NCBI GenBank assembly: GCA_001795795.1
Contig: MGKV01000007.1
Location: 14,553-76,806 of the forward strand
Direction: 5' to 3'
Length of the DNA: 62,254 bases
Source of the DNA: Candidatus Yanofskybacteria bacterium RIFCSPLOWO2_02_FULL_45_18
GTDB taxonomy: Bacteria; Patescibacteriota; Minisyncoccia; 2-02-FULL-40-12; GWA2-44-9
Part shown: positions 1 through 62,254 of the stretch, piece after piece
How the letters are laid out: every line of letters starts with the position of its first letter
Position numbering within the stretch: position 1 is the first letter of the stretch
The notes under the pieces: generated by a model
Told to the model about the DNA's origin: nothing
What the model saw: the letters and a program-made list of their open reading frames with translations, nothing else
The model's database searches: none
Position numbers and translations under genes: made by a program

Positions 1-114
1 CTAGTTTGTGGCCCGACCCCTGTGCAATGATGAAAAAGATGGGGGTGGGCGGAGCGGCAGTTGACGTAAAAAATAAAGGTTGCGTTATGCGGTTTATTTC
101 GGTAAGCTGGGGCG

Positions 115-816
115 ATGGAATCGTACGTAATCATTCCGACATACAACGAACGGGGTAATATCGGCCCGATATTGGAACAGATATTTTCGGTAGTTCCGGA
201 GACGTACATTTTAGTCGTGGACGACAACTCACCGGACGGGACGCAGGAGGTCGTCCGTGAGCTGCAAACCAGATACCCCAAGCTCTGGCTTTTAGCGCGT
301 CCAGAAAAACTTGGCCTAGGTAAGGCGTACGTGAACGCCTTTAATTATTTGAAAGAAAAGGAATGCGAAGGCGTCTTTGTCACGATGGATGCCGATTTTT
401 CGCATGACCCCGCGGCTTTGCCAGGGCTACTGGCCGCCGCTGAAAATCACGGCTTGGTTATCGGCTCACGCTATGTGCGGGGTGGGAGCATCGTTCATTG
501 GGAATTTTGGCGGCGGTTTCTAAGCTACGGCGCCAATTTCTATTACCGTATCATCACGCGCATCCCCGTCAAAGATTTGACTACCGGTTATACGGCGATG
601 CAGAGCCGGGCATTGTGGCAGCTAGACCTGTCATCCCTGAATGCCTCTGGGTATGCGTTCCTTTTTGAGTTAAAATATAGGTCGTGGAAGTCGGGCGTGC
701 CACTGATTGAAATTCCTATCACGTTTTCCGAACGGCGGCTGGGTAATTCCAAAGTATCAATGCATATAATCTACGAAAATTTTATCGTCCCATGGCGCTT
801 ACTATTAAAAAATTAA
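115..816 (+). CDS. GT2-family polyprenol-phosphate mannosyltransferase-like glycosyltransferase (Dpm1/Ppm1 type)
   Basis: 233-aa ORF. IIPTYNE, VVDDNSPDGT and DADFSHDP motifs are typical of GT-A family 2 enzymes. Overlaps the next ORF by 25 nt. Confidence 0.8.
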   Translation: MESYVIIPTYNERGNIGPILEQIFSVVPETYILVVDDNSPDGTQEVVRELQTRYPKLWLLARPEKLGLGKAYVNAFNYLKEKECEGVFVTMDADFSHDPAALPGLLAAAENHGLVIGSRYVRGGSIVHWEFWRRFLSYGANFYYRIITRIPVKDLTTGYTAMQSRALWQLDLSSLNASGYAFLFELKYRSWKSGVPLIEIPITFSERRLGNSKVSMHIIYENFIVPWRLLLKN

Positions 817-2165
817 TAACCAGAACGAATAAGAAAGATTTAGCCTTGCTCATCGGGATATGCGCCTTGATAATTGGTGTTTTAATATTTCAGCAGAGGA
901 TTTTTGTGCGTAATGATTTTTATGTTGCCCATCACTTTGGGGAAAATTGGCCGATGCTCAAAACGATATCGATTATTCTGGGAGCGCTTTATCTGGGGCT
1001 GTGGGCGGTTATCAGAAATACAAAAATTTCTGCAAAGAACATTCTCGTCATTGCTTCCACGGCTTTTATTTTGATAGCCGGTGTAGCCTTGGTGACCCAC
1101 CCGACGCGTTCGCAGGATTTGTATCATAGCTTATTATTAGGTAAAGGGCTTACGGAGTCTGGGTTGAATCCCTATACCACTGCGCCGCAAGACGTGGATT
1201 ATCCGTCTTGGAATTATCCGGTGCTGGCCTGGAAAGATGTCGCCATGCCTTACGGTCCCATCTGGTCAGATATTGTCATCGGTATCGCGTATGTGACGAG
1301 TTCGTTGGGTGTGGCTCTTGTTCTGGCCAAATCATTTTTTATTTTAGTACTCGCATTTTTAGGTTTTCTGCTGTTTAAGCTCGCACAGCATCAGAGCTTT
1401 ACGCGGGAGGCCGCGGCGAAAATTACTGCGCTATTTTTGCTGAATCCGTTTATCATCCAGACAGTGTTGATTGACGGCCATAGCGATATTTTGGTCGGTT
1501 TCTTTCTGATGGTGAGTTTGTATTTGTTATCCCGCGAGAAATATGGCTTCAGCATTCTGGCATTGGCGGCCGGCGGGTTGGTCAAATATTCGCCGTTTAT
1601 GATTATGTTCGCGCCCGTCTATCTGGCCATCAGGAAATATGGTTTCAAAAAAATAGGGCAATTGCTGGCCGGACTGGTTGTCTCCGTGGCCTTGGTTATC
1701 AGCGTGTATCATCCTTTTGATGCCACAATCCGCGGGATTATAAAACTCGTCTTAGGTATTAATCTGCAGGGGCTGGCGACAGAATTTTTACCGGGGACGA
1801 CCATGCTAATACAATATTTCCATATGACGCCCAGTCATTTAAGGATATTCGGCATCGTGGCTGCAATAGCAGTTCTGGTCTGGGCGTTACACAAAAAGAA
1901 GATTGCCCTGGCTTATACGATGCCGTTTATTGTGTTCTTCTTTTTCGCTACAACGTGGTTTCAGGCCTGGTATGTACTGTGGCTGATGCCGGTTATTTTT
2001 CTGGCCTGGCCGTCCGTGGCGGTGGTATTGATGACCGCATTGCTGTTGCCCATGCCGGAACTGATTTCTCCATCCATGGTATCCTATGTCGCCATGACTA
2101 TTATTTCGGTCGTTTTATTTTTCCGTTATTTGTCGCATGAGGATGGGCGCGCAGACACCCGATGA
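792..2165 (+). CDS. Polytopic membrane protein, probable GT-C type glycosyl/mannosyltransferase partner of the upstream GT2
   Basis: 457-aa ORF with many hydrophobic helices, translationally coupled to the GT2 gene. The family assignment is inferred from context only. Confidence 0.55.
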   Translation: MALTIKKLITRTNKKDLALLIGICALIIGVLIFQQRIFVRNDFYVAHHFGENWPMLKTISIILGALYLGLWAVIRNTKISAKNILVIASTAFILIAGVALVTHPTRSQDLYHSLLLGKGLTESGLNPYTTAPQDVDYPSWNYPVLAWKDVAMPYGPIWSDIVIGIAYVTSSLGVALVLAKSFFILVLAFLGFLLFKLAQHQSFTREAAAKITALFLLNPFIIQTVLIDGHSDILVGFFLMVSLYLLSREKYGFSILALAAGGLVKYSPFMIMFAPVYLAIRKYGFKKIGQLLAGLVVSVALVISVYHPFDATIRGIIKLVLGINLQGLATEFLPGTTMLIQYFHMTPSHLRIFGIVAAIAVLVWALHKKKIALAYTMPFIVFFFFATTWFQAWYVLWLMPVIFLAWPSVAVVLMTALLLPMPELISPSMVSYVAMTIISVVLFFRYLSHEDGRADTR

Positions 2166-2644
2166 AATCCGTGTATCTGATTTTGGATAATATCCGCAGC
2201 GCCCACAACGTGGGCTCTATTTTCCGTACCGCCGATGCGGCGGGCGTGGCCAAGATATATTTGTGTGGAATCACGCCCAAACCGTCGGGTGAGGGTGAAC
2301 TGCCCGTCGGCGGCCGTGCCAAAATGGAGAAAACTTCGCTGGGTGCCGAGAAAATGGTGGCCTGGGAATATGCCGCGCAATCCTGGCGGATTTTAAAAAA
2401 ATTAAAAGGGGAGAGTAGGCGAGTTATCGCATTGGAACTCTCCCCCGCCAGCAAGAATATTTTTAAATACAAAGCAAAAGCGGGGAAACCACTGGTTCTG
2501 GTTGTTGGGCATGAGCGTAGGGGTTTGTCTAAAAAAATCCTGGAATACGTGGACGATATCGTAGAGATACCCATGCATGGCAGAAAAGAATCATTAAATG
2601 TAAGCGTGGCGACCGGGATAGCTTTATACCAGTTGCTGCGCTAG
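2162..2644 (+). CDS. SpoU/TrmH-family RNA 2'-O-ribose methyltransferase
   Basis: 160-aa ORF with the motifs NVGSIFRTADAAG, VVGHERRGLS and IPMHG..ESLNVSVATGIALYQL. ATGA overlap with the previous ORF. Confidence 0.85.
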   Translation: MKSVYLILDNIRSAHNVGSIFRTADAAGVAKIYLCGITPKPSGEGELPVGGRAKMEKTSLGAEKMVAWEYAAQSWRILKKLKGESRRVIALELSPASKNIFKYKAKAGKPLVLVVGHERRGLSKKILEYVDDIVEIPMHGRKESLNVSVATGIALYQLLR

Positions 2645-2768
2645 CATTGTCCCGATTTTGTTATCCGCCCTAGCCGGAGTTATAAAATCGAGAATCCTCG
2701 ATTTTTCTACTCTACGGATGAAAAATTGGGACATTGTATCAAATAACAAAATGAGCTAATATTTGCTG

Positions 2769-2969
2769 ATGGACGAAAGGGAAATTGTAAAAACAATAGA
2801 TCCAGCGATTCAGAAAAAAATTCAAGAAGAGAAAGAAAAGCGTGGACGGGGTTGGAATGAACGAAAACAGCTTGAGATTATTGAAGATGAACCAACTGAT
2901 AAATCTCAAGATGGCGGCGAAGAACCAGATGAAAAATCTCCGGATCTCAAGACGGTTATCAAGTTTTAA
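2769..2969 (+). CDS. Small acidic hypothetical protein
   Basis: ATG at 2769 inside the track ORF 2763..2969. Highly charged 66 aa, followed by a terminator hairpin. Confidence 0.45.
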   Translation: MDEREIVKTIDPAIQKKIQEEKEKRGRGWNERKQLEIIEDEPTDKSQDGGEEPDEKSPDLKTVIKF

Positions 2970-2981
2970 GGTGCCCTAAAA

Positions 2982-3006
2982 GCCGCAGTCACCGTCTGCG
3001 GTTTTT
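2982..3006 (+). terminator. Rho-independent terminator-like hairpin
   Basis: GCCGCAG-N6-CTGCGGT followed by a T-run. Confidence 0.6.
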
Positions 3007-3010
3007 GCTT

Positions 3011-3661
3011 ATGAGATTTCCCAACAAAACTTTAGAAAAGCAACTTTTCAAATCCGGCTATCAGCTGGTTGTTGGCGTGGATGAAGTGGGGACGGGTTCT
3101 CTGGCTGGGCCAGTGGTGGTTTGCGCCGTGGCGATGACCAACACTTTTTATAATAAACATCATAAAAAACTGCGTCGCCTTCGTGATTCCAAATTACTAC
3201 TCCCCCACCAGAGAGAAAAATTTTCAAAACAGCTAATTCGCGAATCAAATCTGGCTTACGCTATTGCCTCAGCCAGCCCAAAGGTTGTTGACAAGATTAA
3301 TGTTTATCAAGCGGCGCGGAGAGCGATGAAGAGAGCTATTGTGGCCCTTCGGCCGATTCAGGGCAATAAGTACTGTCGGACGATAGTACTTATTGATGGC
3401 AAAACAAAAATCAACGGGCTCGAATTAGAACAGATGCCTATCGTTAAGGGCGACTGCAAGGTGTTCGCAATCGCCTGCGCCTCGGTTATCGCCAAGGTCC
3501 ACCGCGACAAAATGATGGTTTGCTACGCTAAACGTTATCCGGGCTATGGCTTTGAAAGGCATAAAGGATATGGGACAAAGTACCATCAAGCACAGCTTCT
3601 AAAACAAGGCCCTTGCGCCATACACAGGGAATCCTTTGCACCAGTTGCAAAATTAATCTAG
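3011..3661 (+). CDS. rnhB: Ribonuclease HII
   Basis: VGVDEVGTGSLAGPVVVCAV active-site region and the C-terminal HR.SF motif. ATG at 3011 is preferred over the track TTG at 3005. Confidence 0.9.
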   Translation: MRFPNKTLEKQLFKSGYQLVVGVDEVGTGSLAGPVVVCAVAMTNTFYNKHHKKLRRLRDSKLLLPHQREKFSKQLIRESNLAYAIASASPKVVDKINVYQAARRAMKRAIVALRPIQGNKYCRTIVLIDGKTKINGLELEQMPIVKGDCKVFAIACASVIAKVHRDKMMVCYAKRYPGYGFERHKGYGTKYHQAQLLKQGPCAIHRESFAPVAKLI

Positions 3662-3691
3662 AATGGATAAATAACCTTGTAATTTTTTACT

Positions 3692-4768
3692 ATGGCAAGA
3701 ATTGCAATTAACGGCTTCGGCCGCATTGGACGCGCGTTTTTTAAATTGGCATTGGAAAAGCCGGAGTTGGATATTGTTGCCATTAACGACCTTGGAGATA
3801 TTGAATTTCTGGCCTACTTGCTTAGGTTTGATTCGGTTTACGGTAAGTTTAAAAAATCCGTTTCAATAAAAGAAGGCAATCCTTCAATAAGTTCAGGACA
3901 AAAACAAAAGTTTTTGGTTGTAGGGGGCAAGGAAACGTTATTTTTGCAGGAAAAAGATCCTCTGAATCTGCCGTGGAAGGATTTGGGTGTTGATATTGTG
4001 GTTGAATCCACTGGTGTCTTTGAAAGCTATGAAAAGGCGAGAGTCCACATAGCGGCGGGCGCCAAAAGGGTAGTCCTGACTGCTCCGGCGAAAGACGAAG
4101 ATGGTTCGGTAAACTCACCACAAGTCGGCCCAGATGGCCGCACAGTATTAGTTGGTGTCAATGATGACCAGCTTAAAACCTGTACCATATCCTCCAACGG
4201 TTCTTGTACTACCAATTCTGTTTCCCCCGTTATGCAAATTTTGACGGAGAAGCTGGGCGTGAAGAAGGCATATCTTAACACTACGCATGGCTATACGGCA
4301 ACGCAGGTTTTGATGGACGGCTTGCCGGGTAAATCAAAGGACTTTAGGCGCGGGCGGGCGGCGGCGGCTAATATTATTCCTTCTACAACCGGCGCGACGA
4401 CGGCGGTGGCAAGGGCGATAGAATCGCTCCGCGGTAAGTTTGACGGCATATCTTTGCGGGTGCCGGTGCTGGACGGCTCAATCTCGGCCATTACTTTTAT
4501 TTCGGAAAAACCGACCACGGTTGAGGAGATAAACAATATTTTCAAAGAAGCGGAAAAAGATCCGCGCTGGCAGGGCATTCTGCGCACCACCGAAGACCCT
4601 GTCGTCTCAACTGACATTGTTGGCGATCCGTGCGCGGCCATTGCAGACCTCTCCCTTACGCGGGTGGTGGACGGCGACTTGTGTTGCGTTTACAGTTGGT
4701 ATGACAATGAGTTTGGGTATACGAATACATTGGTGCGGCATGTTATTAAAGTGGCCGCCACTTTGTAA
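3692..4768 (+). CDS. gap: Glyceraldehyde-3-phosphate dehydrogenase
   Basis: INGFGRIGR Rossmann motif, SNGSCTTN catalytic Cys motif and WYDNEFGY at the C-terminus. Confidence 0.95.
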   Translation: MARIAINGFGRIGRAFFKLALEKPELDIVAINDLGDIEFLAYLLRFDSVYGKFKKSVSIKEGNPSISSGQKQKFLVVGGKETLFLQEKDPLNLPWKDLGVDIVVESTGVFESYEKARVHIAAGAKRVVLTAPAKDEDGSVNSPQVGPDGRTVLVGVNDDQLKTCTISSNGSCTTNSVSPVMQILTEKLGVKKAYLNTTHGYTATQVLMDGLPGKSKDFRRGRAAAANIIPSTTGATTAVARAIESLRGKFDGISLRVPVLDGSISAITFISEKPTTVEEINNIFKEAEKDPRWQGILRTTEDPVVSTDIVGDPCAAIADLSLTRVVDGDLCCVYSWYDNEFGYTNTLVRHVIKVAATL

Positions 4769-4860
4769 ATTAAAAATGCAAAGTGAAAAATTAAAAATTC
4801 AGGTTATTGAAAATTTTTATAAAAATTTTTAATTTTAATCATTTTGATTTTTGAATTTTA

Positions 4861-5145
4861 ATGAAAAATTTTTTTGAAATTTTTCATAACATCGGCCCCC
4901 AATACGCCTTCATCGGCGGGGAGGACTTGCGTCGCGGCATATTGCTTAGTGTGCCCACGCTGGCAATCCTTTTGGTTACCGGCGCCTTGATATTGATTGA
5001 AGCAATCATGCAGAAAAACATCGTCAAAGGAGGATTCGGACGCTTTGTTTTATGGCTGTGCGTCAAAATTGGATTTGCCGGCCTGATTGTCAGTATAATC
5101 TACCTCGCCATCGGCGGCGTTAAATTATTAATTTCTAAGTTTTGA
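4861..5145 (+). CDS. Small membrane protein, hypothetical
   Basis: 94-aa ORF with two clear hydrophobic helices. Confidence 0.55.
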   Translation: MKNFFEIFHNIGPQYAFIGGEDLRRGILLSVPTLAILLVTGALILIEAIMQKNIVKGGFGRFVLWLCVKIGFAGLIVSIIYLAIGGVKLLISKF

Positions 5146-5149
5146 GATT

Positions 5150-5344
5150 ATGGATAATAAATTTACAGAGAAACAGGTTTTTATTTTGGTAATTGCAATT
5201 GTCGCGGGGATAGCGTTTATGGAGACAAGTCATGCTTTAGGGACTAGAGAATTCTGGAGAGAGTTTGGCCTAAAATTGTTTGGGTATGGTTTGATTGCCG
5301 AATTTAGTGTTGTATTACTGGGACAATTGCTGAATAAAGATTAA
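5150..5344 (+). CDS. Small membrane protein, hypothetical
   Basis: 64-aa ORF with two hydrophobic helices, 4 nt after the previous ORF. Confidence 0.5.
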   Translation: MDNKFTEKQVFILVIAIVAGIAFMETSHALGTREFWREFGLKLFGYGLIAEFSVVLLGQLLNKD

Positions 5345-5376
5345 GCAACGCGACGCTTTTATTGCGATATCCTTTA

Positions 5377-6276
5377 ATGTCAATACACGAGGAAAAAATT
5401 AAAGAGCTGGAGTTAAAAGCCAATGAAATCCGCCAGTCGGTGATTGAGATGCTCGTTGAGGCGGGGTCGGGGCATACGGCGGGGCCGATGGGCATGGCTG
5501 ATATTTTCACGGCGCTGTATTTTCATGTTCTAAATCACGATCCCAAGAATCCAGAATGGCCGGAGCGTGACCGCCTCATACTTTCCAACGGCCATATTAC
5601 GCCGGTGCGCTATGCCGCGATGGCTCATGCCGGATATTTCCCCATTGAAGAATTAAAAACCCTGCGTAAATTAGGCACGCGATTGCAGGGGCATCCCGAG
5701 CGGGAACGACTTCCGGGGGTTGAAACAACCTCCGGTCCGTTGGGCTCTGGTTTGGGGCAGGCCTGCGGAATCGCTTATGCGGCGCGGATGTCCGCCCCAA
5801 AGGGGCGAGGTTTCGCCTCCGAAGGAGGCGGAGATGGCACAAGATTCAGAGTTTATTGTATAATGTCAGACGGGGAGCAGGAGGCGGGAGTTACTTGGGA
5901 GGCGGCGCTATTTGCCGGAAAGAACAAACTTTCTAATCTGACCGGCATAATTGACCGCAACAATATCCAGATTGACGGCATGACCGAGAATATTATGCCC
6001 ATTGAGCCGTTGCGCGCCAAATACGAAGCATTTAACTGGCATGTTTTGGAAATTGACGGCCATAATATTGAGGAATTTGTGGACGCGGTTGAGGAGGCAA
6101 AGGCAATTTACGAAAAACCGACGGTAATAATTGCCCACACTATTCCGGGCAAAGGCATCCCCGAAATTGAGTTTGATTATAAATGGCATGGAATTCCGCC
6201 CAAACCGGAGGAAGCAAAAAAGTTTTTGGATGAATTAAGGACATTGAAAGGAAAGATAGTAAGCGAACACCAGTAG
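5377..6276 (+). CDS. Transketolase, N-terminal (TPP-binding) subunit
   Basis: GSGHTAGPMGMADIF, LSNGH and GDGE motifs. ATG at 5377 lies inside the track ORF 5362..6276. Confidence 0.9.
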   Translation: MSIHEEKIKELELKANEIRQSVIEMLVEAGSGHTAGPMGMADIFTALYFHVLNHDPKNPEWPERDRLILSNGHITPVRYAAMAHAGYFPIEELKTLRKLGTRLQGHPERERLPGVETTSGPLGSGLGQACGIAYAARMSAPKGRGFASEGGGDGTRFRVYCIMSDGEQEAGVTWEAALFAGKNKLSNLTGIIDRNNIQIDGMTENIMPIEPLRAKYEAFNWHVLEIDGHNIEEFVDAVEEAKAIYEKPTVIIAHTIPGKGIPEIEFDYKWHGIPPKPEEAKKFLDELRTLKGKIVSEHQ

Positions 6277-6353
6277 ATTAATCGACAATTGACAACAAAC
6301 AACTGACAACTTTTGTTATAAGTTGCAAGTTGCCACAGCAAGGAGGTGTCTAT

Positions 6354-6677
6354 ATGAATATGATGCATCATGGAGGTATGTGCCGATGTCCGCACCACAT
6401 AGGGGCGATGGTTTTGGGTATTCTTGCTTTTGTCGCCGGTGTTTTGTTTTTCTGGACTTCCGTCACCAGCGGTTTGGGCAAGAGTGGCATAGTTTTGGGA
6501 TTTAATGCCAACTATTACTTTATGGCGGCAATAGTAGCGGTGATTATGGCGCATAGCGCCAAGTATTGCCGGTGCTGTTATGGTATAATGAAGAATAAGA
6601 TGATGAGCGATGGCGTGTGCGCGCACGGCGAAGGCGACAAGTGCGAGCATTGCGAGAAGCCAAGTGATAGAATTTAG
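6354..6677 (+). CDS. Cys/His-rich small membrane protein, hypothetical (possible metal binding)
   Basis: AAGGAGG sits 8 nt upstream of the ATG at 6354. Begins MNMMHHGGMCRCPHH, then two TM helices, then a C-terminal CRCC...CAHGEGDKCEHC. Confidence 0.65.
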   Translation: MNMMHHGGMCRCPHHIGAMVLGILAFVAGVLFFWTSVTSGLGKSGIVLGFNANYYFMAAIVAVIMAHSAKYCRCCYGIMKNKMMSDGVCAHGEGDKCEHCEKPSDRI

Positions 6678-6798
6678 GAATTAGAATTTAGAAATTAGAA
6701 GTGAGAAAAAATTTACTTCTAGTTTCTATTCTCTAATTTCTAATCAGCCATCAGATTTATACTATTTGATTAGAAATTAGTAACCATAGATTGTTGTT

Positions 6799-7143
6799 AT
6801 GGCTCGGATAATTCTTGAAAAAACAATATTAAAGAACGCCAGAGTGAGATTTATTCTTGAACTGTTGAGTGTTTTTATCGTGGGGCTGGTCGTTGGTATT
6901 GTCTTTCTCCGGCCGACCAAAACAACCAATGGTCCGCCGGGGTATACGCCAACACCGAGCGGGCAATATTGCATACAGGTCATTACCCAGGCCTTTAATC
7001 CCCAAACCGGAGATGTAGTTGATTTCCCCACGCCCTGCGACGTGCCAAAGGGATGGGAAGTCGCACCCGCGGGATGTCATTATGAAAAAGTCGTCTGCGT
7101 TATAGCTCCATGTAAACCTGTTTTGATTTGCCCGACGCCTTAA
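6799..7143 (+). CDS. Small secreted/anchored Cys-containing hypothetical protein
   Basis: 114-aa ORF with an N-terminal TM helix followed by a Pro/Cys-containing domain. Confidence 0.55.
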   Translation: MARIILEKTILKNARVRFILELLSVFIVGLVVGIVFLRPTKTTNGPPGYTPTPSGQYCIQVITQAFNPQTGDVVDFPTPCDVPKGWEVAPAGCHYEKVVCVIAPCKPVLICPTP

Positions 7144-7171
7144 AAATTTTCAATTTTTAATTTTAAATTTC

Positions 7172-7203
7172 CAATGAATTTTCAATGTCGCATTGATTCA
7201 TTG
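7172..7203 (+). repeat. CAATG-hairpin spacer element, copy 1
   Basis: CAATGAATTTTCAATGTCGCATTGATTCATTG. Near-identical copies lie at 24067 and 47734. Confidence 0.75.
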
Positions 7204-7211
7204 ATAATTTA

Positions 7212-8219
7212 ATGAAAATTGAAAATCGTGAATTGTTAAATTTAAAGGCCAAATTAGTTGACAATCTCTTCGACAAGGAATATTTGCAATATGTCCCGAC
7301 CCGTGATGGCTATGGCAAGGGCTTGGTTGAAGCGACCGAAAGGGATGAACGGGTAGTGGCGCTTTGCGCCGATCTGACCGAATCAACGCGGACACATTGG
7401 TTCGCGGAAAAGTTTCCCGAAAGATTTGTTCAAATGGGCGTGTCGGAGCAGGCCTTGGCGGTAATCGGTTCGGGCATGGCCAATTACGGCAAGATTCCTT
7501 TCATCGCGTCATATGCGGTTTTTAGTCCCGGACGCAACAATGAGCAGATCCGCACCAACATTTGCATAAACAATGTGCCGGTCAAAATTGTCGGCGCGCA
7601 CGGGGGAGTATCGGTGGGCCCCGATGGAGCAACGCACCAAGCATTGGAAGATATCGCATTGATGCGCGTATTGCCGCGGATGGTAGTGGTGGTGCCATGC
7701 GATGCTTTTGAAGCGCAAAAGGCGACGGTGGCGGTGGCCTTTAACGGCCAGCCGAGTTATTTGCGCATCGGGCGTGAGAAATCACCCATTTTTACTACAG
7801 CCGAAACGCCATTTGAAATCGGTAGGGCGGAAATTTTTCGCGACGGTAAGGATGCCGTCATTATCGCATGCGGGATACTTTTATATAATGCTCTTTCGGC
7901 CGCCGAGGAATTATCAAAAGAAGGCATAGGGTGCATGGTTATAAATTCTCATACCGTAAAACCGTTGGACGAAAAAACCATCATTGAAGCGGCAAAAAAG
8001 TGCGGCGCTGTCGTATCGGTTGAGGAACATCAAATCGCCGGTGGACTCGGTTCCGCCGTGGCCGAGTGTCTTGCTAAAAACTACCCTGTCCCGCAGGAAT
8101 TTATCGGCATGCGGGACCGCTTTGGCGAATCAGGGAAGCCGGAGGAGCTTTTTGAGCATTTTGGTATGGGGGTCGGGGCGGTTAAAGAGGCGATTCGAAA
8201 AGTTATAAAGAGAAAGTAA
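7212..8219 (+). CDS. Transketolase, C-terminal (pyrimidine-binding) subunit
   Basis: 335-aa ORF. FVQMGVSEQ, GPDGATHQALEDIA and a C-terminal domain typical of split transketolase. Confidence 0.9.
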   Translation: MKIENRELLNLKAKLVDNLFDKEYLQYVPTRDGYGKGLVEATERDERVVALCADLTESTRTHWFAEKFPERFVQMGVSEQALAVIGSGMANYGKIPFIASYAVFSPGRNNEQIRTNICINNVPVKIVGAHGGVSVGPDGATHQALEDIALMRVLPRMVVVVPCDAFEAQKATVAVAFNGQPSYLRIGREKSPIFTTAETPFEIGRAEIFRDGKDAVIIACGILLYNALSAAEELSKEGIGCMVINSHTVKPLDEKTIIEAAKKCGAVVSVEEHQIAGGLGSAVAECLAKNYPVPQEFIGMRDRFGESGKPEELFEHFGMGVGAVKEAIRKVIKRK

Positions 8220-8271
8220 GATTGACCTGTGGATATTGAAAATTTGGGCTTTTAGTGTATAATAGCAATAT

Positions 8272-11016
8272 ATGAAAAAATATACATTTTTGGCCACCTT
8301 TTTGGCCGTTTCCGGTATTTTGATTACCGCATTTTTGCTGGGCGGCAATAGCCAGCCGGCAAATGCCCAAGCGGTTGCTCTTGAATTGAATGTTTCGGTC
8401 AGTCCGTATCCGCAGTATCCGGCCAGTCCGGTTACGATATCCGCTTCGGTTGCCGGTTCCCAAGGGCACCAGTTGCGCTATCGTTTTGACTGCACCAACG
8501 ACGGAACTTGGGATACCGAGATTACGCATGTTGCGACAACCGTTTCGGGGATATGTTACTATCCCGCGGTTGGCGGCTATGCCGCGCATATAAGCGTCCG
8601 GGATTTGGTTGACAACCGAAATGACACCACATTCGTGCAAATGGTTGTCGTGCCAACGCCGACTCATACTCCGACAATCACACCGACTCCCACAGTAACT
8701 CCGCCACCGGTTCACAATCCGAATATCCGTATTTTGGCCCCTTCTTCAGGCAAGGTTGAAAGACGCGTCCTGATAATCGGTTCCGGTTTTACCAAAGAGG
8801 ACAATTATATTGTCTTTGGTCCGGGCTATATTCCCATGCCGGAGGGTTCTTTGGTTGGGCGTATCATTGCCTTTAATATTCCAAAAGAAGTTGTATCTCC
8901 CGTTTGTTTGCCTCTCCAGCCGGAACCGTGTCCGCCAAGCCAGCGCATTGCCATAACTTCGGGTGAATACGCGGTATCGGTAACTAACCGTAACGGTACA
9001 AGCAACAGCAAAACCTTTACTGTTACTGGAGTAATTCCGCCGCGGACGGCCATCAAGGTTTTAACGCCCAATGGCGGCGAATCTTGGCTTTTGGGCAGTA
9101 AGCAAAAAATTTCATGGCAATCATTGGTTGCGTCGGCAAACAGCCGTGTTGACCAAATCAATCTTTTGCGCGGAGAAATTCCAGTTCTTAACATATTCCA
9201 ATTCCAAGAAGGCGGCGGCTTGCCCACCGTAGGTTCGCTTAATTGGCAGATACCTCAAAATCTTGTTCCGGCTGACAACTACCGCATCCAGGTAGTTATG
9301 GTTGCGGGCAGTCAAAAATTTGACGATTTTAGCGACAAACCTTTTGCGATTACCTCTGAAACCGGTATTTTAAGCGTTTATTTAAACCAAAAATTTTATT
9401 TGAAGGTTGGCCAAACCGCCGAGGTTCAGGACTACCGTAAATTGCATCTGACTTTTGACAAGGAAATACCGATCGTCTGCATTACAACGCCATGTTATAA
9501 CCAAGGCCAATTTTCCGTAAGCATTCCCTTCTTAAAAGTTCCGACGGTTACATTTAATTTGGCAGTTGGCCAGAGCCAAGAAGTGTATGGCGCGAAAGTG
9601 TCCATGTTGGCTTTGCAAAATGGCGTAGCCACTATGTTGGTGGAGGCAAAACCAATTCAGCCATCCGCAATTAAATTAATGTTCCCCAATGGCGGCGAAT
9701 CTTGGCAGGCCGGCTCAATTCAAATGATCAGGTGGAGCGCTGAAAATGTCAGCAAAGTAACTTTGAAATTAAGGCGCGATTTGACTGGCGATACGGTCAA
9801 AGGAATTGCGGAAAATCTTCCAAATACCGGCTATTATGTCTGGCAGGTTCCCCGCGATTTGCCCGGCGCTGATGATTACAGAGTGCGGGTTATCTCTGAT
9901 GGGGCATCCTCGGATGTAAGCGTGTGGCAAAAAATAGCAGATACATTTAGCAGTTCAGAGGCCGCTGAATCTGCGGTGTTGTTTGACGACAGCGACAAAC
10001 CTTTCAGTATTACCAGTCCGCAAGTTACGCCTACTGTCACTCCGACATCAACTCCTGATGTAACTGTTTCTCTCGGGGTTGTATCTCCGAACGGAGGAGA
10101 GGGTTGGATGCAGGGAGAATCTCACAAGATTAGCTGGCGGGTGTCCCAGAATCCCGATGGCGCATTGCAAAAATCGGGCATGTTCTGGAAGATCTCGCTA
10201 GTCAAGTATATCGTCTGCATTGCTTACCCATGCGTCAGTCCGGAGACCAAACTTATTGAATACGCGGTGTTGGACTTTTCCAGTCCGCAATCTTGGCAGT
10301 GGCTTCCCGTTCAAGATATTGAAGCAGGCAATTATCAGATTAAGGTCAGCTTAATGAGAGAAAAACGCTGTTTGACGATCATTAACTGTCCGAAAGAAGA
10401 AATTGTCCAAGACCTCAGCGATAACTACTTTACCATTCTTCCCCTGCCCTCAACTCCAACTCCAACTCCAACATGTACTGTAGTTGATTGTGCCGCCCCT
10501 CCTCAAGGATGTACATATCAAGGCGGCGATCCCTGCGTTTCCTGCGGTGTTTTAGTTTGTTCTTCCATTACTCCAATTCCCACACTTACGCCAACTCCAA
10601 CGGGGTGTCTTGGCGGTCCGATCGGCTGTATCCGTATCACGGTCAATTATCCCAAGGGCGGGGAAACTTGGAATAACGGCACAACCCAAACGATCAAATG
10701 GTCTTATAACGGCGCTGTTGCGAAGGTAAACGTCGGCCTTATCAGCTGGTATCCGCTATGTACTGCGGAGATTTGTCCGGAACAGCCAGTGCGTCTTTAT
10801 ACTCTTGGCCGATCTGTGGCCAATACCGGCTCATTTGCTTGGATTGTCGGTAAGGACATCAACGGTCAGACGATAAGCAGCGGTAAATATCTGGTTCAGG
10901 TGTCCGATGCGGCAAGCGGCAGATCTGACTATAGCGACGGAGCGGTTTCAATATCTCCGCTGATCCTACAGAAGTCCACTATTTTAGATTCATTCCGCCA
11001 GCTCTTGGGCAATTAG
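8272..11016 (+). CDS. Large secreted multi-domain surface protein (PT-rich linkers, four Kre9/KNH-like PNGGE(S/G/T)W repeats, PKD/IPT-like N-terminal modules)
   Basis: 914-aa ORF with a signal/anchor helix. The motif PNGGESW...I.W recurs 4 times, with PTPT linkers and a Cys-rich CTVVDCAAPPQGCTYQGGDPCVSCG segment. Confidence 0.8.
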   Translation: MKKYTFLATFLAVSGILITAFLLGGNSQPANAQAVALELNVSVSPYPQYPASPVTISASVAGSQGHQLRYRFDCTNDGTWDTEITHVATTVSGICYYPAVGGYAAHISVRDLVDNRNDTTFVQMVVVPTPTHTPTITPTPTVTPPPVHNPNIRILAPSSGKVERRVLIIGSGFTKEDNYIVFGPGYIPMPEGSLVGRIIAFNIPKEVVSPVCLPLQPEPCPPSQRIAITSGEYAVSVTNRNGTSNSKTFTVTGVIPPRTAIKVLTPNGGESWLLGSKQKISWQSLVASANSRVDQINLLRGEIPVLNIFQFQEGGGLPTVGSLNWQIPQNLVPADNYRIQVVMVAGSQKFDDFSDKPFAITSETGILSVYLNQKFYLKVGQTAEVQDYRKLHLTFDKEIPIVCITTPCYNQGQFSVSIPFLKVPTVTFNLAVGQSQEVYGAKVSMLALQNGVATMLVEAKPIQPSAIKLMFPNGGESWQAGSIQMIRWSAENVSKVTLKLRRDLTGDTVKGIAENLPNTGYYVWQVPRDLPGADDYRVRVISDGASSDVSVWQKIADTFSSSEAAESAVLFDDSDKPFSITSPQVTPTVTPTSTPDVTVSLGVVSPNGGEGWMQGESHKISWRVSQNPDGALQKSGMFWKISLVKYIVCIAYPCVSPETKLIEYAVLDFSSPQSWQWLPVQDIEAGNYQIKVSLMREKRCLTIINCPKEEIVQDLSDNYFTILPLPSTPTPTPTCTVVDCAAPPQGCTYQGGDPCVSCGVLVCSSITPIPTLTPTPTGCLGGPIGCIRITVNYPKGGETWNNGTTQTIKWSYNGAVAKVNVGLISWYPLCTAEICPEQPVRLYTLGRSVANTGSFAWIVGKDINGQTISSGKYLVQVSDAASGRSDYSDGAVSISPLILQKSTILDSFRQLLGN

Positions 11017-11031
11017 CATTTGCCGGTTCTT

Positions 11032-11069
11032 AACCAAAACTCCCCCGCCATGGCGGGGGAGTTTTGGTT
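11032..11069. terminator. Bidirectional terminator palindrome
   Basis: AACCAAAACTCCCCCGCC-AT-GGCGGGGGAGTTTTGGTT between convergent genes. Confidence 0.8.
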
Positions 11070-11077
11070 GTAATCGT

Positions 11078-11629
11078 TTAAGCTTCTTCGTTTTTTTGCG
11101 CCAGAAGCTCCTTTATTTTAGCAAGTTCCAAATTGATTATGGAGCCGATTTGAGGGTCGCTTTGGCCGTGCGCGGGGTGATAGGTCGGAAGCAATGAATA
11201 ATCACCGAAGTGAAATACTTTTCCGTGGACATTGCCCAGAGGCAGTTTCAGGCCGATGCCGCTCAACGCCATAGTGCCCAGAGTTACCACAACTTTGGGG
11301 CCGATTGTTTTTATTTCTTCTTTTAGGAAGGGGACATTGGCTTTTATCTCTTTTAGGGTCGGGACGCGATCCGGCGAAGGCCGGTACTTGAGGATGTGGG
11401 TCACGTAAACCTTGCGGGGGTCAATGTTTGCTTTTCTAAGAAATTGGTTAAGCAGTTGGCCGCTTGGTCCGGCGAATGCTTTGCCCTCCCTTTCCTCATG
11501 TTCATCCGGCGACTCGCCGACAAAAGCTATCTTTGAGCCAATCAAACCATGGCCGAAAACCAGCTTTTTACCCTTGAACTTTTTTTTCAAGGCCTCCTGT
11601 ATGTGTTGTAATGAATGGGTTTTTACCAT
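11078..11629 (-). CDS. udg: Uracil-DNA glycosylase, family 4
   Basis: GESPDEHE..GKAFAGPSGQLLN and HPA motifs. Confidence 0.85.
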   Translation of the reverse strand: MVKTHSLQHIQEALKKKFKGKKLVFGHGLIGSKIAFVGESPDEHEEREGKAFAGPSGQLLNQFLRKANIDPRKVYVTHILKYRPSPDRVPTLKEIKANVPFLKEEIKTIGPKVVVTLGTMALSGIGLKLPLGNVHGKVFHFGDYSLLPTYHPAHGQSDPQIGSIINLELAKIKELLAQKNEEA

Positions 11630-11740
11630 GGGCCTCTACATATTTAAGTTAAGATCTCATCTTACACCATTATCTTATTTTTGACAAGCGCTTAACTTGA
11701 TTGAGGAATCAAAATTTGGTATTATTCCTTTGATTAATTT

Positions 11741-11815
11741 GGGCGGCTAGTTCAGTGGTAGAACGCTGTCCTGATAAGACAGAGGTCGGAGGTTCGATCC
11801 CTCCGCCGCCCACCA
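11741..11815 (+). tRNA. tRNA-Ile (anticodon GAT), CCA encoded
   Basis: Hand-folded cloverleaf. Acceptor GGGCGGC/GCCGCCC, D stem GTTC/GAAC, anticodon stem CTGTC/GACAG with loop CTGATAA, T arm GGAGG-TTCGATC-CCTCC. Confidence 0.92.
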
Positions 11816-11861
11816 CTTATCCTCTTCTCTTTTCTTTTGTGTCCCGTTATACTTTTCTCAT

Positions 11862-12572
11862 ATGGATGAGGAGAAAAAAGGAAAATTGAATTTACCGGCT
11901 TCCAAACTGCCGGTTTACAAAGAAAAGGAAGATTTCCGCTCAACTTTTCAGTGGCGGGTTTTTCGCATAATGGCGGAGTTTGTTGATGGCTGGCAGTTTT
12001 TGGCGGACTTTCGGAATACCGTTTCTTTCTTTGGCTCCGCCCGTTTCAAAGAAGGCGAAAGATGGTATGAAGAGTCAAGGAAGCTGGGGGCTTTGTTGGC
12101 CAAGGAAGGGATAGGCGTGGTGACTGGGGGAGGGCCGGGGATCATGGAAGCCGGCAACCGCGGCGCTTTTGAAGCCGGAGGAGAGTCTTTGGGTATTAAC
12201 ATTAAATTGCCGTTTGAACAGCGTATTAATCCCTATGTCCAAAAGAGCATCGGCTTGCATTACTTTTTTGTCAGGAAAGTCATGTTGTCTTACGCGGCTA
12301 AGGCATATGTGTTTTTCCCCGGAGGATTCGGAACGTTAGATGAAGCTTTTGAGCTTTTAACACTTATTCAAACCAAGAAAATTGCGCCAGTACCATGCGT
12401 TCTTGTTGGTAAAGAATTCTGGACGCCTATGCATAAGTTTTTGAATGAGGAGATGCTCGGCAAACTAAAGGCTATTGACACGGAAGATCTTGGCTTGTAT
12501 TCTGTCGTAGATACCGCCGAAGAGGCGTTTGAAATAGTCCGCCACGCTCCACCGAGGGAGTTGTTCTATTGA
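11862..12572 (+). CDS. LOG-family (TIGR00730) Rossmann-fold nucleotide-binding protein
   Basis: GGGPGIMEAGNRGA and PGGFGTLDE motifs. Confidence 0.85.
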   Translation: MDEEKKGKLNLPASKLPVYKEKEDFRSTFQWRVFRIMAEFVDGWQFLADFRNTVSFFGSARFKEGERWYEESRKLGALLAKEGIGVVTGGGPGIMEAGNRGAFEAGGESLGINIKLPFEQRINPYVQKSIGLHYFFVRKVMLSYAAKAYVFFPGGFGTLDEAFELLTLIQTKKIAPVPCVLVGKEFWTPMHKFLNEEMLGKLKAIDTEDLGLYSVVDTAEEAFEIVRHAPPRELFY

Positions 12573-12688
12573 AGCGAAAAGTGTAAAGTGAGAAGCGCAA
12601 AGTGAAAGTGAAAAGGATAGTAAAACTCCGCGAAAGCGGAGCGTTTTTATAAGGGGGGCTAAATATGGTATAATATTAAACATAATTT

Positions 12689-12759
12689 GGGCCCGTGGTC
12701 TAGTGGCAGAACACCGCATTTGCACTGCGGAGACGGGAGTTCGATTCTCCCCGGGTCCA
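12689..12759 (+). tRNA. tRNA-Ala (anticodon TGC), no encoded CCA
   Basis: Acceptor GGGCCCG/CGGGTCC with the G3:U70 identity pair. Anticodon stem CCGCA/TGCGG with loop TTTGCAC. T arm GGGAG-TTCGATT-CTCCC. The D stem has one mismatch. Confidence 0.85.
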
Positions 12760-12781
12760 CATTTTAGAAAAGCGCAAGGAA

Positions 12782-13474
12782 TTAGAGAATCTTTGTGGTT
12801 ATATTCTTTAAGTCACTCAATTTTGACAGGATATGATCTTCGGGTATGCCGTCTTTTGCGAATGTTTCTCTGGGAAGGCCGCCCGATGTTACGGCGACAA
12901 AGTCAATGCCTGTCTTTCGAGCCACTTCCATATCGGGCCACCAGTCGCCGACAAAGAGCATATTATCGCGCGGAATGTCGGGGACAGTAGAAAAAAGCTG
13001 GTGCAAGATTCTTATGTCCGGCTTGTAATATATGAAATGAGGCGTACAACAGATGACGAAAAGAGAAGGATCGATTTTTGCGGCATCAAAACGCAATGCC
13101 AGCGAAGACAGGGAATTGTTGGTGCAGATGGCAACCAACACTTTTTCAGTACGGAACCATTTTATTGTTTCAAGCGAGCCGGCAATTGGAGGATATGGGA
13201 AATGATATTCCCTTAATCCAAACTTTTGTCTGAATTCGCGCACTTTCTCTTCGTTGGCTGACCAGACATTTCTGATGATGTCGCCAAAACGCGGAGAGCC
13301 TTTATGCAGACCTGACCGCGTGTCATTTAAAAACCTGCGCAACGGTTCAAGGGGCAAGTCCATCTGACTGGCTACAACTTCCAGATTGGTTTGGAAATTA
13401 GCCACCAGATCCAGCATTACGCCGTCAACATCCAAAATTAGAAGTTTCAATTCTTTGTCAAAGATCTTTATCAC
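12782..13474 (-). CDS. HAD-superfamily hydrolase (phosphatase-like)
   Basis: 230-aa ORF. DVDGVMLD motif I, a T/S motif II and GDWWPD motif IV. Confidence 0.75.
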   Translation of the reverse strand: MIKIFDKELKLLILDVDGVMLDLVANFQTNLEVVASQMDLPLEPLRRFLNDTRSGLHKGSPRFGDIIRNVWSANEEKVREFRQKFGLREYHFPYPPIAGSLETIKWFRTEKVLVAICTNNSLSSLALRFDAAKIDPSLFVICCTPHFIYYKPDIRILHQLFSTVPDIPRDNMLFVGDWWPDMEVARKTGIDFVAVTSGGLPRETFAKDGIPEDHILSKLSDLKNITTKIL

Positions 13475-13549
13475 TTAACACACCTCGGCAATACAAAAAT
13501 AAGGTAACACAGCCTTGCTTTGAGGGCAAGAAAGAGTTTTAATTAAACC

Positions 13550-14578
13550 ATGATCAATTCTATCGGTGTAATACTTGTCGTTGTTTCTATCGCAGCGCTG
13601 GCCATGCTGGGGGTCAATATTTACCTGATGCTACAGTCGCGCAAGAAAAAGCCGGAAGACGAGGGGCGGGTGATTTTGCACCAGCGTTTGGACTCGCTTT
13701 CAAAACTGGTTTCAGATCAGCTTGAACAAAGCCGCCAGTCCACCGAACGGGCGACCTTGAGCGTGCATCAGCAGGTAGAGGGTTTTACGCGGGGCATGAC
13801 GCAGGTGCATGAGGCGGTGCGCACGATGCAGGAATCCGTCAAAAACGTAGTATCGTTTCAGGATATTTTCAAATCGCCCAAATTGCGCGGCACATGGGGC
13901 GAGCTTTCGCTGGACTCAATTTTAAATCAGTACTTTCCGAGGGATATTTATGAGATGCAGCACTATTTCAAATCCGGCGAAGCGGTGGATGCGGTTCTGA
14001 AACTGCCCAACGGCATGCTTTTGCCGATTGATTCCAAGTTCAATTGGGAAAATTTTGAAAAAATGGTCAATGCGGGCGACGATATAAACAAAGATATCCA
14101 TCGCAAACAGTTCTACAGCGATGTGAAGAAAAAAATTGACGAGATTGCATCCAAATACATTCTGCCGGCCGAAAGCACGACCGATATGGCAATGATGTAT
14201 GTGCCGGCGGAGACGATTTATTACGAAATCATCAATCATCTTAAGGACGTTGATTTGGCGTCTTACGCTCGCTCCAAGAAAATTTTCCTTGTTTCTCCCA
14301 ACACTTTTGCGATTTCGGTTAGCGCGGTGATGCATTGGTTCAAGGATGTTGAGTTCAACAAGCAGACCAAAGAAATCATGAAAAAGCTTGACCGCATTGT
14401 GACGGACAGCGACAAACTAGCCGAGGGCTTCCGCCGTTTGGGCAAACATATATCGGATGCCTCATCCGCCTACGAAGACAACGAAAAACGCCTGACCTTG
14501 ATGGTGGACAGAGTAAAGAACGTGGTAGAGTTGGGGCAAGCTGAAGAAACTCGCGGAATTGACGCGCCGAGGGTATAG
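13550..14578 (+). CDS. rmuC: DNA recombination protein RmuC
   Basis: N-terminal TM helix, a coiled-coil region, then the GELSLDSIL...LPIDSKF...MYVPAE motifs typical of RmuC. Confidence 0.8.
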   Translation: MINSIGVILVVVSIAALAMLGVNIYLMLQSRKKKPEDEGRVILHQRLDSLSKLVSDQLEQSRQSTERATLSVHQQVEGFTRGMTQVHEAVRTMQESVKNVVSFQDIFKSPKLRGTWGELSLDSILNQYFPRDIYEMQHYFKSGEAVDAVLKLPNGMLLPIDSKFNWENFEKMVNAGDDINKDIHRKQFYSDVKKKIDEIASKYILPAESTTDMAMMYVPAETIYYEIINHLKDVDLASYARSKKIFLVSPNTFAISVSAVMHWFKDVEFNKQTKEIMKKLDRIVTDSDKLAEGFRRLGKHISDASSAYEDNEKRLTLMVDRVKNVVELGQAEETRGIDAPRV

Positions 14579-14649
14579 TTATCCACTTTTCAATTTACAC
14601 TTTTAGTTGGGGGGGTATAATTGAGGAGTATTAATTAATTTTTATAACT

Positions 14650-16584
14650 ATGGAACCTTCAAGTTCATCCGGTTCGGTTTTGAATAGCGGCAAGAGGTGG
14701 TTTTTAAAGACAATTTCTCTGGGAAAGTTTAGAATTCCCAACTACGGTTTTTGTATTTTTTTGGTTGTTTTAGTTTTCGGGGTTTATAAAGTTTACAGCC
14801 AATATGTTTTTGACTATAACAAAGGATTAGTGGCGGGCATTTCTAAGAAAATTTCTCCAACTCCTTGCCCGAAGGGAGGAAAATGTCCGGCGTATACGCT
14901 AACTCCGACCCCAACTCCGCTTCCGACGGGCGCCGCTTCTCTTGACATTGCGCTTTCTCCTCTTGCCGCCAGCGGCGCATATGTAAAAGGAACTCCAAAC
15001 GTAAATGTTGTTGCCTTTTTGCTGACTGCAGGAACTGAAGATGTGCATGTTAACGGTGTTACCTTAAACGGGTTGGCGGGGCCGTCTAATGGAAGTTTGG
15101 GTTCAAATTATGCCTCCCTTGCTTCAATGCTAGCAAACCTGCGGCTTTATGACGGATCCGGAACTCTTATTCCGGCATTAGTGACCAGCAATAACCTACC
15201 CACAACCGGCGCTGTAACTTTTGGTAATATGGACTGGGTCATCCCAACCGGAATACCAGGAACTCTTTTGTTAAAAGTTGACCTTTCCAACAACACTCCC
15301 GATGCAAACGACACTTTTTCTTTTGATTTGGAGTCCACGGCCAACATTGCGGCCTCAACAAGCACCCCGGGGGAAATCGTCAATGTTTCCGGTGCCGATT
15401 TGAATGGCTCTTCTACTGCCACAGTTGCGATTACTGTTTCAAACGGGGGTTTAATTGCGGTTTCCCAGGGTCCGGCCAGTCCGGCAAAGAGCGCAGTCTA
15501 TTGGGGTCAGACAAATGTTCCGTTCTCTCAATTTAGATTTACCGGCACCAACGAGGCTTTTTATATAGAGAAATTGACGATTGCCACGCTCGACCGCTTC
15601 GAAGCAACCGGAGCGGCCGCCAATGCCAAGACGATTTACCTGACTTACAGAAACATCGCTGGCAGTATTCTTACGGTAAGCCAATTACTATCCGGCGGCG
15701 CTTCCGCCAGTTTTGCGTGGACCGCTCCGGTGTCCGGAGGAACCGACACGAGGCCGTATATTGCCCAGAACAGCAGTTTGGATGCATCTGTGGCGGTTGA
15801 CATGAGAACGGCGGCGGAAGGCGCGTCAAGCGGAGTTAATTTTTCACTTGATTTCTCCAATACTTATAATGGCAGTCCGGCCAACGGTTTCAGGGCTATC
15901 GGAGCTTCTTCGGGCCAAGTTATTAACGGTTCTTCGCCGGGCATTACAGATGTCATGGGCGTGAATAACCAGTATGTCTATAGGGCATTCCCCAAATTAG
16001 ATATTATAGCTCTTCAGCCGCCTTATAATCTGGTCGGCAGTCCGACGGTGTTCAAGTTCTCCGTTACCGCTATGGGCCTTTCTGATTCCAAAGTATTCTT
16101 TGACAATCAAGCTCTTGGCTCCGGCTCCATTAGGTTTGAGGTCATTGCTTCGGGCGGTTATCAGAGCTCCGCTGTCAGTTCCTCATTTACGGTATACGAT
16201 GACAACGGAACGGTTATCGACACAATTACGACAAGAAACGACTTTAAGCCGTTGCCTCACGCATCTCTGTCTCTGGATTTCGGTCATACCGGCACGGGAC
16301 AGGATGTTGAAATTACCGGCGGCCAGTCCAAAACATTCAGGATTCAGTTTGATAACCCGGGCGTCCATTACGGCCATATCGGAAATTATTTCCAGCTGGT
16401 ATTGCGCGATGACGAAAACGGCCTGATCAATTGGGTAGATAATTTCACGGGTTCAATAACGAACCGTGATTCGGCATCAGTTGCCGGGACACTAAGGAAT
16501 CTTCCGATGAACGGTCCGGTATTTCAAAGACAGACGGCCAGTATTTGGGGGAAACTATTCGGCTTCATCGGAAAACTTTTCTAA
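14650..16584 (+). CDS. Large membrane-anchored extracellular protein, hypothetical (Ig-like/beta-rich, Ser/Thr/Gly/Asn rich)
   Basis: 644-aa ORF with an N-terminal TM helix, a PTPCP..TPTPTPLPT linker and a long low-charge beta-type sequence. Confidence 0.75.
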   Translation: MEPSSSSGSVLNSGKRWFLKTISLGKFRIPNYGFCIFLVVLVFGVYKVYSQYVFDYNKGLVAGISKKISPTPCPKGGKCPAYTLTPTPTPLPTGAASLDIALSPLAASGAYVKGTPNVNVVAFLLTAGTEDVHVNGVTLNGLAGPSNGSLGSNYASLASMLANLRLYDGSGTLIPALVTSNNLPTTGAVTFGNMDWVIPTGIPGTLLLKVDLSNNTPDANDTFSFDLESTANIAASTSTPGEIVNVSGADLNGSSTATVAITVSNGGLIAVSQGPASPAKSAVYWGQTNVPFSQFRFTGTNEAFYIEKLTIATLDRFEATGAAANAKTIYLTYRNIAGSILTVSQLLSGGASASFAWTAPVSGGTDTRPYIAQNSSLDASVAVDMRTAAEGASSGVNFSLDFSNTYNGSPANGFRAIGASSGQVINGSSPGITDVMGVNNQYVYRAFPKLDIIALQPPYNLVGSPTVFKFSVTAMGLSDSKVFFDNQALGSGSIRFEVIASGGYQSSAVSSSFTVYDDNGTVIDTITTRNDFKPLPHASLSLDFGHTGTGQDVEITGGQSKTFRIQFDNPGVHYGHIGNYFQLVLRDDENGLINWVDNFTGSITNRDSASVAGTLRNLPMNGPVFQRQTASIWGKLFGFIGKLF

Positions 16585-16595
16585 AATAGTTGGGT

Positions 16596-16622
16596 CGCAT
16601 CCAAGGTCTGACCTTGGATGCG
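16596..16622 (+). terminator. Stem-loop after the surface protein gene (no T-run)
   Basis: CGCATCCAAGG-TCTGA-CCTTGGATGCG. Confidence 0.4.
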
Positions 16623-16632
16623 GGATAAAAAT

Positions 16633-16812
16633 ATGGCCGATCAACAACTTATTGATTACATTAAATCTTCTTTGACACAGGGTGTGACACAAGATTCGCT
16701 TATGCAAGCTCTTACCGTCAGCGGATGGACACAAGCCTAAATTGACGAGGCGTTTTCTGTTGTTCAATTCGCGAATCAAGCGCCCAAGCCAGTAATGCCG
16801 GCGGACGCTTGA
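16633..16812 (+). pseudogene. Remnant of a small gene interrupted by an in-frame TAA
   Basis: ATG at 16633 gives MADQQLIDYIKSSLTQGVTQDSLMQALTVSGWTQA, then TAA at 16738. The same frame continues IDEAFSVVQFANQAPKPVMPADA to TGA at 16810..16812. Confidence 0.4.
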
Positions 16813-17030
16813 GCCGTGGAAGCGCTATGGGGACAAAAAGATGACCGAGCATCTGGCTTCGGCGGAAATTGTCCGCTGTAATCTGGCGAAATGAGCCGTG
16901 TTTTATCGCGGTCCTTTTTTGTCTGAAATTTTTCCCTTGCTTTTCGGCAAGTTTTTTTGTATTCTATTTTACAATAAGCTAACTCCGCTTTTAATTATTG
17001 GCCATTCGCCAATGGTTATTGGCTGAACAC

Positions 17031-19067
17031 ATGGATTACAATCTCATCGCATTTTTTGTATCAATCGGGGCGTTGGTTTTTGCCGGTTTTCTAGCGCGCT
17101 GGGTTTTGCGGCAGGGTCAGGGAACGCCGGCGATGCAGGAAGTTGCTGGCATTATCCGTGAGGGCTCTAACGCCTTTGTTAAGCGCCAATACAAGACCAT
17201 TGCTTTAATCAGCTTGGCGTTGGCGGCGGTTCTGCTTTTGGTTTACGGGTTATCCGGCCAATGGATTCACGGCTGGCAAACGGCGGGCGCGTTCATCTTT
17301 GGCGCGGCATCGTCGGCGGTGGCCGGTATTGTGGCGATGTTCGTATCGGTCAGAGCCAATATCCGCACGGCTGGCGCCTCCCAGCACGGTCTGCCATCGG
17401 CTATGCGGGTGGCCTTTCGCGGCGGCGCCGTGTCGGGCATTATTATCGTTTCCATGAGCTTGCTGGGAATCAGTATTCTCTTTTTGATATATAACTGGCT
17501 GGGATATGATATTAAGGAAGTCCCCGGCCTGATTGTCGGTTACGGCTTCGGCGCTTCTCTGGTGGCTTTATTCGCCCAGCTGGGCGGCGGTATCTACACC
17601 AAAGCGGCGGATGTCGGCGCCGACTTGGTCGGCAAGATTGAAGCTGGCATTCCCGAAGACGATCCTCGCAATCCGGCGGTTATTGCCGATTTGGTGGGCG
17701 ACAATGTCGGCGACTGCGCGGGACGCGGCGCGGACCTTTTTGAATCAACGGCGGCCGAGAATATCGGAGCGATGATACTGGGCGTGGCGCTTTACTCCCA
17801 CTTCGGCATCAAGGGGATAATGTTCCCGCTGGTGTTGAGGGCGTTTGGTCTGGCGGCAACGGTTATCGGTATTTTCAGCGCCAGTTCCAAGCATAACGAG
17901 AATCCGATGAAAAGCTTGAACCGAGGTTATTGGGTTACCAGCGCTCTGGCGGCGGTTGCCTTCTATTTCATCACTAAAAATATGCTGGGCAATATGTGGT
18001 TCTTTCTGGCCGGTATCGTGGGTCTTTTTACTTCCGTTATTTTTGTATATATCGCCCAATACTATACCGAATCGCGCTATCGGCCAGTGAAAGAGATTGC
18101 CAAGGCATCTACCACCGGCCATGGCACCAATGTTATCGCCGGTTACGCGGTGGGCCTTGAATCAACCGGCTTGACGATAATTACGATTGCGGGCGCCCTG
18201 CTTCTTTCGTTCTGGATTGGCGTGAAAAGTGGCATTCCCAACGGCGGACTTTACGGCACGGCGGTGGCAACGATGGGTATGCTGGCAACGGCGGCTTATG
18301 TTCTGGCAATGGATGTGTTTGGCCCGATCACCGATAACGCCGGCGGCATTGTGGAGATGTCGCATTCGTCGGAAGAGGTTCGCAAAACAACTGATGTGCT
18401 TGACGCGGCGGGTAATACGACCAAAGCATTGACCAAGGGCTATGCCATTGGTTCGGCGGCACTGGCGGCGTTTTTGCTGTTCTCGGCATATCTTGAGGAG
18501 GCGCGCATAACCTCGGTTGACTTGGCCAAAGTTCCGGTATTCGTCGGAGCGCTGATCGGCGGGATGCTGGTGTTTCTTTTCAGTTCTTTGGCTATCCGCG
18601 CTGTCGGCAAGGCGGCTTACTATATCATTAACGATGTGCGGGCGCAGTTCAAAGAAAAGCCGGGAATTATGGCCGGCACCGAAAAACCTGATTACGGGCG
18701 AGCGGTGGACATTACTACTCGTGGGGCCTTAAGAGAAATGGTTTTGCCGGGAGCTCTGGCGGTAGTAGTGCCGATTGCGGTGGGAATAACGCTGAAAGCC
18801 GAGGCGGAAGCGGGGTTTTTGATGGTTGGCACGATTGCCGGTATTTTGATGGCGACATTGATGAACAACGCCGGCGGAGCGTGGGACAATGCCAAAAAGT
18901 ATATTGAATCCGGCGTGTACGGCGGCAAGCGCAGTCCGGCGCATCAGGCGGCCGTTACCGGCGATACCGTCGGCGATCCGTTCAAGGACACCGCCGGCCC
19001 GTCCTTGCACGTGCTCATTAAGTTGTTAAGCACGCTGACATTGGCTTTGGCGGTATTGTTCAGGTAG
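17031..19067 (+). CDS. hppA: Membrane-bound proton/sodium-translocating pyrophosphatase
   Basis: GGIYTKAADVGADLVGK, DNVGDCAG and GDTVGDPFKDT motifs with about 16 TM helices. ATG at 17031 is preferred over the track TTG at 16998. Confidence 0.93.
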   Translation: MDYNLIAFFVSIGALVFAGFLARWVLRQGQGTPAMQEVAGIIREGSNAFVKRQYKTIALISLALAAVLLLVYGLSGQWIHGWQTAGAFIFGAASSAVAGIVAMFVSVRANIRTAGASQHGLPSAMRVAFRGGAVSGIIIVSMSLLGISILFLIYNWLGYDIKEVPGLIVGYGFGASLVALFAQLGGGIYTKAADVGADLVGKIEAGIPEDDPRNPAVIADLVGDNVGDCAGRGADLFESTAAENIGAMILGVALYSHFGIKGIMFPLVLRAFGLAATVIGIFSASSKHNENPMKSLNRGYWVTSALAAVAFYFITKNMLGNMWFFLAGIVGLFTSVIFVYIAQYYTESRYRPVKEIAKASTTGHGTNVIAGYAVGLESTGLTIITIAGALLLSFWIGVKSGIPNGGLYGTAVATMGMLATAAYVLAMDVFGPITDNAGGIVEMSHSSEEVRKTTDVLDAAGNTTKALTKGYAIGSAALAAFLLFSAYLEEARITSVDLAKVPVFVGALIGGMLVFLFSSLAIRAVGKAAYYIINDVRAQFKEKPGIMAGTEKPDYGRAVDITTRGALREMVLPGALAVVVPIAVGITLKAEAEAGFLMVGTIAGILMATLMNNAGGAWDNAKKYIESGVYGGKRSPAHQAAVTGDTVGDPFKDTAGPSLHVLIKLLSTLTLALAVLFR

Positions 19068-19133
19068 TTAAACTTTCTCGCAAAAAACCGCGGAGCCCCA
19101 AATTTTACGGATCTGACCGTGGTTTTTTTGTTG

Positions 19134-19212
19134 CCCCGTTAGAAGTCCGGCCTGCTTTTAAGCATGGCCGGCAGGCAATCTGCCTTCGGCAGGCGCATTA
19201 CTTCTAACGGGG
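19134..19212 (+). other. Three-way-junction structured element (closing stem CCCCGTTAGAAGT/ACTTCTAACGGGG)
   Basis: 13-bp closing stem enclosing two hairpins: CCGGCCTGC..GCATGGCCGG and CTGCC-TTCG-GGCAG. A related element lies at 43730..43812. Confidence 0.6.
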
Positions 19213-19249
19213 TTGTCCACAAACACCCCGTATTGCGTTTTTGCGGGAA

Positions 19250-19258
19250 TGGTATAAT
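19250..19258 (+). promoter_or_regulatory. Extended -10 promoter element TGGTATAAT
   Basis: TGnTATAAT about 20 nt upstream of the ATG at 19278. Confidence 0.5.
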
Positions 19259-19277
19259 GAGAGAGCGAATAAATTTT

Positions 19278-20018
19278 ATGGTGAAGGTTGCACAAATTAG
19301 GGACATAATGACGGCGAAGGTATTAACGGTAAAAGACACCGATACTTTAGATTACGTGGCCGGTCTTTTTGAAAAATACGACTATGACGGTTTGCCGGTA
19401 GTAGATTCGGGCGGAGTACTCAAGGGGATAATCACCGCCTATGATATGGTGGTGCAAAGTTCAGGTATGCACCTGCCGACGCTTTTCAACATCATGGACC
19501 AGATATCCGTTGATAAAGCCGACAAGGCGGCGCTAGAGGGGCACTTCAACAAATTAAAAACGGTTAAGGCCAGCGAAATTATGAACTCCAATCCCCTAAC
19601 CGTAAAGCCGGAAACTTTGGTTGAAGAAGCGGCTAAAGAGTTTGCCCAGCATCACAAAGTGAATCCTATTGTAGTGGTGGATGCCAACGGCAAACTGGCT
19701 GGCGTGGTCAGCCGTTATGACATTATCCGTTTTTTCAACGAAAAATATTTCAATCGTATTTTAGAAGCGACCGGCCACACGAATGTTTTGCAAGGCTTGG
19801 CGCGAGCCAATGTTGAGAAAGAAGTCCAGTCCACCGTAGGCGCGCTGGGCCAGTTTTTGCTGGTAGGTAAAATTCGTCCGCGCATCTGGAAGATCATAGC
19901 AATTTCCGCGTTTATCGCCGGATTTATCGGTTCAATGGCGCTAATTATCAGAATTGTCAAAAAATCCAGCCAAGAAGGTTATAATTACAAAGTAAAAATA
20001 GCCGAAAGGCTTTTATGA
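19278..20018 (+). CDS. CBS-pair domain protein with C-terminal TM helix
   Basis: Two CBS repeats (IMTAKVLTV..., IMNSNPLTV...). The start is moved to 19278 because 19164..19277 is occupied by the structured element and the promoter. Confidence 0.75.
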   Translation: MVKVAQIRDIMTAKVLTVKDTDTLDYVAGLFEKYDYDGLPVVDSGGVLKGIITAYDMVVQSSGMHLPTLFNIMDQISVDKADKAALEGHFNKLKTVKASEIMNSNPLTVKPETLVEEAAKEFAQHHKVNPIVVVDANGKLAGVVSRYDIIRFFNEKYFNRILEATGHTNVLQGLARANVEKEVQSTVGALGQFLLVGKIRPRIWKIIAISAFIAGFIGSMALIIRIVKKSSQEGYNYKVKIAERLL

Positions 20019-20031
20019 AGGGAGGTGCGTA

Positions 20032-20715
20032 ATGGAAGATAAAGTTTTGGCATCGGACATAGTTAGGACATCATTGATTACGCTGTGGAGCAATGTAGCG
20101 GCTTTTTTACCGCGGCTCATCGCGGCCATCGTGGTATTTATCATCGGATGGTTAATAGCCATGCTTTTGGCTAAAGTAGCGTATCATTTGGTCAAGGTCC
20201 TGCGTCTTGATAACGCTTTGACCAAAGTTGGTTTCAGGCGCGCGGTGGAGAAAAGCGGCTTAAATTTGGATAGTCCCAAGTTTTTCTACGAACTGGTCAA
20301 GTGGTTCTTCATGATAGTATTCTTGATGGCGGCGACTAACATTCTGGGCCTTTCCGAGGTTACGGTGTTTCTACAAAAAATCGTCCTTTATATCCCCAAT
20401 GTGATAGTGGCGGCGGCGGTGTTACTAATCGGTATTTTGCTGGCCAATTTCCTGGAAGGATTTGTGGTTGCGTCAGTAAAAGCGGCTGGTTTGGCATCAG
20501 CCAATCTTTTGGGGCTGTTAACCAAGTGGGCGGTATTCATTTTTTCACTTCTAGTGGCCTTGAGCCAGCTGAATGTGGCAGATTATATCATTAACACCCT
20601 GATCACCGGATTTGTTGCCGCGACCGCTTTGGCGTTAGGATTGTCATTCGGTCTTGGCGGAGCCAAGCATGCCGATGAAATGATAGGCCAGCTTAAGAAG
20701 AAAATAGGGGAATAG
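20032..20715 (+). CDS. Membrane protein with repeated conserved TM-helix motif (MscS-N-terminal-like)
   Basis: 227-aa ORF with GGGAGG upstream and four to five helices with internal repetition. Confidence 0.65.
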   Translation: MEDKVLASDIVRTSLITLWSNVAAFLPRLIAAIVVFIIGWLIAMLLAKVAYHLVKVLRLDNALTKVGFRRAVEKSGLNLDSPKFFYELVKWFFMIVFLMAATNILGLSEVTVFLQKIVLYIPNVIVAAAVLLIGILLANFLEGFVVASVKAAGLASANLLGLLTKWAVFIFSLLVALSQLNVADYIINTLITGFVAATALALGLSFGLGGAKHADEMIGQLKKKIGE

Positions 20716-20722
20716 ATATTTC

Positions 20723-20758
20723 AATCAAAAACATCCGCCGCGGCGGATGTTTTTGATT
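20723..20758. terminator. Bidirectional terminator palindrome
   Basis: AATCAAAAACATCCGCCG-CGGCGGATGTTTTTGATT between convergent genes. Confidence 0.8.
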
Positions 20759-20769
20759 CTAACTGATGT

Positions 20770-21339
20770 TTAGAGTCGGACGGTTTCCAACAATCTTTCG
20801 TAGATTTCTTTGAACAGGCGCGATATGGCTTCGGTTTCTTTCTTGGTAAATTTGGATAGCACAAAATCCCGCACGAGAATATTCCGCTTTGCATCCGACA
20901 GTGAACGAGCTTTTTTAAGCGTGGAGTTGGCAAGGCCGATGCGGATTCTGTAAAATTCTTTGCTTTTGACCGCTTTCATTACCGACCCCACTCCTTTGTG
21001 ACCGCCGGAACTTTTGCCAAAAGAAATTTTAAAATAACCGAAAGGGATATCCAAATCATCGTGAATCAAAATTAAATCAGTCGGCTTGATCTTCAGGAAA
21101 GTTTTAATCTTGGCGGCTGATTCCCCGCTTTTGTTTACGTAAGTATGCGGTTTGGCCAGCAAGACAGCGACTTTGTCTATTTTGCCCTTAACAGCTGAAG
21201 CATTAAATTTTTTCTCAAATTCAAAATCCGGACTGTCAATTTTTTTAGCCAGATAATCCAAGAATTGAAAACCGATATTATGTCGCGTATTTTGATATTC
21301 CGGGTCGGGATTGCCCAGACCAATGATGAGTTTGATCAT
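20770..21339 (-). CDS. pth: Peptidyl-tRNA hydrolase
   Basis: MIKLIIGLGNPD..YQNTRHNIGF N-terminus. The start is taken at the internal ATG (21339), not the track start 21390. Confidence 0.9.
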   Translation of the reverse strand: MIKLIIGLGNPDPEYQNTRHNIGFQFLDYLAKKIDSPDFEFEKKFNASAVKGKIDKVAVLLAKPHTYVNKSGESAAKIKTFLKIKPTDLILIHDDLDIPFGYFKISFGKSSGGHKGVGSVMKAVKSKEFYRIRIGLANSTLKKARSLSDAKRNILVRDFVLSKFTKKETEAISRLFKEIYERLLETVRL

Positions 21340-21441
21340 GAGGTAAGTATAAAGTAGCAAGTATAAAGTAGCAAGCGGCACAAAGAGCAAACTACATATT
21401 GAAGTAACGCCGATTTTGTGATATCCTAAAAATAATCTTTT

Positions 21442-22053
21442 ATGGACAATAGCATTAATCAGGAGCCAAAAAATAATATCTGGGGTTTGAATTTGCGCCG
21501 CGATGTCGCTTTATTTGTTTGGGAAACGGTTAAAATCATCCTAATCTCGCTTGCAATAATTCTGCCGATAAGGTATTATCTAGTCCAACCGTTTTTTGTC
21601 AAGGGCCAGTCAATGGAGGATAATTTTCAAGATGGCGACTATCTAGTGGTTGATGAAATAGGCTACCGACTGCATTCCCCTAAAAGGGGGGATGTGGTAA
21701 TTTTCCACTATCCCGGAGACCCCAGCCAATTTTATATTAAACGGATTATCGGTTTGCCCGGTGAAACGGTGAAAATAGAGAATAATCAGGTGGTTATTTA
21801 TAACGAACAGTATAAGGAGGGGTTGATTTTAAAAGAAGATTACTTAGCCGATTATCAACGCACGGATCATGGTTTGAGAATGCAAGTTGGCGCAAACGAA
21901 TTCTTTGTTCTGGGCGATAACAGGCTTCAAAGTTCCGATTCAAGATATTGGGGAGCGGTGCCCAAAAAACTCATTGTGGGCAGAGCACTGCTTCGCCTTT
22001 GGCCGTTAGACAAGATTATTAAGGTGCCGGGCGTAAATTATATATCCAACTAA
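21442..22053 (+). CDS. lepB: Signal peptidase I
   Basis: GQSMEDNF (Ser box), KRIIGLPGE (Lys box) and GDNRLQSSDSRYWG. Confidence 0.9.
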   Translation: MDNSINQEPKNNIWGLNLRRDVALFVWETVKIILISLAIILPIRYYLVQPFFVKGQSMEDNFQDGDYLVVDEIGYRLHSPKRGDVVIFHYPGDPSQFYIKRIIGLPGETVKIENNQVVIYNEQYKEGLILKEDYLADYQRTDHGLRMQVGANEFFVLGDNRLQSSDSRYWGAVPKKLIVGRALLRLWPLDKIIKVPGVNYISN

Positions 22054-22070
22054 TAGAGCTCTCGCCGAAC

Positions 22071-23357
22071 ATGGGCCGAACAAAAAAATCCAAAATTTTT
22101 CAGGCGCAGCGCGGTATGCACGATATTCTGCCGGAGGGGCAGAAATATTGGCATTATGTTTTGAAAAAAGCTGAATCCCTGATCGAAGATTATGGTTTTG
22201 AAAAAATAGAAACCCCCATTCTTGAATCTACCGGCCTTTTTTTGCGCGGGACGGGGGAGACCACTGATATCGTTGAAAAAGAAATGTACAGTTTTATGGC
22301 CAAGGGCGGCGACGACCTGACCCTGCGTCCGGAAAACACGCCGGGCGTTGTCAGGGCGTATCTTGAAAATGGCATGTCAGTTAGGCCTCACCCGATCAAA
22401 CTCTATTATTTTGGCCCGATGTTCCGTCACGACAAGCCCCAACAGGGCCGTTATCGGCAATTTTACCAGCTTGGGCTTGAAACGCTGGGCGATGACTCCC
22501 AAGCCGCCGATGCGGAGCTTATTTTTATCGGCCACAAACTTCTGGAGAGCTTTGGCCTTAAAAATCACAGCGTCCAGATTAACTCAATCGGCGACCAAAA
22601 TTGCCGCCCCGCCTATGTGAGAGCTTTACGGGACTATTACAAGATACAACTGAAAAAAGTTTGCGTTGATTGTCGCAACCGTTTTAAGAAAAATGTTTTG
22701 CGCATGCTGGACTGCAAAGAGGAGGGATGCCAGGGTATCAAAAAAGACGCGCCACAGATGATGGATTTTTTGGATGATGACTGCAAAGCTCATTTCAAAC
22801 ACGTCCTTGAATTTCTTGATGAGGCCAGAGTTCCTTATATGCTCAACCCCCATTTGGTAAGAGGTCTAGATTATTATACTCGCACAGTTTTTGAATTTAC
22901 TCCTGACGATAACCCCAGCGATGCTATCATTGCGGGCGGGCGCTATGACCGTTTGGTGGATCTTTTGGGGGGGCGCAAAACGCCGGCCACCGGCTGGGCG
23001 ATGGGTGTTGAGAGAGTCATTCTGGCAATTAAAGACAAAAATATAAATGTTCCCGAAGCGCAGTCCAAACCCAAGGTTTTCTTGGTACAACTGGGCGATG
23101 CCGCCAAGCGTAAAAGCCTCCTTTTGTTTGAAAGTTTGCGGGAGGCGGGAATTGATACCAAATCCTCAATTTCCCGGGACAGCATTAAGTCACAGTTGAG
23201 GATTGCTCACCGTCTAGGTGTGCGCTTCTCGCTTATTTTCGGCCAGAAAGAAGCTATTGATGGCACGGTGATTTTGAAAGAGATGGATACTGGAATTCAG
23301 GAAACGATTCCGCTGGAGAAGATAGTGGAGGAGATAAAAAAACGATTGAAGAAATGA
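22071..23357 (+). CDS. hisS: Histidine--tRNA ligase
   Basis: Class II motifs LRPE.T, YYFGPMFRHDKPQ.GRYRQF and GGRYD.L. Confidence 0.93.
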   Translation: MGRTKKSKIFQAQRGMHDILPEGQKYWHYVLKKAESLIEDYGFEKIETPILESTGLFLRGTGETTDIVEKEMYSFMAKGGDDLTLRPENTPGVVRAYLENGMSVRPHPIKLYYFGPMFRHDKPQQGRYRQFYQLGLETLGDDSQAADAELIFIGHKLLESFGLKNHSVQINSIGDQNCRPAYVRALRDYYKIQLKKVCVDCRNRFKKNVLRMLDCKEEGCQGIKKDAPQMMDFLDDDCKAHFKHVLEFLDEARVPYMLNPHLVRGLDYYTRTVFEFTPDDNPSDAIIAGGRYDRLVDLLGGRKTPATGWAMGVERVILAIKDKNINVPEAQSKPKVFLVQLGDAAKRKSLLLFESLREAGIDTKSSISRDSIKSQLRIAHRLGVRFSLIFGQKEAIDGTVILKEMDTGIQETIPLEKIVEEIKKRLKK

Positions 23358-23701
23358 TCTCGGATGTTTTCTGCAAAATCATAAACGGCGAACTGCCGGC
23401 GGAGAGAGTTTTTGAAGATGACGATTATCTAGTGGTTAAAGACATAAATCCGGTTGCGCCAGTGCATTGGCTGATTATGCCCAAAAAGCATTTTGAAAAG
23501 CTAGACGATTTTGGCAAAAAGGATGTGGAACTTTTAGGCGGGGCGTTGCGGTTAGCCGATAAGCTGGCGCATGAACGGGGCCTGTTGAAAGGTTACCGGC
23601 TGATAATCAACGAAGGCGAGGATGGGGGCAAACTGGTGCCGCATTTGCACATACACTTGCTGGGAGGGAAACGTTTGGGACAAAAGATCGTCCAAGACTA
23701 A
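23354..23701 (+). CDS. HIT-family nucleotide hydrolase/transferase
   Basis: The histidine triad HLHIHLLGG. ATGA overlap with hisS. Confidence 0.88.
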   Translation: MISDVFCKIINGELPAERVFEDDDYLVVKDINPVAPVHWLIMPKKHFEKLDDFGKKDVELLGGALRLADKLAHERGLLKGYRLIINEGEDGGKLVPHLHIHLLGGKRLGQKIVQD

Positions 23702-23771
23702 ATTGGAAATTGATAATTATCGACTGACCCGCCTTCGCCAAGGCTTCGGCGGGCAAGGAAGGAGGATTTAT

Positions 23772-24038
23772 ATGGTAGAAGTCCGTAGAAAACAAAATGA
23801 ATCCATCGGTGGCTTGATGCGCCGTTTCAACCGCTTGGTCCAATCAAGCGGAGTTTTGCTTAAGGCCAAAAAGTCGCGGTTTCATCAGAAAAAAAAGAAC
23901 GAGCGTAAAGAGAAAAATGCGGCCATTATGGGCATGCATTTGTCCGCCTTACGCAAACATCTTGAAAAGCTTGGCAAATACGACGACGAAACGTTTGAGG
24001 AAGAGAAGCGTAAAATGAAGCAGGAACTGGGGCTATAG
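23772..24038 (+). CDS. rpsU: 30S ribosomal protein S21
   Basis: MVEVRRKQNESIGGLMRRFNRLVQSSGVLLKAKKSRF matches the bS21 pattern. GGAGG sits 6 nt upstream. This is the internal start of track ORF 23622..24038. Confidence 0.85.
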   Translation: MVEVRRKQNESIGGLMRRFNRLVQSSGVLLKAKKSRFHQKKKNERKEKNAAIMGMHLSALRKHLEKLGKYDDETFEEEKRKMKQELGL

Positions 24039-24066
24039 AAATTTACATTTTCCATTTTCCAATTCC

Positions 24067-24098
24067 CAATGAATTCTCAATGTAACATTGGCTCATTG
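24067..24098 (+). repeat. CAATG-hairpin spacer element, copy 2
   Basis: CAATGAATTCTCAATGTAACATTGGCTCATTG. Confidence 0.75.
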
Positions 24099-24130
24099 TA
24101 AAATTGAATGGGAATTGATAATTGGTAATT

Positions 24131-24619
24131 ATGCTCAAAAACCAACTCAAGGAAGACGTGAAGATCGCCATGAAATCGGGCGATACGGTGATGCGAGGGA
24201 CGATTGCCATGTTAAACGCGGTGATTAAAAACCGCGAACTTGAAAAACGCGGTAAACTTATGAAAGCGGGCGGCGATGCCGCGACCGTTGAATCCGAGAG
24301 CCAGCTTAATGACGAGGAGGTCGTCGAAGTTATTTCTTCGGAAATTAAGAAAAGGAAGGAAGCGATGGAAACATTCAAAGTTGGAGGACGGCCCGAACTT
24401 GCCGAAAACGAGCAAAAAGAGCTTGCCGTTTTGATGCGTTATATGCCCGAACAGATGTCGGAAGACCAAATCCGCGAGGAAGTGAAGAAGGTTATCGTTG
24501 AGACAGGTGTGACTATCAAAGAAATGGGCAAGGCCATCGGCGCGGTAATGGCCAAATTAAAAGGTAAAGCCGACGGCACAGTCGTCTCGCGTATTGTCAA
24601 AGAAGAATTGTCAAAGTAG
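24131..24619 (+). CDS. yqeY: GatB/YqeY domain protein
   Basis: MLKNQLKEDVKIAMKSGD N-terminus and a C-terminal GKADG..VS..VKE pattern. Confidence 0.85.
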   Translation: MLKNQLKEDVKIAMKSGDTVMRGTIAMLNAVIKNRELEKRGKLMKAGGDAATVESESQLNDEEVVEVISSEIKKRKEAMETFKVGGRPELAENEQKELAVLMRYMPEQMSEDQIREEVKKVIVETGVTIKEMGKAIGAVMAKLKGKADGTVVSRIVKEELSK

Positions 24620-24630
24620 AACACTCCAGC

Positions 24631-24677
24631 AAAAAAGGCGGTGTCCTTGAAGAAATAAAGGACTAACCGCCTTTTTT
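24631..24677. terminator. Bidirectional terminator
   Basis: AAAAAAGGCGGT...ACCGCCTTTTTT with an inner GTCCTT..AAGGAC stem. Confidence 0.8.
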
Positions 24678-24687
24678 GTCTTTCAGA

Positions 24688-24796
24688 TTTGGCCGATTTC
24701 TTTGTCGCCAGCTCCAGGCCTCATTCACCGTACAGTCAGTACGGCTCATTTCGGGCTTCGCTTTCTCCTCGAACTCGGCCAACCTGGAGAGTTTTA
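24688..24796. repeat. ~110-nt cassette leader motif, copy A
   Basis: Shares ordered anchors and spacing with 57520..57627: TTTGG, TTCT, CCGTAC-N-AGTAC, TCGA, CTGG(A/G)GAGTTTTA. Confidence 0.55.
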
Positions 24797-24879
24797 TCTT
24801 ATAAATAATGACATCACAACTCTTATTTAGCGTTTAGCGAAAGGCGCTTTTTGTATGTATCTACAAATATGAATATATT

Positions 24880-24888
24880 TGGTATAAT
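24880..24888 (+). promoter_or_regulatory. Extended -10 promoter TGGTATAAT
   Basis: TGnTATAAT about 100 nt upstream of the SD-led ORF at 24992. Confidence 0.5.
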
Positions 24889-24991
24889 CATATATAGTTA
24901 GCATGGAGACTAACTTTAGTCTTCAGGCATTTTGAAAAAACATTGATTCGCTATCCCTTTTGGGGATAGCGCTCACTAAGGAGGTAAACTT

Positions 24992-25267
24992 ATGAGCAAA
25001 GATAGTGGTTCTTTTGGGCAAGCTGGCCACTTGTTGACATTGGTGGATCAGCCGCAACTTTCAACCGAGCAAATCCAGATCCTTGAAGGTAGCGGACATT
25101 TCACAGACCTGCTGCGAGCAATCAAGTTAGGAATCCTTTCAGAAAGGGAGACTGCTCAAAGAAGTCAACGAAATCGGTGTAGTTCTCGGATAGCAAATCG
25201 TGCTTCTGATATGTTTTCAGAACGAAATGACCGCGAAGCCCGTCAAAGGGAGGAAATATGTCTTTAG
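24992..25267 (+). CDS. Hypothetical small protein (cassette A, ORF1)
   Basis: 91-aa ORF with AAGGAGG 7 nt upstream and an Arg/Glu-rich tail. Could instead be the 5' part of a frameshifted gene. Confidence 0.45.
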   Translation: MSKDSGSFGQAGHLLTLVDQPQLSTEQIQILEGSGHFTDLLRAIKLGILSERETAQRSQRNRCSSRIANRASDMFSERNDREARQREEICL

Positions 25268-25485
25268 TGATGAGCACACCGCATGAGTCGGTCGGCTGGC
25301 TGGGGAGTTATGGAACACAGGTTGTGATATATGAGTGTGATGCTTCCAATCACACTTGCCATCGTCAGATCTCCGAATTCCTCAAATGTGAGTTTAAAGA
25401 AGGCCAGTCAGACGAAAAAAGCAGTATTATTAAATATAAGCGTCCGGTCAGAGGTTATCCGGAACGCCTCGCTGACAAGACTTGA
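25258..25485 (+). CDS. Hypothetical small Cys/His-containing protein (cassette A, ORF2)
   Basis: 75-aa ORF. Its ATG overlaps the ORF1 stop by 10 nt, with GGGAGGA upstream. Weak resemblance to the C-terminal module of the 57851 ORF. Confidence 0.45.
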   Translation: MSLVMSTPHESVGWLGSYGTQVVIYECDASNHTCHRQISEFLKCEFKEGQSDEKSSIIKYKRPVRGYPERLADKT

Positions 25486-25514
25486 GAAATCACGCGATTT
25501 TTCAAGTCTTTTTT
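25479..25514 (+). terminator. Rho-independent terminator
   Basis: GACTTGAGAAATC-ACGC-GATTTTTCAAGTC followed by T6. Confidence 0.8.
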
Positions 25515-25564
25515 ATTTTGATAAGATATCCGTAGTCAAATTAATTTCTAATTCTTAACTTCTA

Positions 25565-26056
25565 ATGGCTAACATTGATTTAGTTTTCCGCAACAAAATC
25601 GAAGATAAAAGGTGGGAGCAGGACTTTTTTGAGAAAATTATTAAGACCGCTCTAGCGGTTTTGAAGCGACCAGTGGCCAGCGACCAGCGACAAGTTTATT
25701 TGAGTATAAATTTAATAGATGAAGCCGAGATTCGGAAGCTCAATAAAAAATATCGTGGCAAAAACAAACCGACAGATGTGCTTTCCTTTGGGATGGAGGA
25801 TAATTTAAGGAAATCCCTCGACAAGCTCGGGATGAATAAATCCCCAATTGATCTTGGGGATTTATTCATATGCTTATCCATTGCCAAAAAGGAGGCAAAG
25901 GAGGAAAATATAAGCATGGAGCGTAAGCTCGCGTGGTTAACCGTCCACGGATTTTTGCATTTGGTTGGCTACGATCACGAGGGGTCTAAATGCGATGCCA
26001 CAAAGATGGTTACATTGGAAAAAAAGGTTTTGAAAGCACTTGAGGTTGAAATGTAA
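25565..26056 (+). CDS. ybeY: rRNA maturation endoribonuclease YbeY
   Basis: HGFLHLVGYDHE zinc-binding motif. Confidence 0.9.
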   Translation: MANIDLVFRNKIEDKRWEQDFFEKIIKTALAVLKRPVASDQRQVYLSINLIDEAEIRKLNKKYRGKNKPTDVLSFGMEDNLRKSLDKLGMNKSPIDLGDLFICLSIAKKEAKEENISMERKLAWLTVHGFLHLVGYDHEGSKCDATKMVTLEKKVLKALEVEM

Positions 26057-26155
26057 AATTGAAATATCAAAATGCAAAATTCAGGTTATTCAAAATTGGA
26101 AGCCAATTTTGAATTTCAATAATTTTTATTTTTGATTTTTAAATTTTAAATTTGT

Positions 26156-27391
26156 ATGTCTCGTCCCCACACCATTACCGGCATAGACATCGGCAATACC
26201 CAAGTTAAGGTCGCTATTGCGCAAATAGATCGCGATGCTTTAAAGCCGGAAATTATCGGCACTGGATTAGCGTCCTCCAACGGCTTACGCCGCGGAATGG
26301 TGGTAGATATGGAGGAGTCGGTAGCTAACTTATCGACAGCTGTCCAAAGAGCCCAAGCTGTGGCCGGTGTGCCCATAAAGTCGGCTTATCTCGCGGTAAA
26401 CGGAGCGCACATACGGGTTCAAACTTCACGGGGAGTTATTGCAGTTTCCCGCGCTGACAACGAAATATCCCAAAACGATATTGACCGTGTCATTCAGGCC
26501 GCTTCGGCGGTGAGCTTGCCGGCTAACCGCGAAGTCATCCATGTTATACCGCGTAATTACATCATTGACGGCGTTGAGGCGGTTAAGAATCCTCTGGGTA
26601 TGCGGGGCGTGCGGCTGGAAGCGGAAGTGTTTATCATTGACGGCCTTTCGCCGTATTGCCGCAGTTTAATCCGCTGTGTAAACGAAAACGGCATTGAGGT
26701 CGCCGGGCTGGTTTACGCTCCGCTGGCATCAGCCCTTTCGGCGCTTGATAAAAGCCAGAAAGAATTCGGCGTCATGCATCTTGATTTTGGTGGCGGAACT
26801 TCCAGTATGACCGTATTTGAAGAAGCGGATCTTGTCCATAGCGCCTTTCTGCCGATAGGATCAAGGCACATTACGAATGACTTGGCGGTGGCTTTGCGCA
26901 CTTCTCTGGATGTGGCCGAGAGGATTAAGCTGGAACATTGTTCAACTTCTGAAATTGAGGATCTGCGGCGTAGGGAAAATGTTGACCTTAGCCAGCTTTT
27001 GTCCGAGGATAATTTTATTATCCCCAAGAAGCAACTGGTTAAGGTGGTGGACGCCAGAACTAACGAGTTGCTGGAGATGGTTACAAACGAACTGAAGAAG
27101 ATCGGCAAGCATGGCCTCTTGCCAGCGGGGGTGGTATTAAGCGGCGGCGGTTCAAATTTGCCCGGCTTTGCCGCTCTGGTAAAAGAAGTTTTGCGATTGC
27201 CGGTTAGGGTCGCCCGATCTTCGGATTCTGAAAAAATTTCTGATACGGCCTTTACTGTCGCTACGGGACTGATTCTCTGGGGGATGGAACAGGAGTTCAA
27301 CGGTTCAAAGCCGGGAGGTTATAGTGAAGCGGCATTTGGCGGCGACGGTATTAAAAAAATTACCGGCTGGCTTAAAAACTTTATGCCCTAA
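26156..27391 (+). CDS. ftsA: Cell division protein FtsA
   Basis: Actin-fold motifs GIDIGN..VKV and DFGGGTS, adjacent to ftsZ. Confidence 0.92.
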   Translation: MSRPHTITGIDIGNTQVKVAIAQIDRDALKPEIIGTGLASSNGLRRGMVVDMEESVANLSTAVQRAQAVAGVPIKSAYLAVNGAHIRVQTSRGVIAVSRADNEISQNDIDRVIQAASAVSLPANREVIHVIPRNYIIDGVEAVKNPLGMRGVRLEAEVFIIDGLSPYCRSLIRCVNENGIEVAGLVYAPLASALSALDKSQKEFGVMHLDFGGGTSSMTVFEEADLVHSAFLPIGSRHITNDLAVALRTSLDVAERIKLEHCSTSEIEDLRRRENVDLSQLLSEDNFIIPKKQLVKVVDARTNELLEMVTNELKKIGKHGLLPAGVVLSGGGSNLPGFAALVKEVLRLPVRVARSSDSEKISDTAFTVATGLILWGMEQEFNGSKPGGYSEAAFGGDGIKKITGWLKNFMP

Positions 27392-27648
27392 AAAGAGATC
27401 TCTTTATCCATTCCGCCCACACATCAATGTAGGGGCGGGATTCCGAAGTTGCAATGTGTAGCTTGATTTGCAACTTCTCCACAGATTTATCCACAGGAAT
27501 AAAGGGCGTGCTTGCGTGCCTTTTTCTTTTATGATAAACCGTCATATACGGAAATTTTCAATTATCAGTTACCAATTTCTATTCAATTATCAATTGGCCA
27601 ATGTAATATTGTAAATTCGTTGGAAATTGTAAATTGTAAATTTGCGCC

Positions 27649-28818
27649 ATGGCTCAAATAAAACCCCCATTTGAAACATTTGCCAGAATAAAAGTTGTCG
27701 GAGCGGGCGGCTCGGGCGGCAACGCATTGGCTAGAATGATTGAAGCCAGAATTCATGGCGTTGAATTTATCGCCGTCAATACGGACGCCCAAGCGCTTCA
27801 TAATTCCAAGGCTTCCGCTAAAGTTCATATCGGCAAAAGCTTAACCAAGGGTTTGGGGGCGGGAATGAATCCGGAAGTGGGCCGACAGGCGGCGGAAGAC
27901 ACCAAGGAAGAAATACTTAATGCCCTAAAGGGCGCCGATATGGTTTTTATTACCTGTGGTTTGGGCGGCGGCACCGGCACCGGCGCCGCACCGATAATTG
28001 CCGATATCGCCAAAGATATCGGAGCGCTTACGGTAGCTGTGGTTACCAAGCCGTTTAGTTTTGAAGGCGCGCAAAGATCTCGGATTGCTGAAGATGGTTG
28101 GGCGATTTTGCGCGACAAAGTCGATTCTCTCATCACGATCCCCAATGACCGCATCCTTTCCATAATTGACCGTAAGACCCCGATGCTCGAAGCATTTGCG
28201 ATTGTTGACGATGTCTTAAGGCAGGGAGTTCAGGGAATTTCCGATCTTATTACCATTTCAGGAGTAATAAATGTTGACTTTGCCGATGTTAAAACGATTA
28301 TGACTAATTCGGGTTCGGCGCTTATGGGAATCGGACGGGCGACAGGCGATGACAGAGCGATTGAGGCGGCCAAAATGGCAATTAATTCTCCCCTGCTTGA
28401 AGTTTCAATTGACGGAGCCAAGGGGGTTTTATTCAATGTGTGCGGATCGCAGGATATGGCCATGGCCGAAATTAACGAAGCCGCTCGGGTGATTACCGAA
28501 CATATTGACCCCGATGCTAAGGTTATTTTCGGTGCCGTTGTTGACGATAGCATCAAAAAAGGCGAATTGAAGATTACCGTTGTTGCTACGGGATTTACTA
28601 ATGGCCATACACCCTCATCGCGCCCGACGCTTTCGGTAAGCCCTAATTTATTCAGCGACGCCGGTATTCGCCGGCCAACACCCCCTTTGTCAGGTATTCC
28701 GCCAGCTAATGCTGTTTCTGCGCTCGGCAACAACAAGGAAATTAAAGAATTTGTTGACTCTTCGGTGGGTGAAGACGATTTTGATATTCCAGCATTCATT
28801 AGGCGGAAGATGAAGTAA
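27649..28818 (+). CDS. ftsZ: Cell division protein FtsZ
   Basis: [10 protein letters not shown] tubulin signature and the C-terminal DIPAFIRR peptide. Confidence 0.97.
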
Positions 28819-28855
28819 AAAATCTGCCAGACGGCAGATTTTTTACTTCATCTTC
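28806..28855 (+). terminator. 23-bp perfect hairpin terminator that includes the last ftsZ codons
   Basis: GAAGATGAAGTAAAAAATCTGCC-AGAC-GGCAGATTTTTTACTTCATCTTC. Confidence 0.8.
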
Positions 28856-28997
28856 TAATTGTCAACAATTTTTAGTCTTGCGTTGAACCGTCTTTTTGTT
28901 AGATTAAAAACAGTGCGAGCATCGGCTTAAAGTTACAATAGTTATATTTGGGTCTTAATCTAGTTCCGCCATAAAGCGGAATTAATTATGCTAAATC

Positions 28998-31829
28998 ATG
29001 GATAAAACATCTGATACATCCGAAAAAGAATTGCAATTACTACCGGAATACGCCGTTGGAATCCAGCCCATGTCGGGCGGCGATTTGGATAAGGCCGGTT
29101 TTAAGTGGCCGCGCCTTTTTGGTGCGGGCCATCCGTACGATGCGATAACTTGGGAAGAACGGACTGCCAAAATAGTCAAAAGCGACGGCGTTGTTGTTTT
29201 TGAACAGCACAATGTTGAGGTTCCCAATTTCTGGTCTCAAACGGCAACCGACATCGTCGCTTCAAAGTATTTCCGCGGCCGCCTAGATTCATCGGAAAGA
29301 GAAAAAAGCATTAAGCAAATGATTGACCGTGTGGCCACGAACATCGGCAAGTGGGGTTTCAGAGACGGTTACTTTGCTTCCAAAGAAGACGCGGTCAGCT
29401 TTATTTATGACTTGGAATGGATTTTGGTCAACCAATACGCCGCTTTTAACAGCCCGGTATGGTTCAATGTCGGTGTCCAACCCAAACCGCAATGCTCTGC
29501 CTGTTTTATCCTTTCGGTTGAAGACAACATGCAGTCAATTTTAGATTGGTATAAAGATGAGGGCTGGATATTCAAGTTTGGTTCCGGTTCGGGAGTGAAT
29601 GTTTCCAAACTGCGCTCATCCAAAGAGGCGCTTTCAAAAGGCGGCTATTCTTCCGGACCGGTTTCATTCATGAAAGGAGCCGACGGCGTGGCTAATTCCA
29701 TCCGTTCCGGCGGGACAACCCGCCGCGCCGCGAAGATGGTTGTTATGAATGCCGACCATCCAGATATTAAAAATTTTATTTATTCAAAAAAGATAATCGA
29801 AGACATGACCAAAGCATTGGAACGAGCCGGTTTCAAAGATTCTATTGAGGCCGACATTTTTGATCCTTATACCTTATTGCCATATCAGAATGCCAACAAC
29901 TCGGTACGGGTGACGGATGATTTTATGAAGGCGGTTGTTAACGACGAAATGTGGGAACTGAAAGCTGTTACAAATGGTGAGGCATTGGAAAGAATCAGGG
30001 CAAGAGAGTTGCTCAAATGGTGTGCCGATGCCGCTTGGCACTGCGCCGATCCGGGCATACAATACGATACCACTATCAATAGCTGGCACACTTGTTCCCG
30101 CACCGGTCGCATCAATGCTTCTAATCCCTGCAGTGAATACATGCATCTTGATAACAGCGCCTGCAACCTCGCCTCCATCAATTTGTTCAAATTTCTGAAA
30201 GAAGGCGGAAAGTTTGACGTGGATTTGTTCAAAAAAGTAGTGGACACAATGATATTGGCGCAGGATATTATTGTTGATAACTCCTCCTATCCAACCGAAA
30301 AGATTACTCAAAATGCCAAGGATTATCGTCAGCTGGGTTTGGGGTATGCTAATTTGGGAGCGTTGCTGATGGTGTTGGGAATGCCATATGATTCTGACGC
30401 TGGCCGATTGGTTGCTGGGCAAATAACCTCGCTTATGTGCGGGGAAGCTTACCGCATGTCTGCTCTGGTTGCCGACACAAAAGGGCCCTTTGCCGGATTT
30501 AAAACTAATGCTGAACCAATGCTCGGTGTCATTAAAAAACATTTGGACGAATCCGAAAATCTTTATTCCGCTTCGCAGGAATATGGCGTCGCCGACAAGT
30601 ATCTGCAGATTGCTTCGCGGCTAGTCTGGCATGATGCCCATGACTTGAGCCGCCGTAGCGGCGTCCGCAATTCGCAGGTTACGGTTTTGGCGCCGACGGG
30701 TACCATTTCTTTCCTGATGGACTGCCGCACTACCGGAATTGAACCGGAACTGGCCCTGGTCAAATACAAAAAACTTGTCGGCGGAGGAACGCTGAAGCTG
30801 GTTAATGATTTGATGCCTCTGGCCTTGCGTCGTTTGGGCTATAGCAACAAAGAGGTGGCTGACATTGAAGAATATCTTCTGGAAAAAGAAACCATTGAAG
30901 GCGCTCCGCATATCAAAGATGAACATCTGCCGGTTTTTGATTGTTCTTTCGTGGCCGCCAACGGCTCCAGAAGCATTGGTTATATGGGCCATATCAGAAT
31001 GATGGCCGCGGCTCAGCCATTTATTTCGGGCGCAATATCCAAAACCATCAACTTGCCCGGTAACGCCACGGTTGAAGATGTGGAAAATGTTTTTATTGAA
31101 TCATGGAAGCTGGGGTTGAAGGCCATTGCTATCTATCGCGACGGTTGCAAGTCAATTCAACCGCTCAATCTTTCCAAAGACGACAAAAAAAGCGAAGCGG
31201 ACAGCCCGCTGATAGAAAGGTTCAATGGCTACAAGCGCGTTAAACTTCCGGACGAACGACCGGCTGTGACTCACAAATTCTCCGTAGGCGGTTATGAGGG
31301 TTATATGACGGTTGGCTTTTATCCCGATACTCACAAGCCCGGCGAGACCTTTTTGGTGGCGGCCAAAGAAGGCAGTACTGTTTCGGGTTTGCTGGACACC
31401 ATTGCGACGCTGGTTTCAATGTGTTTGCAGTCGGGCATTCCGCTCAAAACTTTGGTCAAAAAGTTCAAGGACCTGCGTTTTGACCCGGCTGGCTTTACCA
31501 ACAATCCCGAGATTCCCATGGCCAAGTCCATCATTGATTATATGTTTCGTTATCTAGGCGTTAAGTTTTTAAGCGCTGAAGACAAAGCCGAGATATTTGG
31601 GCCTGCCGATGCCGAAGCTTCTAATAATGAAGTGAAAGCAACCATGGTTATGTCACAAGAATTCCATACGACCGCTAACGGTGGCGGTAAAAATAAAATG
31701 GACAAAACTTTACCGCACGCTTCTGGCCAAGCCGATGCCCCAGTGTGTCAATGCGGGACGCTGATGGTTAGAGCGGGGTCTTGCTATTCCTGCCCCAATT
31801 GCTTTGCGACTACCGGCGTCTGCAATTAA
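28998..31829 (+). CDS. nrdJ: Adenosylcobalamin-dependent (class II) ribonucleotide reductase
   Basis: 943-aa ORF. NPCSEY active-site loop, TIS.LMDCRTTGIEP and a C-terminal CxxC..CxxC zinc ribbon. Confidence 0.9.
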   Translation: MDKTSDTSEKELQLLPEYAVGIQPMSGGDLDKAGFKWPRLFGAGHPYDAITWEERTAKIVKSDGVVVFEQHNVEVPNFWSQTATDIVASKYFRGRLDSSEREKSIKQMIDRVATNIGKWGFRDGYFASKEDAVSFIYDLEWILVNQYAAFNSPVWFNVGVQPKPQCSACFILSVEDNMQSILDWYKDEGWIFKFGSGSGVNVSKLRSSKEALSKGGYSSGPVSFMKGADGVANSIRSGGTTRRAAKMVVMNADHPDIKNFIYSKKIIEDMTKALERAGFKDSIEADIFDPYTLLPYQNANNSVRVTDDFMKAVVNDEMWELKAVTNGEALERIRARELLKWCADAAWHCADPGIQYDTTINSWHTCSRTGRINASNPCSEYMHLDNSACNLASINLFKFLKEGGKFDVDLFKKVVDTMILAQDIIVDNSSYPTEKITQNAKDYRQLGLGYANLGALLMVLGMPYDSDAGRLVAGQITSLMCGEAYRMSALVADTKGPFAGFKTNAEPMLGVIKKHLDESENLYSASQEYGVADKYLQIASRLVWHDAHDLSRRSGVRNSQVTVLAPTGTISFLMDCRTTGIEPELALVKYKKLVGGGTLKLVNDLMPLALRRLGYSNKEVADIEEYLLEKETIEGAPHIKDEHLPVFDCSFVAANGSRSIGYMGHIRMMAAAQPFISGAISKTINLPGNATVEDVENVFIESWKLGLKAIAIYRDGCKSIQPLNLSKDDKKSEADSPLIERFNGYKRVKLPDERPAVTHKFSVGGYEGYMTVGFYPDTHKPGETFLVAAKEGSTVSGLLDTIATLVSMCLQSGIPLKTLVKKFKDLRFDPAGFTNNPEIPMAKSIIDYMFRYLGVKFLSAEDKAEIFGPADAEASNNEVKATMVMSQEFHTTANGGGKNKMDKTLPHASGQADAPVCQCGTLMVRAGSCYSCPNCFATTGVCN

Positions 31830-31888
31830 CTCTTGTTGTGAAAAATAACTGGTTTGGTGTAAGGTGTCAGTAGTTTGTCGGAGGAGAA

Positions 31889-32093
31889 ATGAGTTACAAA
31901 GAATATGACATTGAAAATCGGTTTGTTGAGAAGTTCGGTATTTCATTCCATTTAATCAAAGTTGAGGATAGACAAGGGACGTTTTTTGCATATCCCAACG
32001 GAATTACAAACAAAAGAACAGTTTGAATATTTTGAGAATATGGCCAAGGAGATAGAATCGCTTTTGGGCCTGTTTGGTGGGGACGAGGATTGA
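31889..32093 (+). pseudogene. Small SD-led ORF apparently split by a frameshift
   Basis: GGAGGAG then the ATG at 31889 gives 45 codons to TGA at 32024..32026. The +1 frame stays open from about 31955 and reads ...HIPTELQTKEQFEYFENMAKEIESLLGLFGGDED to TGA at 32091..32093. A T6 run lies at 31982..31987. Confidence 0.4.
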
Positions 32094-32190
32094 TCGGGAT
32101 GGGCAGAAAGATTTTTTCAAAAAGCATAACTATCCGCGGTAGACGCATGTCTGCCGTTTTTGTTAGATTTATTTATTAGATTTGTTAAAA

Positions 32191-32232
32191 CCTGTCCCCT
32201 ATTTTCAGCATATGCTGAAAATAGGGGACAGG
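32191..32232. repeat. Perfect 42-bp palindrome
   Basis: CCTGTCCCCTATTTTCAGCAT/ATGCTGAAAATAGGGGACAGG. Confidence 0.9.
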
Positions 32233-32318
32233 GTGATACCGCTCCTTCTTATCAAAAAGCGAGGTGATGATTTGACGGCAGAGGAATTTTTGTTATTCTG
32301 CCGGAGAGGAGTTTAAGC

Positions 32319-32930
32319 ATGGAAAAATGGCAGAAATGGTTCCGTGACGTGAATGAAAGAAGGGTCTGTTCTTTGCAAATAAAACTTCCTGAAGGCATAT
32401 TCAAAATATTCTTTGGCGATTCGGATACACCCGAAACGCGCCAGCGGCTATTACGGACATTGGTCAATCCACTTATGGAGCAGTATCTGGAAGTTGCCGG
32501 CCAGCTCCTGTGTTCCGGCGATGCCGCTTATGCCCATTTTTCTAAAATAATGGACGCTATGGGCGGAACGGTTATTGCCATGAGTCCGGAAAACCAAGCC
32601 AATATTGAGTCCCCATCCGATGACTTTACAGTATTCGCAAGCATCCCGACTAACAAAGAAAATGAGGACAGTCCCACGATTGACGTAACGCTTAATGTCC
32701 CCCGTGACTTTGTCAAAAAAATTGTTTTTGACGATACCCATGTCGGGCGGGCGATGTGGAGTGTTGAGTGCGAACCGCTACTTCAGGCATTCGGCGGTAT
32801 TATGGGGATTCTGCTGACCTCGGGAAATTTTAAAGTGCATGCCGAACGGCTATTCGAACTTCTTGCCGAATTCGGCAAAGCTGTTGTAGAAGCCAACAAA
32901 GAATCCCCCCACCCAGTTCATGTCCAATAA
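32319..32930 (+). CDS. Hypothetical protein (orphan, 203 aa)
   Basis: SD-like GAGAGGAG upstream. No motif I can recognise. Confidence 0.65.
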   Translation: MEKWQKWFRDVNERRVCSLQIKLPEGIFKIFFGDSDTPETRQRLLRTLVNPLMEQYLEVAGQLLCSGDAAYAHFSKIMDAMGGTVIAMSPENQANIESPSDDFTVFASIPTNKENEDSPTIDVTLNVPRDFVKKIVFDDTHVGRAMWSVECEPLLQAFGGIMGILLTSGNFKVHAERLFELLAEFGKAVVEANKESPHPVHVQ

Positions 32931-32948
32931 GAGCCCCCGGCTCTTTTT
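32931..32948 (+). terminator. Short terminator hairpin
   Basis: GAGCC-CCC-GGCTC followed by T5. Confidence 0.55.
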
Positions 32949-33029
32949 GTTTTTATTTTGCAAGAAAATGAACCAAATTTGACAGCTAGACAAAATTGAC
33001 TTACTGTTTTATTAAATTAGGAGGATAAA

Positions 33030-33347
33030 ATGTATTTTGGAAATTCGTTTACAGCTAGAGATAATAAAGGCGAAGCGGTGGAAATCATGCATTGTTGCCA
33101 TTGCCCCGGCCAGGTTAATTTGTGTATTGGCGACGAATGGCGGATATTTTGCCCGTCTTGCCGGCGCTACAACGGCGCTGGCCTGCCCAAATGGGTGATG
33201 TGTTGCAACGATTGCCAGAAACCGTTGGCAGTATCGCCAGTGATTATGGGGGGCGAAGTTAAGTACGGCAGTTATTGCCTTAACTGTGGCTTTGCGCCGT
33301 CAATGCAGGACAAATGTTTTAATAATCACCCGAGTTTAGTTGGGTGA
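33030..33347 (+). CDS. Hypothetical double zinc-ribbon protein
   Basis: AGGAGG 6 nt upstream. Cys patterns CCHCP..C, CPSC, CCNDC and CLNC. Confidence 0.65.
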   Translation: MYFGNSFTARDNKGEAVEIMHCCHCPGQVNLCIGDEWRIFCPSCRRYNGAGLPKWVMCCNDCQKPLAVSPVIMGGEVKYGSYCLNCGFAPSMQDKCFNNHPSLVG

Positions 33348-33407
33348 GTATGGCAAAAGACGAGGATTCGGAGTCAAAGACGTAGATAAGCTGGGTCTAT
33401 CAGCATC

Positions 33408-33434
33408 GGGATACGCGTAGCGTATCCTTTTTTT
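33408..33434 (+). terminator. Rho-independent terminator
   Basis: GGGATACGC-GT-AGCGTATCC followed by T7. Confidence 0.75.
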
Positions 33435-33618
33435 GGCTGGTCTTGGTTTATTTTCAGCACTTTTCAGTGAGCCGCAAGGCTCTTTTTTATTTCCTAAAAT
33501 TTTGATAGTTTCTTTGAATGCATACCAGGTAGTAGAAGTTCCAGATGATTTTTACTATCTTTTCGCGGACTATTTTTTACCACAAAATACGAGCGCCTTT
33601 AGTCTACAGGTTAAAATA

Positions 33619-34809
33619 ATGGAAAATCATAAAAAGATAACTGGAACTTTCACTACCTGGCATAAGTCGCAGGTATTGTTTTATCTATTGATAGCTTTTA
33701 TTGCCGGAGTTTTTGCGGCGTCGGCCGTGGGGGTTTCAGCGATTGAAATTTCGGCATTGCTGATTTTTGGTTTGGTGGTTTTAATTTTTTCAAAACGAAG
33801 AGCTGATATCTTGCTGGCTGGCTTTCTGGTTTTAACTTTTGTTTTTGGCGCGGCGCGGTTTAACCATGCAGATTTGCCAGTCGAACAGGAAAGTCAACCA
33901 TCCGGCATCGCGGTTCTCAATATTTTAAGCTCCAAGTTTCAAGAGTCAGTTAACCAATCCATCCCCGAACCCAATGCTTCATATATCAACGGCATTCTTT
34001 TGGGCGCGCGGCAGAGTATTCCCAAAGATTTAAAAGAGGTCTTCAACCGCACCAGCACCACCCACATCCTCGCTATCTCTGGCTACAACATTACCGTCAT
34101 CGCTGATGCGGTTTTGGCGGGATTGGTATTCTGTATGCGGCGACGCTACGCTTTTTGGGTTTCGGTGGTGGTTATAATTTTATTCACTCTTTTGACTGGC
34201 GCTTCTGCGTCGGTAGTGCGGGCGGCGATAATGGGGCTTTTGTTTTTGTTTGCTTCCGGCTACGGCCGGTTGTATGACGCTAAAAATTCCATAGTTCTGG
34301 CCGGAGCAGTAATGATATATTTTAATCCGCGTGTCCTTGTCTTTAATATCGGATTTCAGCTGTCTTTTCTTGCGGTCTTGGGTCTTCTGTATATTTATCC
34401 GGTCCTCAAACACCTGACAATCAAGTGGCCGGACATATTTGAACTTAAAGAGCTGGCGCTAATGACGGTTTCGGCTCAAATTGCTGTCGCGCCGCTACTG
34501 GCCCATTATTTTAGACAATTTTCACTGGTTTCTCTGCCGGCGAATATATTGGTTTTGCCGTTTGTGCCGGCGGTAATGCTGTTGGGATTTTTGTCGGGGC
34601 TGGGCGGATTGATTTTTCTGCCGCTGGGCCAGCTTATCGGTTATGTTGCTTGGGCGCTGTCGCTCTATCAAATCAAAGTTATTCAGTTTTTGGCGGCCTT
34701 GCCGCTGGCATCGTTAAGTTTTTCTTTTGATTGGCTGTTGGTGGCGCTGGCTTGTGCGCTTTTGATATTCGCGGCATATAAGTTAAAAAATAAATATGAA
34801 ACAATCTAA
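33619..34809 (+). CDS. comEC: ComEC/Rec2 competence channel, membrane (Competence) domain
   Basis: Polytopic. THILAISGYNI and SASVVRAAIMG motifs. ATG at 33619 is chosen because the track TTG at 33433 lies inside the upstream terminator. Confidence 0.85.
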   Translation: MENHKKITGTFTTWHKSQVLFYLLIAFIAGVFAASAVGVSAIEISALLIFGLVVLIFSKRRADILLAGFLVLTFVFGAARFNHADLPVEQESQPSGIAVLNILSSKFQESVNQSIPEPNASYINGILLGARQSIPKDLKEVFNRTSTTHILAISGYNITVIADAVLAGLVFCMRRRYAFWVSVVVIILFTLLTGASASVVRAAIMGLLFLFASGYGRLYDAKNSIVLAGAVMIYFNPRVLVFNIGFQLSFLAVLGLLYIYPVLKHLTIKWPDIFELKELALMTVSAQIAVAPLLAHYFRQFSLVSLPANILVLPFVPAVMLLGFLSGLGGLIFLPLGQLIGYVAWALSLYQIKVIQFLAALPLASLSFSFDWLLVALACALLIFAAYKLKNKYETI

Positions 34810-35665
34810 GCAATTAAATTTAATTCACATAATAATCCTGATAGTTCTGGGGGTGCTGGCTTTAAACACCAGTCGCGCGGCGGGGGAGAAAGATGGCCTT
34901 TTGAAAGTTTATTTTCTGGATGTCGGGCAGGGGGATTCCATTTTTATTGAAGCGCCCAACGGCAATCAGGTTTTAGTTGACGGCGGGCCGGACGACAAGG
35001 TTTTGAGCGAACTCGGCAAAATTGTGCCATTTTACGACCATGATATTGACGCGGTCGTTGCCACGCATCCGCACGCCGACCATATTGCCGGACTTGTCGG
35101 CGTTTTGGAGCATTATCAAGTCGGCAAAATTATTGAAGCCAAAGAAGAGTACGATTCGGCGACGTATCGTGCGTGGGAGAAAGCAATCCAAGAGGAAAAC
35201 GCGGAAATCATTGAAGCTCTTGGCGGCAAAGTGCTGGACTTGGGAAATGGCGTAACCGTTACGTTGTTGTATCCGCTCGCGTCTGTTGCCGGCACCACCA
35301 CTAACAGACCTCATGATGACGCGGTTGTGGCAATGTTAAAATATAGTGATTTCAAGGTTTTGTTGACTGGCGATATGGAGGTAAAAACTGAAGAAGAATT
35401 GCTTATCCGGGGCGTTGATGTGGATGCCGATATTTTGAAGGTCGGCCATCATGGCTCCAAGACTTCTTCCGGCGGAAAGTTCTTGTCTGCGGTTTCGCCG
35501 CAACTGGCCGTAATACAGGTGGGCGCGCGTAACCGCTACCGCCACCCTTCGCCGGAAACAATCTCAAGGTTGACAGCTAATGGCATAAGGTATTATCGTA
35601 ATGATACCGACGGCACCGTGGAGATATTAAGCGATGGCCAAAACTACCAAGTCAAAAAATATTAA
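34796..35665 (+). CDS. ComEC C-terminal metallo-beta-lactamase domain as a separate ORF
   Basis: Signal/TM helix, LDVGQGDS, THPHADHIAG and VGHHGS motifs. Overlaps the previous ORF by 14 nt. Confidence 0.85.
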   Translation: MKQSKQLNLIHIIILIVLGVLALNTSRAAGEKDGLLKVYFLDVGQGDSIFIEAPNGNQVLVDGGPDDKVLSELGKIVPFYDHDIDAVVATHPHADHIAGLVGVLEHYQVGKIIEAKEEYDSATYRAWEKAIQEENAEIIEALGGKVLDLGNGVTVTLLYPLASVAGTTTNRPHDDAVVAMLKYSDFKVLLTGDMEVKTEEELLIRGVDVDADILKVGHHGSKTSSGGKFLSAVSPQLAVIQVGARNRYRHPSPETISRLTANGIRYYRNDTDGTVEILSDGQNYQVKKY

Positions 35666-36170
35666 ATCAGCTCTTGAACGGACTCTGGTGCTATTAAAAC
35701 CGGACGCTTTGGACCGCGGCATAATGGGCGAAATTATTTCTCGTTTTGAGAAGATTGGCGCAAAATTTGTCGGCATGAAGATGTTAGTGTCAGACAAGGA
35801 TACGGCTAAGTTGCATTATACCGATGACTTAGCCAAAAGGCGCGGAGAGAAAGTCAGGAAAATGATGATTGAAATGCTGATTTCCGGCCCGATTGTTGCC
35901 GTTGTATTAGAAGGCATTGACATTATTGAGGTTGTCAGAAAGATGGTTGGAGCAACCGAGCCCAAAGCGGCTTTGCCTGGCACGATTCGCGGCGATTTTG
36001 CCCACATCTCGTATCGTTATGCTGACGAAAAAAGCATTGGAATATTCAATCTTATCCACGCTTCAGATTCTCCGGAATCGGCTAAATCCGAAATTGCCGT
36101 CTGGTTCAAACCGGAAGAGTTGGTTAGCCACAAACCGGGCTATACCAAAATGACCCTGCGCGAGGACTAG
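35634..36170 (+). CDS. ndk: Nucleoside diphosphate kinase
   Basis: ERTLVLLKPD, GATEP..A.PGTIRGDF and IHASD motifs. Confidence 0.88.
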   Translation: MAKTTKSKNIKSALERTLVLLKPDALDRGIMGEIISRFEKIGAKFVGMKMLVSDKDTAKLHYTDDLAKRRGEKVRKMMIEMLISGPIVAVVLEGIDIIEVVRKMVGATEPKAALPGTIRGDFAHISYRYADEKSIGIFNLIHASDSPESAKSEIAVWFKPEELVSHKPGYTKMTLRED

Positions 36171-36412
36171 TTTTGAGATTTGATTTTTGAAATTTGAGTT
36201 TTATAATTAAGGTAGGCCTTTCGATATTTGTAAGCCTTAGGATATCATTTTCTCTAGGGAGCTCTAATTATGCGGTTCCAAGGAGGCCATTGCTTTGCGG
36301 CTATGATTTCCAACGGATTGCACTGCGGCTCCATCATTTGCAAAATGCTAGGCGCTTATTAAATATCGGGGGGCTTTTAAATTTCGTAAAAACAAACCCC
36401 CTGAATGGGGGC

Positions 36413-36970
36413 TTATGCGAAACATAATATTAGAGCGGCCTTCGCGCTGTTTACGGCGATGAATATCCAGAAATTGATTTTGAGAAGTTTTCCGGCGACA
36501 ACGGAAGCGGTATCAATTCCCGGTATTACGGGGAAAATAAAAGGGATGAATATAATATAGCGGCCGTAATGGCTGATTAGAAATTTAAGCCAGCGGTCAA
36601 CAATGCCGGCAAGCTTGTCGGCTAGCGAGGTTTGCTTGAATAGTTTTTGGCCGCCAGCGGTTCCCAGCCACGTAAGAACCGTCATAAGCGTAGTGAAAGA
36701 CCAATAGGTCAAAAATATCTCAACCGCAGGCCAACTCTCGTGCGATGCCAGAATCACAAAAAGTTCAGGACGAAAATAGAGAAAAGGATAGGTGTTCGCT
36801 CGGGCTTTGATGGCGGCGGAAAGATTAAAGTTAAAAACCCTGTCAATAAGATTTGCTCCCGACAAAATCCCTATGGCCAAAATGCGTGGGACGGCCCAGT
36901 AGATGATTAAACACGCCAAAATTATAAATACGGCAACTTTTATAATTTCCCAAGATCTTGTTGCGGTCAT
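36413..36970 (-). CDS. Small polytopic membrane protein, hypothetical
   Basis: 185-aa ORF with 4-5 hydrophobic helices. The terminator CCCCC-TGAAT-GGGGG lies at its 3' end. Confidence 0.6.
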   Translation of the reverse strand: MTATRSWEIIKVAVFIILACLIIYWAVPRILAIGILSGANLIDRVFNFNLSAAIKARANTYPFLYFRPELFVILASHESWPAVEIFLTYWSFTTLMTVLTWLGTAGGQKLFKQTSLADKLAGIVDRWLKFLISHYGRYIIFIPFIFPVIPGIDTASVVAGKLLKINFWIFIAVNSAKAALILCFA

Positions 36971-37119
36971 TGCGTCCTCTTAAATTGTTGCGGTGCTGGC
37001 TATGATATGCTCTCAAATTACTCAAGCGTCAAGGGTGGATAAGTTTTGTTGACTGTTCCTGCCGGAGTGGAATAATTGACGGAAGATAAAGCACTTTCAA
37101 AACACAGAATGGAGAGCGT

Positions 37120-38019
37120 GTGAAATTAAAAATCAGCTCAGGATTATTTGCCGCTATTTTTCTGGTTCTTATTTATCTTTTTTGGAATAACAAACTAGGC
37201 GGACCGTCACCCTTGTCAGCGGTTGACGCGAACCCAACCTCGCAAGATATTGAACAGTGGTCGGTAGAACATTTTCAGAAAGAGGGTTGGCGTATCTGGA
37301 ACAACAACCCCTCGCTGGATACTTACAGCCGCAATTTTGACAGCGGCGAGAAACGCGACGGCAATTTGCAATTTGCTCCTTGGGGTAAAGATAACTGGGG
37401 ACTTAAGGCCTATGGCTGGGGCGAGGGTGTGGGTGAGAAAGATGTTGCCCTATCCCGCCTTAAAGCGCAAGATGGAAAGTTTTATATTAAAGTAAGGCAG
37501 GAGGGCGGTTTTTACGGAAACGGAACAATGATTCAGGGTTGGAACTGGGGCAGTTGCGAAGATGTTCCGTGGCATTGCCCTCCGCCTTTGATAGCAGGAG
37601 ACAAAAAGATAGTCCTTAGCCTTGATTTGAAAATTGACAGTATTGATCCCGGCCAGTGGTACTCTCTGACCCGCTGGCTGATGATCGGGGCGACTTTTTG
37701 GTTCCGTTCGCCGGATTTGCCCAAACCGCTAGTTACAGATCTGGGATTTTATATAAACCGAAGCATCATGTTCTCCCATGAAAGCGCCAGCGGGTATCAC
37801 TATCAAAAAATGGTTGTAGCGAATAAAACGGAAGCGATTAATTGTTGGCGGCACTATGATATTGACCTGATATGGTTTATCAATGACGCTTTCCGGCGTT
37901 TCAATATTCCCGAATCAGCCAGAAAAACACTGGCTCTTCAGTCCGTGGAAATGCTGGTGGAAAGCAAAGAGTCAGGTGCGGCAATAGAAGTAGGCAACTT
38001 CGCTCTTTATTACAAGTGA
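37120..38019 (+). CDS. Secreted/anchored hypothetical protein (Trp-rich, possibly carbohydrate-related)
   Basis: 299-aa ORF with a GTG start and an N-terminal TM helix. Lies next to a glycosidase-like gene. Confidence 0.6.
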   Translation: MKLKISSGLFAAIFLVLIYLFWNNKLGGPSPLSAVDANPTSQDIEQWSVEHFQKEGWRIWNNNPSLDTYSRNFDSGEKRDGNLQFAPWGKDNWGLKAYGWGEGVGEKDVALSRLKAQDGKFYIKVRQEGGFYGNGTMIQGWNWGSCEDVPWHCPPPLIAGDKKIVLSLDLKIDSIDPGQWYSLTRWLMIGATFWFRSPDLPKPLVTDLGFYINRSIMFSHESASGYHYQKMVVANKTEAINCWRHYDIDLIWFINDAFRRFNIPESARKTLALQSVEMLVESKESGAAIEVGNFALYYK

Positions 38020-38076
38020 AAAATCCCGTCTTCTGTTTTCTGAAAGAAAAAAGAAGACGGGATTTTAATTTGAAAC

Positions 38077-39060
38077 TTATTTTATCAGAGCCATAATTTT
38101 ATCTTTTTCCAGATATCCTCCGCAAATTGAGGTATCGCCGGCGCCCCAATAAATGTTAATGCGATTGCTTCGCGGTCCCAGATCCACCGTAGCGCAGGAA
38201 AAAACAACATTGCGCACATGGCCGTAGAGTTCTTCCAGTTTTTCGGGACGCAAGACGGGGGCAGGGTGAAGATAGAGTATTTTAGAAGGGTCTTTTTTAT
38301 CCACCACCATGAAACCGAGTGTGTATCTGAAATTTGCTCCGCTTAGTCCCTTTCCCTGTTTGACATGAAAAACTATCAGCCAGCCGTTTTCAAGTTTAAC
38401 CGGTGGACCGGCAAGCCCAATTCTGTTTTGGCGCTTGACGGCATCTTGGTAGACTTGGCCGGGGGACAGCAAAATCTGACAATCGGACCAGCCGCTTTGA
38501 AGTGTCAGATCCTTGGATCGGGCTAGACAGATACAGCGGTTCTGGCGGAAGATGAGATAGGCGTATGGTCCGAAGGGTTCGCTGAAGACAGCCGCATTTT
38601 TTCTTTCACCTTTGATCGGAGCGCCCACCCATTCAAAATTCTCGAAATCACGTGTTTTCCAGATGCCGAATTTGCTCCACTTGGCGCCTCCAGCGAGATT
38701 GTAGAGCAGTGTTCCGGCAGTGGCAAAAATATAAAAACAGCCATTGACCCATTTGACGATACGGGGGTCCTCAATACCGCAGATAGTCCGGAAATTCCAG
38801 AAGTGGTTATCCCAAAATTTCAAAGCTGGTTTTTCCGATATGTTCCAGTTGACGCCATCCCAACTTTCGGCATAGCCGAGGCTGGAGAACATTCTGACTC
38901 CAATTCTGAAAAGCATCCGGAAGCGGTCTATTGCGGTATCAAAAATTACGCCGCAATTAAATATGCCACGCCAAGATCGGGGGTACCATTTTAATAAAGA
39001 CGAGGGGACGCTCGCGGGAGTAATCAGGGGATTACTGCCGAAACGCCGGATTTCTATCAT
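38077..39060 (-). CDS. Beta-propeller glycosidase-like protein (GH130/DUF377-like)
   Basis: 327-aa ORF. The GIEDPRIV motif and repeated W/G-rich blades. Family assignment is tentative. Confidence 0.55.
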   Translation of the reverse strand: MIEIRRFGSNPLITPASVPSSLLKWYPRSWRGIFNCGVIFDTAIDRFRMLFRIGVRMFSSLGYAESWDGVNWNISEKPALKFWDNHFWNFRTICGIEDPRIVKWVNGCFYIFATAGTLLYNLAGGAKWSKFGIWKTRDFENFEWVGAPIKGERKNAAVFSEPFGPYAYLIFRQNRCICLARSKDLTLQSGWSDCQILLSPGQVYQDAVKRQNRIGLAGPPVKLENGWLIVFHVKQGKGLSGANFRYTLGFMVVDKKDPSKILYLHPAPVLRPEKLEELYGHVRNVVFSCATVDLGPRSNRINIYWGAGDTSICGGYLEKDKIMALIK

Positions 39061-39153
39061 TCTCTGCTCCTAATTTTTATGAACTGACCAGAGAGTAACA
39101 CAAGAGTTGATTGTTGAAAATAGAGTAAATCTGGTAGTATATTAACGGAATAT

Positions 39154-39227
39154 CGGGCTATAGTGTAACGGTAGCACGAGTCCATGGGGTGGATTTAGTG
39201 GCAGTTCAAATCTGCCTAGCCCGACCA
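39154..39227 (+). tRNA. tRNA-Pro (anticodon GGG), CCA encoded
   Basis: Acceptor CGGGCTA/TAGCCCG with C1:G72. Anticodon stem AGTCC/GGATT with loop ATGGGGT. T arm GGCAG-TTCAAAT-CTGCC. Confidence 0.88.
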
Positions 39228-39230
39228 ATC

Positions 39231-39266
39231 AACCCTAAACCCCGCCAATTGGCGGGGTTTAGGGTT
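39231..39266. terminator. Bidirectional terminator palindrome
   Basis: AACCCTAAACCCCGCC-AATT-GGCGGGGTTTAGGGTT between tRNA-Pro and rpmB. Confidence 0.85.
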
Positions 39267-39450
39267 TGGCGACTTTGTGCAAAGTTTTGATGCAGTCGGT
39301 GCAGATCTTAACTCTCTTTCCGCCAATGCGGGCCCATTGCAAATTGGGATAACTTTTAGAACGATTGGTCGGATTATAATGTCCGCGAAGTAACTTTCGC
39401 GTTGTAACCATGATTGGTTTTTTACCGCATTGAGGGCATCGGGTAGCCAT
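39259..39450 (-). CDS. rpmB: 50S ribosomal protein L28
   Basis: MATRCPQCGKKP...PNLQ...V.C..C pattern of bL28 (zinc-ribbon type). Confidence 0.85.
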   Translation of the reverse strand: MATRCPQCGKKPIMVTTRKLLRGHYNPTNRSKSYPNLQWARIGGKRVKICTDCIKTLHKVAKP

Positions 39451-39630
39451 ATAGCGGAGTGGGCTCCCCGAAGTTGCCCGCGAGGGTTCCCGGTCCGCCC
39501 CTCATCTTGCTGGAAGCGAGATTGCTTCCGAAAGACGGCCGGAGGACTGGGATATGCGCAGGCGACGAAAAGGGAACTCTGTTGATTTACAGGGTAACAC
39601 GGAAATGATATATTTTCAATACCCCTATTT

Positions 39631-40227
39631 ATGGATACGCTTTTAGTAAAAGTCGCACAAATCATAATATTCTTATATTCGGTTGTTATCCATGAAGTAT
39701 CTCATGGTGTAATGGCAAACTCTTTAGGCGATACTACGGCCAAGAATATGGGGAGGATTACCCTAAACCCCCTCAAGCATTTAGATTTTTTTGGCTCTAT
39801 AGTTTTGCCGTTCTTAACTGGTTTTGGTTATGCGAAGCCGGTACCGTATAATCCTGCGAATCTTCCGAATCCACGGTCTGGCTCGGTGAAGATTGCATTG
39901 GCCGGTCCGCTGTCTAATGTTGCGTTGGCAATCCTTTTTGGATTGACATTGCGTTTTTTGGGAGGTTATATGGGCAGTCCGCTCCTTGTCGGATTATTTG
40001 AGTATATAGTTTTTGTTAATATCCTTCTCGCCGTTTTTAATATTTTCCCGATACCGCCTCTCGACGGGCACTGGTTGTTAATGGTATTTTTGCCCGACAG
40101 ATATTATAAGCTAAAGCAGCTTCTTTATAAATATAGTATCGTCTTCGTCATCTTTTTTGTGTTTGTTATTTTCCGCCTTATCAGCCCGGTAATTATACCG
40201 ATTTCGCGCTTTATAATCGGATACTAG
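39631..40227 (+). CDS. Site-2 protease family (M50) zinc metalloprotease
   Basis: HEVSHG HExxH motif in a TM helix, NIFPIPPLDG and a polytopic topology. Confidence 0.85.
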   Translation: MDTLLVKVAQIIIFLYSVVIHEVSHGVMANSLGDTTAKNMGRITLNPLKHLDFFGSIVLPFLTGFGYAKPVPYNPANLPNPRSGSVKIALAGPLSNVALAILFGLTLRFLGGYMGSPLLVGLFEYIVFVNILLAVFNIFPIPPLDGHWLLMVFLPDRYYKLKQLLYKYSIVFVIFFVFVIFRLISPVIIPISRFIIGY

Positions 40228-40233
40228 GCCGAT

Positions 40234-40263
40234 TTGACACTAACACTCATATTTTGTTATTAT
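40234..40263 (+). promoter_or_regulatory. Candidate sigma70-type promoter of the str operon
   Basis: TTGACA (40234..40239), an 18-nt spacer, then TATTAT (40258..40263). Confidence 0.5.
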
Positions 40264-40335
40264 CCGTAAGACCCTTGTGGTCTTATTTAGTTAAAAGTGC
40301 AAAATTTTTAATTTTTGATTTAAGTATTGGCGATT

Positions 40336-40746
40336 ATGCCCACATATAGACAACTTCTAAAAAACCCTAGAAAGACCACTAAAGCTAAAACAAAATCACC
40401 GGCTTTAATTTTTGGTTTTAACGCCTTGAAGAACCGGCCGGTGGATTACCCCGCTCCTTTTAAGCGGGGTGTTTGTCTGCAGGTCAGAACCATGACTCCC
40501 AAAAAGCCGAACTCGGCATTGCGTAAAATTGCCCGCGTCAGATTGACTAATGGTATGGAGGTAACCGCTTATATCCCCGGCATCGGCCACAACTTGCAAG
40601 AGCATTCGGTCGTGGTATTGCGCGGCGGAAGGGTTAAGGATTTGCCGGGTATCCGCTATCATATTGTCAGGGGTGTTTTGGACACTGGCGGAGTAGAAGG
40701 CCGGAAACAGCAAAGGTCCAAGTATGGAGCTAAGAGATCAAAATAA
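40336..40746 (+). CDS. rpsL: 30S ribosomal protein S12
   Basis: MPTYRQLLK..., [10 protein letters not shown] and RGG.VKDLPG.RY motifs. Confidence 0.97.
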
Positions 40747-41213
40747 TGCGGAGACCTGTCAAAAAAAGAATTGAGATAAATCCGGATATAAAATATTCCA
40801 GCGTTTTGGTTTCCAAATTCATCAACAAAATCATGATTGCCGGCAAAAAATCAATTGCCAGCAAGATCGTATATGGCGCGCTAGAAGATGCCGAGAAAAA
40901 ATTGCAGAAACCCTCGCTGGAAATATTGGAACAAGCCGTGCAGAATGTCAGCCCCTCAATACAGCTTAAGTCCCGAAGGGTTGGCGGTGCCAACTATCAG
41001 ATCCCGGTGGAGGTCAAGCCGGAACGCCGGCTGATGCTGGCGATTATGTGGATTGTCGGCGCGGCGCGGTCGCAAAAAGGCAAAGAGATGAAAGTCAGGC
41101 TTGCTGATGAATTCATCAGCGCTTTCAACAACACCGGCAATGCCGTTAAGAAAAAACTTGACACTCATCGCATGGCCGAGGCCAATAAAGCATTTGCGCA
41201 TTTTGCGTGGTAA
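40746..41213 (+). CDS. rpsG: 30S ribosomal protein S7
   Basis: Position after rpsL. GKKS.A..IVY and RRVGGANYQIPVEV motifs. Confidence 0.96.
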   Translation: MRRPVKKRIEINPDIKYSSVLVSKFINKIMIAGKKSIASKIVYGALEDAEKKLQKPSLEILEQAVQNVSPSIQLKSRRVGGANYQIPVEVKPERRLMLAIMWIVGAARSQKGKEMKVRLADEFISAFNNTGNAVKKKLDTHRMAEANKAFAHFAW

Positions 41214-41224
41214 ATTAGGCAAGT

Positions 41225-41617
41225 ATGATAGAAAGATATTTTAGAAAGGATATCAAACGAGAGATTCCAATTTTTGAAGAAAATGACCTTTTTTCTTTGA
41301 AGGAATTAAGGCGGGGGATGGTTTTTAACTATAAAGGCTACGAAATTACAATTGCTGATCCGACAGCTAAAGATACTACACCATCTCTAATTACTCTCGA
41401 CCTACTTTCTGGGAAATGGATTATTGTTCTTAACGAAGATGTTCCCTTGTCTTTGGTTGTTCCCATTCTTGAGCACGAGGTTTATGAGATAGAGCACAAA
41501 AACCATGAAAAAGCTGTTGAAATTGGAAGAATTAAAGCAGAGGAGTTGGGAGTATTGAATAATTTTTTGGAGTTTGAATATCGATGGCGGGATCATAACA
41601 ATAATTTAAAGCAATGA
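41225..41617 (+). CDS. Hypothetical AT-rich ORF inserted between rpsG and fusA
   Basis: 130-aa ORF whose stop overlaps the fusA ATG (ATGA). Contains a His/Glu cluster, [14 protein letters not shown]. Confidence 0.6.
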
Positions 41618-43716
41618 GAGATTATCCTATCGAAAAAACTAGGAATATCGGTATTATAGCCCACATAGATGCAGGCAAAACGACCGTTTCAGAGCGGGTT
41701 CTTTTTTATACCGGAATTTCTCATAAAATCGGCGAAGTGCACGAGGGCGAAGCGATAATGGATTGGATGGAACAAGAGCGTGAACGCGGCATTACTATAA
41801 CTGCCGCGGCAACAACCGTGTTTTGGGCCCCTACTGATTCATCTGGTTCGGGCGACAAAATTAAGATTAACTTGATTGATACCCCCGGGCATATAGATTT
41901 TACCGTAGAGGTAAAACGCTCTCTTCGCGTGTTGGATGGAGCGGTTGTCGTTTTTGACGGAGTTGCCGGTGTGGAGCCGCAGTCAGAAACCAACTGGCGT
42001 TATGCCGACGATTACAATGTCCCGCGGCTTTGTTTTATTAATAAGCTTGACCGGTTGGGCGCTTCTTTTGACAAATCTTTCCGGTCAATCTTGGAACGGC
42101 TTTCGCCTCATGCGGTTAAAATTCAGATTCCTGACGGCCACGAAGATAAATTTACTGGCGTTGTGGACTTGCTTGAAATGAAGTTCTATGTTTTTGAAGG
42201 CGAAAAGGGAGAAAAAGTCATCAAAAAAGAAATACCGGCAGACCTCGTGGCCGAAGCGGAGAAAGAAAGAGCGATTGCCGTTGAAAAAATTGTTGAAACT
42301 GATGACGAGGCAATGTCGCAATATCTTGAGGGGAAAGAACCCTCTTTGGAAAATCTGCGCCGGCTTTTACGCAAAGCCGTTATTGCCGGTAAAATTTATC
42401 CCGTGTTTTGCGGCTCGGCCTTAAAAAATAAAGGCGTACAACTTATGCTGGATGCGGTGGCCTATTATTTGCCGTCTCCATTAGATGTGCCGGCAGTTAA
42501 GGGCACTGAAGTAAAAACAGGCCAGGAAACAATCCGTGAAGCTCGTGACGACGCGCCGTTCGCGGCCCTAGCTTTTAAGGTTGCCAGTGATCCTTATGTG
42601 GGTCAGCTTACTTTTTTCCGCGTTTATTCGGGAGTTCTCGCGGCCGGTTCATACATTGTTAATACGACCAATGGACAACAGGAAAGAATTGGCCGCATTG
42701 TCCGGCTGCATGCCAACCAAAGGGAGGAAATAAAAGAAATCCATGCCGGCAATATTGCCGCTGCGGTTGGATTGAAGAATACTAAGACCGGCGATACGCT
42801 TTGCGCTCCGGACAGCCAGATTATTTTGGAAAGAATTATTTTTCCCGAACCCGTCATCTCTTTGCGGATTGAACCTAAGACCAAAGCCGACCAGGAAAAA
42901 ATGGGGCTTGCTTTGCATAAACTTTCGGACGAAGATCCCACTTTTCGGGTCGCTGGCGATGAAGAAACCGGTGAAACGATTATTTCCGGCATGGGCGAAT
43001 TGCACCTTGATGTTCTTGTTGACCGGATGAAAAGGGAATTCGGCGTAGGCGCCAATGTCGGCCGCCCCCAAGTTGCTTACAAAGAAACTATTTCTTCAGC
43101 CGCTGAAGCCGAGGGAAAATATATCCGTCAGTCGGGAGGACGCGGACAATATGGCCATGTTTGGCTGCGCGTTGAGCCGAAAGAACGCGGCGGCGGTTAT
43201 GAATTTGTTGACGACATTAAGGGTGGAGTTATACCGCAGGAGTTCATCGCTCCGTCCGAAAAAGGAGTTAAGGAGGCAATGAGCAAAGGTGTTTTGGCCG
43301 GTTTTCCCATGGTTGATATGCAGGTTACTTTATATGACGGTTCTTATCACGAGGTTGATTCTTCGGAAATTGCCTTCAAAATCGCCGCTTCGGCGGCATT
43401 GCGGGAAGCGACCAAAAGGGCCAAGCCGATTCTGCTTGAACCGATAATGAAAGTGGAAATAATCGTGCCGGAACAATTCTTGGGGGAAACAACCGGTGAT
43501 TTGGCCTCTCGGCGCGGGCAGATTATGAGCATTAACGACCGTAGCCCGCTTAATTTAAAAGTTATTGAGTCAAGGGTTCCGTTGTCGGAAATGTTTGGCT
43601 ATGCCACCTCCTTGAGGTCGCTGACCGAAGGGCGAGGTACTTTTAACATGGAATTTGAACTTTACGACATTGTGCCTAATAATATAGTGGCGCAAATTAT
43701 CGAAGGGAAAAAATAA
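41614..43716 (+). CDS. fusA: Elongation factor G
   Basis: [22 protein letters not shown] and NKLD GTPase motifs across 700 aa. Confidence 0.98.
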
Positions 43717-43729
43717 CAAAACCAAGAAT

Positions 43730-43812
43730 CCCGTTAGAGGTAAGCCGCCGAAGGCGGCTACCCGCATCTGCCTCTGGGGATTATTAATTGAAGATGCGGG
43801 ACATCTAACGGG
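43730..43812 (+). other. Three-way-junction structured element (closing stem CCCGTTAGA/TCTAACGGG)
   Basis: Closing stem plus the hairpins GCCGCC-GAAG-GCGGC (5 bp, the sixth 5' C unpaired) and CCCGCATC...GATGCGGG. The closing-stem sequence matches the element at 19134..19212. Confidence 0.6.
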
Positions 43813-44151
43813 ATGGACATAAAAGAATTAAAAAAATTAATAAAAAACGGCGGTTCAGCAGTGATACTTGAAAATGGCGAGCCCTCATTTGTCGTCCTTG
43901 GCTATGAAACTTACAAAAATTTGGACAGTGGAGGCGAGGAGAAGGATATTAAAATAAATCACGCAAATTCTATGCGGCACATTAAGGCGGATACGGATGA
44001 TTATCACAACTCCAATTTTTCCGAAGCGACCAGAGGCAATCTTGAGACCGAAATACTTGAGAAGTTTAATAAGGAGATAGCGGCCATAAAAAGCCAGATT
44101 GAATCGGAAGAGAAAAATTTAATTCAAACCGAAGATTGGCCTGATTTTTAA
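43813..44151 (+). CDS. Hypothetical protein with Phd/YefM-antitoxin-like N-terminus
   Basis: 112-aa ORF. GGSAVILENGEPSFVVLGYETYKNL resembles the Phd/YefM N-domain. No partner toxin ORF. Confidence 0.5.
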   Translation: MDIKELKKLIKNGGSAVILENGEPSFVVLGYETYKNLDSGGEEKDIKINHANSMRHIKADTDDYHNSNFSEATRGNLETEILEKFNKEIAAIKSQIESEEKNLIQTEDWPDF

Positions 44152-44291
44152 AGGACATGTGCGGGGTTGACTTTAACTTATAATTTGCTAAAATACTAAA
44201 ACATACTTATTTTAGTTTCTAGGTTCTAGTTTCTAGGTTTCATCATCCGCGAAAACTATAAGCTACAAGCTATAAACTATAAGCTATTCAG

Positions 44292-45494
44292 ATGGCAGAA
44301 AAATTTGAGAGGACAAAGCCGCATGTAAATGTAGGCACCATTGGCCATGTTGACCATGGCAAAACAACGCTTACCGCGTCGATTTTGCATACTTTAAACA
44401 TGCTTAAAGACGAGGGCTATTCGGCCCGTGTTGAAGCCGTAGACCAGATTGACAACGCGCCGGAAGAAAAAGCCCGCGGTATTACGATTGCCTTGCACCA
44501 CTCTCAATATGAAACTCCGAAAAGACACTATGCCCACATTGATGCTCCCGGTCATGCCGACTATATTAAAAATATGATTACGGGGGCGGCTCAAATGGAC
44601 GGCGCGGTTTTAGTCGTTGCCGCGACTGACGGTCCGATGCCCCAAACTCGCGAGCACATCTTGCTTGCTAGGCAAGTAGGTGTTCCGGCAATTATCGTCT
44701 TCTTAAATAAAGTTGACCAGGTTGATGATCCGGAAATGCTTGATTTGGTTGAGGCCGAGATTAGAGAACTCTTGAATAAATATCAATATCCCGGCGATAC
44801 CACTCCGATTATCCGCGGGTCGGCCTTAAAAGCGCTTGAGTCCAAATCCAAAGAAGATCCGGCTGTTCAGCCGATCAGGCAATTAATTGATGCATTAGAT
44901 AGTTATATTCCTGAACCGCTCAGAGATTACGATAAGCCATTCTTGATGCCGATTGAAGATATTTTTTCAATTGAAGGCCGCGGCACGGTGGTAACTGGCA
45001 AGATTGAGCGCGGAAAAATAAAGTTAAATGATGAAATTGAGATTGTCGGTTTGCGTCCTACAACCAAAACGGTTGTTACCGGCATTGAAATGTTCAACCG
45101 GCAGCTTGACGAAGGCATGGCAGGCGACAACGAGGGAATACTGTTGCGCGGCACCAAGAAAGAGGATGTTGAAAGAGGGCAGGTTTTAGCCAAGCCTAGC
45201 AGTATAACTCCGCATACAGAATTTGAAGCCGAAATTTATGTTTTAACCAAAGAGGAGGGCGGCCGGCATACCCCGTTCTTAAAAGGCTATAAACCGCAAT
45301 TTTACTTTAGGACGACCGATGTAACCGGTGAGACCTTTCTGCCCGAAGGGACCGAAATGGTAATGCCCGGCGACACGGTAACACTAAAAGTAAAATTGAT
45401 TGCTCCTATCGCCATGGAAGAAAAACAGCGGTTCGCCATTAGGGAAGGTGGCAAGACTGTCGGCGCGGGAGCGGTTACCAAAATTATCGCATAA
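44292..45494 (+). CDS. tuf: Elongation factor Tu
   Basis: [18 protein letters not shown] and NKVD motifs. Confidence 0.99.
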
Positions 45495-45557
45495 TAAGCG
45501 CTTGCCCAGCTCTTCTAGAAGGGCCGGGCGATTTGCTCTTTGTAAAGTATCGCAAAT

Positions 45558-45881
45558 ATGGCAAAAAAAGCGGATACCAATCAGAAGATACGGATAAAGC
45601 TTAAAGCATACGATAATAAGATTATTGATAAATCAGCTCGACAGATCATCGAGACGATTGAGCGTTACGGCGTGAAGCCAGTCGGCCCTGTGCCATTGCC
45701 TACTGAAATACGCAAGTATACGGTTAACCGCTCAACATTTATTGATAAAAATTCAAGGGAGCAATTTGAGATGAGAATTCATAAGCGTTTTATTGACATT
45801 CTGTCGCCAACGTCTAAAGTTATTGATGCGCTGATGAATCTGAATTTGCCGTCCGGCGTTGATATAGAAATTAAAATGTAG
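45558..45881 (+). CDS. rpsJ: 30S ribosomal protein S10
   Basis: IRIKLKAYD...GPVPLPT pattern and its position. Confidence 0.96.
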
Positions 45882-46037
45882 GATTATTGTTTCTTTATTC
45901 CCAGCCACAGATCGCTTTGGGGCTGGGGAGTAAGGTAGCAACACCTTAAACAATAATGGTTTTTATTTTATTTAAACCAGTCTAAATACAGTTAGGGTTT
46001 AGCTTTGCGTATAGGCCGGCTAAATCCGGCTTTTAAA

Positions 46038-46625
46038 ATGTCCAAATTCATATTAGCTAAAAAATTATCAATGACTCAAATTTTTGAAGAAGACGGAAGA
46101 GTGGCACCGGTTACTTTGGTTGGCGTTGAACCGAATGTTGTTACTCGCATTAAAACCGTTGGTAAAGACGGTTACCAATCGGTTCAGGTGGGGACGGGAA
46201 GTAAAAAAAACTCCGGCGGCTTTAAATATTTGCGAGAATTTAAGATTACGGAACTAAACGAACAACCGCTGAAAGAGGGGGACAAACTGGATGTTTCTGT
46301 TTTTGAATCCGGAGATATGGTCAGAGTATCCGGCGTAACTAAGGGTAAAGGTTTTGCCGGAGCGGTTAAAAGACATGGATTTAGCGGTATGCCTTCCAGC
46401 CACGGCCACAAATCCGTAAAGAGGCACATCGGCTCTATCGGCCAACGTTTCCCTCAGCACACATTAAAAGGAAAACGCATGGCGGGACATATGGGAAATG
46501 TAAATTTTACTGTCCGCGGGCTGATGATTGCCCGGATTGATAACGATAATCAAATAATCGCAATCAGGGGTGCTGTACCGGGTAATGCCGGTGGTTTGGT
46601 CAAAATTGAGAGCATCAGCAAATAA
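46038..46625 (+). CDS. rplC: 50S ribosomal protein L3
   Basis: KGKGFAG.VKRHGF and GS.G.R..P motifs. Internal ATG at 46038. Confidence 0.95.
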   Translation: MSKFILAKKLSMTQIFEEDGRVAPVTLVGVEPNVVTRIKTVGKDGYQSVQVGTGSKKNSGGFKYLREFKITELNEQPLKEGDKLDVSVFESGDMVRVSGVTKGKGFAGAVKRHGFSGMPSSHGHKSVKRHIGSIGQRFPQHTLKGKRMAGHMGNVNFTVRGLMIARIDNDNQIIAIRGAVPGNAGGLVKIESISK

Positions 46626-46642
46626 TTACCGGGCCAATTATC

Positions 46643-47290
46643 GTGCAAACAAGTTTATATAATCAAAATTGGGAAAAAGTGGGAGAAGTAACTTTGGCGG
46701 AAGATGTTTTTGGCGCAAAAACAAATCAAGATTTGGTTTATCAGGTTGTTACCTCGCAGATGTCTAATCGAAGACAGAATATTGCACACACTAAGACCAG
46801 ATCGGAAACAAGAGGCGGAGGCAAAAAACCTTGGCGCCAAAAAGGCACCGGCAGAGCCAGGCATGGTTCAATCCGTTCGCCGATTTGGAGGGGTGGCGGG
46901 GTTACTTTCGGTCCGTCCAGAGATAAAATTTTTAAAAAGAAAATTAACGAGAAAATGGCGCGAAAAGCCACTGCCGTAGTTTTATCTGAAAAATTGAGGA
47001 GCGATTCTTTGCTGGTTGTTGACAACATAACCCTCAAGGACAACAAAACCAAAGAGATGGCCGAAATTGTGAAGAATATGACTAAAGCGGTTAAGAAAAT
47101 TAAACCCAACGACAGTATCTTGCTGATAACGACCACGCCAGACGAGGGAATTAGGCGGTCTTCTATGAATTTGCCCAGAGTTAATATCGCGGAGGCAAGG
47201 AACATAAATGCCCTTGACTTACTGTCATTCAAATATGCGGTTATTTTGAAAGATGCGGTTGCTGTAATTGCTCAAAACTTAAAACGGTAA
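46643..47290 (+). CDS. rplD: 50S ribosomal protein L4
   Basis: GGGKKPWRQKGTGRARHGS motif. GTG start. Confidence 0.95.
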   Translation: MQTSLYNQNWEKVGEVTLAEDVFGAKTNQDLVYQVVTSQMSNRRQNIAHTKTRSETRGGGKKPWRQKGTGRARHGSIRSPIWRGGGVTFGPSRDKIFKKKINEKMARKATAVVLSEKLRSDSLLVVDNITLKDNKTKEMAEIVKNMTKAVKKIKPNDSILLITTTPDEGIRRSSMNLPRVNIAEARNINALDLLSFKYAVILKDAVAVIAQNLKR

Positions 47291-47296
47291 CAGACG

Positions 47297-47704
47297 TTGA
47301 TGATTAAATTATTTGGCAAAAAAAGAAAAGAAGATAAAACGACAAAGGCGGACAAAGATTTAACTATGCCCGAAACAGTGGCAGAAAAGCGGCCGGTTTT
47401 GGTGATTGACAGCTCCAAGGGCTCTCGGGCTCTCGGGGTCATAAAAGGGATTTATCTTAGCGAAAAGGCCACATTGCTTTCCGGCTATAATCAATATATT
47501 TTCAAAACTTTTGCGAATACCAATAAAAGCGAAGCAGGCAAAATGATAGAAAAACTTTTTAATGTAAAGGTAAAAGCGGTTAAAATATTAAACATGCCGC
47601 AAAAAAGAAAAGATGTCGGAAAACACTCCGGCTTCCGTGCTGGTTTTAAAAAGGCCGTGGTTGTTCTTGAAAAGGGGTATACGATAGAACAAGCCAAACC
47701 GTAA
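47297..47704 (+). CDS. rplW: 50S ribosomal protein L23 (with Lys-rich N-terminal extension)
   Basis: Position. YIFKT....K.E....E.LF.VKV..V pattern in the C-terminal 90 aa. Confidence 0.9.
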   Translation: MMIKLFGKKRKEDKTTKADKDLTMPETVAEKRPVLVIDSSKGSRALGVIKGIYLSEKATLLSGYNQYIFKTFANTNKSEAGKMIEKLFNVKVKAVKILNMPQKRKDVGKHSGFRAGFKKAVVVLEKGYTIEQAKP

Positions 47705-47733
47705 ACAATTTTCAATTTCCATGTATCAATTTT

Positions 47734-47765
47734 CATTGAATTTTCAATGTTACATTGACTCATTG
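47734..47765 (+). repeat. CAATG-hairpin spacer element, copy 3
   Basis: CATTGAATTTTCAATGTTACATTGACTCATTG. Confidence 0.75.
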
Positions 47766-47858
47766 GAAATTGTCCCGGTATCTACTGGTTATAATCAGAA
47801 GAAATCGAGGACTCTCGATAACGAAGTTACCGGAGTAAATTGATAACTGGAAATTTGT

Positions 47859-48683
47859 ATGAAGCAATATAATCCCACAACTCCGTCCAGAAGGCATATG
47901 CAAGGATATGATTTTACCCAACTAAACAAAACGGGTGCTTTCAAGCCGCTTAAAAAGGGCTTCACCCGAGCCGTGGGCAGGAATAATACGGGCAGAATTA
48001 CCAGCTTTCACCGTGGCGGCGGAGTTAAACGCTTATATCGTGGAGTTGATTTTAAACAGGATAAGTTGAACATAGTGGGAAAGGTCATTTCTGTGGAGTA
48101 TGACCCTAACCGTACATCGCGCATTGCACTTTTGGTGTATGTTGACGGAGAAAAGCGTTATATATTGGCTCCGCAGGATCTTAAGGTTGGTGACAAAATA
48201 GTTACGGCAGAAAAAACTGAGATTAAACCGGGGAACCGTATGAAACTTAAGAACATACCCCAAGGAACTCAAGTACACAACGTTGAGTTGTTTCCTGACC
48301 AAGGCGGGAAAATAGTTCGGTCAGCCGGCAGTGCCGCATTAGTTCTTGCCAGCGAGGGGGGTTATGTGCAGTTGGTAATGCCGTCTTCTGAAGTCAGGGT
48401 TATTTCCGGAGAGAGCTTTGCTTCTATTGGCCAGCTTTCAAATGCCGAGCACAATCTTATAAATCTTGGTAAAGCCGGACGTTCAAGATGGCTTGGACGT
48501 CGTCCAAAGGTCAGAGGCACTGCCATGAATCCGGTTGATCATCCGTATGGCGGAGGCGAAGGCAGGCAGGGGCGGGGCACCAGAAGGCCAAAAACCAGAC
48601 ATGGAAAAATAACCGGCGGCAGGAAAACCAGAAATCCCAAAAAAAAATCGAATAAATTTGTTTTAAGGAGAAGGAATAGGTAA
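47859..48683 (+). CDS. rplB: 50S ribosomal protein L2
   Basis: GRNN.GRIT..HRGGG and RG.AMNPVDHP.GGGEG motifs. Confidence 0.98.
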   Translation: MKQYNPTTPSRRHMQGYDFTQLNKTGAFKPLKKGFTRAVGRNNTGRITSFHRGGGVKRLYRGVDFKQDKLNIVGKVISVEYDPNRTSRIALLVYVDGEKRYILAPQDLKVGDKIVTAEKTEIKPGNRMKLKNIPQGTQVHNVELFPDQGGKIVRSAGSAALVLASEGGYVQLVMPSSEVRVISGESFASIGQLSNAEHNLINLGKAGRSRWLGRRPKVRGTAMNPVDHPYGGGEGRQGRGTRRPKTRHGKITGGRKTRNPKKKSNKFVLRRRNR

Positions 48684-48684
48684 C

Positions 48685-48770
48685 AAGAATAATAAGAATA
48701 AGCAGAATTATTAGAATTATAAGGTGCGGCCTGATAATTCCAATAATTCTAAATTCTGATAATTCTAAGT
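48685..48770 (+). repeat. AGAATAATAAGAAT spacer element, copy a
   Basis: AAGAATAATAAGAATAAGCAGAATTATTAGAATTATAAGG... with an internal inverted repeat. Ends 1 nt before the rpsS ATG. Confidence 0.75.
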
Positions 48771-48771
48771 C

Positions 48772-49125
48772 ATGAGCAGAAGTTTAAAAAAAGGTCCATA
48801 TGTAGACCAGCGATTGCTTAAGAAAATAGGCAAGCTTAGGGCTGGAGATAAGGCCGTTGTCAAAACTTGGGCCAGAGCGTCTACCATTGTTCCGGAAATG
48901 ATCGGCTTTACTTTCGGGGTGCATAATGGAAGAATTCACATACCTGTTCTGGTTACCGAAGATATGGTAGGACACAAGCTTGGCGAATTTTCTTTGACAA
49001 AGAAGTTTACCCGGCATGGGGGTCGTATGCAACGTGAGATGGAAGCGGCTCAAAAGCAAAAAGAGATAGAAGCCGCCCAAACCGTAAAAGTGGCAACGAC
49101 GACGCCGGAAGCAGAGAAGAAATAG
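48772..49125 (+). CDS. rpsS: 30S ribosomal protein S19 (C-terminal extension)
   Basis: [11 protein letters not shown] and GHKLGEF motifs. Confidence 0.96.
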
Positions 49126-49190
49126 CCATTAGCCATTAGAAATTGGGCAGAAAATCTCTAAATCCTAATAGCTAAGTCTTAATCACTAAA

Positions 49191-49715
49191 ATGACTGAAG
49201 TATCCGCACAACTTAATAGAATACGATTGGCACCTCGAAAAGTTCGAGCGGTTGCCAATTTGTTAAAAGGCAAAAGTGCCGACAACGCCCTGCGCCAACT
49301 TGAATATCTCATAAAGAAACCGGCCTTGCCTCTTGCCAAACTGATAAAGTCGGCCATTGCTAATGCTGAAAACAACTTCAATATGGTTAGGGAAAATCTT
49401 TATATAAAAAGTTTTATTGTTAACGAAGGGGTGAAATTAAAGCGTTTTAAGCCTAAAGGTTTTGGGCGGGCCGCCATGATCCAGAAGAAAACCAGCTTGG
49501 TAACCTTGGTTTTAGATGAAAAAACCCCCGGTCTCAAAAGGGATAAAAAAGTTTTCCAAGAAGACAAGAAAATTTTAACCAAAGAAGAAGAGGTCCCGAA
49601 AGGTGTTGGGGAGAAAAAACCGGAGATTAAAAGAAAAATCGGACAGAGAAGTTTGATACCGGGGCTAGGGGGACTGAAGAAATTATTTAACAGAAAGACC
49701 ACGGGGGGCTTATAG
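49191..49715 (+). CDS. rplV: 50S ribosomal protein L22 (long Lys-rich C-terminal extension)
   Basis: R.APRKVR.VA.L..GK motif and its position. Confidence 0.93.
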   Translation: MTEVSAQLNRIRLAPRKVRAVANLLKGKSADNALRQLEYLIKKPALPLAKLIKSAIANAENNFNMVRENLYIKSFIVNEGVKLKRFKPKGFGRAAMIQKKTSLVTLVLDEKTPGLKRDKKVFQEDKKILTKEEEVPKGVGEKKPEIKRKIGQRSLIPGLGGLKKLFNRKTTGGL

Positions 49716-49845
49716 GATAATGTTTAATCGTTCAATCCGTTCAATCACTCACATCCGTTCTCTCGTTTTGAACAAATAAAATGATTGAACATCTTGAACA
49801 AGCTAAACCAAGCCTGACTTGGTGAAGCGATAGAACAAAATTGTT

Positions 49846-50481
49846 ATGGGACAAAAAATTTCACCAATTTCATTAAGAATGGGAATTAACAAGGACTGGG
49901 TATCCCATTGGTTTAGCAGTCGTAAATATATTCCCTTTTTGAAAGACGAGGTTAAAATAAGAGATTTTTTCAGGGGGAAGTTGAAAAATATGGGGGTAGA
50001 TCGGATTGAAACAGAACGCGGCACGGACACATTTAATATCACAATTTTTACAGCTCGTCCGGGTTTAATAATCGGCGGAGGAGGTAGCGGCGTTGAAGAA
50101 TTGAAAAAAGCTATCTGCAAGTTGCTAAAAAAGAAAGTCGCGATCAGAATTGAGGTGCATGAGATTAAAACTCCCGAAGCTTCGGCGGCTGTAATGGCCG
50201 AGTCGATTGTTGATCAGATTGAAAAGCGACTTCCCTTTAGAAGGGTGATGAAACAGACGATAAGTAAAATAATGTCCAGCCGGGAAGTTAAGGGTGCCAA
50301 AATAAAAATAGGCGGACGGCTTGACGGGGCTGAAATAGCCAGAGTTGAACATTTGGAGGAAGGCAGTCTGCCATTGCAAACCTTAAGGGCTGATATAGAT
50401 TTTGCCAAAGCTACGGCGCATACAACCTATGGCACCGTAGGGGTGAAAGTGTGGATTTATAAGGGGGAAGTCTTCGAATAA
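49846..50481 (+). CDS. rpsC: 30S ribosomal protein S3
   Basis: MGQKISPISLR, a KH domain and GRL.GAEIAR.E motif. Confidence 0.97.
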   Translation: MGQKISPISLRMGINKDWVSHWFSSRKYIPFLKDEVKIRDFFRGKLKNMGVDRIETERGTDTFNITIFTARPGLIIGGGGSGVEELKKAICKLLKKKVAIRIEVHEIKTPEASAAVMAESIVDQIEKRLPFRRVMKQTISKIMSSREVKGAKIKIGGRLDGAEIARVEHLEEGSLPLQTLRADIDFAKATAHTTYGTVGVKVWIYKGEVFE

Positions 50482-50520
50482 TCTTGCCGCATTTGACATG
50501 TGGCATTTGACCAAGTGTGT

Positions 50521-50548
50521 CAATTGTCAATTGTCAATTGTCAATTGT
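50521..50548 (+). repeat. (CAATTGT)x4 heptamer array, upstream of rplP
   Basis: Four exact tandem units, preceded by CATTTGACATGTGGCATTTGACC at 50490..50512. Confidence 0.95.
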
Positions 50549-50551
50549 TCT

Positions 50552-50959
50552 GTGTTGCAGCCATCGCGAGTAAAACATACTAAAGTTCACGGGGGTAGAT
50601 TGAAAGAAACCACATTGCGCGGGACGACTTTAAGTTTCGGAAGCTTCGGACTTAAAGCGCTGGAAGCTTCTTGGCTAAAAGCCAGTCAGTTGGAATCAGC
50701 TCGTCGAGCCATGACTCGTTTTGTGCAGCGAGGGGGGAAAATCTGGATTAGAGTATTTCCTGACAAGCCTAGAACCGCTAAAAGTTCGGAGGTGGGAATG
50801 GGCGGCGGCCGGGGGGCGCTGTCGCATTGGGTGGTGCCGGTTGAATCAGGTAGGATACTTTTTGAGATAGATGGGTTGCCGGAGGACCAAGCTCGCGAGG
50901 CGCTGCGTTTGGGTGCCCACAAACTGCCCATTAAATGCAGGATAATTAGCCGCAACTAA
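50552..50959 (+). CDS. rplP: 50S ribosomal protein L16
   Basis: A GTG start gives MLQPSRVKHTKVHGGR, matching the uL16 N-terminus. The track N-terminal extension merely reads through the repeat array. Confidence 0.93.
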   Translation: MLQPSRVKHTKVHGGRLKETTLRGTTLSFGSFGLKALEASWLKASQLESARRAMTRFVQRGGKIWIRVFPDKPRTAKSSEVGMGGGRGALSHWVVPVESGRILFEIDGLPEDQAREALRLGAHKLPIKCRIISRN

Positions 50960-51011
50960 CTTGTTCCCGCATCAAGGGACCGATTGGCCCAGCGGCGCGG
51001 GGAGTTGACTT

Positions 51012-51197
51012 ATGAAGAAAAATGAGTTACAAAATAAGGGCCGGAATGAACTATTGTCTTTGTTGGATGAATTAAGGGGCAAGCTTTTACAGCTTGACTT
51101 TGAACGCACAGAGAAGAGGATTAAGGATTCAAGCCAAGTTAAAAAAACAAAACAAGAAATTGCTAGAGCCCTTACGGCTATTAAATCGGCAAAATAA
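51012..51197 (+). CDS. rpmC: 50S ribosomal protein L29
   Basis: 61 aa, helical L..L..EL..LR pattern and its position. Confidence 0.9.
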
Positions 51198-51457
51198 TGA
51201 TTACTGAACACAAAAAAGAAAAAAACGGGCGCATTCTCGACGGCGTTGTCGTATCTGACAAAATGACAAAAACAGTGGTAGTGGAAATTTTGCACTTGAA
51301 ACAACACCCCAAGTATAAGAAATATTTCAAAGTTACCCGACGTTATAAAACGCATGATCCGGAAAGCCGGTACCATGTTGGGGACAAAGTTATAATTCAG
51401 GAAACAAGACCGATATCAAAAGATAAGAGATGGATAGTAGTAAGCAAGGCCGACTAA
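51197..51457 (+). CDS. rpsQ: 30S ribosomal protein S17
   Basis: G.VVSDKM.KT.VV......HP.YKK motif. Confidence 0.95.
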
Positions 51458-51495
51458 TGTATAACATTTGACATGTGACATTTGACCGAATGAGT

Positions 51496-51529
51496 CAATT
51501 GTCAATTGTCAATTGTCAATTGTCAATTG
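51496..51529 (+). repeat. (CAATTGT)x4 plus CAATTG array, upstream of and into the rplN start
   Basis: Preceded by ACATTTGACATGTGACATTTGACC at 51464..51487. The final TTG (51527..51529) is the inferred start codon. Confidence 0.95.
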
Positions 51530-51892
51530 CTACAGCTTCGTTCCATAGTAAATGTTGCAGACAATAGCGGCGCCAAAAAAGTCGGTGTGTTTAAGGTGTT
51601 GGGCGGTTCAAGGAAAGATTTTGCCGAGATAGGCGACACCGTGGTGGTTTCGGTCAAAGTGGCTGAGCCCAGAAAGCTTGTAAAGAAAAAGGATGTCTTG
51701 CGCGCATTAGTGGTTCGTCAGCGGAAACCCTTCAGGCGCAAAGATGGAAGTTATGTCCGTTTTGACGACAATGCGGTTGTTATTCTTGATGGCGTTGAGC
51801 CAAAAGGCGGCAGGATTTTTGGTCCGATTCCGCGTGAGATAAAAGAAAAAGGGTTTAACACGATTGCATCACTGGCGGAGGAAGTGGTCTGA
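51527..51892 (+). CDS. rplN: 50S ribosomal protein L14
   Basis: A TTG start gives MLQLRSIVNVADNSGAKK, matching the uL14 N-terminus. Confidence 0.93.
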   Translation: MLQLRSIVNVADNSGAKKVGVFKVLGGSRKDFAEIGDTVVVSVKVAEPRKLVKKKDVLRALVVRQRKPFRRKDGSYVRFDDNAVVILDGVEPKGGRIFGPIPREIKEKGFNTIASLAEEVV

Positions 51893-51895
51893 TGA

Positions 51896-51980
51896 AAGAA
51901 TAATAAGAATTAACAGAATTATAAGAGTTAGCAGAAGTTGGCCAGATTACTCGCATTATTCTTATACTTCTGCTTATTCC
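51896..51980 (+). repeat. AGAATAATAAGAAT spacer element, copy b
   Basis: AAGAATAATAAGAATTAACAGAATTATAAGAGTTAGCAG... Ends at the rplX ATG. Confidence 0.75.
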
Positions 51981-52286
51981 ATGAAATTAAAAAAGGGAGA
52001 CAATATAATAATGTTAAGCGGAAAAGACAAAGGTAAAACCGGAACAGTGTCGGCTGTTTTGCCGAATTTAAACAAGATGGTGATTGGCGGACTTAACTTA
52101 ATTAAAAAAAATGTGCGGGCGAGAAAACAAGGACAGAAAAGCCAGATAATTTCCAAAGAGAGACCGGTCAGTATATCCAGTGTAGCTCTGATGTGCAAGT
52201 CATGCGGCAAACCAACACGCGTCGGCTTTAGCATTGCGGAAAAAAGCAAAATCCGAATTTGTAAAAAATGCGGAGCCGAAGTTTGA
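51981..52286 (+). CDS. rplX: 50S ribosomal protein L24 with C-terminal CxxC..CxxC zinc-ribbon tail
   Basis: MKLKKGD.V...GKDKGK.G KOW motif. The tail is CKSCGKPTRVGF....ICKKCG. Confidence 0.92.
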   Translation: MKLKKGDNIIMLSGKDKGKTGTVSAVLPNLNKMVIGGLNLIKKNVRARKQGQKSQIISKERPVSISSVALMCKSCGKPTRVGFSIAEKSKIRICKKCGAEV

Positions 52287-52521
52287 TGAGGCGACGCCCC
52301 TCATTAACCCCGCCTCATTTCTGGATGGCGGTCAGCGGATCAGATTGGTGACGGGGTGGAGCGGAAGTTGGATAACTAAATTCAAAATGCAAAAATTAAA
52401 ATGTCCCGACTTCATCGAGGACTCTCGACGGAATCGGAGCAAAATTAATGTCAGTGACAATTCCGCAAGCGGAATTGTCACTTTCCCGAATTTTTAATTT
52501 TTCATTTTAAATTTTATTTCT

Positions 52522-53064
52522 ATGGCCAGATTGCTTGAAAAATATGTGAAAACCGTAAAACCTGCCCTGCAGAAAGAGTTTGGTTTTAAAAATATAATGC
52601 AGATACCGAGGATTGAAAAGGTTGTCATTAACGTCGGGATTGGAAAAATTATCAAAGACGATAAAGCCGTTGATAAGGTTAGAAAAGATCTGGCCCTTTT
52701 ATCGGGCCAAAAAACCATTGCTCGAAAAGCTAAAAAGTCAATCGCCGGTTTTAAAATAAGAGAGGGCATGGAGGTCGGCTATATGGTTACCTTGCGCGGT
52801 AAGAGGATGTATGATTTTATAGATAGGTTGATTTCAATTGCTTTGCCTCGATCAAAAGATTTTCGGGGAATTGATGCCGGAAATTTTGACGAAAGAGGCA
52901 ATCTCAACATTGGCATCAAGGAGCATAACATTTTTCCGGAGATTAGTTACGAAAGCTTAAAAGATATTTTTAGTTTGCAGATTACGGTTGTAACCAAAGC
53001 CCAGAGTCGTGAACAGGCGATTGCCCTGTTGCGCGGCGTTGGGTTCCCATTACAAAAAAGTTAA
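52522..53064 (+). CDS. rplE: 50S ribosomal protein L5
   Basis: NIMQIPRIEKVVIN.G and RGKRMYDFIDRL motifs. Confidence 0.97.
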   Translation: MARLLEKYVKTVKPALQKEFGFKNIMQIPRIEKVVINVGIGKIIKDDKAVDKVRKDLALLSGQKTIARKAKKSIAGFKIREGMEVGYMVTLRGKRMYDFIDRLISIALPRSKDFRGIDAGNFDERGNLNIGIKEHNIFPEISYESLKDIFSLQITVVTKAQSREQAIALLRGVGFPLQKS

Positions 53065-53181
53065 ATATTAAATATCAAAAATCAAAATGACAGATAAAAA
53101 TTCAAAAATAAATAAAATCAGCTCGTTTGTTTTGAGATTTGATTTTTAATTTTTGAATTTGACTGAGTAAAACGAAGGAAC

Positions 53182-53367
53182 ATGCCTAAAAAATCAACAA
53201 TTGCCAGATCAAACAAAAGGCCCAAATTTTCAAGCCGGATAGTGAACAGGTGTTTTATGTGTGGACGAAAAAAAGGATATTTAAGAAAATTTGGTTTATG
53301 CCGTATAGATTTTAGAGAATTAGCTAGCGCTGGCTTGCTTCCCGGAGTAACAAAATCAAGTTGGTAA
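53182..53367 (+). CDS. rpsN: 30S ribosomal protein S14 (short, type Z-like)
   Basis: 61 aa, MPKKS.IA....[24 protein letters not shown]. The fourth Cys is replaced by Asp. Confidence 0.94.
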
Positions 53368-53404
53368 CATACAACCTTTGACACGTGACCCTTGACAGCA
53401 ATGT

Positions 53405-53438
53405 CAAATGTCAATTGTCAATTGTCAATTGTCAATTG
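53405..53438 (+). repeat. CAAATGT plus (CAATTGT)x3 plus CAATTG array, upstream of and into the rpsH start
   Basis: Preceded by CCTTTGACACGTGACCCTTGACAGCAATGTCAA. The final TTG (53436..53438) is the inferred start codon. Confidence 0.95.
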
Positions 53439-53834
53439 GATCCAATCGCCGACATGTTAATAAGGATAAAAAACGCGCAACTGGTTGCGAAAGACCACGT
53501 CGTTTTTCCGTTTTCTAAAATTAAATTTACCATTGCCACGCTGCTTAAAAATAACGGATATGTTTCCGAAGTTAACAAAAGAAAAAGAAAAGCCAAAAAA
53601 ACAGAGCACGATTTTATTGAGATTGTTTTAAAATATTCAAATGGCTTGCCGAGGTTGCAGGGTTTTAAGTTGATAAGCAAACCCTCCCGCAGAATTTATA
53701 TAAAAGCATCTCGGATAAAACCGGTACGTTCGGGATTCGGTATGGCCATTATCTCAACTTCCAAAGGAATTATGTCGTCCAAGGAAGCATGGAAAGAAAA
53801 GTTGGGAGGAGAGCACATATGCGAGGTGTGGTAA
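53436..53834 (+). CDS. rpsH: 30S ribosomal protein S8
   Basis: A TTG start gives MDPIADMLIRIKNAQ, the canonical uS8 N-terminus. Confidence 0.94.
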   Translation: MDPIADMLIRIKNAQLVAKDHVVFPFSKIKFTIATLLKNNGYVSEVNKRKRKAKKTEHDFIEIVLKYSNGLPRLQGFKLISKPSRRIYIKASRIKPVRSGFGMAIISTSKGIMSSKEAWKEKLGGEHICEVW

Positions 53835-53842
53835 GCAAAGAT

Positions 53843-53914
53843 AGAATAATAAGAATTAGTAGAATTATAAGAATTATCGGGACTTTAATCTAATAATTCC
53901 AATAGTTCATAGTT
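53843..53914 (+). repeat. AGAATAATAAGAAT spacer element, copy c
   Basis: AGAATAATAAGAATTAGTAGAATTATAAGAATTATCGG...TAATTCCAATAGTTC. Ends at the rplF ATG. Confidence 0.75.
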
Positions 53915-54460
53915 ATGAGCAAGATCGGCAAAAAACCAATCACAATTCCGCAGGGCGTCGACATCAAAGTCGATGATTCTTCGGTTTTTGCCAAAGGTCC
54001 CAAAGGCGAGATTAGGCGTAATTTGCCAGATATGCTGACTGTTTCGGTGAGTGATGGTTTGGTAACCATAAGTCCGGTCGTTGGTGCTGGCAAGAGAAGC
54101 TCGGCAATGTGGGGTCTTTACCGGTCTTTGGTGCAGAATATGTTAACCGGCGTGGCGAGCGGATTTGAAAAAACCCTTGAATTTCAGGGCGTGGGCTATA
54201 AGGCTAATATCAAAGGCAAGGGACTTGAACTAAGTCTAGGTTATTCTCATCCGATTTTTTACCAAGCTCCGGAGGGTATAAACTTTAGTGTGGAGAAAAA
54301 CAGCATTACCGTTTCCGGTGTTGATAAGGAGTTGGTCGGACAGGTGGCGGCGGATATCAGGTCCAAGCGTAAGCCCGAACCATACAAGGGCAGCGGTATC
54401 CGTTATCGCGGAGAAATTATAAAGAAAAAAGCCGGTAAGAAAGCGGTAGCGACTTCATAA
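53915..54460 (+). CDS. rplF: 50S ribosomal protein L6
   Basis: SKIGKKPI.IP.GV and GVGYKA motifs. Confidence 0.96.
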   Translation: MSKIGKKPITIPQGVDIKVDDSSVFAKGPKGEIRRNLPDMLTVSVSDGLVTISPVVGAGKRSSAMWGLYRSLVQNMLTGVASGFEKTLEFQGVGYKANIKGKGLELSLGYSHPIFYQAPEGINFSVEKNSITVSGVDKELVGQVAADIRSKRKPEPYKGSGIRYRGEIIKKKAGKKAVATS

Positions 54461-54551
54461 CGGCAAATTACAAATTACAGATTCCAAATTCCAAACAAAT
54501 TCCGATGACTGAAGTTTCAGAATTAAACCATTAGAGTTGAATTTAAAAGTT

Positions 54552-54914
54552 ATGGACATAAAGAAAAAACAATTGAATAAGGTAACGAGGCACAAGCGTG
54601 TGCGCGCTAAAATTTATGGTACACCGGGTCGGCCGCGGGTATCGGTCTTTAAAAGCAACCGGCATTTTTATGCGCAGCTGATTGACGATGTTTCGGGTAA
54701 AACATTGACGGCAATAAGCGATTTAACAATATCCAAAGCAAACAAAAAGGGCCGTAACAAGGTCAATATTGCCGGAGAACTGGGTGAATTATTGGGCAAG
54801 AAAGCGAAAGAGCTTAATATCGGCAATGTTGTTTTTGATAAGGGCAGTTTTAAATATCACGGCCGGGTAAGTATTTTTGCTGACGGATTGCGTAAATCGG
54901 GGATTAACGTATGA
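54552..54914 (+). CDS. rplR: 50S ribosomal protein L18
   Basis: RHKRVRAKI.GT..RPR..VF.S..H.YAQ..DD motif. ATG at 54552. Confidence 0.95.
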   Translation: MDIKKKQLNKVTRHKRVRAKIYGTPGRPRVSVFKSNRHFYAQLIDDVSGKTLTAISDLTISKANKKGRNKVNIAGELGELLGKKAKELNIGNVVFDKGSFKYHGRVSIFADGLRKSGINV

Positions 54915-54928
54915 TCTGATTTAATTGA

Positions 54929-55489
54929 ATGGAACAAGAATTAAACAAAACTAGTATTGGGGCCGGATCGAGCGGCGGCCGCCAAACTTTCAAAAGAGGG
55001 CGGCGATTTGGTCGGGGATTTTCCGGTGGAGAGAAACGTTCCGAATATGACCAGAAAGTGTTGGATATTGCCCGAGTGGCGCGGGTGACCAAGGGTGGAA
55101 AAAGATTTAGCTTCCGTGCCACTATTGCAATTGGCGACGGCAAGGGTAGGGTAGGCGTTGGTATCGCAAAAGGAAAAGATGTTGCGCAATCCATACAAAA
55201 AGCCGCCGAACAAGCCAAAAAGAAACTTATTGCCGTAGTAACCGTGAATAATACGATTCCATATCAGGTTGAGGCCAAATACTCCAGCGCGATAGTGTTG
55301 CTAAAACCAGCCAGGGGGGGCGTTAAGGCGGGCGGACCGGTCCGTATAATTACCAAATTGGCCGGCATATCAAGTTTAACCGGCAAATTAATCAGGCGTA
55401 CCAACAACAAGCTGAATATTGCTATGGCCACAATCGAAGCGTTAAAGAAATTAAGGACTCGATCCAAAAATCAAAGCACAAGCGAATGA
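54929..55489 (+). CDS. rpsE: 30S ribosomal protein S5
   Basis: V.RV.KGG.RF.F.A....GD..G.VG.G.GKA motif. Confidence 0.96.
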   Translation: MEQELNKTSIGAGSSGGRQTFKRGRRFGRGFSGGEKRSEYDQKVLDIARVARVTKGGKRFSFRATIAIGDGKGRVGVGIAKGKDVAQSIQKAAEQAKKKLIAVVTVNNTIPYQVEAKYSSAIVLLKPARGGVKAGGPVRIITKLAGISSLTGKLIRRTNNKLNIAMATIEALKKLRTRSKNQSTSE

Positions 55490-55508
55490 TTTTTGGTCAT
55501 CGAACCTT

Positions 55509-55643
55509 ACCCCGCACTTATCAAGGATATGCAGCTTGTTGGTTCCGTGTCAGGATGCTGTATCTAGGGTTTATCCAAATATACCCTGAATCCAGCATCT
55601 TAAACGGCTGCTGTTAAAACCCAATCCTTGATAAGTGCGGGGT
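55509..55643 (+). other. 135-nt extended hairpin at the position normally occupied by rpmD (L30)
   Basis: A 20-bp perfect closing stem ACCCCGCACTTATCAAGGAT/ATCCTTGATAAGTGCGGGGT encloses the nested stems GCAGC/GCTGC, GATGCTG/CAGCATC and AGGGT/ACCCT. Confidence 0.8.
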
Positions 55644-55705
55644 GACGAGTTTTGTAAGCAGTTCGTCTGCTCGCAGACTCACAACTCCTCACTGACAAAA
55701 TCATC

Positions 55706-56179
55706 ATGCAATTACACCAATTACAACCTAATACCTCCAGACGACGGACCAAATATATCGGTCGGGGCGGAAAAAGGGGGACAACCTCGGGTAAGGGCAC
55801 CAAAGGACAGCAATCACGCGCCGGCACCGGAATCAAGCCCGGTTTTCGTGGTGGCGACAATAGGATCTGGCAGCAATTTCCCAAACAGCGCGGAGCTTCT
55901 TCCAAACCGGGCAATGCGCGGCCGCATCACAAGCACCGCTTTTACCAGTTACGGCACGACAAAATGCCAATTTTAAATTTGGCTGACTTTAACCGGTTTA
56001 CCGACGGCGAGGTTGTTACTCCGGCGCTTGTTTTTAGGCAGGGTTTGGTAAACAATATTGATGACGGGGTTAAGGTATTAGCTGATGGCAAGCTTGGTAA
56101 AAAATTAGTCTTTGAAGGATTTGAATTTTCCGATTCCGCCAAAGAAAAAGTGGTCAAATCAGGCTCAACCATCAAATAA
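55706..56179 (+). CDS. rplO: 50S ribosomal protein L15
   Basis: GRGG.RG.TSGKG.KGQ..R.G motif. Confidence 0.95.
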   Translation: MQLHQLQPNTSRRRTKYIGRGGKRGTTSGKGTKGQQSRAGTGIKPGFRGGDNRIWQQFPKQRGASSKPGNARPHHKHRFYQLRHDKMPILNLADFNRFTDGEVVTPALVFRQGLVNNIDDGVKVLADGKLGKKLVFEGFEFSDSAKEKVVKSGSTIK

Positions 56180-57438
56180 TGTCCAAAATCCTACAAATAT
56201 TCCAGCGTCCTGACCTTCGCAAAAAGGTTCTTTATGTTCTGGCCATATTGGTGATTTTTCGTATTGTTGACAACATACCCATTCCTTCGGTAGATCCATT
56301 AAAGTTGAAGGAATTTTTTGCTCAAAATCAATTTTTCGGCTTAATCAGTGCTTTTACCGGCGGTTCCCTGTCAACTCTTTCTATCGGTATGCTTGGTTTG
56401 GGCCCATACATTACGGGTTCCATTATTATGCAGCTTTTGACGATGATTTTTCCTTCGCTGGAGCAGATGTATAAGTATGAGGGTGAAGCGGGGCGGGCAA
56501 AATTCAACCAATATTCCAGAGTACTGACCGTGCCGTTGGCGGCGCTTCAGGGTTATGGGTTTTTGACGCTGTTGGCCCGTCAAGGAATCATAGGTTCTCT
56601 TGGGACTCTTGAATGGGCGACTACAATTTTAGCGGTAATTGCGGGGAGTGTTTTCTTAATGTGGCTGGGGGAACTGATTACCGAGAAAAACGTCGGCAAC
56701 GGCGTTTCCATATTGATTTTGGCGGGTATTGTGGCGCGGTTTCCCACTGATATTAAACAAGCTCTATTTACCTACAGTTCCAGCCAATTATTTACCTATG
56801 TCGGTTTTGTGGCGATTGCCTTGGCGGTGATTGTCGGCGTTATTTATATTTCAGAAGCCCAAAGGAATATTCCGATTAACTATGCCAAGAGAATTAGAGG
56901 GAACAGAGTATTTGGCGGAGTTTCCACCTATCTTCCGATGCGCGTTAACAACGCGGGGGTTATACCCATTATTTTTGCGTTGTCTATTCTTCTTTTCCCG
57001 GGCATGATCGCCAACTTTCTTTCAGGGGCAAGTGTCCCCGTTGTTTCCCAAATTGCAACCTCGGTAGCGGCTTTTCTTCAATCCCAAGTTTGGTACTCCA
57101 TTTTTTACTTTATCTTGGTTTTTCTTTTCACCTACTTTTATACCGCTGTTACCTTTGACCCCAAATCAATATCTGAGAATATCCAAAAACAGGGTGGCTA
57201 TATTCCCGGTATCCGGCCTGGCCCGATGACAGCCCAATTTCTCAATCATTTGCTGAATCGTGTTACGCTGGTTGGCGCTTTGTTTTTGGGTCTGATCGCG
57301 GTTATGCCAAACATTGTCCGCGGCTTTACGGGCATCACATCCTTTACGGTTGGGGGCACCTCTATTTTAATCGTTGTTTCAGTGGCGTTGGAAATTATGA
57401 AACAATTGGACGCTCAGCTTAGTATGTATCAATACTAA
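56179..57438 (+). CDS. secY: Preprotein translocase subunit SecY
   Basis: 419 aa, 10 TM helices, LG..PYI..SII.QL and GGYIPGIRPG motifs. Confidence 0.97.
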   Translation: MSKILQIFQRPDLRKKVLYVLAILVIFRIVDNIPIPSVDPLKLKEFFAQNQFFGLISAFTGGSLSTLSIGMLGLGPYITGSIIMQLLTMIFPSLEQMYKYEGEAGRAKFNQYSRVLTVPLAALQGYGFLTLLARQGIIGSLGTLEWATTILAVIAGSVFLMWLGELITEKNVGNGVSILILAGIVARFPTDIKQALFTYSSSQLFTYVGFVAIALAVIVGVIYISEAQRNIPINYAKRIRGNRVFGGVSTYLPMRVNNAGVIPIIFALSILLFPGMIANFLSGASVPVVSQIATSVAAFLQSQVWYSIFYFILVFLFTYFYTAVTFDPKSISENIQKQGGYIPGIRPGPMTAQFLNHLLNRVTLVGALFLGLIAVMPNIVRGFTGITSFTVGGTSILIVVSVALEIMKQLDAQLSMYQY

Positions 57439-57474
57439 CGCATAATAAAACCGCCTAGCCCGAAGAAGATTAGG
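57382..57474 (+). repeat. 93-bp direct repeat, copy 1 (last 19 secY codons, stop, and 5' half of the terminator)
   Basis: Matches 58697..58789 at 92 of 93 positions (T at 57427 versus C at 58742). Confidence 0.97.
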
Positions 57475-57497
57475 GCTGTGGGCGGTTTTATTATGCG
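57439..57497. terminator. Long bidirectional terminator hairpin after secY
   Basis: CGCATAATAAAACCGCC...GGCGGTTTTATTATGCG with an inner TAGCCC..GGGCT stem. Confidence 0.85.
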
Positions 57498-57519
57498 CGC
57501 ATTCTTAGGGATTCTAAAT

Positions 57520-57627
57520 TTTGGATTGCTTCTGCGTTACCACTGCACTTCTCGCTCGCCGTACTTTTAGTACACCTCCTCACAATGCTCAATTACGTTT
57601 CGACCTTGGTGAAGCTGGGGAGTTTTA
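57520..57627. repeat. ~110-nt cassette leader motif, copy B
   Basis: Colinear anchors with 24688..24796. Followed by TATAAT at 57639..57644. Confidence 0.55.
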
Positions 57628-57850
57628 GCGTTCCGGTGTATAATAGATGCCCTAAAATCTCAGCCAATTATGGGGTTGCATATTGAGCTATTCTATGCTG
57701 TAATGATAGATATAGAGCCTTTAAAATGCTGTGGCAAAACCAATCTGGTGGAGCCTAAATTCCATAAGGAAGCAGCAAATGTTCCGTTCAAATCCTTCCT
57801 CGGATAAGAGGAAAATGAAAATGCGCAAGGAAGCGCAAGGAGATAAGGCC

Positions 57851-58546
57851 ATGAGTACTGAGTTTGCATCTGCCGGCTTCACTGCCGGTCAGCTCAACGC
57901 CATCGTTAAGAAGCTTGGTGGCGAAGAGAGCGGGAGACAGTTTCTCCGTGGTGGCCTGACGGTCAGTTACCAGAAGCTGGCGCAGTTTGTCGGCTTAGAC
58001 GGAAAGGTCACTTTGGAGAATTTCATGAAATGTGTGACCAGCTGGCGCGAGCAAGATGGCGTCATATGTTTCAGCGTCACTTCCGATGGGACGACTGGTC
58101 CCCAGTGGGTTGAGCGTCTCAAGAAGAAAGGTTTTCAGCTCTCGAAGTGGGCCAAGGACGTTTTAAACTCAAAAGATTTCCAGCCCACAAACGGAGTTAC
58201 GACCGAAATTGCGGTTCTGAAGGGGATGCTGTTTGAGGATGACGATCGTATCACCAAGAAAATCCGCGCTGAAGCCAACCGCCGCAAGTTTACCAAGCCT
58301 AATGCTGAAGTTGCTTGCCTGATACGCGAAATGTTCACGGATGAGGAGATTGAAGCCATGGGTTTGGTGTGGATTACTACCATGCACGAACCCATCAAGG
58401 ATTCTGATGACGATCCGCACCTCCTCATTGTGTACCGCGACGTCAGTGGTCGCTGGTTGTACGCGTATTACGACGAGCCTGACTACTTGTGGAATCGTGA
58501 CTTTGGGTTCGCATTCGTTGTCCCGCAAGTTAGTCCTCAAGACTAA
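57851..58546 (+). CDS. Hypothetical protein (231 aa) carried by the secY-adk insertion
   Basis: AAGGAG 7 nt upstream of the ATG at 57851 (inside track ORF 57731..58546). C/G-ending codon preference. Aromatic C-terminal module ...GRWLYAYYDEPDYLWNRDFGFAFV. Confidence 0.75.
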   Translation: MSTEFASAGFTAGQLNAIVKKLGGEESGRQFLRGGLTVSYQKLAQFVGLDGKVTLENFMKCVTSWREQDGVICFSVTSDGTTGPQWVERLKKKGFQLSKWAKDVLNSKDFQPTNGVTTEIAVLKGMLFEDDDRITKKIRAEANRRKFTKPNAEVACLIREMFTDEEIEAMGLVWITTMHEPIKDSDDDPHLLIVYRDVSGRWLYAYYDEPDYLWNRDFGFAFVVPQVSPQD

Positions 58547-58583
58547 GATTCTTGGAACTTTTGTTCCTTTGATCTTAGTCCTT

Positions 58584-58626
58584 AGCCCCATTCCGGGCCG
58601 CCAGCTGGCGGAATCGGAATGGGGCT
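58584..58626 (+). terminator. Strong stem-loop after the cassette ORF
   Basis: AGCCCCATTCCG...CGGAATGGGGCT (12 bp) with an inner CCGCC-AGCT-GGCGG. Confidence 0.7.
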
Positions 58627-58696
58627 AAAATTTTGCATTAAAATTGGTAGATGTGGATTTTGTGTATACATGCCACCGGCTACGGCTTGGGATAGC

Positions 58697-58789
58697 GTGG
58701 CGTTGGAAATTATGAAACAATTGGACGCTCAGCTTAGTATGCATCAATACTAACGCATAATAAAACCGCCTAGCCCGAAGAAGATTAGG
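58697..58789 (+). repeat. 93-bp direct repeat, copy 2 (pseudo secY 3' end, lacks the 3' half of the terminator)
   Basis: See copy 1. Confidence 0.97.
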
Positions 58790-59017
58790 TTGGATGCCCT
58801 GCTGGAAAATCAGGAGCTCATCCCCGAGTCCTGGAAGAAAGATGAGCAAGGCAACACTCGCTATATATTTTTCTGGGGCACCATCTATCGCCGCGGCTCC
58901 GGTGGCCGCCTATATGTCCGCTCTCTGTGCTTCCACGATGGCGGGTGGTTCTGGTACTGCATCTGCCTTGACTACGACTTCTGTGGCCTCTACCCGGCAG
59001 CTGTCTCCGCAAGTTGA
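58790..59017 (+). pseudogene. 5'-truncated gene fragment abutting repeat copy 2
   Basis: The open frame begins exactly at the repeat boundary, with no SD or ATG. Encodes ...LIPESWKKDEQGNTRYIFFWGTIYRRGSGGRLYVRSLCFHDGGWFWYCICLDYDFCGLYPAAVSAS. Confidence 0.55.
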
Positions 59018-59073
59018 TCTGGTTTTTAGCACCTGGACTCATTGATTTTTGTCCTTGAATTCATTGGTGCTTG

Positions 59074-59097
59074 GCCCGCGCTTTTCGCGGGCTTTTT
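59074..59097 (+). terminator. Rho-independent terminator
   Basis: GCCCGCG-CTTT-TCGCGGGC followed by T5. Confidence 0.8.
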
Positions 59098-59218
59098 GCT
59101 ACTCAATTTAGTCAAAAAGAAGTTCTCAACCCCGCTCTTTTTGCAAAAGGGCGGGGTCAACAGGGACTTTCCAGTACTAACCAGTGACGGGACTTTTTAT
59201 TTTTAGTATTATAAATGC

Positions 59219-59950
59219 ATGATTAACATTCCAAAAAAATGGATAGTAATCATAATCGGGCCGCCGGGCGCCGGCAAGGGCACACAGGCGGAAATGTTGG
59301 CCGATGATTTTGCGTTGTTTAATTTTGAGACGTCCAAAGTCATTGAAGAAAAAATAAAGACCGGCGATGCAAACGACCCGACTATTAAGCAGGAAAAAGA
59401 TAATTTCGAATCTGGCAAATTGGTTACGCCAGAGGTTGTTGTCGGCTGGATATCGGAGAAGATAAGAGGGCTTGCTAGCGGTGGGGTGGGTATCGTTTTT
59501 AGCGGTTCACCGCGGACGGTTTATGAGGGTGAAAAAGAGATGCCAATCTTTGACGAGCTTTATGGGCGCGAGAATGTAAAAGTTTTTAACTTAGATATTG
59601 GCGAAAGTGAATCAGTTGAGCGCAATTCTCACCGCCACATCTGTAAAGCCAACCGTCACCCCATACCCAATTTACCCGAATTTAAAGATATGAAAATCTG
59701 TCCTAAGGATGGTAGTGAGCTGGAATTGCGAAGCATTGATAACCCCGAGACAATTAAAATTAGATACCAAACATATCTTGAGGAAACCAAGCCGGTTGTT
59801 GATTTGCTTGATAATATGGGATATAAGGTTATACGTGTTGGCGGCAACCAAACCATTAAATCAGTCCACGACGAAATTATGGGCCACTTAACTGGTGAGC
59901 TCGGAGATATCAACGAACACAAAGTAGCGCTGACCTGCACCCACCCCTAA
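59219..59950 (+). CDS. adk: Adenylate kinase (long variant)
   Basis: IIIGPPGAGKGTQA P-loop, GFPR-like SGSPRT, and a LID with C/H ligands (HICKANRHP...CPKDG). Confidence 0.9.
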   Translation: MINIPKKWIVIIIGPPGAGKGTQAEMLADDFALFNFETSKVIEEKIKTGDANDPTIKQEKDNFESGKLVTPEVVVGWISEKIRGLASGGVGIVFSGSPRTVYEGEKEMPIFDELYGRENVKVFNLDIGESESVERNSHRHICKANRHPIPNLPEFKDMKICPKDGSELELRSIDNPETIKIRYQTYLEETKPVVDLLDNMGYKVIRVGGNQTIKSVHDEIMGHLTGELGDINEHKVALTCTHP

Positions 59951-59953
59951 ACA

Positions 59954-60721
59954 GTGATAAACATCAAAACACAAGAAGAGATCGCCACAATGCGTGCGGG
60001 CGGTAAAATTTTGCATGCAATCTTGTCGCAAATTGAAAATGTCGTTAAGCCGGGCATGACAACGATTATGATTGATAATTTAGCACGGAAGCTTGTCACC
60101 GACAATAATGTCCAGCCGTCTTTTCTTGGTTATGGCGGTTATCCGGCGGTAATTTGCACTTCAGTTAATGACGAAGTTGTTCATGCTGTGCCGTCCGGCC
60201 GCCTGCTTAATCCGGGCGACCTGTTAAAACTTGATTTCGGGATACTTTATAAGAATTTTCATACCGATATGGCGGTAACTTTGGTTGTCGGCGGGCAATC
60301 AACCGATGACGAAAAAACACGCAAGCTAAAAAATAAATTGACAAGCGTTACCCGCGAGGCACTAGAGCGCGGTATTCGCGAGGCGCGGCTTGGCAATACC
60401 GTCGGCGATATCGGCTGGGCAATCCAGAAATTCGTGGAGCATAACCAGTTCAATGTGGCGCGGGATCTGGTCGGCCACGGTATTGGCCGTCAACTGCATG
60501 AGCTTCCGCATGTGCCGAACTTTGGCAAGGCCGGCCACGGCGACAAATTAATTGCGGGCATGACCATCGCGATTGAACCGATAGTTCTGGCGGGCAGGTG
60601 GCAGGTTAAGAATAGCCCGGACGGACACGGTTATTTGACCAAAGACGGCAGTCTCGCCGCTCACTTTGAACATACCATAGCCGTCACAAAAAATGGACCG
60701 ATTATCTTGACCATATTTTAG
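59954..60721 (+). CDS. map: Methionine aminopeptidase type I
   Basis: VCTSVNDEVVH, D..V.....D and GHGIG...HE motifs. GTG start. Confidence 0.94.
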   Translation: MINIKTQEEIATMRAGGKILHAILSQIENVVKPGMTTIMIDNLARKLVTDNNVQPSFLGYGGYPAVICTSVNDEVVHAVPSGRLLNPGDLLKLDFGILYKNFHTDMAVTLVVGGQSTDDEKTRKLKNKLTSVTREALERGIREARLGNTVGDIGWAIQKFVEHNQFNVARDLVGHGIGRQLHELPHVPNFGKAGHGDKLIAGMTIAIEPIVLAGRWQVKNSPDGHGYLTKDGSLAAHFEHTIAVTKNGPIILTIF

Positions 60722-60746
60722 TTTCCACAGGTTATAGACATATCTA

Positions 60747-60775
60747 TTGACGGTAAGTAGAGGCTTTGTTATACT
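60747..60775 (+). promoter_or_regulatory. Near-consensus sigma70 promoter upstream of 23S rRNA
   Basis: TTGACG (60747..60752), a 17-nt spacer, then TATACT (60770..60775). Confidence 0.65.
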
Positions 60776-61644
60776 GCCACTGATAATGAATATCCTATAT
60801 AAAATTATTAATTTAAGTGGCTAATAAGCGTCTGGGGTTTCGCGCTCAAATCATGCCGCTTAAAGCGGCGTTTATATTTTATAAAGGAGTTTGCTGGGGC
60901 ATTTACAATCAATAATTGCAGCCGGTACCGGAAACAATTATTGGCGGTAAATGCAAGAATCTTGATAATTTAAGCCCGTGAGAAGTGTGGCACCGAAATG
61001 CCATCACAACCGTAGGGGTTACTTCTAAACGGGATAAAGTATGATAGCGGGTTAAGTTAATTTTAAATTTCCGTTGCGTAGCAACGGATGTGTTACTCAT
61101 TTGGAAGTCGTAACCAAGCTCTTTCGTAACGAAATTTCCAGATTTCGAGTGAAGCGAGGAAAAATTTTGATGTATACTGAACGTATATGGAAAAATTTTT
61201 CCGAAGCCATAGCCGAAATACGGGAATTGCAGTAGAAAAGGTTTGGTTACGACTTCCAACTAATAAGGGCGTATGGAGGATGCCTTGACACTAAAAGGCG
61301 ATGAAGGTCGTGGCGTGTCTGCGATAAGCTTCGGGGAGGCGACTAGCAGCCTTTGATCCGGAGATGACCGAATGGGAAAACCCCGCGCGGCAAACCCGCG
61401 CGAGCGCCGCTTTACAGCGAAGTTAAAAGTAAAAAATCAAAAGTCAAAATTTCAATTCAAAAGTTAAAAGTTTCAGACAATTTTTAATTTTAACTTGTAG
61501 TTTTGAATTTTGCATTTTGAATTTTGAATTCGCCGCAAAGCGGCGTGGCGTACCTGGCGAAGTGAAACATCTCAGTAGCCAGAGGAAAATAAATCAAAAA
61601 GATTTCCTTAATAGCGGCGAGCGAACGGGAAATAGCCTAAACCG

Positions 61645-61737
61645 TGTGGCTCACCTTTGTTGAGCCACCGCGGACTTTGCGGACTAAACGCGGAACTACG
61701 CGGACAAACTAAAAAATGTCTGCGTAAGTCGGCGTAA
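61645..61737 (+). repeat. rRNA insertion element, copy 1
   Basis: Identical over 93 nt to 62162..62254. Hairpin GTGGCTCA-N7-TGAGCCAC, then GCGGAC-type units. Confidence 0.97.
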
Positions 61738-62161
61738 AGTCAGCGTTAGTCGGCGGTGACGAGCAGAGGCGAGTCACATGGGGTAATAGGGATAGGACAC
61801 TTCTAGAATCTAGAAGATAGAATCCAGAAAGTAGAAAGAGGAGTAATCCAAATTCTATTTTCTGTTTTCTATTCTCTATTTTCTAGATAAAGAGTTACAA
61901 AGTTGGATGTTAGCAGAACGGCCCTGGAATGGCCGACCATAGCGGGTGACAGTCCCGTATGCGAAAATGTTCAACCTCTTGTTCTGTTACCTGAGTAGTC
62001 CGGGATAAGATTGTCCTGGGTGAATTTGCCCATACTACTGGGTAAGGCTAAATACTTTTAGTGATCGATAGTGAACCAGTACCGTGAGGGAAAGGTGAAA
62101 AGCACCCCGGTGAGGGGAGTGAAATAGTAACTGAAACCATATGCCTACAAAGAGCCGGAGC

Positions 62162-62254
62162 TGTGGCTCACCTTTGTTGAGCCACCGCGGACTTTGCGGA
62201 CTAAACGCGGAACTACGCGGACAAACTAAAAAATGTCTGCGTAAGTCGGCGTAA
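62162..62254 (+). repeat. rRNA insertion element, copy 2 (truncated by the window end), in the helix 25 loop region
   Basis: Identical to 61645..61737. Follows ...CCTACAAAGAGCCGGAGC. Confidence 0.95.

Follow-up and report, generated by a model that had tools for sequence, protein, structure and literature searches.

A rod-like hairpin between rpsE and rplO of a Candidatus Yanofskybacteria genome is probably part of a gene-less copy of a small MITE-like mobile element

In most bacteria, the gene for ribosomal protein L30 (rpmD) lies between rpsE and rplO. In the Candidatus Yanofskybacteria genome studied here, the window (the whole stretch of 62,254 nt that was analysed, to which positions without a contig name refer) carries at this place a gap of 216 nt (55490–55705) within the gene order rplR, rpsE, gap, rplO, secY, the four genes being Pfam-confirmed. 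A sequence-only reading had proposed that the L30 gene is absent and that its slot is filled by a rod-like hairpin, for which a structured RNA, an RNase III site and a palindromic insertion were offered as explanations. The locus thus raises the question of what this structure is, how it came to stand between two ribosomal protein genes and how rplO might be translated behind it.

The structure itself was confirmed. The 20-nt inverted repeat that forms a perfect stem at the base of the hairpin is 100% complementary (20/20 positions) and was matched in 0 of 100 shuffled windows; the nested stems described within it (GCAGC/GCTGC, GATGCTG/CAGCATC and AGGGT/ACCCT) can be read in the sequence and also form in its minimum-energy fold. 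On the plus strand, the gap has a folding energy of −86.5 kcal/mol, compared to −49.7 ± 4.4 kcal/mol for its shuffles (z −8.46), and the minus strand is about equally stable (−88.0 kcal/mol, z −7.8). The longest gap-touching ORF has 43 aa (55486–55617) rather than the ∼12 codons read before, and it has no Pfam match. The absence of L30 also holds: a search for PF00327 (Ribosomal_L30) in all six frames of this 97.7%-complete, 627-kb genome gave nothing above 11.7 bits, this best match lying off this contig, and the same domain exceeded the cut-off in 13 of 14 control genomes. That CPR bacteria have lost L30 is established, as stated in a passage of a preprint (bioRxiv 10.1101/2022.01.07.475337). 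The Rfam scan that had been suggested as a check returned chance-level matches only, when run over 54800–56300 with E up to 10 (18.8 bits where the gathering score is 230, and 16.6 bits where it is 78).

The structured element begins upstream of the gap, inside rpsE. It is ∼247 nt long (55459–55705) and consists of three abutting hairpins without linkers, P1, P2 and P3 (Table 1); with P1 included, the region 55458–55711 folds at −101.5 kcal/mol (z −10.4). P1 contains a 10-nt perfect inverted repeat (55464–55473 / 55487–55496) and covers the last ∼10 codons of rpsE (RSKNQSTSE) and its TGA, with the stop codon in the 3′ arm. The window rpsE is ∼5–6 residues longer than those of its nearest relatives, which end after ...EALKKLR/K. 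At the other end, the rplO ATG follows directly after the last base of the element, and the P3 basal pairs G55642–U55707 and U55643–A55706 engage the U and A of the rplO AUG.

Table 1. Features of the rpsE–rplO region in the window
Feature	Position	Strand	Basis and details
rpsE (ribosomal protein S5)	54929..55489	+	Pfam S5 N- and C-terminal domains; C-terminal domain ends at residue 179/186
P1, left hairpin, UCGAUCCAAAAAUCA ... UGAUUUUUGG..AUCGA	55459..55503	+	Minimum-energy fold; 15 bp
P2, rod-like hairpin	55507..55645	+	139 nt; 22 basal pairs, 20 perfect Watson–Crick (55509-55528 / 55624-55643)
GGGGUGA, P2/P3 junction	55639..55645	+	Invariant or nearly so across the family (alignment A1)
P3, right-hand module, GACGAGUUUUGU ... 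ACAAAAUCAUC	55642..55707	+	Consensus structure, covariation; model R1, 85.5 bits
rplO (ribosomal protein L15)	55706..56179	+	Pfam Ribosomal_L27A/L15, ORF listing

The element is not confined to this junction. When the gap was compared with the genome by BLAST, its last ∼73 nt turned up a second time, immediately ahead of the rpsK start codon, and R1, a covariance model of P3, found three copies in the genome, before rplO, rpsK and nusA. R1 matches were obtained in 24 of 62 genomes of the family and in 34 of 105 genomes of the order, distributed over four families across which the architecture is kept. The distribution is patchy, with many genomes of the same genera lacking an R1 match; the highest count, in genome G004, is 20 matches, which represent ∼13 distinct elements, the rest being P1 on the opposite strand. 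Every copy is co-oriented with the downstream gene, and 52 of the 55 inspected copies are flush with the ATG of a substantial ORF, the other three being followed by GGAGG. In ∼25 of 37 copies, P1 has the upstream stop codon either at its foot or within it. The downstream genes are mostly those of ribosomal proteins and RNA polymerase subunits together with nusA, nusG, fusA, ftsZ, groES, dnaK, gyrA, dnaX and ruvA (9 of 10 sampled were Pfam-confirmed and the others were named by their N-terminal sequences), and by our tally about two-thirds of the host genes belong to the translation or transcription machinery. This host-gene bias and the exact abutment to the ATG are unlike purely selfish random insertion, which argues for a part played by exaptation or targeting.

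P3 is a real conserved and covarying structure. In its consensus, derived from an alignment of 18 copies, 96% of cells are paired and double changes occur in 11 of 18 pairs, compared to 4.3 ± 1.2 double-change pairs in the shuffle control, where 11 was reached in 0 of 500 shuffles, and to 1–2 when the partners were slid by 1–3 columns. The GU of the invariant GGGGU pairs with the A and U of the start codon in 18 of 18 copies. In the window copy, one basal pair of P3 is a C–A mismatch, and the minimum-energy fold favours a local hairpin over P3, leaving the AUG region free. Across copies, this alternative hairpin, which was derived from the window sequence itself, has 87% of cells paired and double changes in 3 pairs; a two-state switch between P3 and the local hairpin is at best weakly indicated.

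P1, P2 and P3 occur together in ∼38 of the 40 copies analysed. P2 ranges from 31 to 262 nt and is closed by complementary 12-mers, with G+C-rich arms of the type ACCCCGCC.../...GGCGGGGU that are complementary at 10–12 of 12 positions in ∼38 copies, and the ACCCCGC.../...GCGGGGU closing arms of the window P2 recur in ∼38 other copies. The R1 matches on the opposite strand proved to be P1 read backwards. As P1 in this direction matches the P3 model, the element is a true inverted repeat, each end of which is a hairpin. By folding energy, P1 and P2 are more stable in the sense orientation and P3 in the antisense orientation, which is expected from an inverted-repeat origin. Because this origin predicts the same pattern, the strand energies do not separate selection at the RNA level from selection at the DNA level, and the hairpin structures could matter as DNA as much as RNA.

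The rpsE–rplO junction was read in 28 relatives of the family (one further locus was left out) and in three metagenome relatives. In all of them, L30 is absent and rpsE stands directly before rplO (28/28 and 3/3). The spacers measure 0–16 nt in 16 of the 28 family relatives, often as TAA-t-ATG, and 4–9 nt in the metagenome relatives, and the 12 other family relatives have spacers of 22 to ∼112 nt that are mostly low-complexity or other palindromic sequence. The element was sought at the junction in each of these relatives and found in none (0/28 and 0/3). At the rpsK–rpsD junction of genus g5, a 148-nt element in G004 faces a spacer of 4–6 nt in G034 and G076. These comparisons indicate that the window copy is a lineage-specific insertion. 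Since the relatives' junctions are tight without L30, the loss of L30 would have occurred long before the insertion, and there was no slot to fill. The slot-filling interpretation was therefore abandoned, as was the hairpin as a conserved feature of rpsE–rplO spacers. The sequence-only reading had named conservation of the stem in relatives' spacers as its test; none was seen, and the locus-specific reading fails with it, so that among the three explanations offered the palindromic insertion stands and a locus-specific RNA does not.

The insertion boundaries yielded no consistent target-site duplication or defined termini: on the left, the edge is TAAG or falls inside P1, on the right it is ...C immediately before the ATG, and the genomes compared are too diverged for a base-exact answer. 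The best match in an L15 search for same-genus relatives was 61% identical. Exact-word scans of public metagenomes and genomes with the arm/P3 junction were uninformative, giving six 18-mer matches in unrelated taxa where an estimated ∼17 are expected by chance. In genus g15 (G065, locus L080; G066, locus L084), rpsE–rplO holds a different palindromic element of 111 nt (TCCCGTTAGAAATG ... CATTTCTAACGGG), which is likewise flush with the rplO ATG. As this palindrome differs from the window element, the junction appears to have been invaded independently by another hairpin family.

The relatives with the longest P2 suggest where the rod comes from. Two copies hold an ORF between the arms, before fpg in G008 and before dnaX in G020, and these ORFs match the Pfam GIY-YIG domain (PF01541) with 40.3 and 33.3 bits, respectively, at a cut-off of 22.6. 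The dnaX copy is a pseudogene and carries the P1 and P3 subtypes of the window copy; in the rplJ copy of G004, only a C-terminal remnant of the nuclease ORF is left. With the G008 protein as query, 81 of the 105 genomes of the order proved to have small GIY-YIG ORFs. A single genome has as many as 11; many of these ORFs are intact and several contain stops. The same query found no small GIY-YIG ORF in the genome of the window, where the only GIY-YIG match lies within a 461-aa ORF. Complete units before rplK (G038, G052, G049) and other genes run in the order P1, 5′ arm, ORF, 3′ arm, P3 and host ATG, and they span the stop codon of one gene to the next start codon in the orientation of the host operon. 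The ATG of the ORF lies in the 5′ arm (CCCCGCCCTCT-ATG-C) and its stop in the 3′ arm (GCT-TAG-AGGGCGGGG), and the encoded nucleases, at 72–97 aa, are roughly as large as a catalytic domain by itself and carry no separate DNA-binding domain.

Because arms of the same type enclose a nuclease ORF in these relatives, the window copy is best read as a gene-less derivative with its arms collapsed into a rod. P2 accordingly appears to be the counterpart of the arms of complete units, the gene having been lost here; its interior has no detectable similarity to the nuclease ORF. It is from the nested arrangement, and from this only, that we infer that the nuclease drives the spread of the family. The known roles of GIY-YIG enzymes are those of homing endonuclease and repair nuclease, and we know of none that acts as a transposase. 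Partial forms of the unit are also found. Arm–ORF–arm cassettes without P1 and P3, with an intact GIY-YIG ORF and repeats of the CCTCACACCTACTCA type, are found just ahead of tRNA genes in several of the order's genomes (L141, L146, L151, L155, L156). In genus g14, rods of ∼135 nt that are 69–71% identical to the window P2 (CCCGCACTTAT...ATAAGTGCGGG) occur without P3 (G028:C2, L014; G013:C1, L017; G013:C2, L045); these solo rods adjoin the ATG of the next gene directly (GTGCGGG followed by ATG), and another ATG lies 4–5 nt before their left arm.

The gap is probably the larger part of a ∼247-nt gene-less MITE-like copy belonging to a family of small mobile elements found throughout this CPR/Patescibacteria order. 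The family is multicopy and has empty orthologous sites, fixed orientation with abutment to the start codon, a covarying P3 and, in relatives, nuclease genes enclosed by the arms. The copy would have landed in an ancestrally tight rpsE–rplO junction long after the loss of L30, and it would have lost its nuclease gene, the arms collapsing to the 139-nt rod P2. No promoter-like or terminator-like site was found on the plus strand of the gap, and the element is for this reason presumably co-transcribed with the spc operon. Folding into three abutting hairpins would loop out ∼240 nt and, as there are no linkers between them, would set the rpsE stop codon (in P1) beside the rplO AUG (at the base of P3). 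rplO could then be translated by coupling or reinitiation, or via the SD-like GGGGUGA beside P3. The 3′ end of the 16S rRNA is canonical and reads GGAUCACCUCCUUUCU; GGGGUGA forms seven pairs, one of them G–U, with its UCACCUC and is a possible split Shine–Dalgarno sequence once P2 is opened. RNase III is encoded in the genome (rnc homologue, 142.7 bits) and may cut the P2 duplex, whose 22-bp basal helix attains the ∼20 bp or more of unbroken double strand expected of an RNase III site. Stop/start bridging, the SD-like GGGGUGA and RNase III cleavage are predicted effects on rplO expression. Complete units put stop and start codons at P1 and P3 alike, which suggests that the hairpins preserve translational coupling.

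This last point can be carried further. The family might be an undescribed autonomous bacterial element whose only gene is the ∼75–95-aa GIY-YIG nuclease and whose P1 and P3 are adapted to re-couple translation across the insert, a proposal that we consider rather unlikely. P1 would then have the host stop codon at one foot and the nuclease AUG at the other, and P3 the nuclease stop and the host AUG. A terminating ribosome would be handed to the next cistron over 45–240 structured nt, in what would be a bacterial counterpart of ribosome shunting.

The MITE-like explanation has to be weighed against other origins. The element could be of the REP/REPIN type and mobilised in trans by a RAYT-like Y1 (HUH) transposase instead of the GIY-YIG nuclease. 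The genome does encode a 224-aa protein of the Y1_Tnp family (60.2 bits) with HUH and Tyr motifs, and just upstream of its gene stands a hairpin (CCCCGCAC...GTGCGGGG) whose stem sequence is that of the base of the window P2, within an 87-nt repeat where two contigs break. An IS200-type copy in G025 also has a CCCCGCAC-type hairpin, and the element is an inverted-hairpin doublet as REPINs are. However, the co-occurrence is weak: by our tally, Y1 is present in 15 of the 24 genomes that have the element and in 15 of the 38 that do not, and G065, at 96% completeness, has eight R1 matches but lacks Y1_Tnp. In G004 and G008, the arm sequences of the respective genome do not flank the Y1 genes, no R1 match lies beside Y1 genes, and the nuclease ORF sits precisely within the arms; mobilisation by Y1 is therefore quite improbable. 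A search for the TNB domain PF07282 (TnpB/Cas12f-like) in five element-rich genomes found none. The remaining origins are specific to the locus. A cis-regulatory RNA of rplO (ribosomal-protein leader or riboswitch) or a small RNA gene would account for so stable a fold (z −8.5 to −10.4) right in front of a gene for a ribosomal protein, but it is missing from the junction in 31 relatives, the same module precedes dozens of unrelated genes, no Rfam match was found at E 10, and the gap has no promoter or terminator of its own, which leaves this reading very improbable. That the gap is a decayed remnant of rpmD, an L30 pseudogene, is suggested by its position, yet none of the six frames gives a PF00327 signal, Pfam has no match for the 43-aa ORF, the palindrome is homologous to elements at other loci, and the 0–16 nt junctions of relatives without L30 show that the loss predates the insertion; the chance that this is correct is negligible. 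Both locus-specific candidates, the RNA of rplO and the L30 pseudogene, were rejected, as they are contradicted by the comparative data.

A different kind of alternative, which overlaps the MITE-like explanation, is that whatever its origin, P1–P2–P3 has come to serve highly expressed genes as a functional expression device. RNase III would cut P2, P1 would protect the 3′ end of the upstream message, and P3 with GGGGUGA would serve the downstream gene as a split ribosome-binding site or 5′ stabiliser. Strict orientation with 52 of 55 copies flush with the ATG is consistent with such a role, as are hosts that are mostly ribosomal proteins, RNA polymerase subunits, Nus factors, chaperones and FtsZ, the covariation of P3, the pairing of the invariant GGGGU with the AU of the AUG, and an architecture kept across four families. 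The presence of rnc, the canonical 16S anti-SD, the lack of an obvious SD at most ribosomal protein genes of the window and the sigma-70-like promoters (10–11/12) in the P2 loops of G008 also point in this direction. In contrast, the distribution is patchy, with none in many genomes of the same genera, the same host genes of close relatives are without the element, and initiation should suffer when the start codon is bound up in a helix. An exapted intercistronic module is thus a serious possibility, although we lean slightly against it.

Several features by which MITEs are recognised were seen in the element: it is short and non-coding (∼247 nt, with no ORF above 43 aa and no Pfam match for it), its arms are perfect (20/20), it is multicopy, and it is present or absent at orthologous sites. 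The boundaries gave no consistent target-site duplication in comparison genomes too diverged for a base-exact answer. Among co-transcribed MITEs, RNase III acts on the hairpins of NEMIS, ERIC copies extend over stop codons and some Correia copies carry promoters. The element resembles these MITEs (Neisseria Correia/NEMIS, enterobacterial ERIC/IRU, pneumococcal RUP, BOX) in being short, non-coding and multicopy, with inverted-repeat arms that form long hairpins between operon genes, present or absent at orthologous sites, and the promoters of some Correia copies have a parallel in the G008 P2 loops. It differs from them in that no TA or other target duplication was found, in a candidate parent that is a tiny GIY-YIG nuclease and not a DDE transposase, in its three hairpins and strict co-orientation with the host gene, and in a right end that lies exactly at the start codon (∼95%), with the AU of the AUG in the last helix. 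Free-standing GIY-YIG homing endonuclease genes (T4 Seg, I-TevI relatives, fungal mitochondrial intergenic ORFs) are likewise the only gene of a small, selfish, intergenic insert and frequently decay to pseudogenes and ORF-less remnants. Unlike them, the ORFs here have only 72–97 aa and no separate DNA-binding domain, long inverted repeats overlap the ORF's own start and stop codons, and the many non-homologous sites per genome are transposition-like and do not resemble allelic homing.

With the REPINs/BIMEs mobilised by RAYTs, the element shares two inverted hairpin units able to pair mutually, an extragenic and multicopy occurrence and a RAYT-like gene in the genome, but it is much longer, has no recognised GTAG-type head, co-occurs weakly with Y1 and holds a nuclease gene within its arms. 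In genes 38 and 25 of phage T4, a hairpin bridges a split ribosome-binding site, and on the 35S RNA of cauliflower mosaic virus ribosomes shunt over a hairpin in the leader. The model for the element is similar to these in placing a stable hairpin between a translation signal (the SD-like GGGGUGA or the upstream stop) and the start codon; it differs in that the start codon is partly paired and the bridged distance would be 60 to >240 nt. The closest known kinds are thus co-transcribed bacterial MITEs and free-standing GIY-YIG homing-endonuclease genes, and the combination here is unlike both: repeats that overlap the start and stop of the nuclease, flanking hairpins, strict stop-to-start placement and a paired start codon. 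A full-text literature search found no description of such elements in CPR.

For annotation, these results mean that a long structured spacer in a ribosomal-protein operon of CPR bacteria is not to be taken for the relic of a lost gene or for a leader specific to one gene, since at least the one between rpsE and rplO is a mobile-element copy. A selfish element would here reside inside the most essential operons of genomes of 0.5–1 Mb, and its way of doing so would be to fill the exact stop-to-start interval and fold itself out of the way. If the nuclease truly mobilises the element, it would be among the smallest autonomous elements known, and if the hairpins truly bridge stop and start, they would offer a natural system in which to study how bacterial ribosomes reinitiate across structured RNA. 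Strain-level insertion polymorphism in groundwater CPR populations could also be followed with the element as a ready marker.

Several further observations were made in the window and in the relatives. Most ribosomal-protein genes in 40300–55000 have no GGAGG-like sequence before the ATG, despite the canonical 16S 3′ end; examples are the spacers before rplP (50498–50551), rplN (51480–51530), tuf (44200–44291), rpsS (48685–48771) and rplF (53843–53914). Many window spacers consist of low-complexity tandem words, such as CAATTGT repeats, AGAATTATAAGAAT words and CTATAAGCTA words, and spacers of word repeats likewise occur in relatives at rpsE–rplO and rpsK–rpsD. In G008:C4:42000-48500 (L039), the three best sigma-70-like sites of the S10–spc cluster (931–959, 1758–1786 and 4895–4923; T[AG]GACA-17-TA[TA]AAT, 10–11/12) lie exactly in the P2 loops before rpsC, rplP and rplF, and TGGACA-17-TATAAT is also present in the rplP copy of G065. 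Transcripts from the G008 sites would start beyond the 5′ arm, so that the G-rich 3′ arm (AAAGGAGGGGGU) would have no partner to pair with.

The ∼87-nt repeat near the Y1 gene ends two contigs of the genome (C15:1-110 and the reverse complement of C12:5640-5729), and the assembly breaks there. It holds a P3-like 3′ half (GCAGACAAAACTCG...CATGAC) and the hairpin described above, with one copy just upstream of the Y1 gene (C15:111-785) and the other upstream of an SD-led gene. Finally, gyrA of G034 (C46, L106/L107) and of G076 (C2, L105/L108) matches the N-terminus of G004 GyrA in two blocks that lie ∼1.1–1.4 kb apart in one open frame (678 and 1288 aa open), a pattern that resembles an insertion in frame, perhaps an intein, which G004 does not have.

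Follow-up and report, generated by a model that had tools for sequence, protein, structure and literature searches.

The 62,254-nucleotide stretch of DNA analysed here (hereafter the window), from a Candidatus Yanofskybacteria (CPR) genome, holds, between secY and adk, the remains of a CPR-type diversity-generating retroelement (DGR), namely one intact and one truncated variable-protein gene. These genes, which we term T1 and T2', are almost certainly orphan DGR targets that belong to two different families. The original prediction for this locus had described a foreign cassette between secY and adk, bracketed by a duplicated secY 3' end; the segment is indeed accessory DNA bracketed in this manner (Table 1). 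A further suggestion, of a tandem array of promoter-plus-ORF cassettes, came close to the truth in that two cassettes of one kind are present, both carrying DGR variable-protein genes. Among the origins that had been proposed, homology-driven insertion at a gene 3' end is the reading we favor.

Table 1. Annotated features of the secY-adk region, in window coordinates.
Feature	Position	Strand	Description
secY	56179-57438	+	Intact, 419 aa; Pfam SecY, E 1e-102
Repeat copy 1	57382-57474	+	Last 19 secY codons, stop codon and 5' half of terminator; functional copy
secY terminator hairpin, complete	57439-57497	+	17-bp outer stem plus inner stem; A-tract before, T-tract after
Spacer	57498-57792	+	TATAAT at 57639; no homology to DGR loci
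T1 leader, conserved in family	57793-57850	+	Two small hairpins, then AAGGAG; aligned with L003, L004, L137 and L142
T1, intact DGR variable-protein gene	57851-58546	+	231 aa
VR1, by homology	58400-58528	+	In register with the VRs of L003 and L004
T1 3' tail, conserved in cassette	58554-58628	+	Small hairpin 58554-58567; terminator stem 58582-58595 / 58615-58628
Remnant of promoter and first ~35 nt of pre-TR block	58629-58696	+	Aligned with L003, L004, L140 and L142
Repeat copy 2	58697-58789	+	Dead secY 3'-end stub with half terminator only; C at 58742 changes Tyr to His
T2', truncated DGR variable-protein gene	58790-59017	+	3' 75 codons; full-length relative 132 aa
VR2	~58892-59013	+	Within T2'
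Cassette 2 tail	59018-59218	+	Terminator 59073-59098, second hairpin 59129-59157, adk promoter region; no TR block
adk	59219-59950	+	243 aa; Pfam ADK

The accessory status of the segment is supported because relatives have secY and adk adjacent and because both intervening genes are GC3 outliers. The secY-adk gap measures 40-270 bp in most relatives, including four Yanofskybacteria-type genomes, and neither T1 nor T2' lies between the two genes in any relative examined. Relative to 48 window ORFs, GC3 reaches 0.615 (z 2.4) for T1 and 0.707 (z 4.3) for T2', such that the compositional difference from the host claimed earlier is real and of moderate size. The G+C count of 67 given for the first 120 nt of the ORF is correct; the last 120 nt of secY contain 52 G+C, not 55.

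Identification of the intact gene rests on its homologs. The 231-aa ORF, previously noted as led by an SD sequence, is preceded by AAGGAG 8 nt upstream of the start at 57851, and family alignments agree in favoring this start over annotated ones; family members usually span 211 aa, and the window protein carries an insert of ~20 aa near residues 40-62. A word-indexed search of the protein collection (E <= 0.001) returned 1937 T1 homologs across Patescibacteria (CPR), with typical members showing 60-67% BLASTP identity. T1 homologs adjoin bAvd and RVT_1 and are accompanied by pairs of variable region (VR) and template repeat (TR) (L003, L004, L140, L142), in two of which 16/17 and 18/18 TR mismatches fall at adenines (L003 and L004). 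DNA homology to such cassettes runs from ~57793 to ~58690 and stops before the TR block. At its upstream end, the second leader hairpin shows compensatory changes in the family alignment (GCGC/GCGC, GCCC/GGGC, GGGC/GCCC). Downstream, the terminator stem that follows the ORF, previously described as 12 bp, consists of 14 perfect pairs, and an alignment of the tails shows that of the pre-TR block (...GTAGGTGAATATGC-stem-loop-stem-TACCGAACCCAGTATCC...) the window keeps the part only as far as the stem-loop.

The frame that opens directly after copy 2, proposed earlier to be a 5'-truncated gene, is just that: homology to a 132-aa relative begins exactly at 58790, at codon 59/132, leaving T2' without its first 58 codons. 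Its homologs reside in target-TR-avd-RT cassettes (49 loci, for example L089, L091, L103, L105, L116 and L130), where 17/17, 19/19, 17/18, 12/13 and 12/14 VR/TR mismatches lie at TR adenines. The tail of T2' ends before any TR block, and the two terminator-like hairpins reported after the truncated frame are present (59073-59093 and 59129-59157).

Mismatches that fall on TR adenines are the hallmark of DGRs. Across the homologous cassettes, which are laid out as target, TR, avd (minus strand) and RT, 12-19 of 13-19 VR/TR mismatches follow this pattern, and both target families occur together in single DGR loci (L127 and L129). Homology to these loci identifies both families as CPR-type DGR targets; Pfam, NCBIfam and PHROG hold no model for either one. 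With regard to a C-type-lectin or Ig fold around the VR, a PDB sequence search gave no match. The AF2 model has a mean pLDDT of 65.6, with values below 50 in the VR region, and Foldseek returned nothing at E <0.1; many of the weak matches were C-type lectins.

The diversifying machinery of a DGR, made up of TR, Avd and reverse transcriptase (RT), is missing from the window. Searches with tblastn using two RTs from homologous loci, together with the ORF list of the interval, revealed no RT in the 62 kb, and tblastn likewise found no match for Avd; neither blastn nor a repeat search of the window located a further VR1 or VR2 copy that could act as TR. At the level of consensus sequences, VR1 and VR2 are invariant in all assemblies (3/3 cluster members and at least 25 contigs), with no variants at A-templated positions among these contigs. 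T1 can be expressed as an ordinary gene; its diversification could occur only if a matching DGR existed elsewhere in the genome, of which the data give no sign.

The bracketing repeat is as originally claimed, with 92/93 positions identical between 57382-57474 and 58697-58789 and a sole difference of T at 57427 versus C at 58742, and no shuffle of the window sequence produced two such copies. Because the longest exact match between the copies is only 47 nt, they can be separated by read-length sequences. The structure, the SNP and 4/4 junctions are identical in L001, L002, L005 and L143-L146, and there are 0 mismatches over 1,950 nt between contigs of four pipelines (NCBI scaffolds, the JGI assembly, ENA scaffolds and MEGAHIT k141 contigs). 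Since eight contigs from these pipelines agree, including MEGAHIT at k=141, whose k-mers are longer than the 93-nt repeat, the junctions are real, contradicting the chimera or strain collapse that had been named as grounds for refutation.

The two copies differ in state. Copy 1 leads into a complete secY terminator, in which 57439-57455 pairs with 57481-57497 at 17/17 bp (fold dG -38.1 kcal/mol), and the same type of terminator follows secY in two relatives (L011 and L014); the 3' half of this hairpin is absent after copy 2, confirming the earlier observation that only copy 1 completes it. The single change in copy 2, T to C, is non-synonymous, turning the C-terminus SMYQY into SMHQY; the His replaces a Tyr kept in 8/8 close relatives, which read SMYEY. 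Copy 2 is therefore a decaying secY stub and no conserved site. The spacer beyond the terminator, which contains the predicted TATAAT at 57639, shows no homology to DNA 3' of secY in relatives, these being too diverged, and it may stem from the intergenic DNA of the host or have come in as the upstream end of cassette 1.

The occupied form of the locus is found in at least 25 contigs. An empty-form contig also exists: L006, one 1.4-kb contig of an old JGI assembly, lacks the 1,315-bp unit and carries the T allele. In the JGI pipeline, contigs that overlap by 80 nt or more at 98% identity are merged, and L006 could be a merge artefact. A second contig, L154, has its first base directly behind the SNP and extends across the 58789|58790 junction; its break at the SNP implies both T and C predecessors. 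Judging from these sequences, the occupied and empty forms appear to coexist.

How the duplication arose can be framed with differing confidence for its parts. The repeat is probably a recombination scar rather than an att site. For the specific homology-anchored insertion route we see even chances, and the account as a whole, combining orphan DGR targets, scar and route, is equally finely balanced; we infer the order of events, the donor and the mechanism of the joints. Under this proposal, the pieces would have been joined through ordinary recombination, with no need for an integrase. An earlier illegitimate joint would have linked the terminator loop (57474), at the tip of a long palindrome, to the middle of T2 (58790), and the recipient chromosome would already have read secY, half terminator, truncated T2, adk. 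The incoming segment would have comprised the 3' part of secY, the terminator and the T1 cassette, breaking off ~35 nt inside the block that precedes the TR, and would have entered by one homologous crossover within secY and one illegitimate joint onto position 57382 of the resident secY. Because this joint would lie 93 nt upstream of the end of homology, the resident secY end would have been kept as copy 2. The joint may have formed at a GTGGC microhomology: these first 5 nt of copy 2 pair with GCCAC at 58672-58676, the site of a covarying family hairpin, suggesting a 5-nt microhomology joint. Once in place, the two 93-nt copies would allow the 1,315-bp unit to be deleted by homologous recombination between them, so that occupied and empty forms would coexist in the population.

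Several observations count against this proposal. The GTGGC hairpin would have a longer loop in the window than in other family members, the right junction (58789|58790) has no clear microhomology, and none of the 23 SecY and 23 Adk contigs examined carried the haplotype of a donor or ancestor (secY, terminator, T1, TR-avd-RT, T2, adk). Natural competence of the host is an assumption of the proposal. An intrachromosomal deletion with a templated 93-nt patch reaches the same product in fewer steps. In favor of the proposal, an analogous case is provided by L105, where a 216-nt duplication of the ychF 5' end flanks an entire DGR. The ychF copies differ at 14 nt with only 3 amino-acid changes, each has its own start codon and upstream DNA, and the pair has the appearance of two alleles brought together by recombination with the host gene as its anchor. 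Besides the window, L105 is the only gene-stub case in 386 kb of DGR loci, compared with 0 in 624 kb of controls, a difference that is not significant.

The same deletion-and-patch route underlies a rearrangement within a single lineage, an alternative that we regard as rather unlikely. In this scenario, a complete two-target DGR would have lain between the secY terminator and adk in an ancestor, and repair of a break would have lost TR, avd and RT along with the 5' portion of T2; the left end would have primed at GTGGC in secY and copied 93 nt up to the terminator palindrome, where the polymerase would fall off, the extended left end then being joined to the right end (template switching), and the empty form would have arisen later by recombination between the copies. 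A single event would account both for the position of copy 2, precisely between two truncated pieces of DGR, and for its end in the hairpin loop; a second haplotype is unneeded, both target families do occur together in L127 and L129, and the lone non-synonymous change in copy 2 is what a recent dead copy should show. The L105 analogue, however, with its own start codons and mainly synonymous divergence, fits two alleles better than a patch, and the T allele of L006 together with the SNP branch of L154 fits a persisting empty haplotype at least equally well. To our knowledge, templated patches of ~93 nt are poorly documented in bacteria.

Far less probable is site-specific integration, in which the 93-nt sequence at the secY 3' end, or a core within it, would be an att site that had received a 1.3-kb integrase-less cassette through a recombinase encoded elsewhere, the copies representing attL and attR and the cassettes accumulating in tandem. 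Direct repeats that rebuild the 3' end of an essential gene are indeed typical of many integrative elements, a single-copy empty form exists, and two cassettes do lie in tandem. Both the ORF list and a Pfam search nonetheless agree with the earlier statement that the interval contains no integrase or transposase; no third repeat copy follows cassette 2 in the window, and both cassettes end where a larger conserved DGR cassette has been truncated rather than at element termini. The host terminator is made complete by the DNA that follows copy 1, which would be an odd coincidence if this DNA were foreign. Neither defined element ends nor recurrent use of the site were seen, the secY-end repeat being present in 0/80 related loci, and another orphan T1-type gene (L137-L139) has no flanking repeats. 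With copy 2 decaying as well, the att-like, site-specific insertion advanced in the original prediction is not supported. A transposon or IS with target-site duplication was also considered and rejected, there being no transposase and no inverted repeats at 57475/58696; a 93-nt duplication lies far beyond the usual range for target sites.

It is highly improbable that the duplication was made by a retroelement, with a DGR or other RT copying the 3' end of secY mRNA through template switching and a chimeric cDNA being integrated next to the second target gene. The locus does derive from a retroelement, and copy 2 both ends in the terminator loop, a possible RNA 3' end, and lies directly upstream of a VR-bearing gene. 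Copy 2 nevertheless retains every A of copy 1, its sole change being T to C, and because A-specific changes are absent, this scenario is effectively refuted. Its right junction moreover lies ~100 nt upstream of VR2, in gene sequence outside the TR, and its left one ~35 nt inside the putative DGR RNA rather than at the 5' end; DGR RT-Avd is also reported to be specific for its own RNA. An assembly artefact, with the copies as collapsed strain variants or a chimeric join, has a negligible chance of being correct despite metagenomic data in which several close strains occur together and gaps near the locus in NCBI scaffolds (23S rRNA region), given the mismatch-free agreement of the four pipelines, the long k-mers and the resolvable repeat described above.

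The window leaves DGR knowledge unchanged; its worth is annotation and a testable case. Two unannotated, widespread CPR protein families can be named as DGR variable proteins, that of T1 with ~1,900 relatives at E <= 0.001, and the locus offers a clean, multiply assembled example of DGR decay and rearrangement beside essential genes. The secY stub of the window and the ychF stub of L105 would document, in an uncultured lineage, genes gained in nature through a homologous anchor, and the Rifle time series that already exists would allow the occupied/empty polymorphism to be tracked. A broader idea, which we think unlikely to prove right, is that CPR DGR cassettes and their targets spread between related strains by recombination anchored in an adjacent housekeeping gene, leaving a duplicated stub of it (the secY 3' end in the window, the ychF 5' end in L105). 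If true, the stub would permit loss and regain of the cassette through homologous recombination, making variable-protein genes a reversible presence/absence polymorphism in natural populations of unculturable organisms.

Compared with known systems, the window is closest to the CPR-type DGRs, which correspond to clade 2 of Roux et al., 2021 (PMC8144416) and the CPR set of Wu et al., 2018 (PMC5758913). Both window genes are homologous, in protein and DNA, to targets of complete cassettes, with a C-terminal VR, leader and tail; they lack a recognisable known domain, as reported for CPR targets (PMC8144416), and an interspersion of DGR genes among those for ribosomal proteins has been described for CPR (PMC5758913). 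The window departs from these systems in that its 62 kb contain no RT, Avd or TR, cassette 1 is cut before the TR and the second gene at codon 59, and its VRs show no variation among at least 25 contigs. Remote or orphan DGR targets similarly comprise VR-type genes with no adjacent RT, and orphans, judged within 5-7 kb, make up about half of the loci of the 132-aa family and include L137-L139 of the T1 family; what defines a remote target, in contrast, is a TR in another part of the genome that matches it, and the truncations of the window pair suggest decay rather than use in trans.

Homology-facilitated joining combines one homologous anchor with one illegitimate joint at a short microhomology. 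The window would resemble such homology-anchored illegitimate recombination (cited in PMC8116780) in its secY anchor, its one joint at a putative microhomology and its arbitrarily cut fragment; it departs in showing a 93-nt anchor duplication instead of the usual deletion, and the window is known from sequence, with competence assumed. Integrative elements at gene 3' ends (attL/attR) likewise have direct repeats that leave the gene whole, as well as a single-copy empty form; the window, by contrast, lacks a recombinase, defined ends, site reuse and a conserved core, and its copy 2 bears a damaging substitution. The microcin H47 island of E. coli (PMC3191183, PMC5426353) differs in cargo and organism, and in the window the repeats are the duplicated end of a host gene and excision is deduced from contigs only; like the window, that island is a small accessory segment with no recombinase, flanked by direct repeats and lost by recombination.

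Recounting across the secY-adk interval bore out the anatomy of the original prediction: the two 93-nt copies of the secY 3′ end differ at a single position, only copy 1 continues into the 3′ arm of the secY hairpin (ΔG -38 kcal/mol), and the 231-aa open reading frame (T1), its Shine-Dalgarno sequence, the TATAAT box, the terminator stem and, past copy 2, an open frame (T2′) are each in place. Two counts required amendment, the stem after T1 having 14 pairs instead of 12, and the end of secY 52 G+C instead of 55. Two such copies were never obtained in shuffled versions of the window. The contig originates from Rifle aquifer metagenomes and belongs to Candidatus Yanofskybacteria (CPR); the same 1,950 nt, both repeat copies, SNP and all four junctions included, are found without a single mismatch in NCBI scaffolds from other samples, a JGI assembly, ENA scaffolds and MEGAHIT k=141 contigs (whose k-mers exceed the repeat length), and gene order is identical in 23/23 contigs encoding exactly this SecY. 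The repeat structure is not an assembly artefact.

Coordinates of features in the window and in compared loci
Feature	Position	Remark
Repeat copy 1	57382-57474	T at 57427
secY end	57438	
Hairpin arms after secY	57439-57455 / 57481-57497	paired
TATAAT box	57639	
T1 leader	57793-57850	two hairpins
T1	57851-58546	231 aa
Cassette 1 homology	~57793 to ~58690	
GCCAC	58672-58676	pairs with GTGGC of copy 2
Start of L156-type contigs	58683	14 nt before copy 2
Repeat copy 2	58697-58789	C at 58742
T2′ fragment	58790-59017	
adk start	59219	
Ribosomal-operon repeats	50490-50548, 51460-51529, 53370-53438; 48686-48749, 51894-51930, 53840-53876	40-70 nt, intergenic
23S rRNA gene	61253 to window end	
23S repeat, within window	61645-61737 / 62162-62254	93 nt, exact
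23S repeat, longer contigs	61645-61778 / 62162-62295	134 nt, 100% identical, 517 nt apart
Pre-TR block, L003 and L004	6780-6955 in each	
ychF-like duplication, L105	4206-4421 / 7348-7563	216 nt, 93.5%
Direct repeat, L099	2611-2649 / 4831-4869	39 nt

A k-mer artefact had been suspected from the second repeat at the window end, within the 23S rRNA gene; this was ruled out by two longer contigs, in which that repeat is longer, its apparent length being set only by the window end. A third copy (78%) lies ~1.6 kb further on, and N runs at the repeat in NCBI scaffolds, together with a LAGLIDADG ORF farther downstream, indicate that the 23S gene has insertions. The repeats between ribosomal-protein genes are assembled from a short motif together with its complement, as in TTTGACATGTGACATTTGAC...GTCAATTGTCAATTGTCAATTG, with analogous species-specific elements in the ribosomal operons of five other CPR genomes.

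Sequence searches of Pfam, NCBIfam, PHROGs and PDB yielded zero matches for either protein of the interval. A word-indexed search recovered 1,937 relatives of T1 at E ≤ 0.001, typically 211 aa long and 60-67% identical, spread across many Patescibacteria (CPR) lineages; downstream of them, in complete genomes and long contigs, lie an oppositely oriented bAvd gene and an RVT_1 reverse transcriptase (RT). The last ~128 nt of a T1-family gene recur ~340 nt past its stop codon, and mismatches between this variable region (VR) and the downstream template repeat (TR) fall at adenines of the latter in 16/17 and 18/18 cases at two loci (L003 and L004, respectively). As adenine-specific mismatches are the defining signature of diversity-generating retroelements (DGRs), the T1 family is a DGR variable protein. 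An AF2 model of T1 has moderate quality overall, with the VR modelled poorly, and Foldseek found no significant match to it in PDB or BFVD, the weak hits being enriched in C-type lectins. Residues ~40-62 of T1 include ~20 extra residues (YQKLAQFVGLDGKVTLENFMKCV) that are missing from the 211-aa relatives and modelled with low confidence; one homologue (P0002, 385 aa) carries the family domain in two tandem copies.

T2′ corresponds to the final 75 residues of a 132-aa family, with homology beginning exactly at the first base after copy 2. This family occupies the same type of cassette in 49 metagenomic loci, shows adenine-specific mismatches of its own (17/17, 19/19, 17/18, 12/13 and 12/14), and comes with RTs that share 62-69% identity with T1-family RTs; both families occur together in single loci (L127 and L129). 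At another locus (L099), a direct repeat brackets an orphan target of the 132-aa family and an NYN-like ORF, and the bracketed segment adjoins a fragment resembling a serine-recombinase zinc-ribbon, which could reflect a different, recombinase-linked route for moving such target genes.

No RT, Avd or TR was found within the window. Homology between cassette 1 and complete cassettes begins at the conserved, covarying 5′ leader, spans gene and terminator, and ends after ~35 nt of a ~200-nt block found ahead of the TR in either family; cassette 2 lacks 58 5′ codons, and its tail ends past its own terminator. The VRs of both, at 58400-58528 (VR1) and ~58892-59013 (VR2), are identical in every assembly (≥ 25 contigs); at the consensus level there is no sign of ongoing diversification.

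The two leader hairpins are conserved upstream of the target gene in four other loci, the second with compensatory changes (GCGC/GCGC, GCCC/GGGC, GGGC/GCCC), and in the predicted fold a stretch 5′ of the first pairs with the Shine-Dalgarno sequence, for which reason the leader may be a cis-regulatory RNA. The pre-TR block, seen in ten loci and conserved between target terminator and TR across several CPR lineages, has the motif …GTAGGTGAATATGC-hairpin-TACCGAACCCAGTATCC…GAAGATACTTGG… with a -10-like box upstream, and probably forms the structured 5′ portion of the RNA that contains the TR. Rfam, searched with the whole window and, under a permissive threshold, with the interval, matched nothing beyond chance hits to terminator hairpins.

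Inspection of the two secY copies indicates which is functional. The SecY C-terminus reads SMYEY in 8/8 close relatives, SMYQY in copy 1 and SMHQY in copy 2, and relatives such as L011 and L014 carry behind secY an A-tract/stem/T-tract terminator of the kind that follows copy 1. The substitution at the conserved tyrosine and the terminator type mark copy 1 with its hairpin as the working secY end and copy 2 as a dead stub. Copy 2 sits exactly between two truncated DGR pieces, and its right end lies in the loop of the palindrome. At its left end, its five initial bases, GTGGC, close a hairpin with an upstream GCCAC where the target family carries a hairpin that covaries (GCGGGA/TCCCGC, GCGGA/TCCGC and others), which suggests a 5-nt microhomology joint. 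Several ENA contigs (L156 and three similar) begin shortly before copy 2, a break that perhaps marks an additional T1-tail variant.

For the origin of the repeat we favour, at even confidence, a homology-anchored insertion. A donor segment comprising the secY end, its terminator and the T1 cassette, cut inside the pre-TR block, would have met a resident chromosome carrying secY, half a terminator, T2′ and adk; one crossover within secY and one illegitimate joint onto resident position 57382 would then have duplicated the 93 nt. The older joint, 57474|58790, would itself be illegitimate, formed at the palindrome tip. Besides this anatomy, the main support comes from L105, a locus at which a complete DGR (target, TR, avd and RT) is bracketed by two copies of the 5′ end of a gene for a ychF-like GTPase, with a further target gene upstream of the ychF stub. 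The two ychF copies, each with its own start codon and upstream DNA, differ at 14 nt with only 3 residues changed, their divergence being mostly synonymous, and look like two alleles brought together. A deletion within a single lineage, repaired by a templated 93-nt patch, would require fewer events and is in that respect the more parsimonious account; we give it about half the weight of the insertion model. A recent tandem duplication of the secY end and T1 is ruled out because the fragment shares no homology with the T1 3′ part. Copying of secY mRNA into copy 2 by the DGR RT is likewise ruled out, as every adenine of copy 1 is kept in copy 2.

Under both the insertion and the deletion models, the 93-nt copies permit loss of the intervening 1,315-bp unit by homologous recombination. 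The occupied form predominates. In one 1,408-bp JGI contig (L006), 57474 is joined directly to 58790 with the T allele. L154 and one similar contig, from another sample and pipeline, begin at 58743, the base after the SNP, and read across 58789|58790; a branch solely to the left of the shared 47-mer implies that both T and C precede it, with the fragment after, and this start point is independent support for an empty T form.

To gauge generality, 57 DGR-target loci were screened for host-gene stubs, and L105 alone qualified. Candidates at L102 and L113 proved to be perfect inverted repeats in non-coding DNA, those at L090, L127 and L129 paralogous cassette leaders, and those at L096 and L119 intergenic repeats. 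The 56 control CPR ribosomal-operon loci held a similar number of 60-160-nt direct repeats, all of them intergenic hairpin-type elements, and no repeat enrichment was found at DGR-target loci relative to these controls.

Most related genomes, including four Yanofskybacteria-type MAGs, have 40-270 bp between secY and adk, in the two closest species the gap is filled by 0.9-1.5 kb of unrelated ORFs, and neither DGR gene nor the secY-end repeat occurs at this site in any of them. Measured against 48 window ORFs, GC3 is raised in both T1 (0.615, z 2.4) and the fragment (0.707, z 4.3); together with the relatives, this indicates that the interval is lineage-specific accessory DNA. In 18 loci of other CPR genomes with a larger gap, secY and adk lie 0.6-2 kb apart; the ORFs between them are unrelated and there are no secY repeats. 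An exact search with the repeat core in a metagenome contig collection free of Rifle contigs gave 0 matches. The stretches following copy 1 and preceding adk show no homology to the corresponding intervals in the 8 closest genomes because these are too diverged. The original reading of the interval as foreign DNA thus holds on composition and on its absence from relatives, as do its bracketing by repeats and a possible homology-driven insertion; the proposed att-like character is not supported, with no integrase, terminal inverted repeats or third repeat copy in the interval and no reuse of the secY end in 80 related loci. The locus represents orphan DGR targets in partial decay, together with a probable recombination scar. 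Published surveys describe this CPR-restricted DGR clade, whose targets are without recognisable domains (PMC8144416), and note ribosomal-protein genes interleaved with some CPR DGRs (PMC5758913).

Follow-up and report, generated by a model that had tools for sequence, protein, structure and literature searches.

A hairpin element repeated at non-homologous sites of a Yanofskybacteria 23S rRNA gene and a probable family of intervening-sequence-like cassettes in related rRNA genes

The window analyzed here, a 62,254-nt stretch of the genome of Candidatus Yanofskybacteria bacterium RIFCSPLOWO2_02_FULL_45_18, ends within a 23S rRNA gene. Its 5' part was aligned by cmscan to positions 1-636 of 2925 of the bacterial LSU model RF02541, with the 3' end cut (Table 1). 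The full gene, available in contigs L001, L002, and L083, runs on for about 5 kb past the window and carries further insertions and LAGLIDADG introns; in L083 it spans 11264 to about 17020. The leader upstream of the gene matches, as reverse complement, the trailers of L097 and L100, and in L083 it pairs (11048-11100) with the trailer at about 17030-17080 at -87.9 kcal/mol (RNAduplex). The long leader-trailer stem that encloses the 23S gene is predicted to be of the RNase III type.

An earlier note on this DNA, made from the letters alone, had described four non-canonical segments in domain I and had proposed an alignment to the LSU covariance model. That alignment confirms four insertions and places each of them: in H10 (the former segment (i)), in H15, between H16 and H18, and in H25. 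Insertions (i) and (iii) are long AT-rich hairpins (folding z = -7.6 and -5.4, respectively), the former being built on an inverted repeat (61405-61474 / 61476-61545). A relative of insertion (i), at 82-86% identity, is present in a domain V insertion of the same 23S gene (L083 15703-15810), and the arm of insertion (iii) matches a TCTAGA-rich hairpin in domain VI (L083 16743-16776). The loop at the H15 position (model 283-288) has 124 nt instead of 6, at 61651-61774, and the H25 insertion begins after ...CCUACAAAGAGCCGGAGC and continues beyond the window end.

Table 1. Features of the 23S rRNA region at the end of the window.
Feature	Position	Strand	Basis or remark
Leader half of predicted 23S processing stem	61037..61090	+	pairs with trailer 3' of the gene, outside the window
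5' part of 23S rRNA gene	61253..62254	+	cmscan RF02541, 408 bits
Insertion (i), AT-rich hairpin, H10 loop	61415..61537	+	123 nt vs 7 at model 162-168 (cmscan)
Element copy 1, complete, 134 nt, UGUG...CACA	61645..61778	+	distal H15 hairpin replaced; host stem CCG/UGG
Local 5' hairpin of copy 1, GUGGCUCA-CCUUUGU-UGAGCCAC	61646..61668	+	8/8 Watson-Crick pairs; outer rod strand in alternative fold
Conserved central arm of copy 1	61668..61756	+	family alignment; arm pairs almost invariant
Arm 5' strand, four CGC-R-GAC units	61668-61705	+	
Apical A-rich loop of arm	61706-61717	+	
Arm 3' strand, four GUC-N-GCG units	61718-61756	+	
Local 3' hairpin of copy 1, GUGAC-...-GUCAC	61756..61777	+	inner and outer 3' rod strand in alternative fold
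Insertion (iii), AT-rich hairpin between 5' strands of H16 and H18	61800..61893	+	94 extra nt after model 312 (cmscan)
Element copy 2, first 93/134 nt, H25 tip	62162..62254	+	cut by contig end

The H15 and H25 insertions contain the same element. The claim that an identical 93-nt stretch lies in two different helices holds: 61645-61737 and 62162-62254 agree at 93 of 93 positions, the helices being assigned by cmscan and by mapping of the flanks to E. coli, and a 30-mer derived from the element occurs at just these two places within the 62 kb (chance expectation 0). The repeat appeared to stop at 93 nt because copy 2 is cut short by the window end. The element itself measures 134 nt (61645-61778) and not the approximately 146 nt (61645..61790) previously given for segment (ii). 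The complete H15 and H25 copies are identical at 133 of 134 positions, and their flanks share nothing. Copy 2 has a diagnostic A, not G, at GUCRGCGG, and its 3' junction, ...GAGUCACA followed directly by GUGACGGUGUGCC, is present in L083, L084, L085, L088, L089, L090, L001, and L002. A third copy of 126 nt, 79% identical, is located in H68 of the same gene. In E. coli numbering, the flanks of the three copies map to 268/- (H15, a helix absent from E. coli), 540/553 (H25), and 1858/1887 (H68), and the sites are therefore non-homologous; placement of the first two copies in homologous positions, which would have contradicted the earlier reading, is found neither with the LSU model nor with the E. 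coli flanks. No gene was called over the element in any contig. A group I or group II intron was rejected as a candidate, as no Rfam family reached its gathering threshold (E<=10 gave spurious miRNA-hairpin matches alone) and 134 nt is too short for an intron core.

The caveat that a contig end at this repeat could be a repeat-induced assembly break proved apt, since other public assemblies contain errors at the same place: L001 has an extra loop of 517 nt, L091 has collapsed by 517 nt, and L002 has an N-gap. Several contig ends also lie in the repeat or adjoin it, and the breakage of short-read assemblies at this repeat explains why the window stops within copy 2. These errors, together with a window end that falls exactly within the repeat, could suggest that H25 holds no copy and that the contig end was wrongly extended into the H15 element. 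However, such an artefact is hardly credible. Six further assemblies of the same organism (L083, L084, L085, L088, L089, and L090), made with different assemblers (MEGAHIT and that of the original study), contain copies 1 and 2 at a distance of 517 nt with no Ns and with proper H25 junctions on both sides; copy 3 is also contained in four of the six. Moreover, copy 2 has its own diagnostic base, and its 3' junction leads into the correct H25 3' strand, which both cmscan and the E. coli alignment accept. Copy 2 is thus real.

Copy 1 folds at -74.6 kcal/mol with z = -10 (RNAfold), and the z values of the nine distinct copies range from -6.7 to -10.4. When flanks are included, the element stem stacks on the host stem, forming a stem-loop with paired ends as in an intervening sequence (IVS). 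The parts named in the earlier note, namely an opening hairpin, four (C)GCGGA(A)C units, an A-rich loop, and four GUCNGCG units, are all present as described. Across the nine copies, 94% of cells are paired, with seven doubly changed pairs in the basal helix, and 18 of the 27 arm pairs never vary. At the unit centers, 35 of the 36 cells are non-Watson-Crick, the 5' center is invariably a purine, and G.U alternates with A.C at unit 4; the units are spaced 10-11 nt apart. The central arm is interrupted at intervals of 3-5 bp by a mismatch or a small loop and is therefore a poor RNase III substrate, and the basal part alone is a near-continuous duplex. The long rod proposed earlier stands as a thermodynamic prediction, being favored over a two-hairpin fold by 2-11 kcal/mol, but the comparison of copies supports local hairpins at the opening and closing ends at least equally: perfect local hairpins occur across the family with four different stem sequences and are the better conserved feature. 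In these models, the variable basal part can form either a continuous rod or two 8-bp local hairpins (a cruciform). The rods contain 48 G.U versus 23 A.C pairs, and for six of the nine copies the sense strand is the more stable one; selection acting on the RNA strand is only suggested, because the G.U excess is modest and one copy is more stable as antisense.

Members of the same family are found in related organisms in H42, H45, and H63 of 23S rRNA and in h6 and h21 of 16S rRNA. One relative has copies in H42, H45, and H63, and in one 16S gene the element is inserted in h6 and again at the h21 base. Matches to the covariance model score 94-148 bits in L101, L096, L100, L112, and L113, of which L096 is a 16S contig whose neighboring protein is without a named homologue. 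The same model detected no copy in the window's other 61 kb or in 80 distant CPR loci. It also gave none in nine rRNA contigs from closer relatives (L103-L111), which were reached via homologues of the intron-encoded LAGLIDADG protein (78-84% identity) and were used as empty-site references. Map-protein relatives in the species-representative collection are at most 53% identical, and the element is present at 0 of 80 loci. The terminus pattern TGTGGCTCACC N95-125 GGCGAGTCACA had 0 matches in species-representative genomes, a set that does not include this organism. A metagenome pattern scan returned nine loci, five of them GC-rich chance matches without covariance-model support, and it missed the element-bearing L086 and L087, so absence elsewhere is weak evidence. 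Every family copy is in rRNA-sense orientation, and neither the metagenome pattern matches nor the window with its flanks, about 71 kb in total, yielded a copy outside rRNA. On the basis of these 71 kb and one incomplete metagenome scan, the family appears so far to be confined to the sense strand of rRNA genes.

Relatives also provide the corresponding sites without the element. The H15 site of the related species L097 is a short GAAA-capped hairpin, the H25 site is empty in L100 and L103, and L108 has the same H68 flanks as this organism around a different insert, which looks like a cassette swap. Overall, H15, H25, H63, and H68 are empty or otherwise filled among L097, L100, L101, L103, L107, L108, L110, and L111, and even the element-bearing relatives have H15, H25, and H68 sites that are empty or hold unrelated inserts. 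The element is thus sporadic among close relatives, as IVSs are. Alignments of filled and empty sites reveal that host bases are not duplicated and that host helix tips are replaced. Also in the manner of an IVS, the element lies inside the rRNA gene, replaces or extends a peripheral helix, and leaves the conserved rRNA on either side intact. Base type and tip type are combined in different ways among copies, and the conserved interior is bordered by four terminal types that are unrelated to one another (identity of 23-52% over the basal 22 nt). In addition, L085 and L088 have A in both copies, and copy 2 of L090 has a copy-3-type tip. To judge from these mosaics, the copies evidently exchange segments with one another.

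We consider it probable that these elements constitute a lineage-restricted family of 124-137-nt self-folding, IVS-like RNA cassettes that live within rRNA genes. At the level of sequence comparison, the alignments establish that the family has been copied between non-homologous sites of these genes. The earlier suggestion of a mobile or duplicative expansion segment is favored by the wider evidence, including the third copy and the family sites in relatives. Each copy would be transcribed within the pre-rRNA and would occupy a site tolerant of extra RNA, in most cases in place of the tetraloop-capped end of a peripheral helix and in two cases at an internal loop or the base of a helix. It would project outward as a closed structure composed of a variable base and a conserved arm with four units spaced by a helical turn. 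Since there is neither flanking homology nor target-site duplication, spread to a new site may have occurred at the DNA level by illegitimate copy-paste, after which the copies may have undergone homologous recombination or gene conversion with one another and across strains.

As to the fate of the RNA, we lean slightly toward removal of the classical IVS type rather than toward a retained expansion segment. In the case of removal, the basal duplex of about 17 bp would be cut by RNase III, and a fragmented but functional rRNA would be left. RNase III excises the classical IVSs of bacterial rRNA, and the rRNA is not religated (PMC4990558, PMC2801512, PMC11270868); short insertions without an ORF at the classical IVS sites of 23S genes in CPR bacteria have been interpreted as probable IVSs (PMC11270868). 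In the account of Brown 2015 given in PMC9297842, CPR insertions are reported to be missing from transcripts. An RNase III signature motif was not found in the six-frame translation of the 62-kb window, which was the part of the genome covered.

The alternative fate, retention of the segment with a function, is possible at a clearly lower probability: the element would be a module of the mature ribosome whose four units serve as a docking platform for a protein or another RNA. This would agree with an arm that is kept in sequence and not in pairing alone, with the near-obligate non-Watson-Crick unit centers, their 5' purine, and the alternation at unit 4, with a spacing that sets all units on one helix face, and with the frequent mismatches that make the arm a poor substrate for RNase III. 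Most sites also lie at classic permissive positions, where eukaryotes or mycobacteria have expansion segments: H15, H25, H45, and H63 correspond to ES5L, ES7L, ES15L, and ES27L, and h6 and h21 to ES3S and ES6S. However, H68 lies near the subunit interface, where a retained 126-nt arm would be awkward. The reported absence from transcripts also stands against retention, and the sporadic occurrence in close relatives, with unrelated inserts at the same sites in sister lineages, argues against a needed function.

Two other histories of the copies have to be weighed. The family might consist of MITE-like non-autonomous DNA transposons that end in inverted repeats and depend on a transposase from another locus, such that the rRNA-only picture reflects limited sampling or survival. 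Its termini, TGTGGCTCACC and GGCGAGTCACA, are inverted repeats matching at 9 of 11 positions, the element is nearly palindromic (the covariance model also matches the minus strand at 63-101 bits), and the family is multi-copy, polymorphic among relatives, and mosaic. This origin is nonetheless unlikely, given target-site duplication at 0 of 8 sites and no direct repeats in the flanks, termini that differ fully between subtypes around a conserved interior (the opposite of MITEs), host helix tips that are replaced rather than merely added to, the same orientation of all copies relative to the rRNA, and no copy outside rRNA in the sequence covered. We regard as improbable an old vertical inheritance with concerted evolution, in which an ancestor with many sites underwent differential loss and homogenization by gene conversion with no recent movement. 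Gene conversion is evident from the mosaics and from the L085, L088, and L090 variants, but this history requires an ancestor with eight or more occupied sites, followed by numerous independent losses so precise that normal tetraloop-capped helices were restored. It is also at odds with the lack of any copy in the relatives reached via the LAGLIDADG protein and with near-identical H15 and H25 copies that have nothing in common in their flanks.

The preferred reading, IVS-like cassettes within rRNA genes, has precedents that it only partly resembles. Like the IVSs in 23S helices 9, 25, and 45 and in 16S rRNA of Salmonella, Campylobacter, Coxiella, and alpha-proteobacteria, the elements are self-complementary inserts of about 100-200 nt that replace helix tips; IVSs too have a patchy distribution among close relatives and are believed to move horizontally, with H25 and H45 as common sites. 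In contrast to classical IVSs, which to our knowledge form site-specific families, one sequence family is present here at eight or more non-homologous sites of the two rRNAs, and its members share a conserved core of periodic units and a base of two hairpins. A further likeness is to the short ORF-less insertions of CPR rRNA genes (Brown 2015; Tsurumaki 2022, 2024), which are from the same clade, shorter than 200 nt, and not introns, and which cluster at IVS-type sites, for example 23IS2 and 23IS4 (PMC11270868). These surveys classify insertions by site, intron type, and ORF and describe no dispersed repeat family copied between sites or between 16S and 23S; our search of the literature found no published description of one. 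Organellar hairpin elements, such as sponge mitochondrial RHEs, fungal double-hairpin elements, and yeast mitochondrial GC clusters, are likewise proliferating hairpin repeats tolerated in variable regions of rns and rnl, often as double or triple hairpins (PMC2800124; PMC4478555). They are, however, mainly intergenic, shorter (stems of 8-18 bp), and organellar, whereas the present family is bacterial, 124-137 nt long, and so far rRNA-only and sense-only. REP/BIME, ERIC, Correia, and Rickettsia palindromic elements are also non-coding, palindromic, and multi-copy, and those of Rickettsia also survive inside genes at structurally tolerant positions. The family differs from such bacterial repeats and from MITEs by its lack of target-site duplications, the absence of detected intergenic copies, variable termini, and uniform orientation. 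Finally, expansion segments are retained, each being homologous by position, and a single module pasted into many sites departs from their usual description in eukaryotes and mycobacteria.

More tentatively, the family may be an rRNA-restricted mobile module, that is, a pre-folded cassette that copies itself in one orientation among permissive 16S and 23S sites and recombines with its siblings. Its periodic mismatched core would then be a possible recognition site for a factor that moves, binds, or trims the module.

Insertions in CPR rRNA genes are known and have been cataloged by site and by intron or ORF content. The present case is a single ORF-less hairpin module that has been copied among no fewer than eight non-homologous positions of both rRNAs, is polymorphic between close relatives, and recombines between copies. 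It offers a concrete mechanism for the seeding and swapping of rRNA variable regions and expansion segments, and its sites are a natural map of where the bacterial ribosome tolerates about 130 extra nucleotides. The family also defines a candidate RNA motif with four periodic units, obligate non-Watson-Crick centers, and a base that may switch between rod and cruciform. As a repeat, it explains the breaks and misassembly of rRNA genes in such organisms, which affects rRNA-based CPR taxonomy. If the mobile-module reading is true, the family would be a living example of expansion segments that arise by the pasting of a ready-made helix and not by gradual growth.

The analysis of the 3' end of the window was centered on a partial 23S rRNA gene. 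A bacterial LSU rRNA was matched by cmscan at positions 61253-62254 (408 bits; model positions 1-636 of 2925, with the 3' end cut by the window), downstream of secY-adk-map, where the ribosomal protein cluster ends. Judging by the naming of its Map and SecY proteins, the organism is a Candidatus Yanofskybacteria (CPR / Parcubacteria). The earlier note had claimed at least four insertions in domain I, and alignment to the LSU covariance model located four relative to the bacterial consensus. In the standard helix numbering, the sites are H10, H15, the H16/H18 region, and H25; the model positions and E. coli coordinates were computed. H15 is missing from E. coli and found in Bacillus. Segments (i) and (iii) fold as long hairpins (z = -7.6 and -5.4), in agreement with their description as AT-rich hairpins, and the 93/93 identity of the direct repeat formed by 61645-61737 and 62162-62254 was reproduced. 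A 30-mer of the repeated element has no other occurrence in the 62 kb, where the chance expectation is 0.

Positions of the insertions, family members, and neighboring features
Feature	Position	Description
Insertion (i)	61415-61537	123 nt versus 7, loop of hairpin at model 152-178 (cmscan)
Insertion (ii)	61651-61774	124 nt versus 6, loop of hairpin at model 274-294 (cmscan)
Insertion (iii)	61800-61893	94 additional nt past model 312 (cmscan)
Insertion (iv)		Opens in H25 directly past CCUACAAAGAGCCGGAGC, continues beyond window (cmscan)
Third copy	L083 13814-13939	126 nt, 79% identical; flanks E. coli 1858 and 1887 (H68)
L101 member	E. coli ~1110	Internal loop, 3' strand of H42
L101 member	E. 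coli 1162/1187	H45
L101 member	E. coli 1702/1764	H63 tip
L096 member	E. coli 66/103	Replaces h6
L096 member	E. coli ~648	3' base of h21
Segment (i) hairpin	L083 11427-11535	Second copy at L083 15703-15810
Segment (iii) hairpin	L083 11815-11848	Similar domain VI hairpin at L083 16743-16776
LAGLIDADG_1 intron and ORF-bearing insertions	L083 14190-14759, 15087-15293, 15296-15325, 16237-16266	
23S leader / trailer	61037-61090 / L083 ~17030-17080	Near-perfect stem possible, ~45 bp
Inverted repeat	61101-61125 / 61235-61259	25 nt, 88% complementary
ORFs between secY and adk	57731-58546, 58790-59017	271 aa and 75 aa, no Pfam match

Several further features of this locus were observed. Pairing of the 23S leader with the trailer can give a stem of the usual RNase III processing type, and an upstream segment can pair with the extreme 5' end of the gene (GGUUUGGUUACGACUUCCAA), a pairing that could compete with the formation of helix 1 or the processing stem. 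The rRNA genes are unlinked, as the 16S gene does not adjoin the 23S gene, and a 5S gene lies 3' of the latter. Two ORFs occupy the secY-adk gap of an otherwise conserved cluster, and the relative L103 likewise has unknown ORFs there. The rest of the 23S gene contains a LAGLIDADG_1 group-I-type intron after ...ACUAUAACUGUC (E. coli ~1920-1930) and two more ORF-bearing insertions, the 3' ends of which have a 30-nt motif in common (77% identical).

Twelve other assemblies of the same organism were collected via the identical Map protein from NCBI MAGs, ENA MEGAHIT assemblies, the original study scaffolds, and JGI. In six of these (L083, L084, L085, L088, L089, and L090), copies 1 and 2 are spaced 517 nt apart without Ns, and the contigs of L083, L084, L085, and L088 also span the entire 23S gene. 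The full element is 134 nt long (UGUG...CACA), the 3' junction of copy 2 leads into the correct 3' strand of H25 (...GAGUCACA followed by GUGACGGUGUGCC), and a single base separates copy 2 from copy 1 (GUCAGCGG versus GUCGGCGG). Copy 2 is genuine and the contig end is a repeat break. The presence of the element at two 23S sites, which the earlier note had qualified as a possible assembly artifact, is upheld by the six gapless assemblies, and its suspicion of a repeat-induced break at the window end accords with the damage that the repeat causes elsewhere. Specifically, 517 bp of 23S domain I are spuriously duplicated in tandem in L001 (GCA_001794515.1, MGJY01000013.1; H16-H24; 12209-12725), L091 has the reciprocal 517-nt collapse with H15 fused to H25, the 5' half of copy 2 is covered by a gap of 23 Ns in L002 (12186-12208), L087 ends within a copy as the window does, and L092 ends shortly past copy 1. 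The cmscan LSU match in L001 and L002 is reported as full (model 1-2925) yet ends within a domain V insertion (L002 15774), with recognizable 23S running on to the locus end (L002 16852). Automated rRNA coordinates are unreliable for 23S genes with such insertions.

The third copy, in H68, was detected when the full gene was searched by low-stringency BLAST with the element as query. A covariance model built on the copies (R1, then R2) gave no further family member, either across the other 61 kb of the window or among 80 distant CPR loci. A metagenome pattern scan, with the 5' hairpin and core start as the query, returned nine loci and missed the known carriers L086 and L087. Five loci were GC-rich chance matches, and every one of the remaining four was an rRNA gene: L097 and L100 carry the 23S of relatives, L101 holds part of the 23S of a more distant relative, with three family members, and L096 is a CPR 16S gene with two, both of which reappear in L112 and L113, assembled independently from a related strain. 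Together, the family occupies eight non-homologous sites in 16S and 23S. An IS3-family transposase pair (rve and HTH_Tnp_1; L113 3533-4646) lies ~1.5 kb from the 16S gene bearing two copies, and no connection of this pair to the element was found.

Empty sites were available for comparison in relatives. H25 is unoccupied in L100 and L103 (...GGAGC-CUGC(A)CGUC-GCAA-GACG(CG)UCGG-GUGACGG) and holds an unrelated 136-nt insert in L101, while H68 has a normal 43-nt tip with a GCAA or UUCG cap in L101, L103, L107, L110, and L111. H15 is a short hairpin with a GAAA cap in L097 and contains an unrelated insert of ~130 nt in L103; H63 is a short hairpin with a UUCG or GCAA cap in the window organism, L100, and L111, and contains unrelated inserts of ~300 nt in L107 and L110. 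Where it sits at a helix tip, the element takes the place of the distal stem and tetraloop, and no host-base duplication was detected at any site in the filled versus empty comparison. The H68 flanks of L108 exactly match those of the window organism (GGUUGAACU ... GGGGAAGCCC), with a different insert of ~100 nt and two hairpins between GGTTGAACT and GGGGAAGCCC. Both local hairpins of this insert, 5' and 3', are perfect and can instead pair with each other. Its difference from the element is confined to the core, a pattern suggestive of an exchange of cassettes between fixed boundaries. Relatives with a 78-84% identical intron-encoded LAGLIDADG protein carry no family member; the family is therefore narrow and patchy. 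L097 is a mosaic in which 3386-8618 is 99.5% identical to L083 11899-17129 (5.2 kb of 23S) with diverged sequence on both sides, and its secY is only 74.5% identical to that of the window organism. As L097 is either a chimeric metagenome contig or the product of recombination or recent rRNA-segment transfer, it was used for the H15 region only.

The predicted fold of each distinct copy is far more stable than those of shuffled controls (z -6.7 to -10.4). In RNAfold, the copies form one long, imperfect rod that stacks coaxially on the host helix, and the rod anticipated from copy 1 is thus supported by thermodynamics. Across a nine-sequence alignment, rod pairing is kept in 94% of cells, seven rod pairs are changed on both sides (five within the basal helix), and 18 of 27 central-arm pairs are invariant. 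The central arm is built from four units at 10-11 nt spacing, in which CGC-R-GAC (5' strand) faces GUC-N-GCG (3' strand). Of the 36 unit-by-copy cells, 35 have a non-Watson-Crick center (G.A, A.C, G.G, A.A, or G.U), and all 36 have a purine as the 5' center base; the center of unit 4 is G.U in some copies and A.C in others, which are isosteric wobble pairs. This conserved, regularly interrupted arm suggests either that some factor recognizes it or that perfectly double-stranded RNA or DNA is deliberately avoided. The basal part exists as four unrelated sequence types, each with a local 5' hairpin. This opening hairpin, also noticed earlier, holds up on comparison of copies (8/8 Watson-Crick pairs in eight of nine, with four distinct stem sequences), and the three non-type-1 copies also have a local 3' hairpin that is equally perfect. 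The two hairpins are near-copies, with transitions as their sole differences, and distal rod pairing is therefore also possible, with G.U pairs in its outer half and A.C mismatches in its inner half. Forcing both local hairpins costs only 2-11 kcal/mol in the nearest-neighbor model, and the element may switch between the rod and a cruciform four-way junction.

Regarding the fate of the RNA, we lean slightly toward excision of the element from the rRNA. H25 and H45, the classical sites of RNase III-excised IVSs, are both occupied by family members, the basal 17 bp provide a near-continuous duplex, and the leader-trailer stem brackets the 23S gene. Surveys of CPR rRNA genes also favor this reading, as they report insertions to be missing from transcripts and consider short ORF-less ones at such sites probable IVSs (PMC9297842, PMC11270868). 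Retention in the rRNA is the alternative, in favor of which are the sequence conservation of the core and its mismatches, which make it a poor substrate for RNase III.

Other hairpins recur within the same gene. The segment (i) hairpin has a second copy, with both arms 82-86% identical, within a domain V insertion that comes after GGGUUCAAACCGU (E. coli ~2593); the pair is a second intragenic family. Segment (iii), which is TCTAGA-rich, has a similar hairpin as counterpart in domain VI, immediately 5' of the sarcin-ricin region, to which one of its arms is 82% complementary, and these may represent a third.

Bacterial IVSs have sites, shape, and sporadic distribution in common with the element, but each IVS family is, to our knowledge, bound to a single site, whereas one family occupies eight here. 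The short uncharacterized insertions of CPR rRNA genes belong to the same class, and a dispersed family is not described in two systematic surveys of them. Organellar repetitive hairpin elements (sponge RHEs, fungal double-hairpin elements, and yeast GC clusters) also enter rRNA variable regions; unlike the element, they are mainly intergenic, shorter, and organellar. The element does not classify as a MITE by the criteria tested, and no description of the family was found in open-access text.

The H15 and H25 copies are identical at 133 of 134 positions and their flanks have nothing in common. L085 and L088 have the same base in both copies, and copy 2 of L090 bears the tip variant of copy 3. 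All combinations of base type and apex type were found across organisms: a type-1 base with a long apex (H42 copy) or a short apex (h21 copy, which shares its apex with the H45 copy at 100% identity), a type-2 base with a short apex, and a type-3 base with a long apex. Every copy is in rRNA-sense orientation, in accordance with the purine-center asymmetry, and under R1, built only from the copies of this organism, five foreign copies score higher on the sense strand, two only marginally. The near-identical H15 and H25 copies, base/apex mosaics, and uniform orientation point to a family that has spread duplicatively into new sites, with subsequent gene conversion between its copies. Homologous recombination is ruled out as the step to a new site because flank homology is absent. 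Classical transposition is also a poor match, given the lack of target-site duplications, variable termini around a conserved interior, uniform orientation, and no copies seen outside rRNA genes in ~71 kb of this genome or in the metagenome pattern scan, which missed two known carriers. Instead, duplicative spread may proceed by illegitimate DNA-level copy-paste at hairpin-forming sites, and selection would then filter for positions tolerated by the ribosome.
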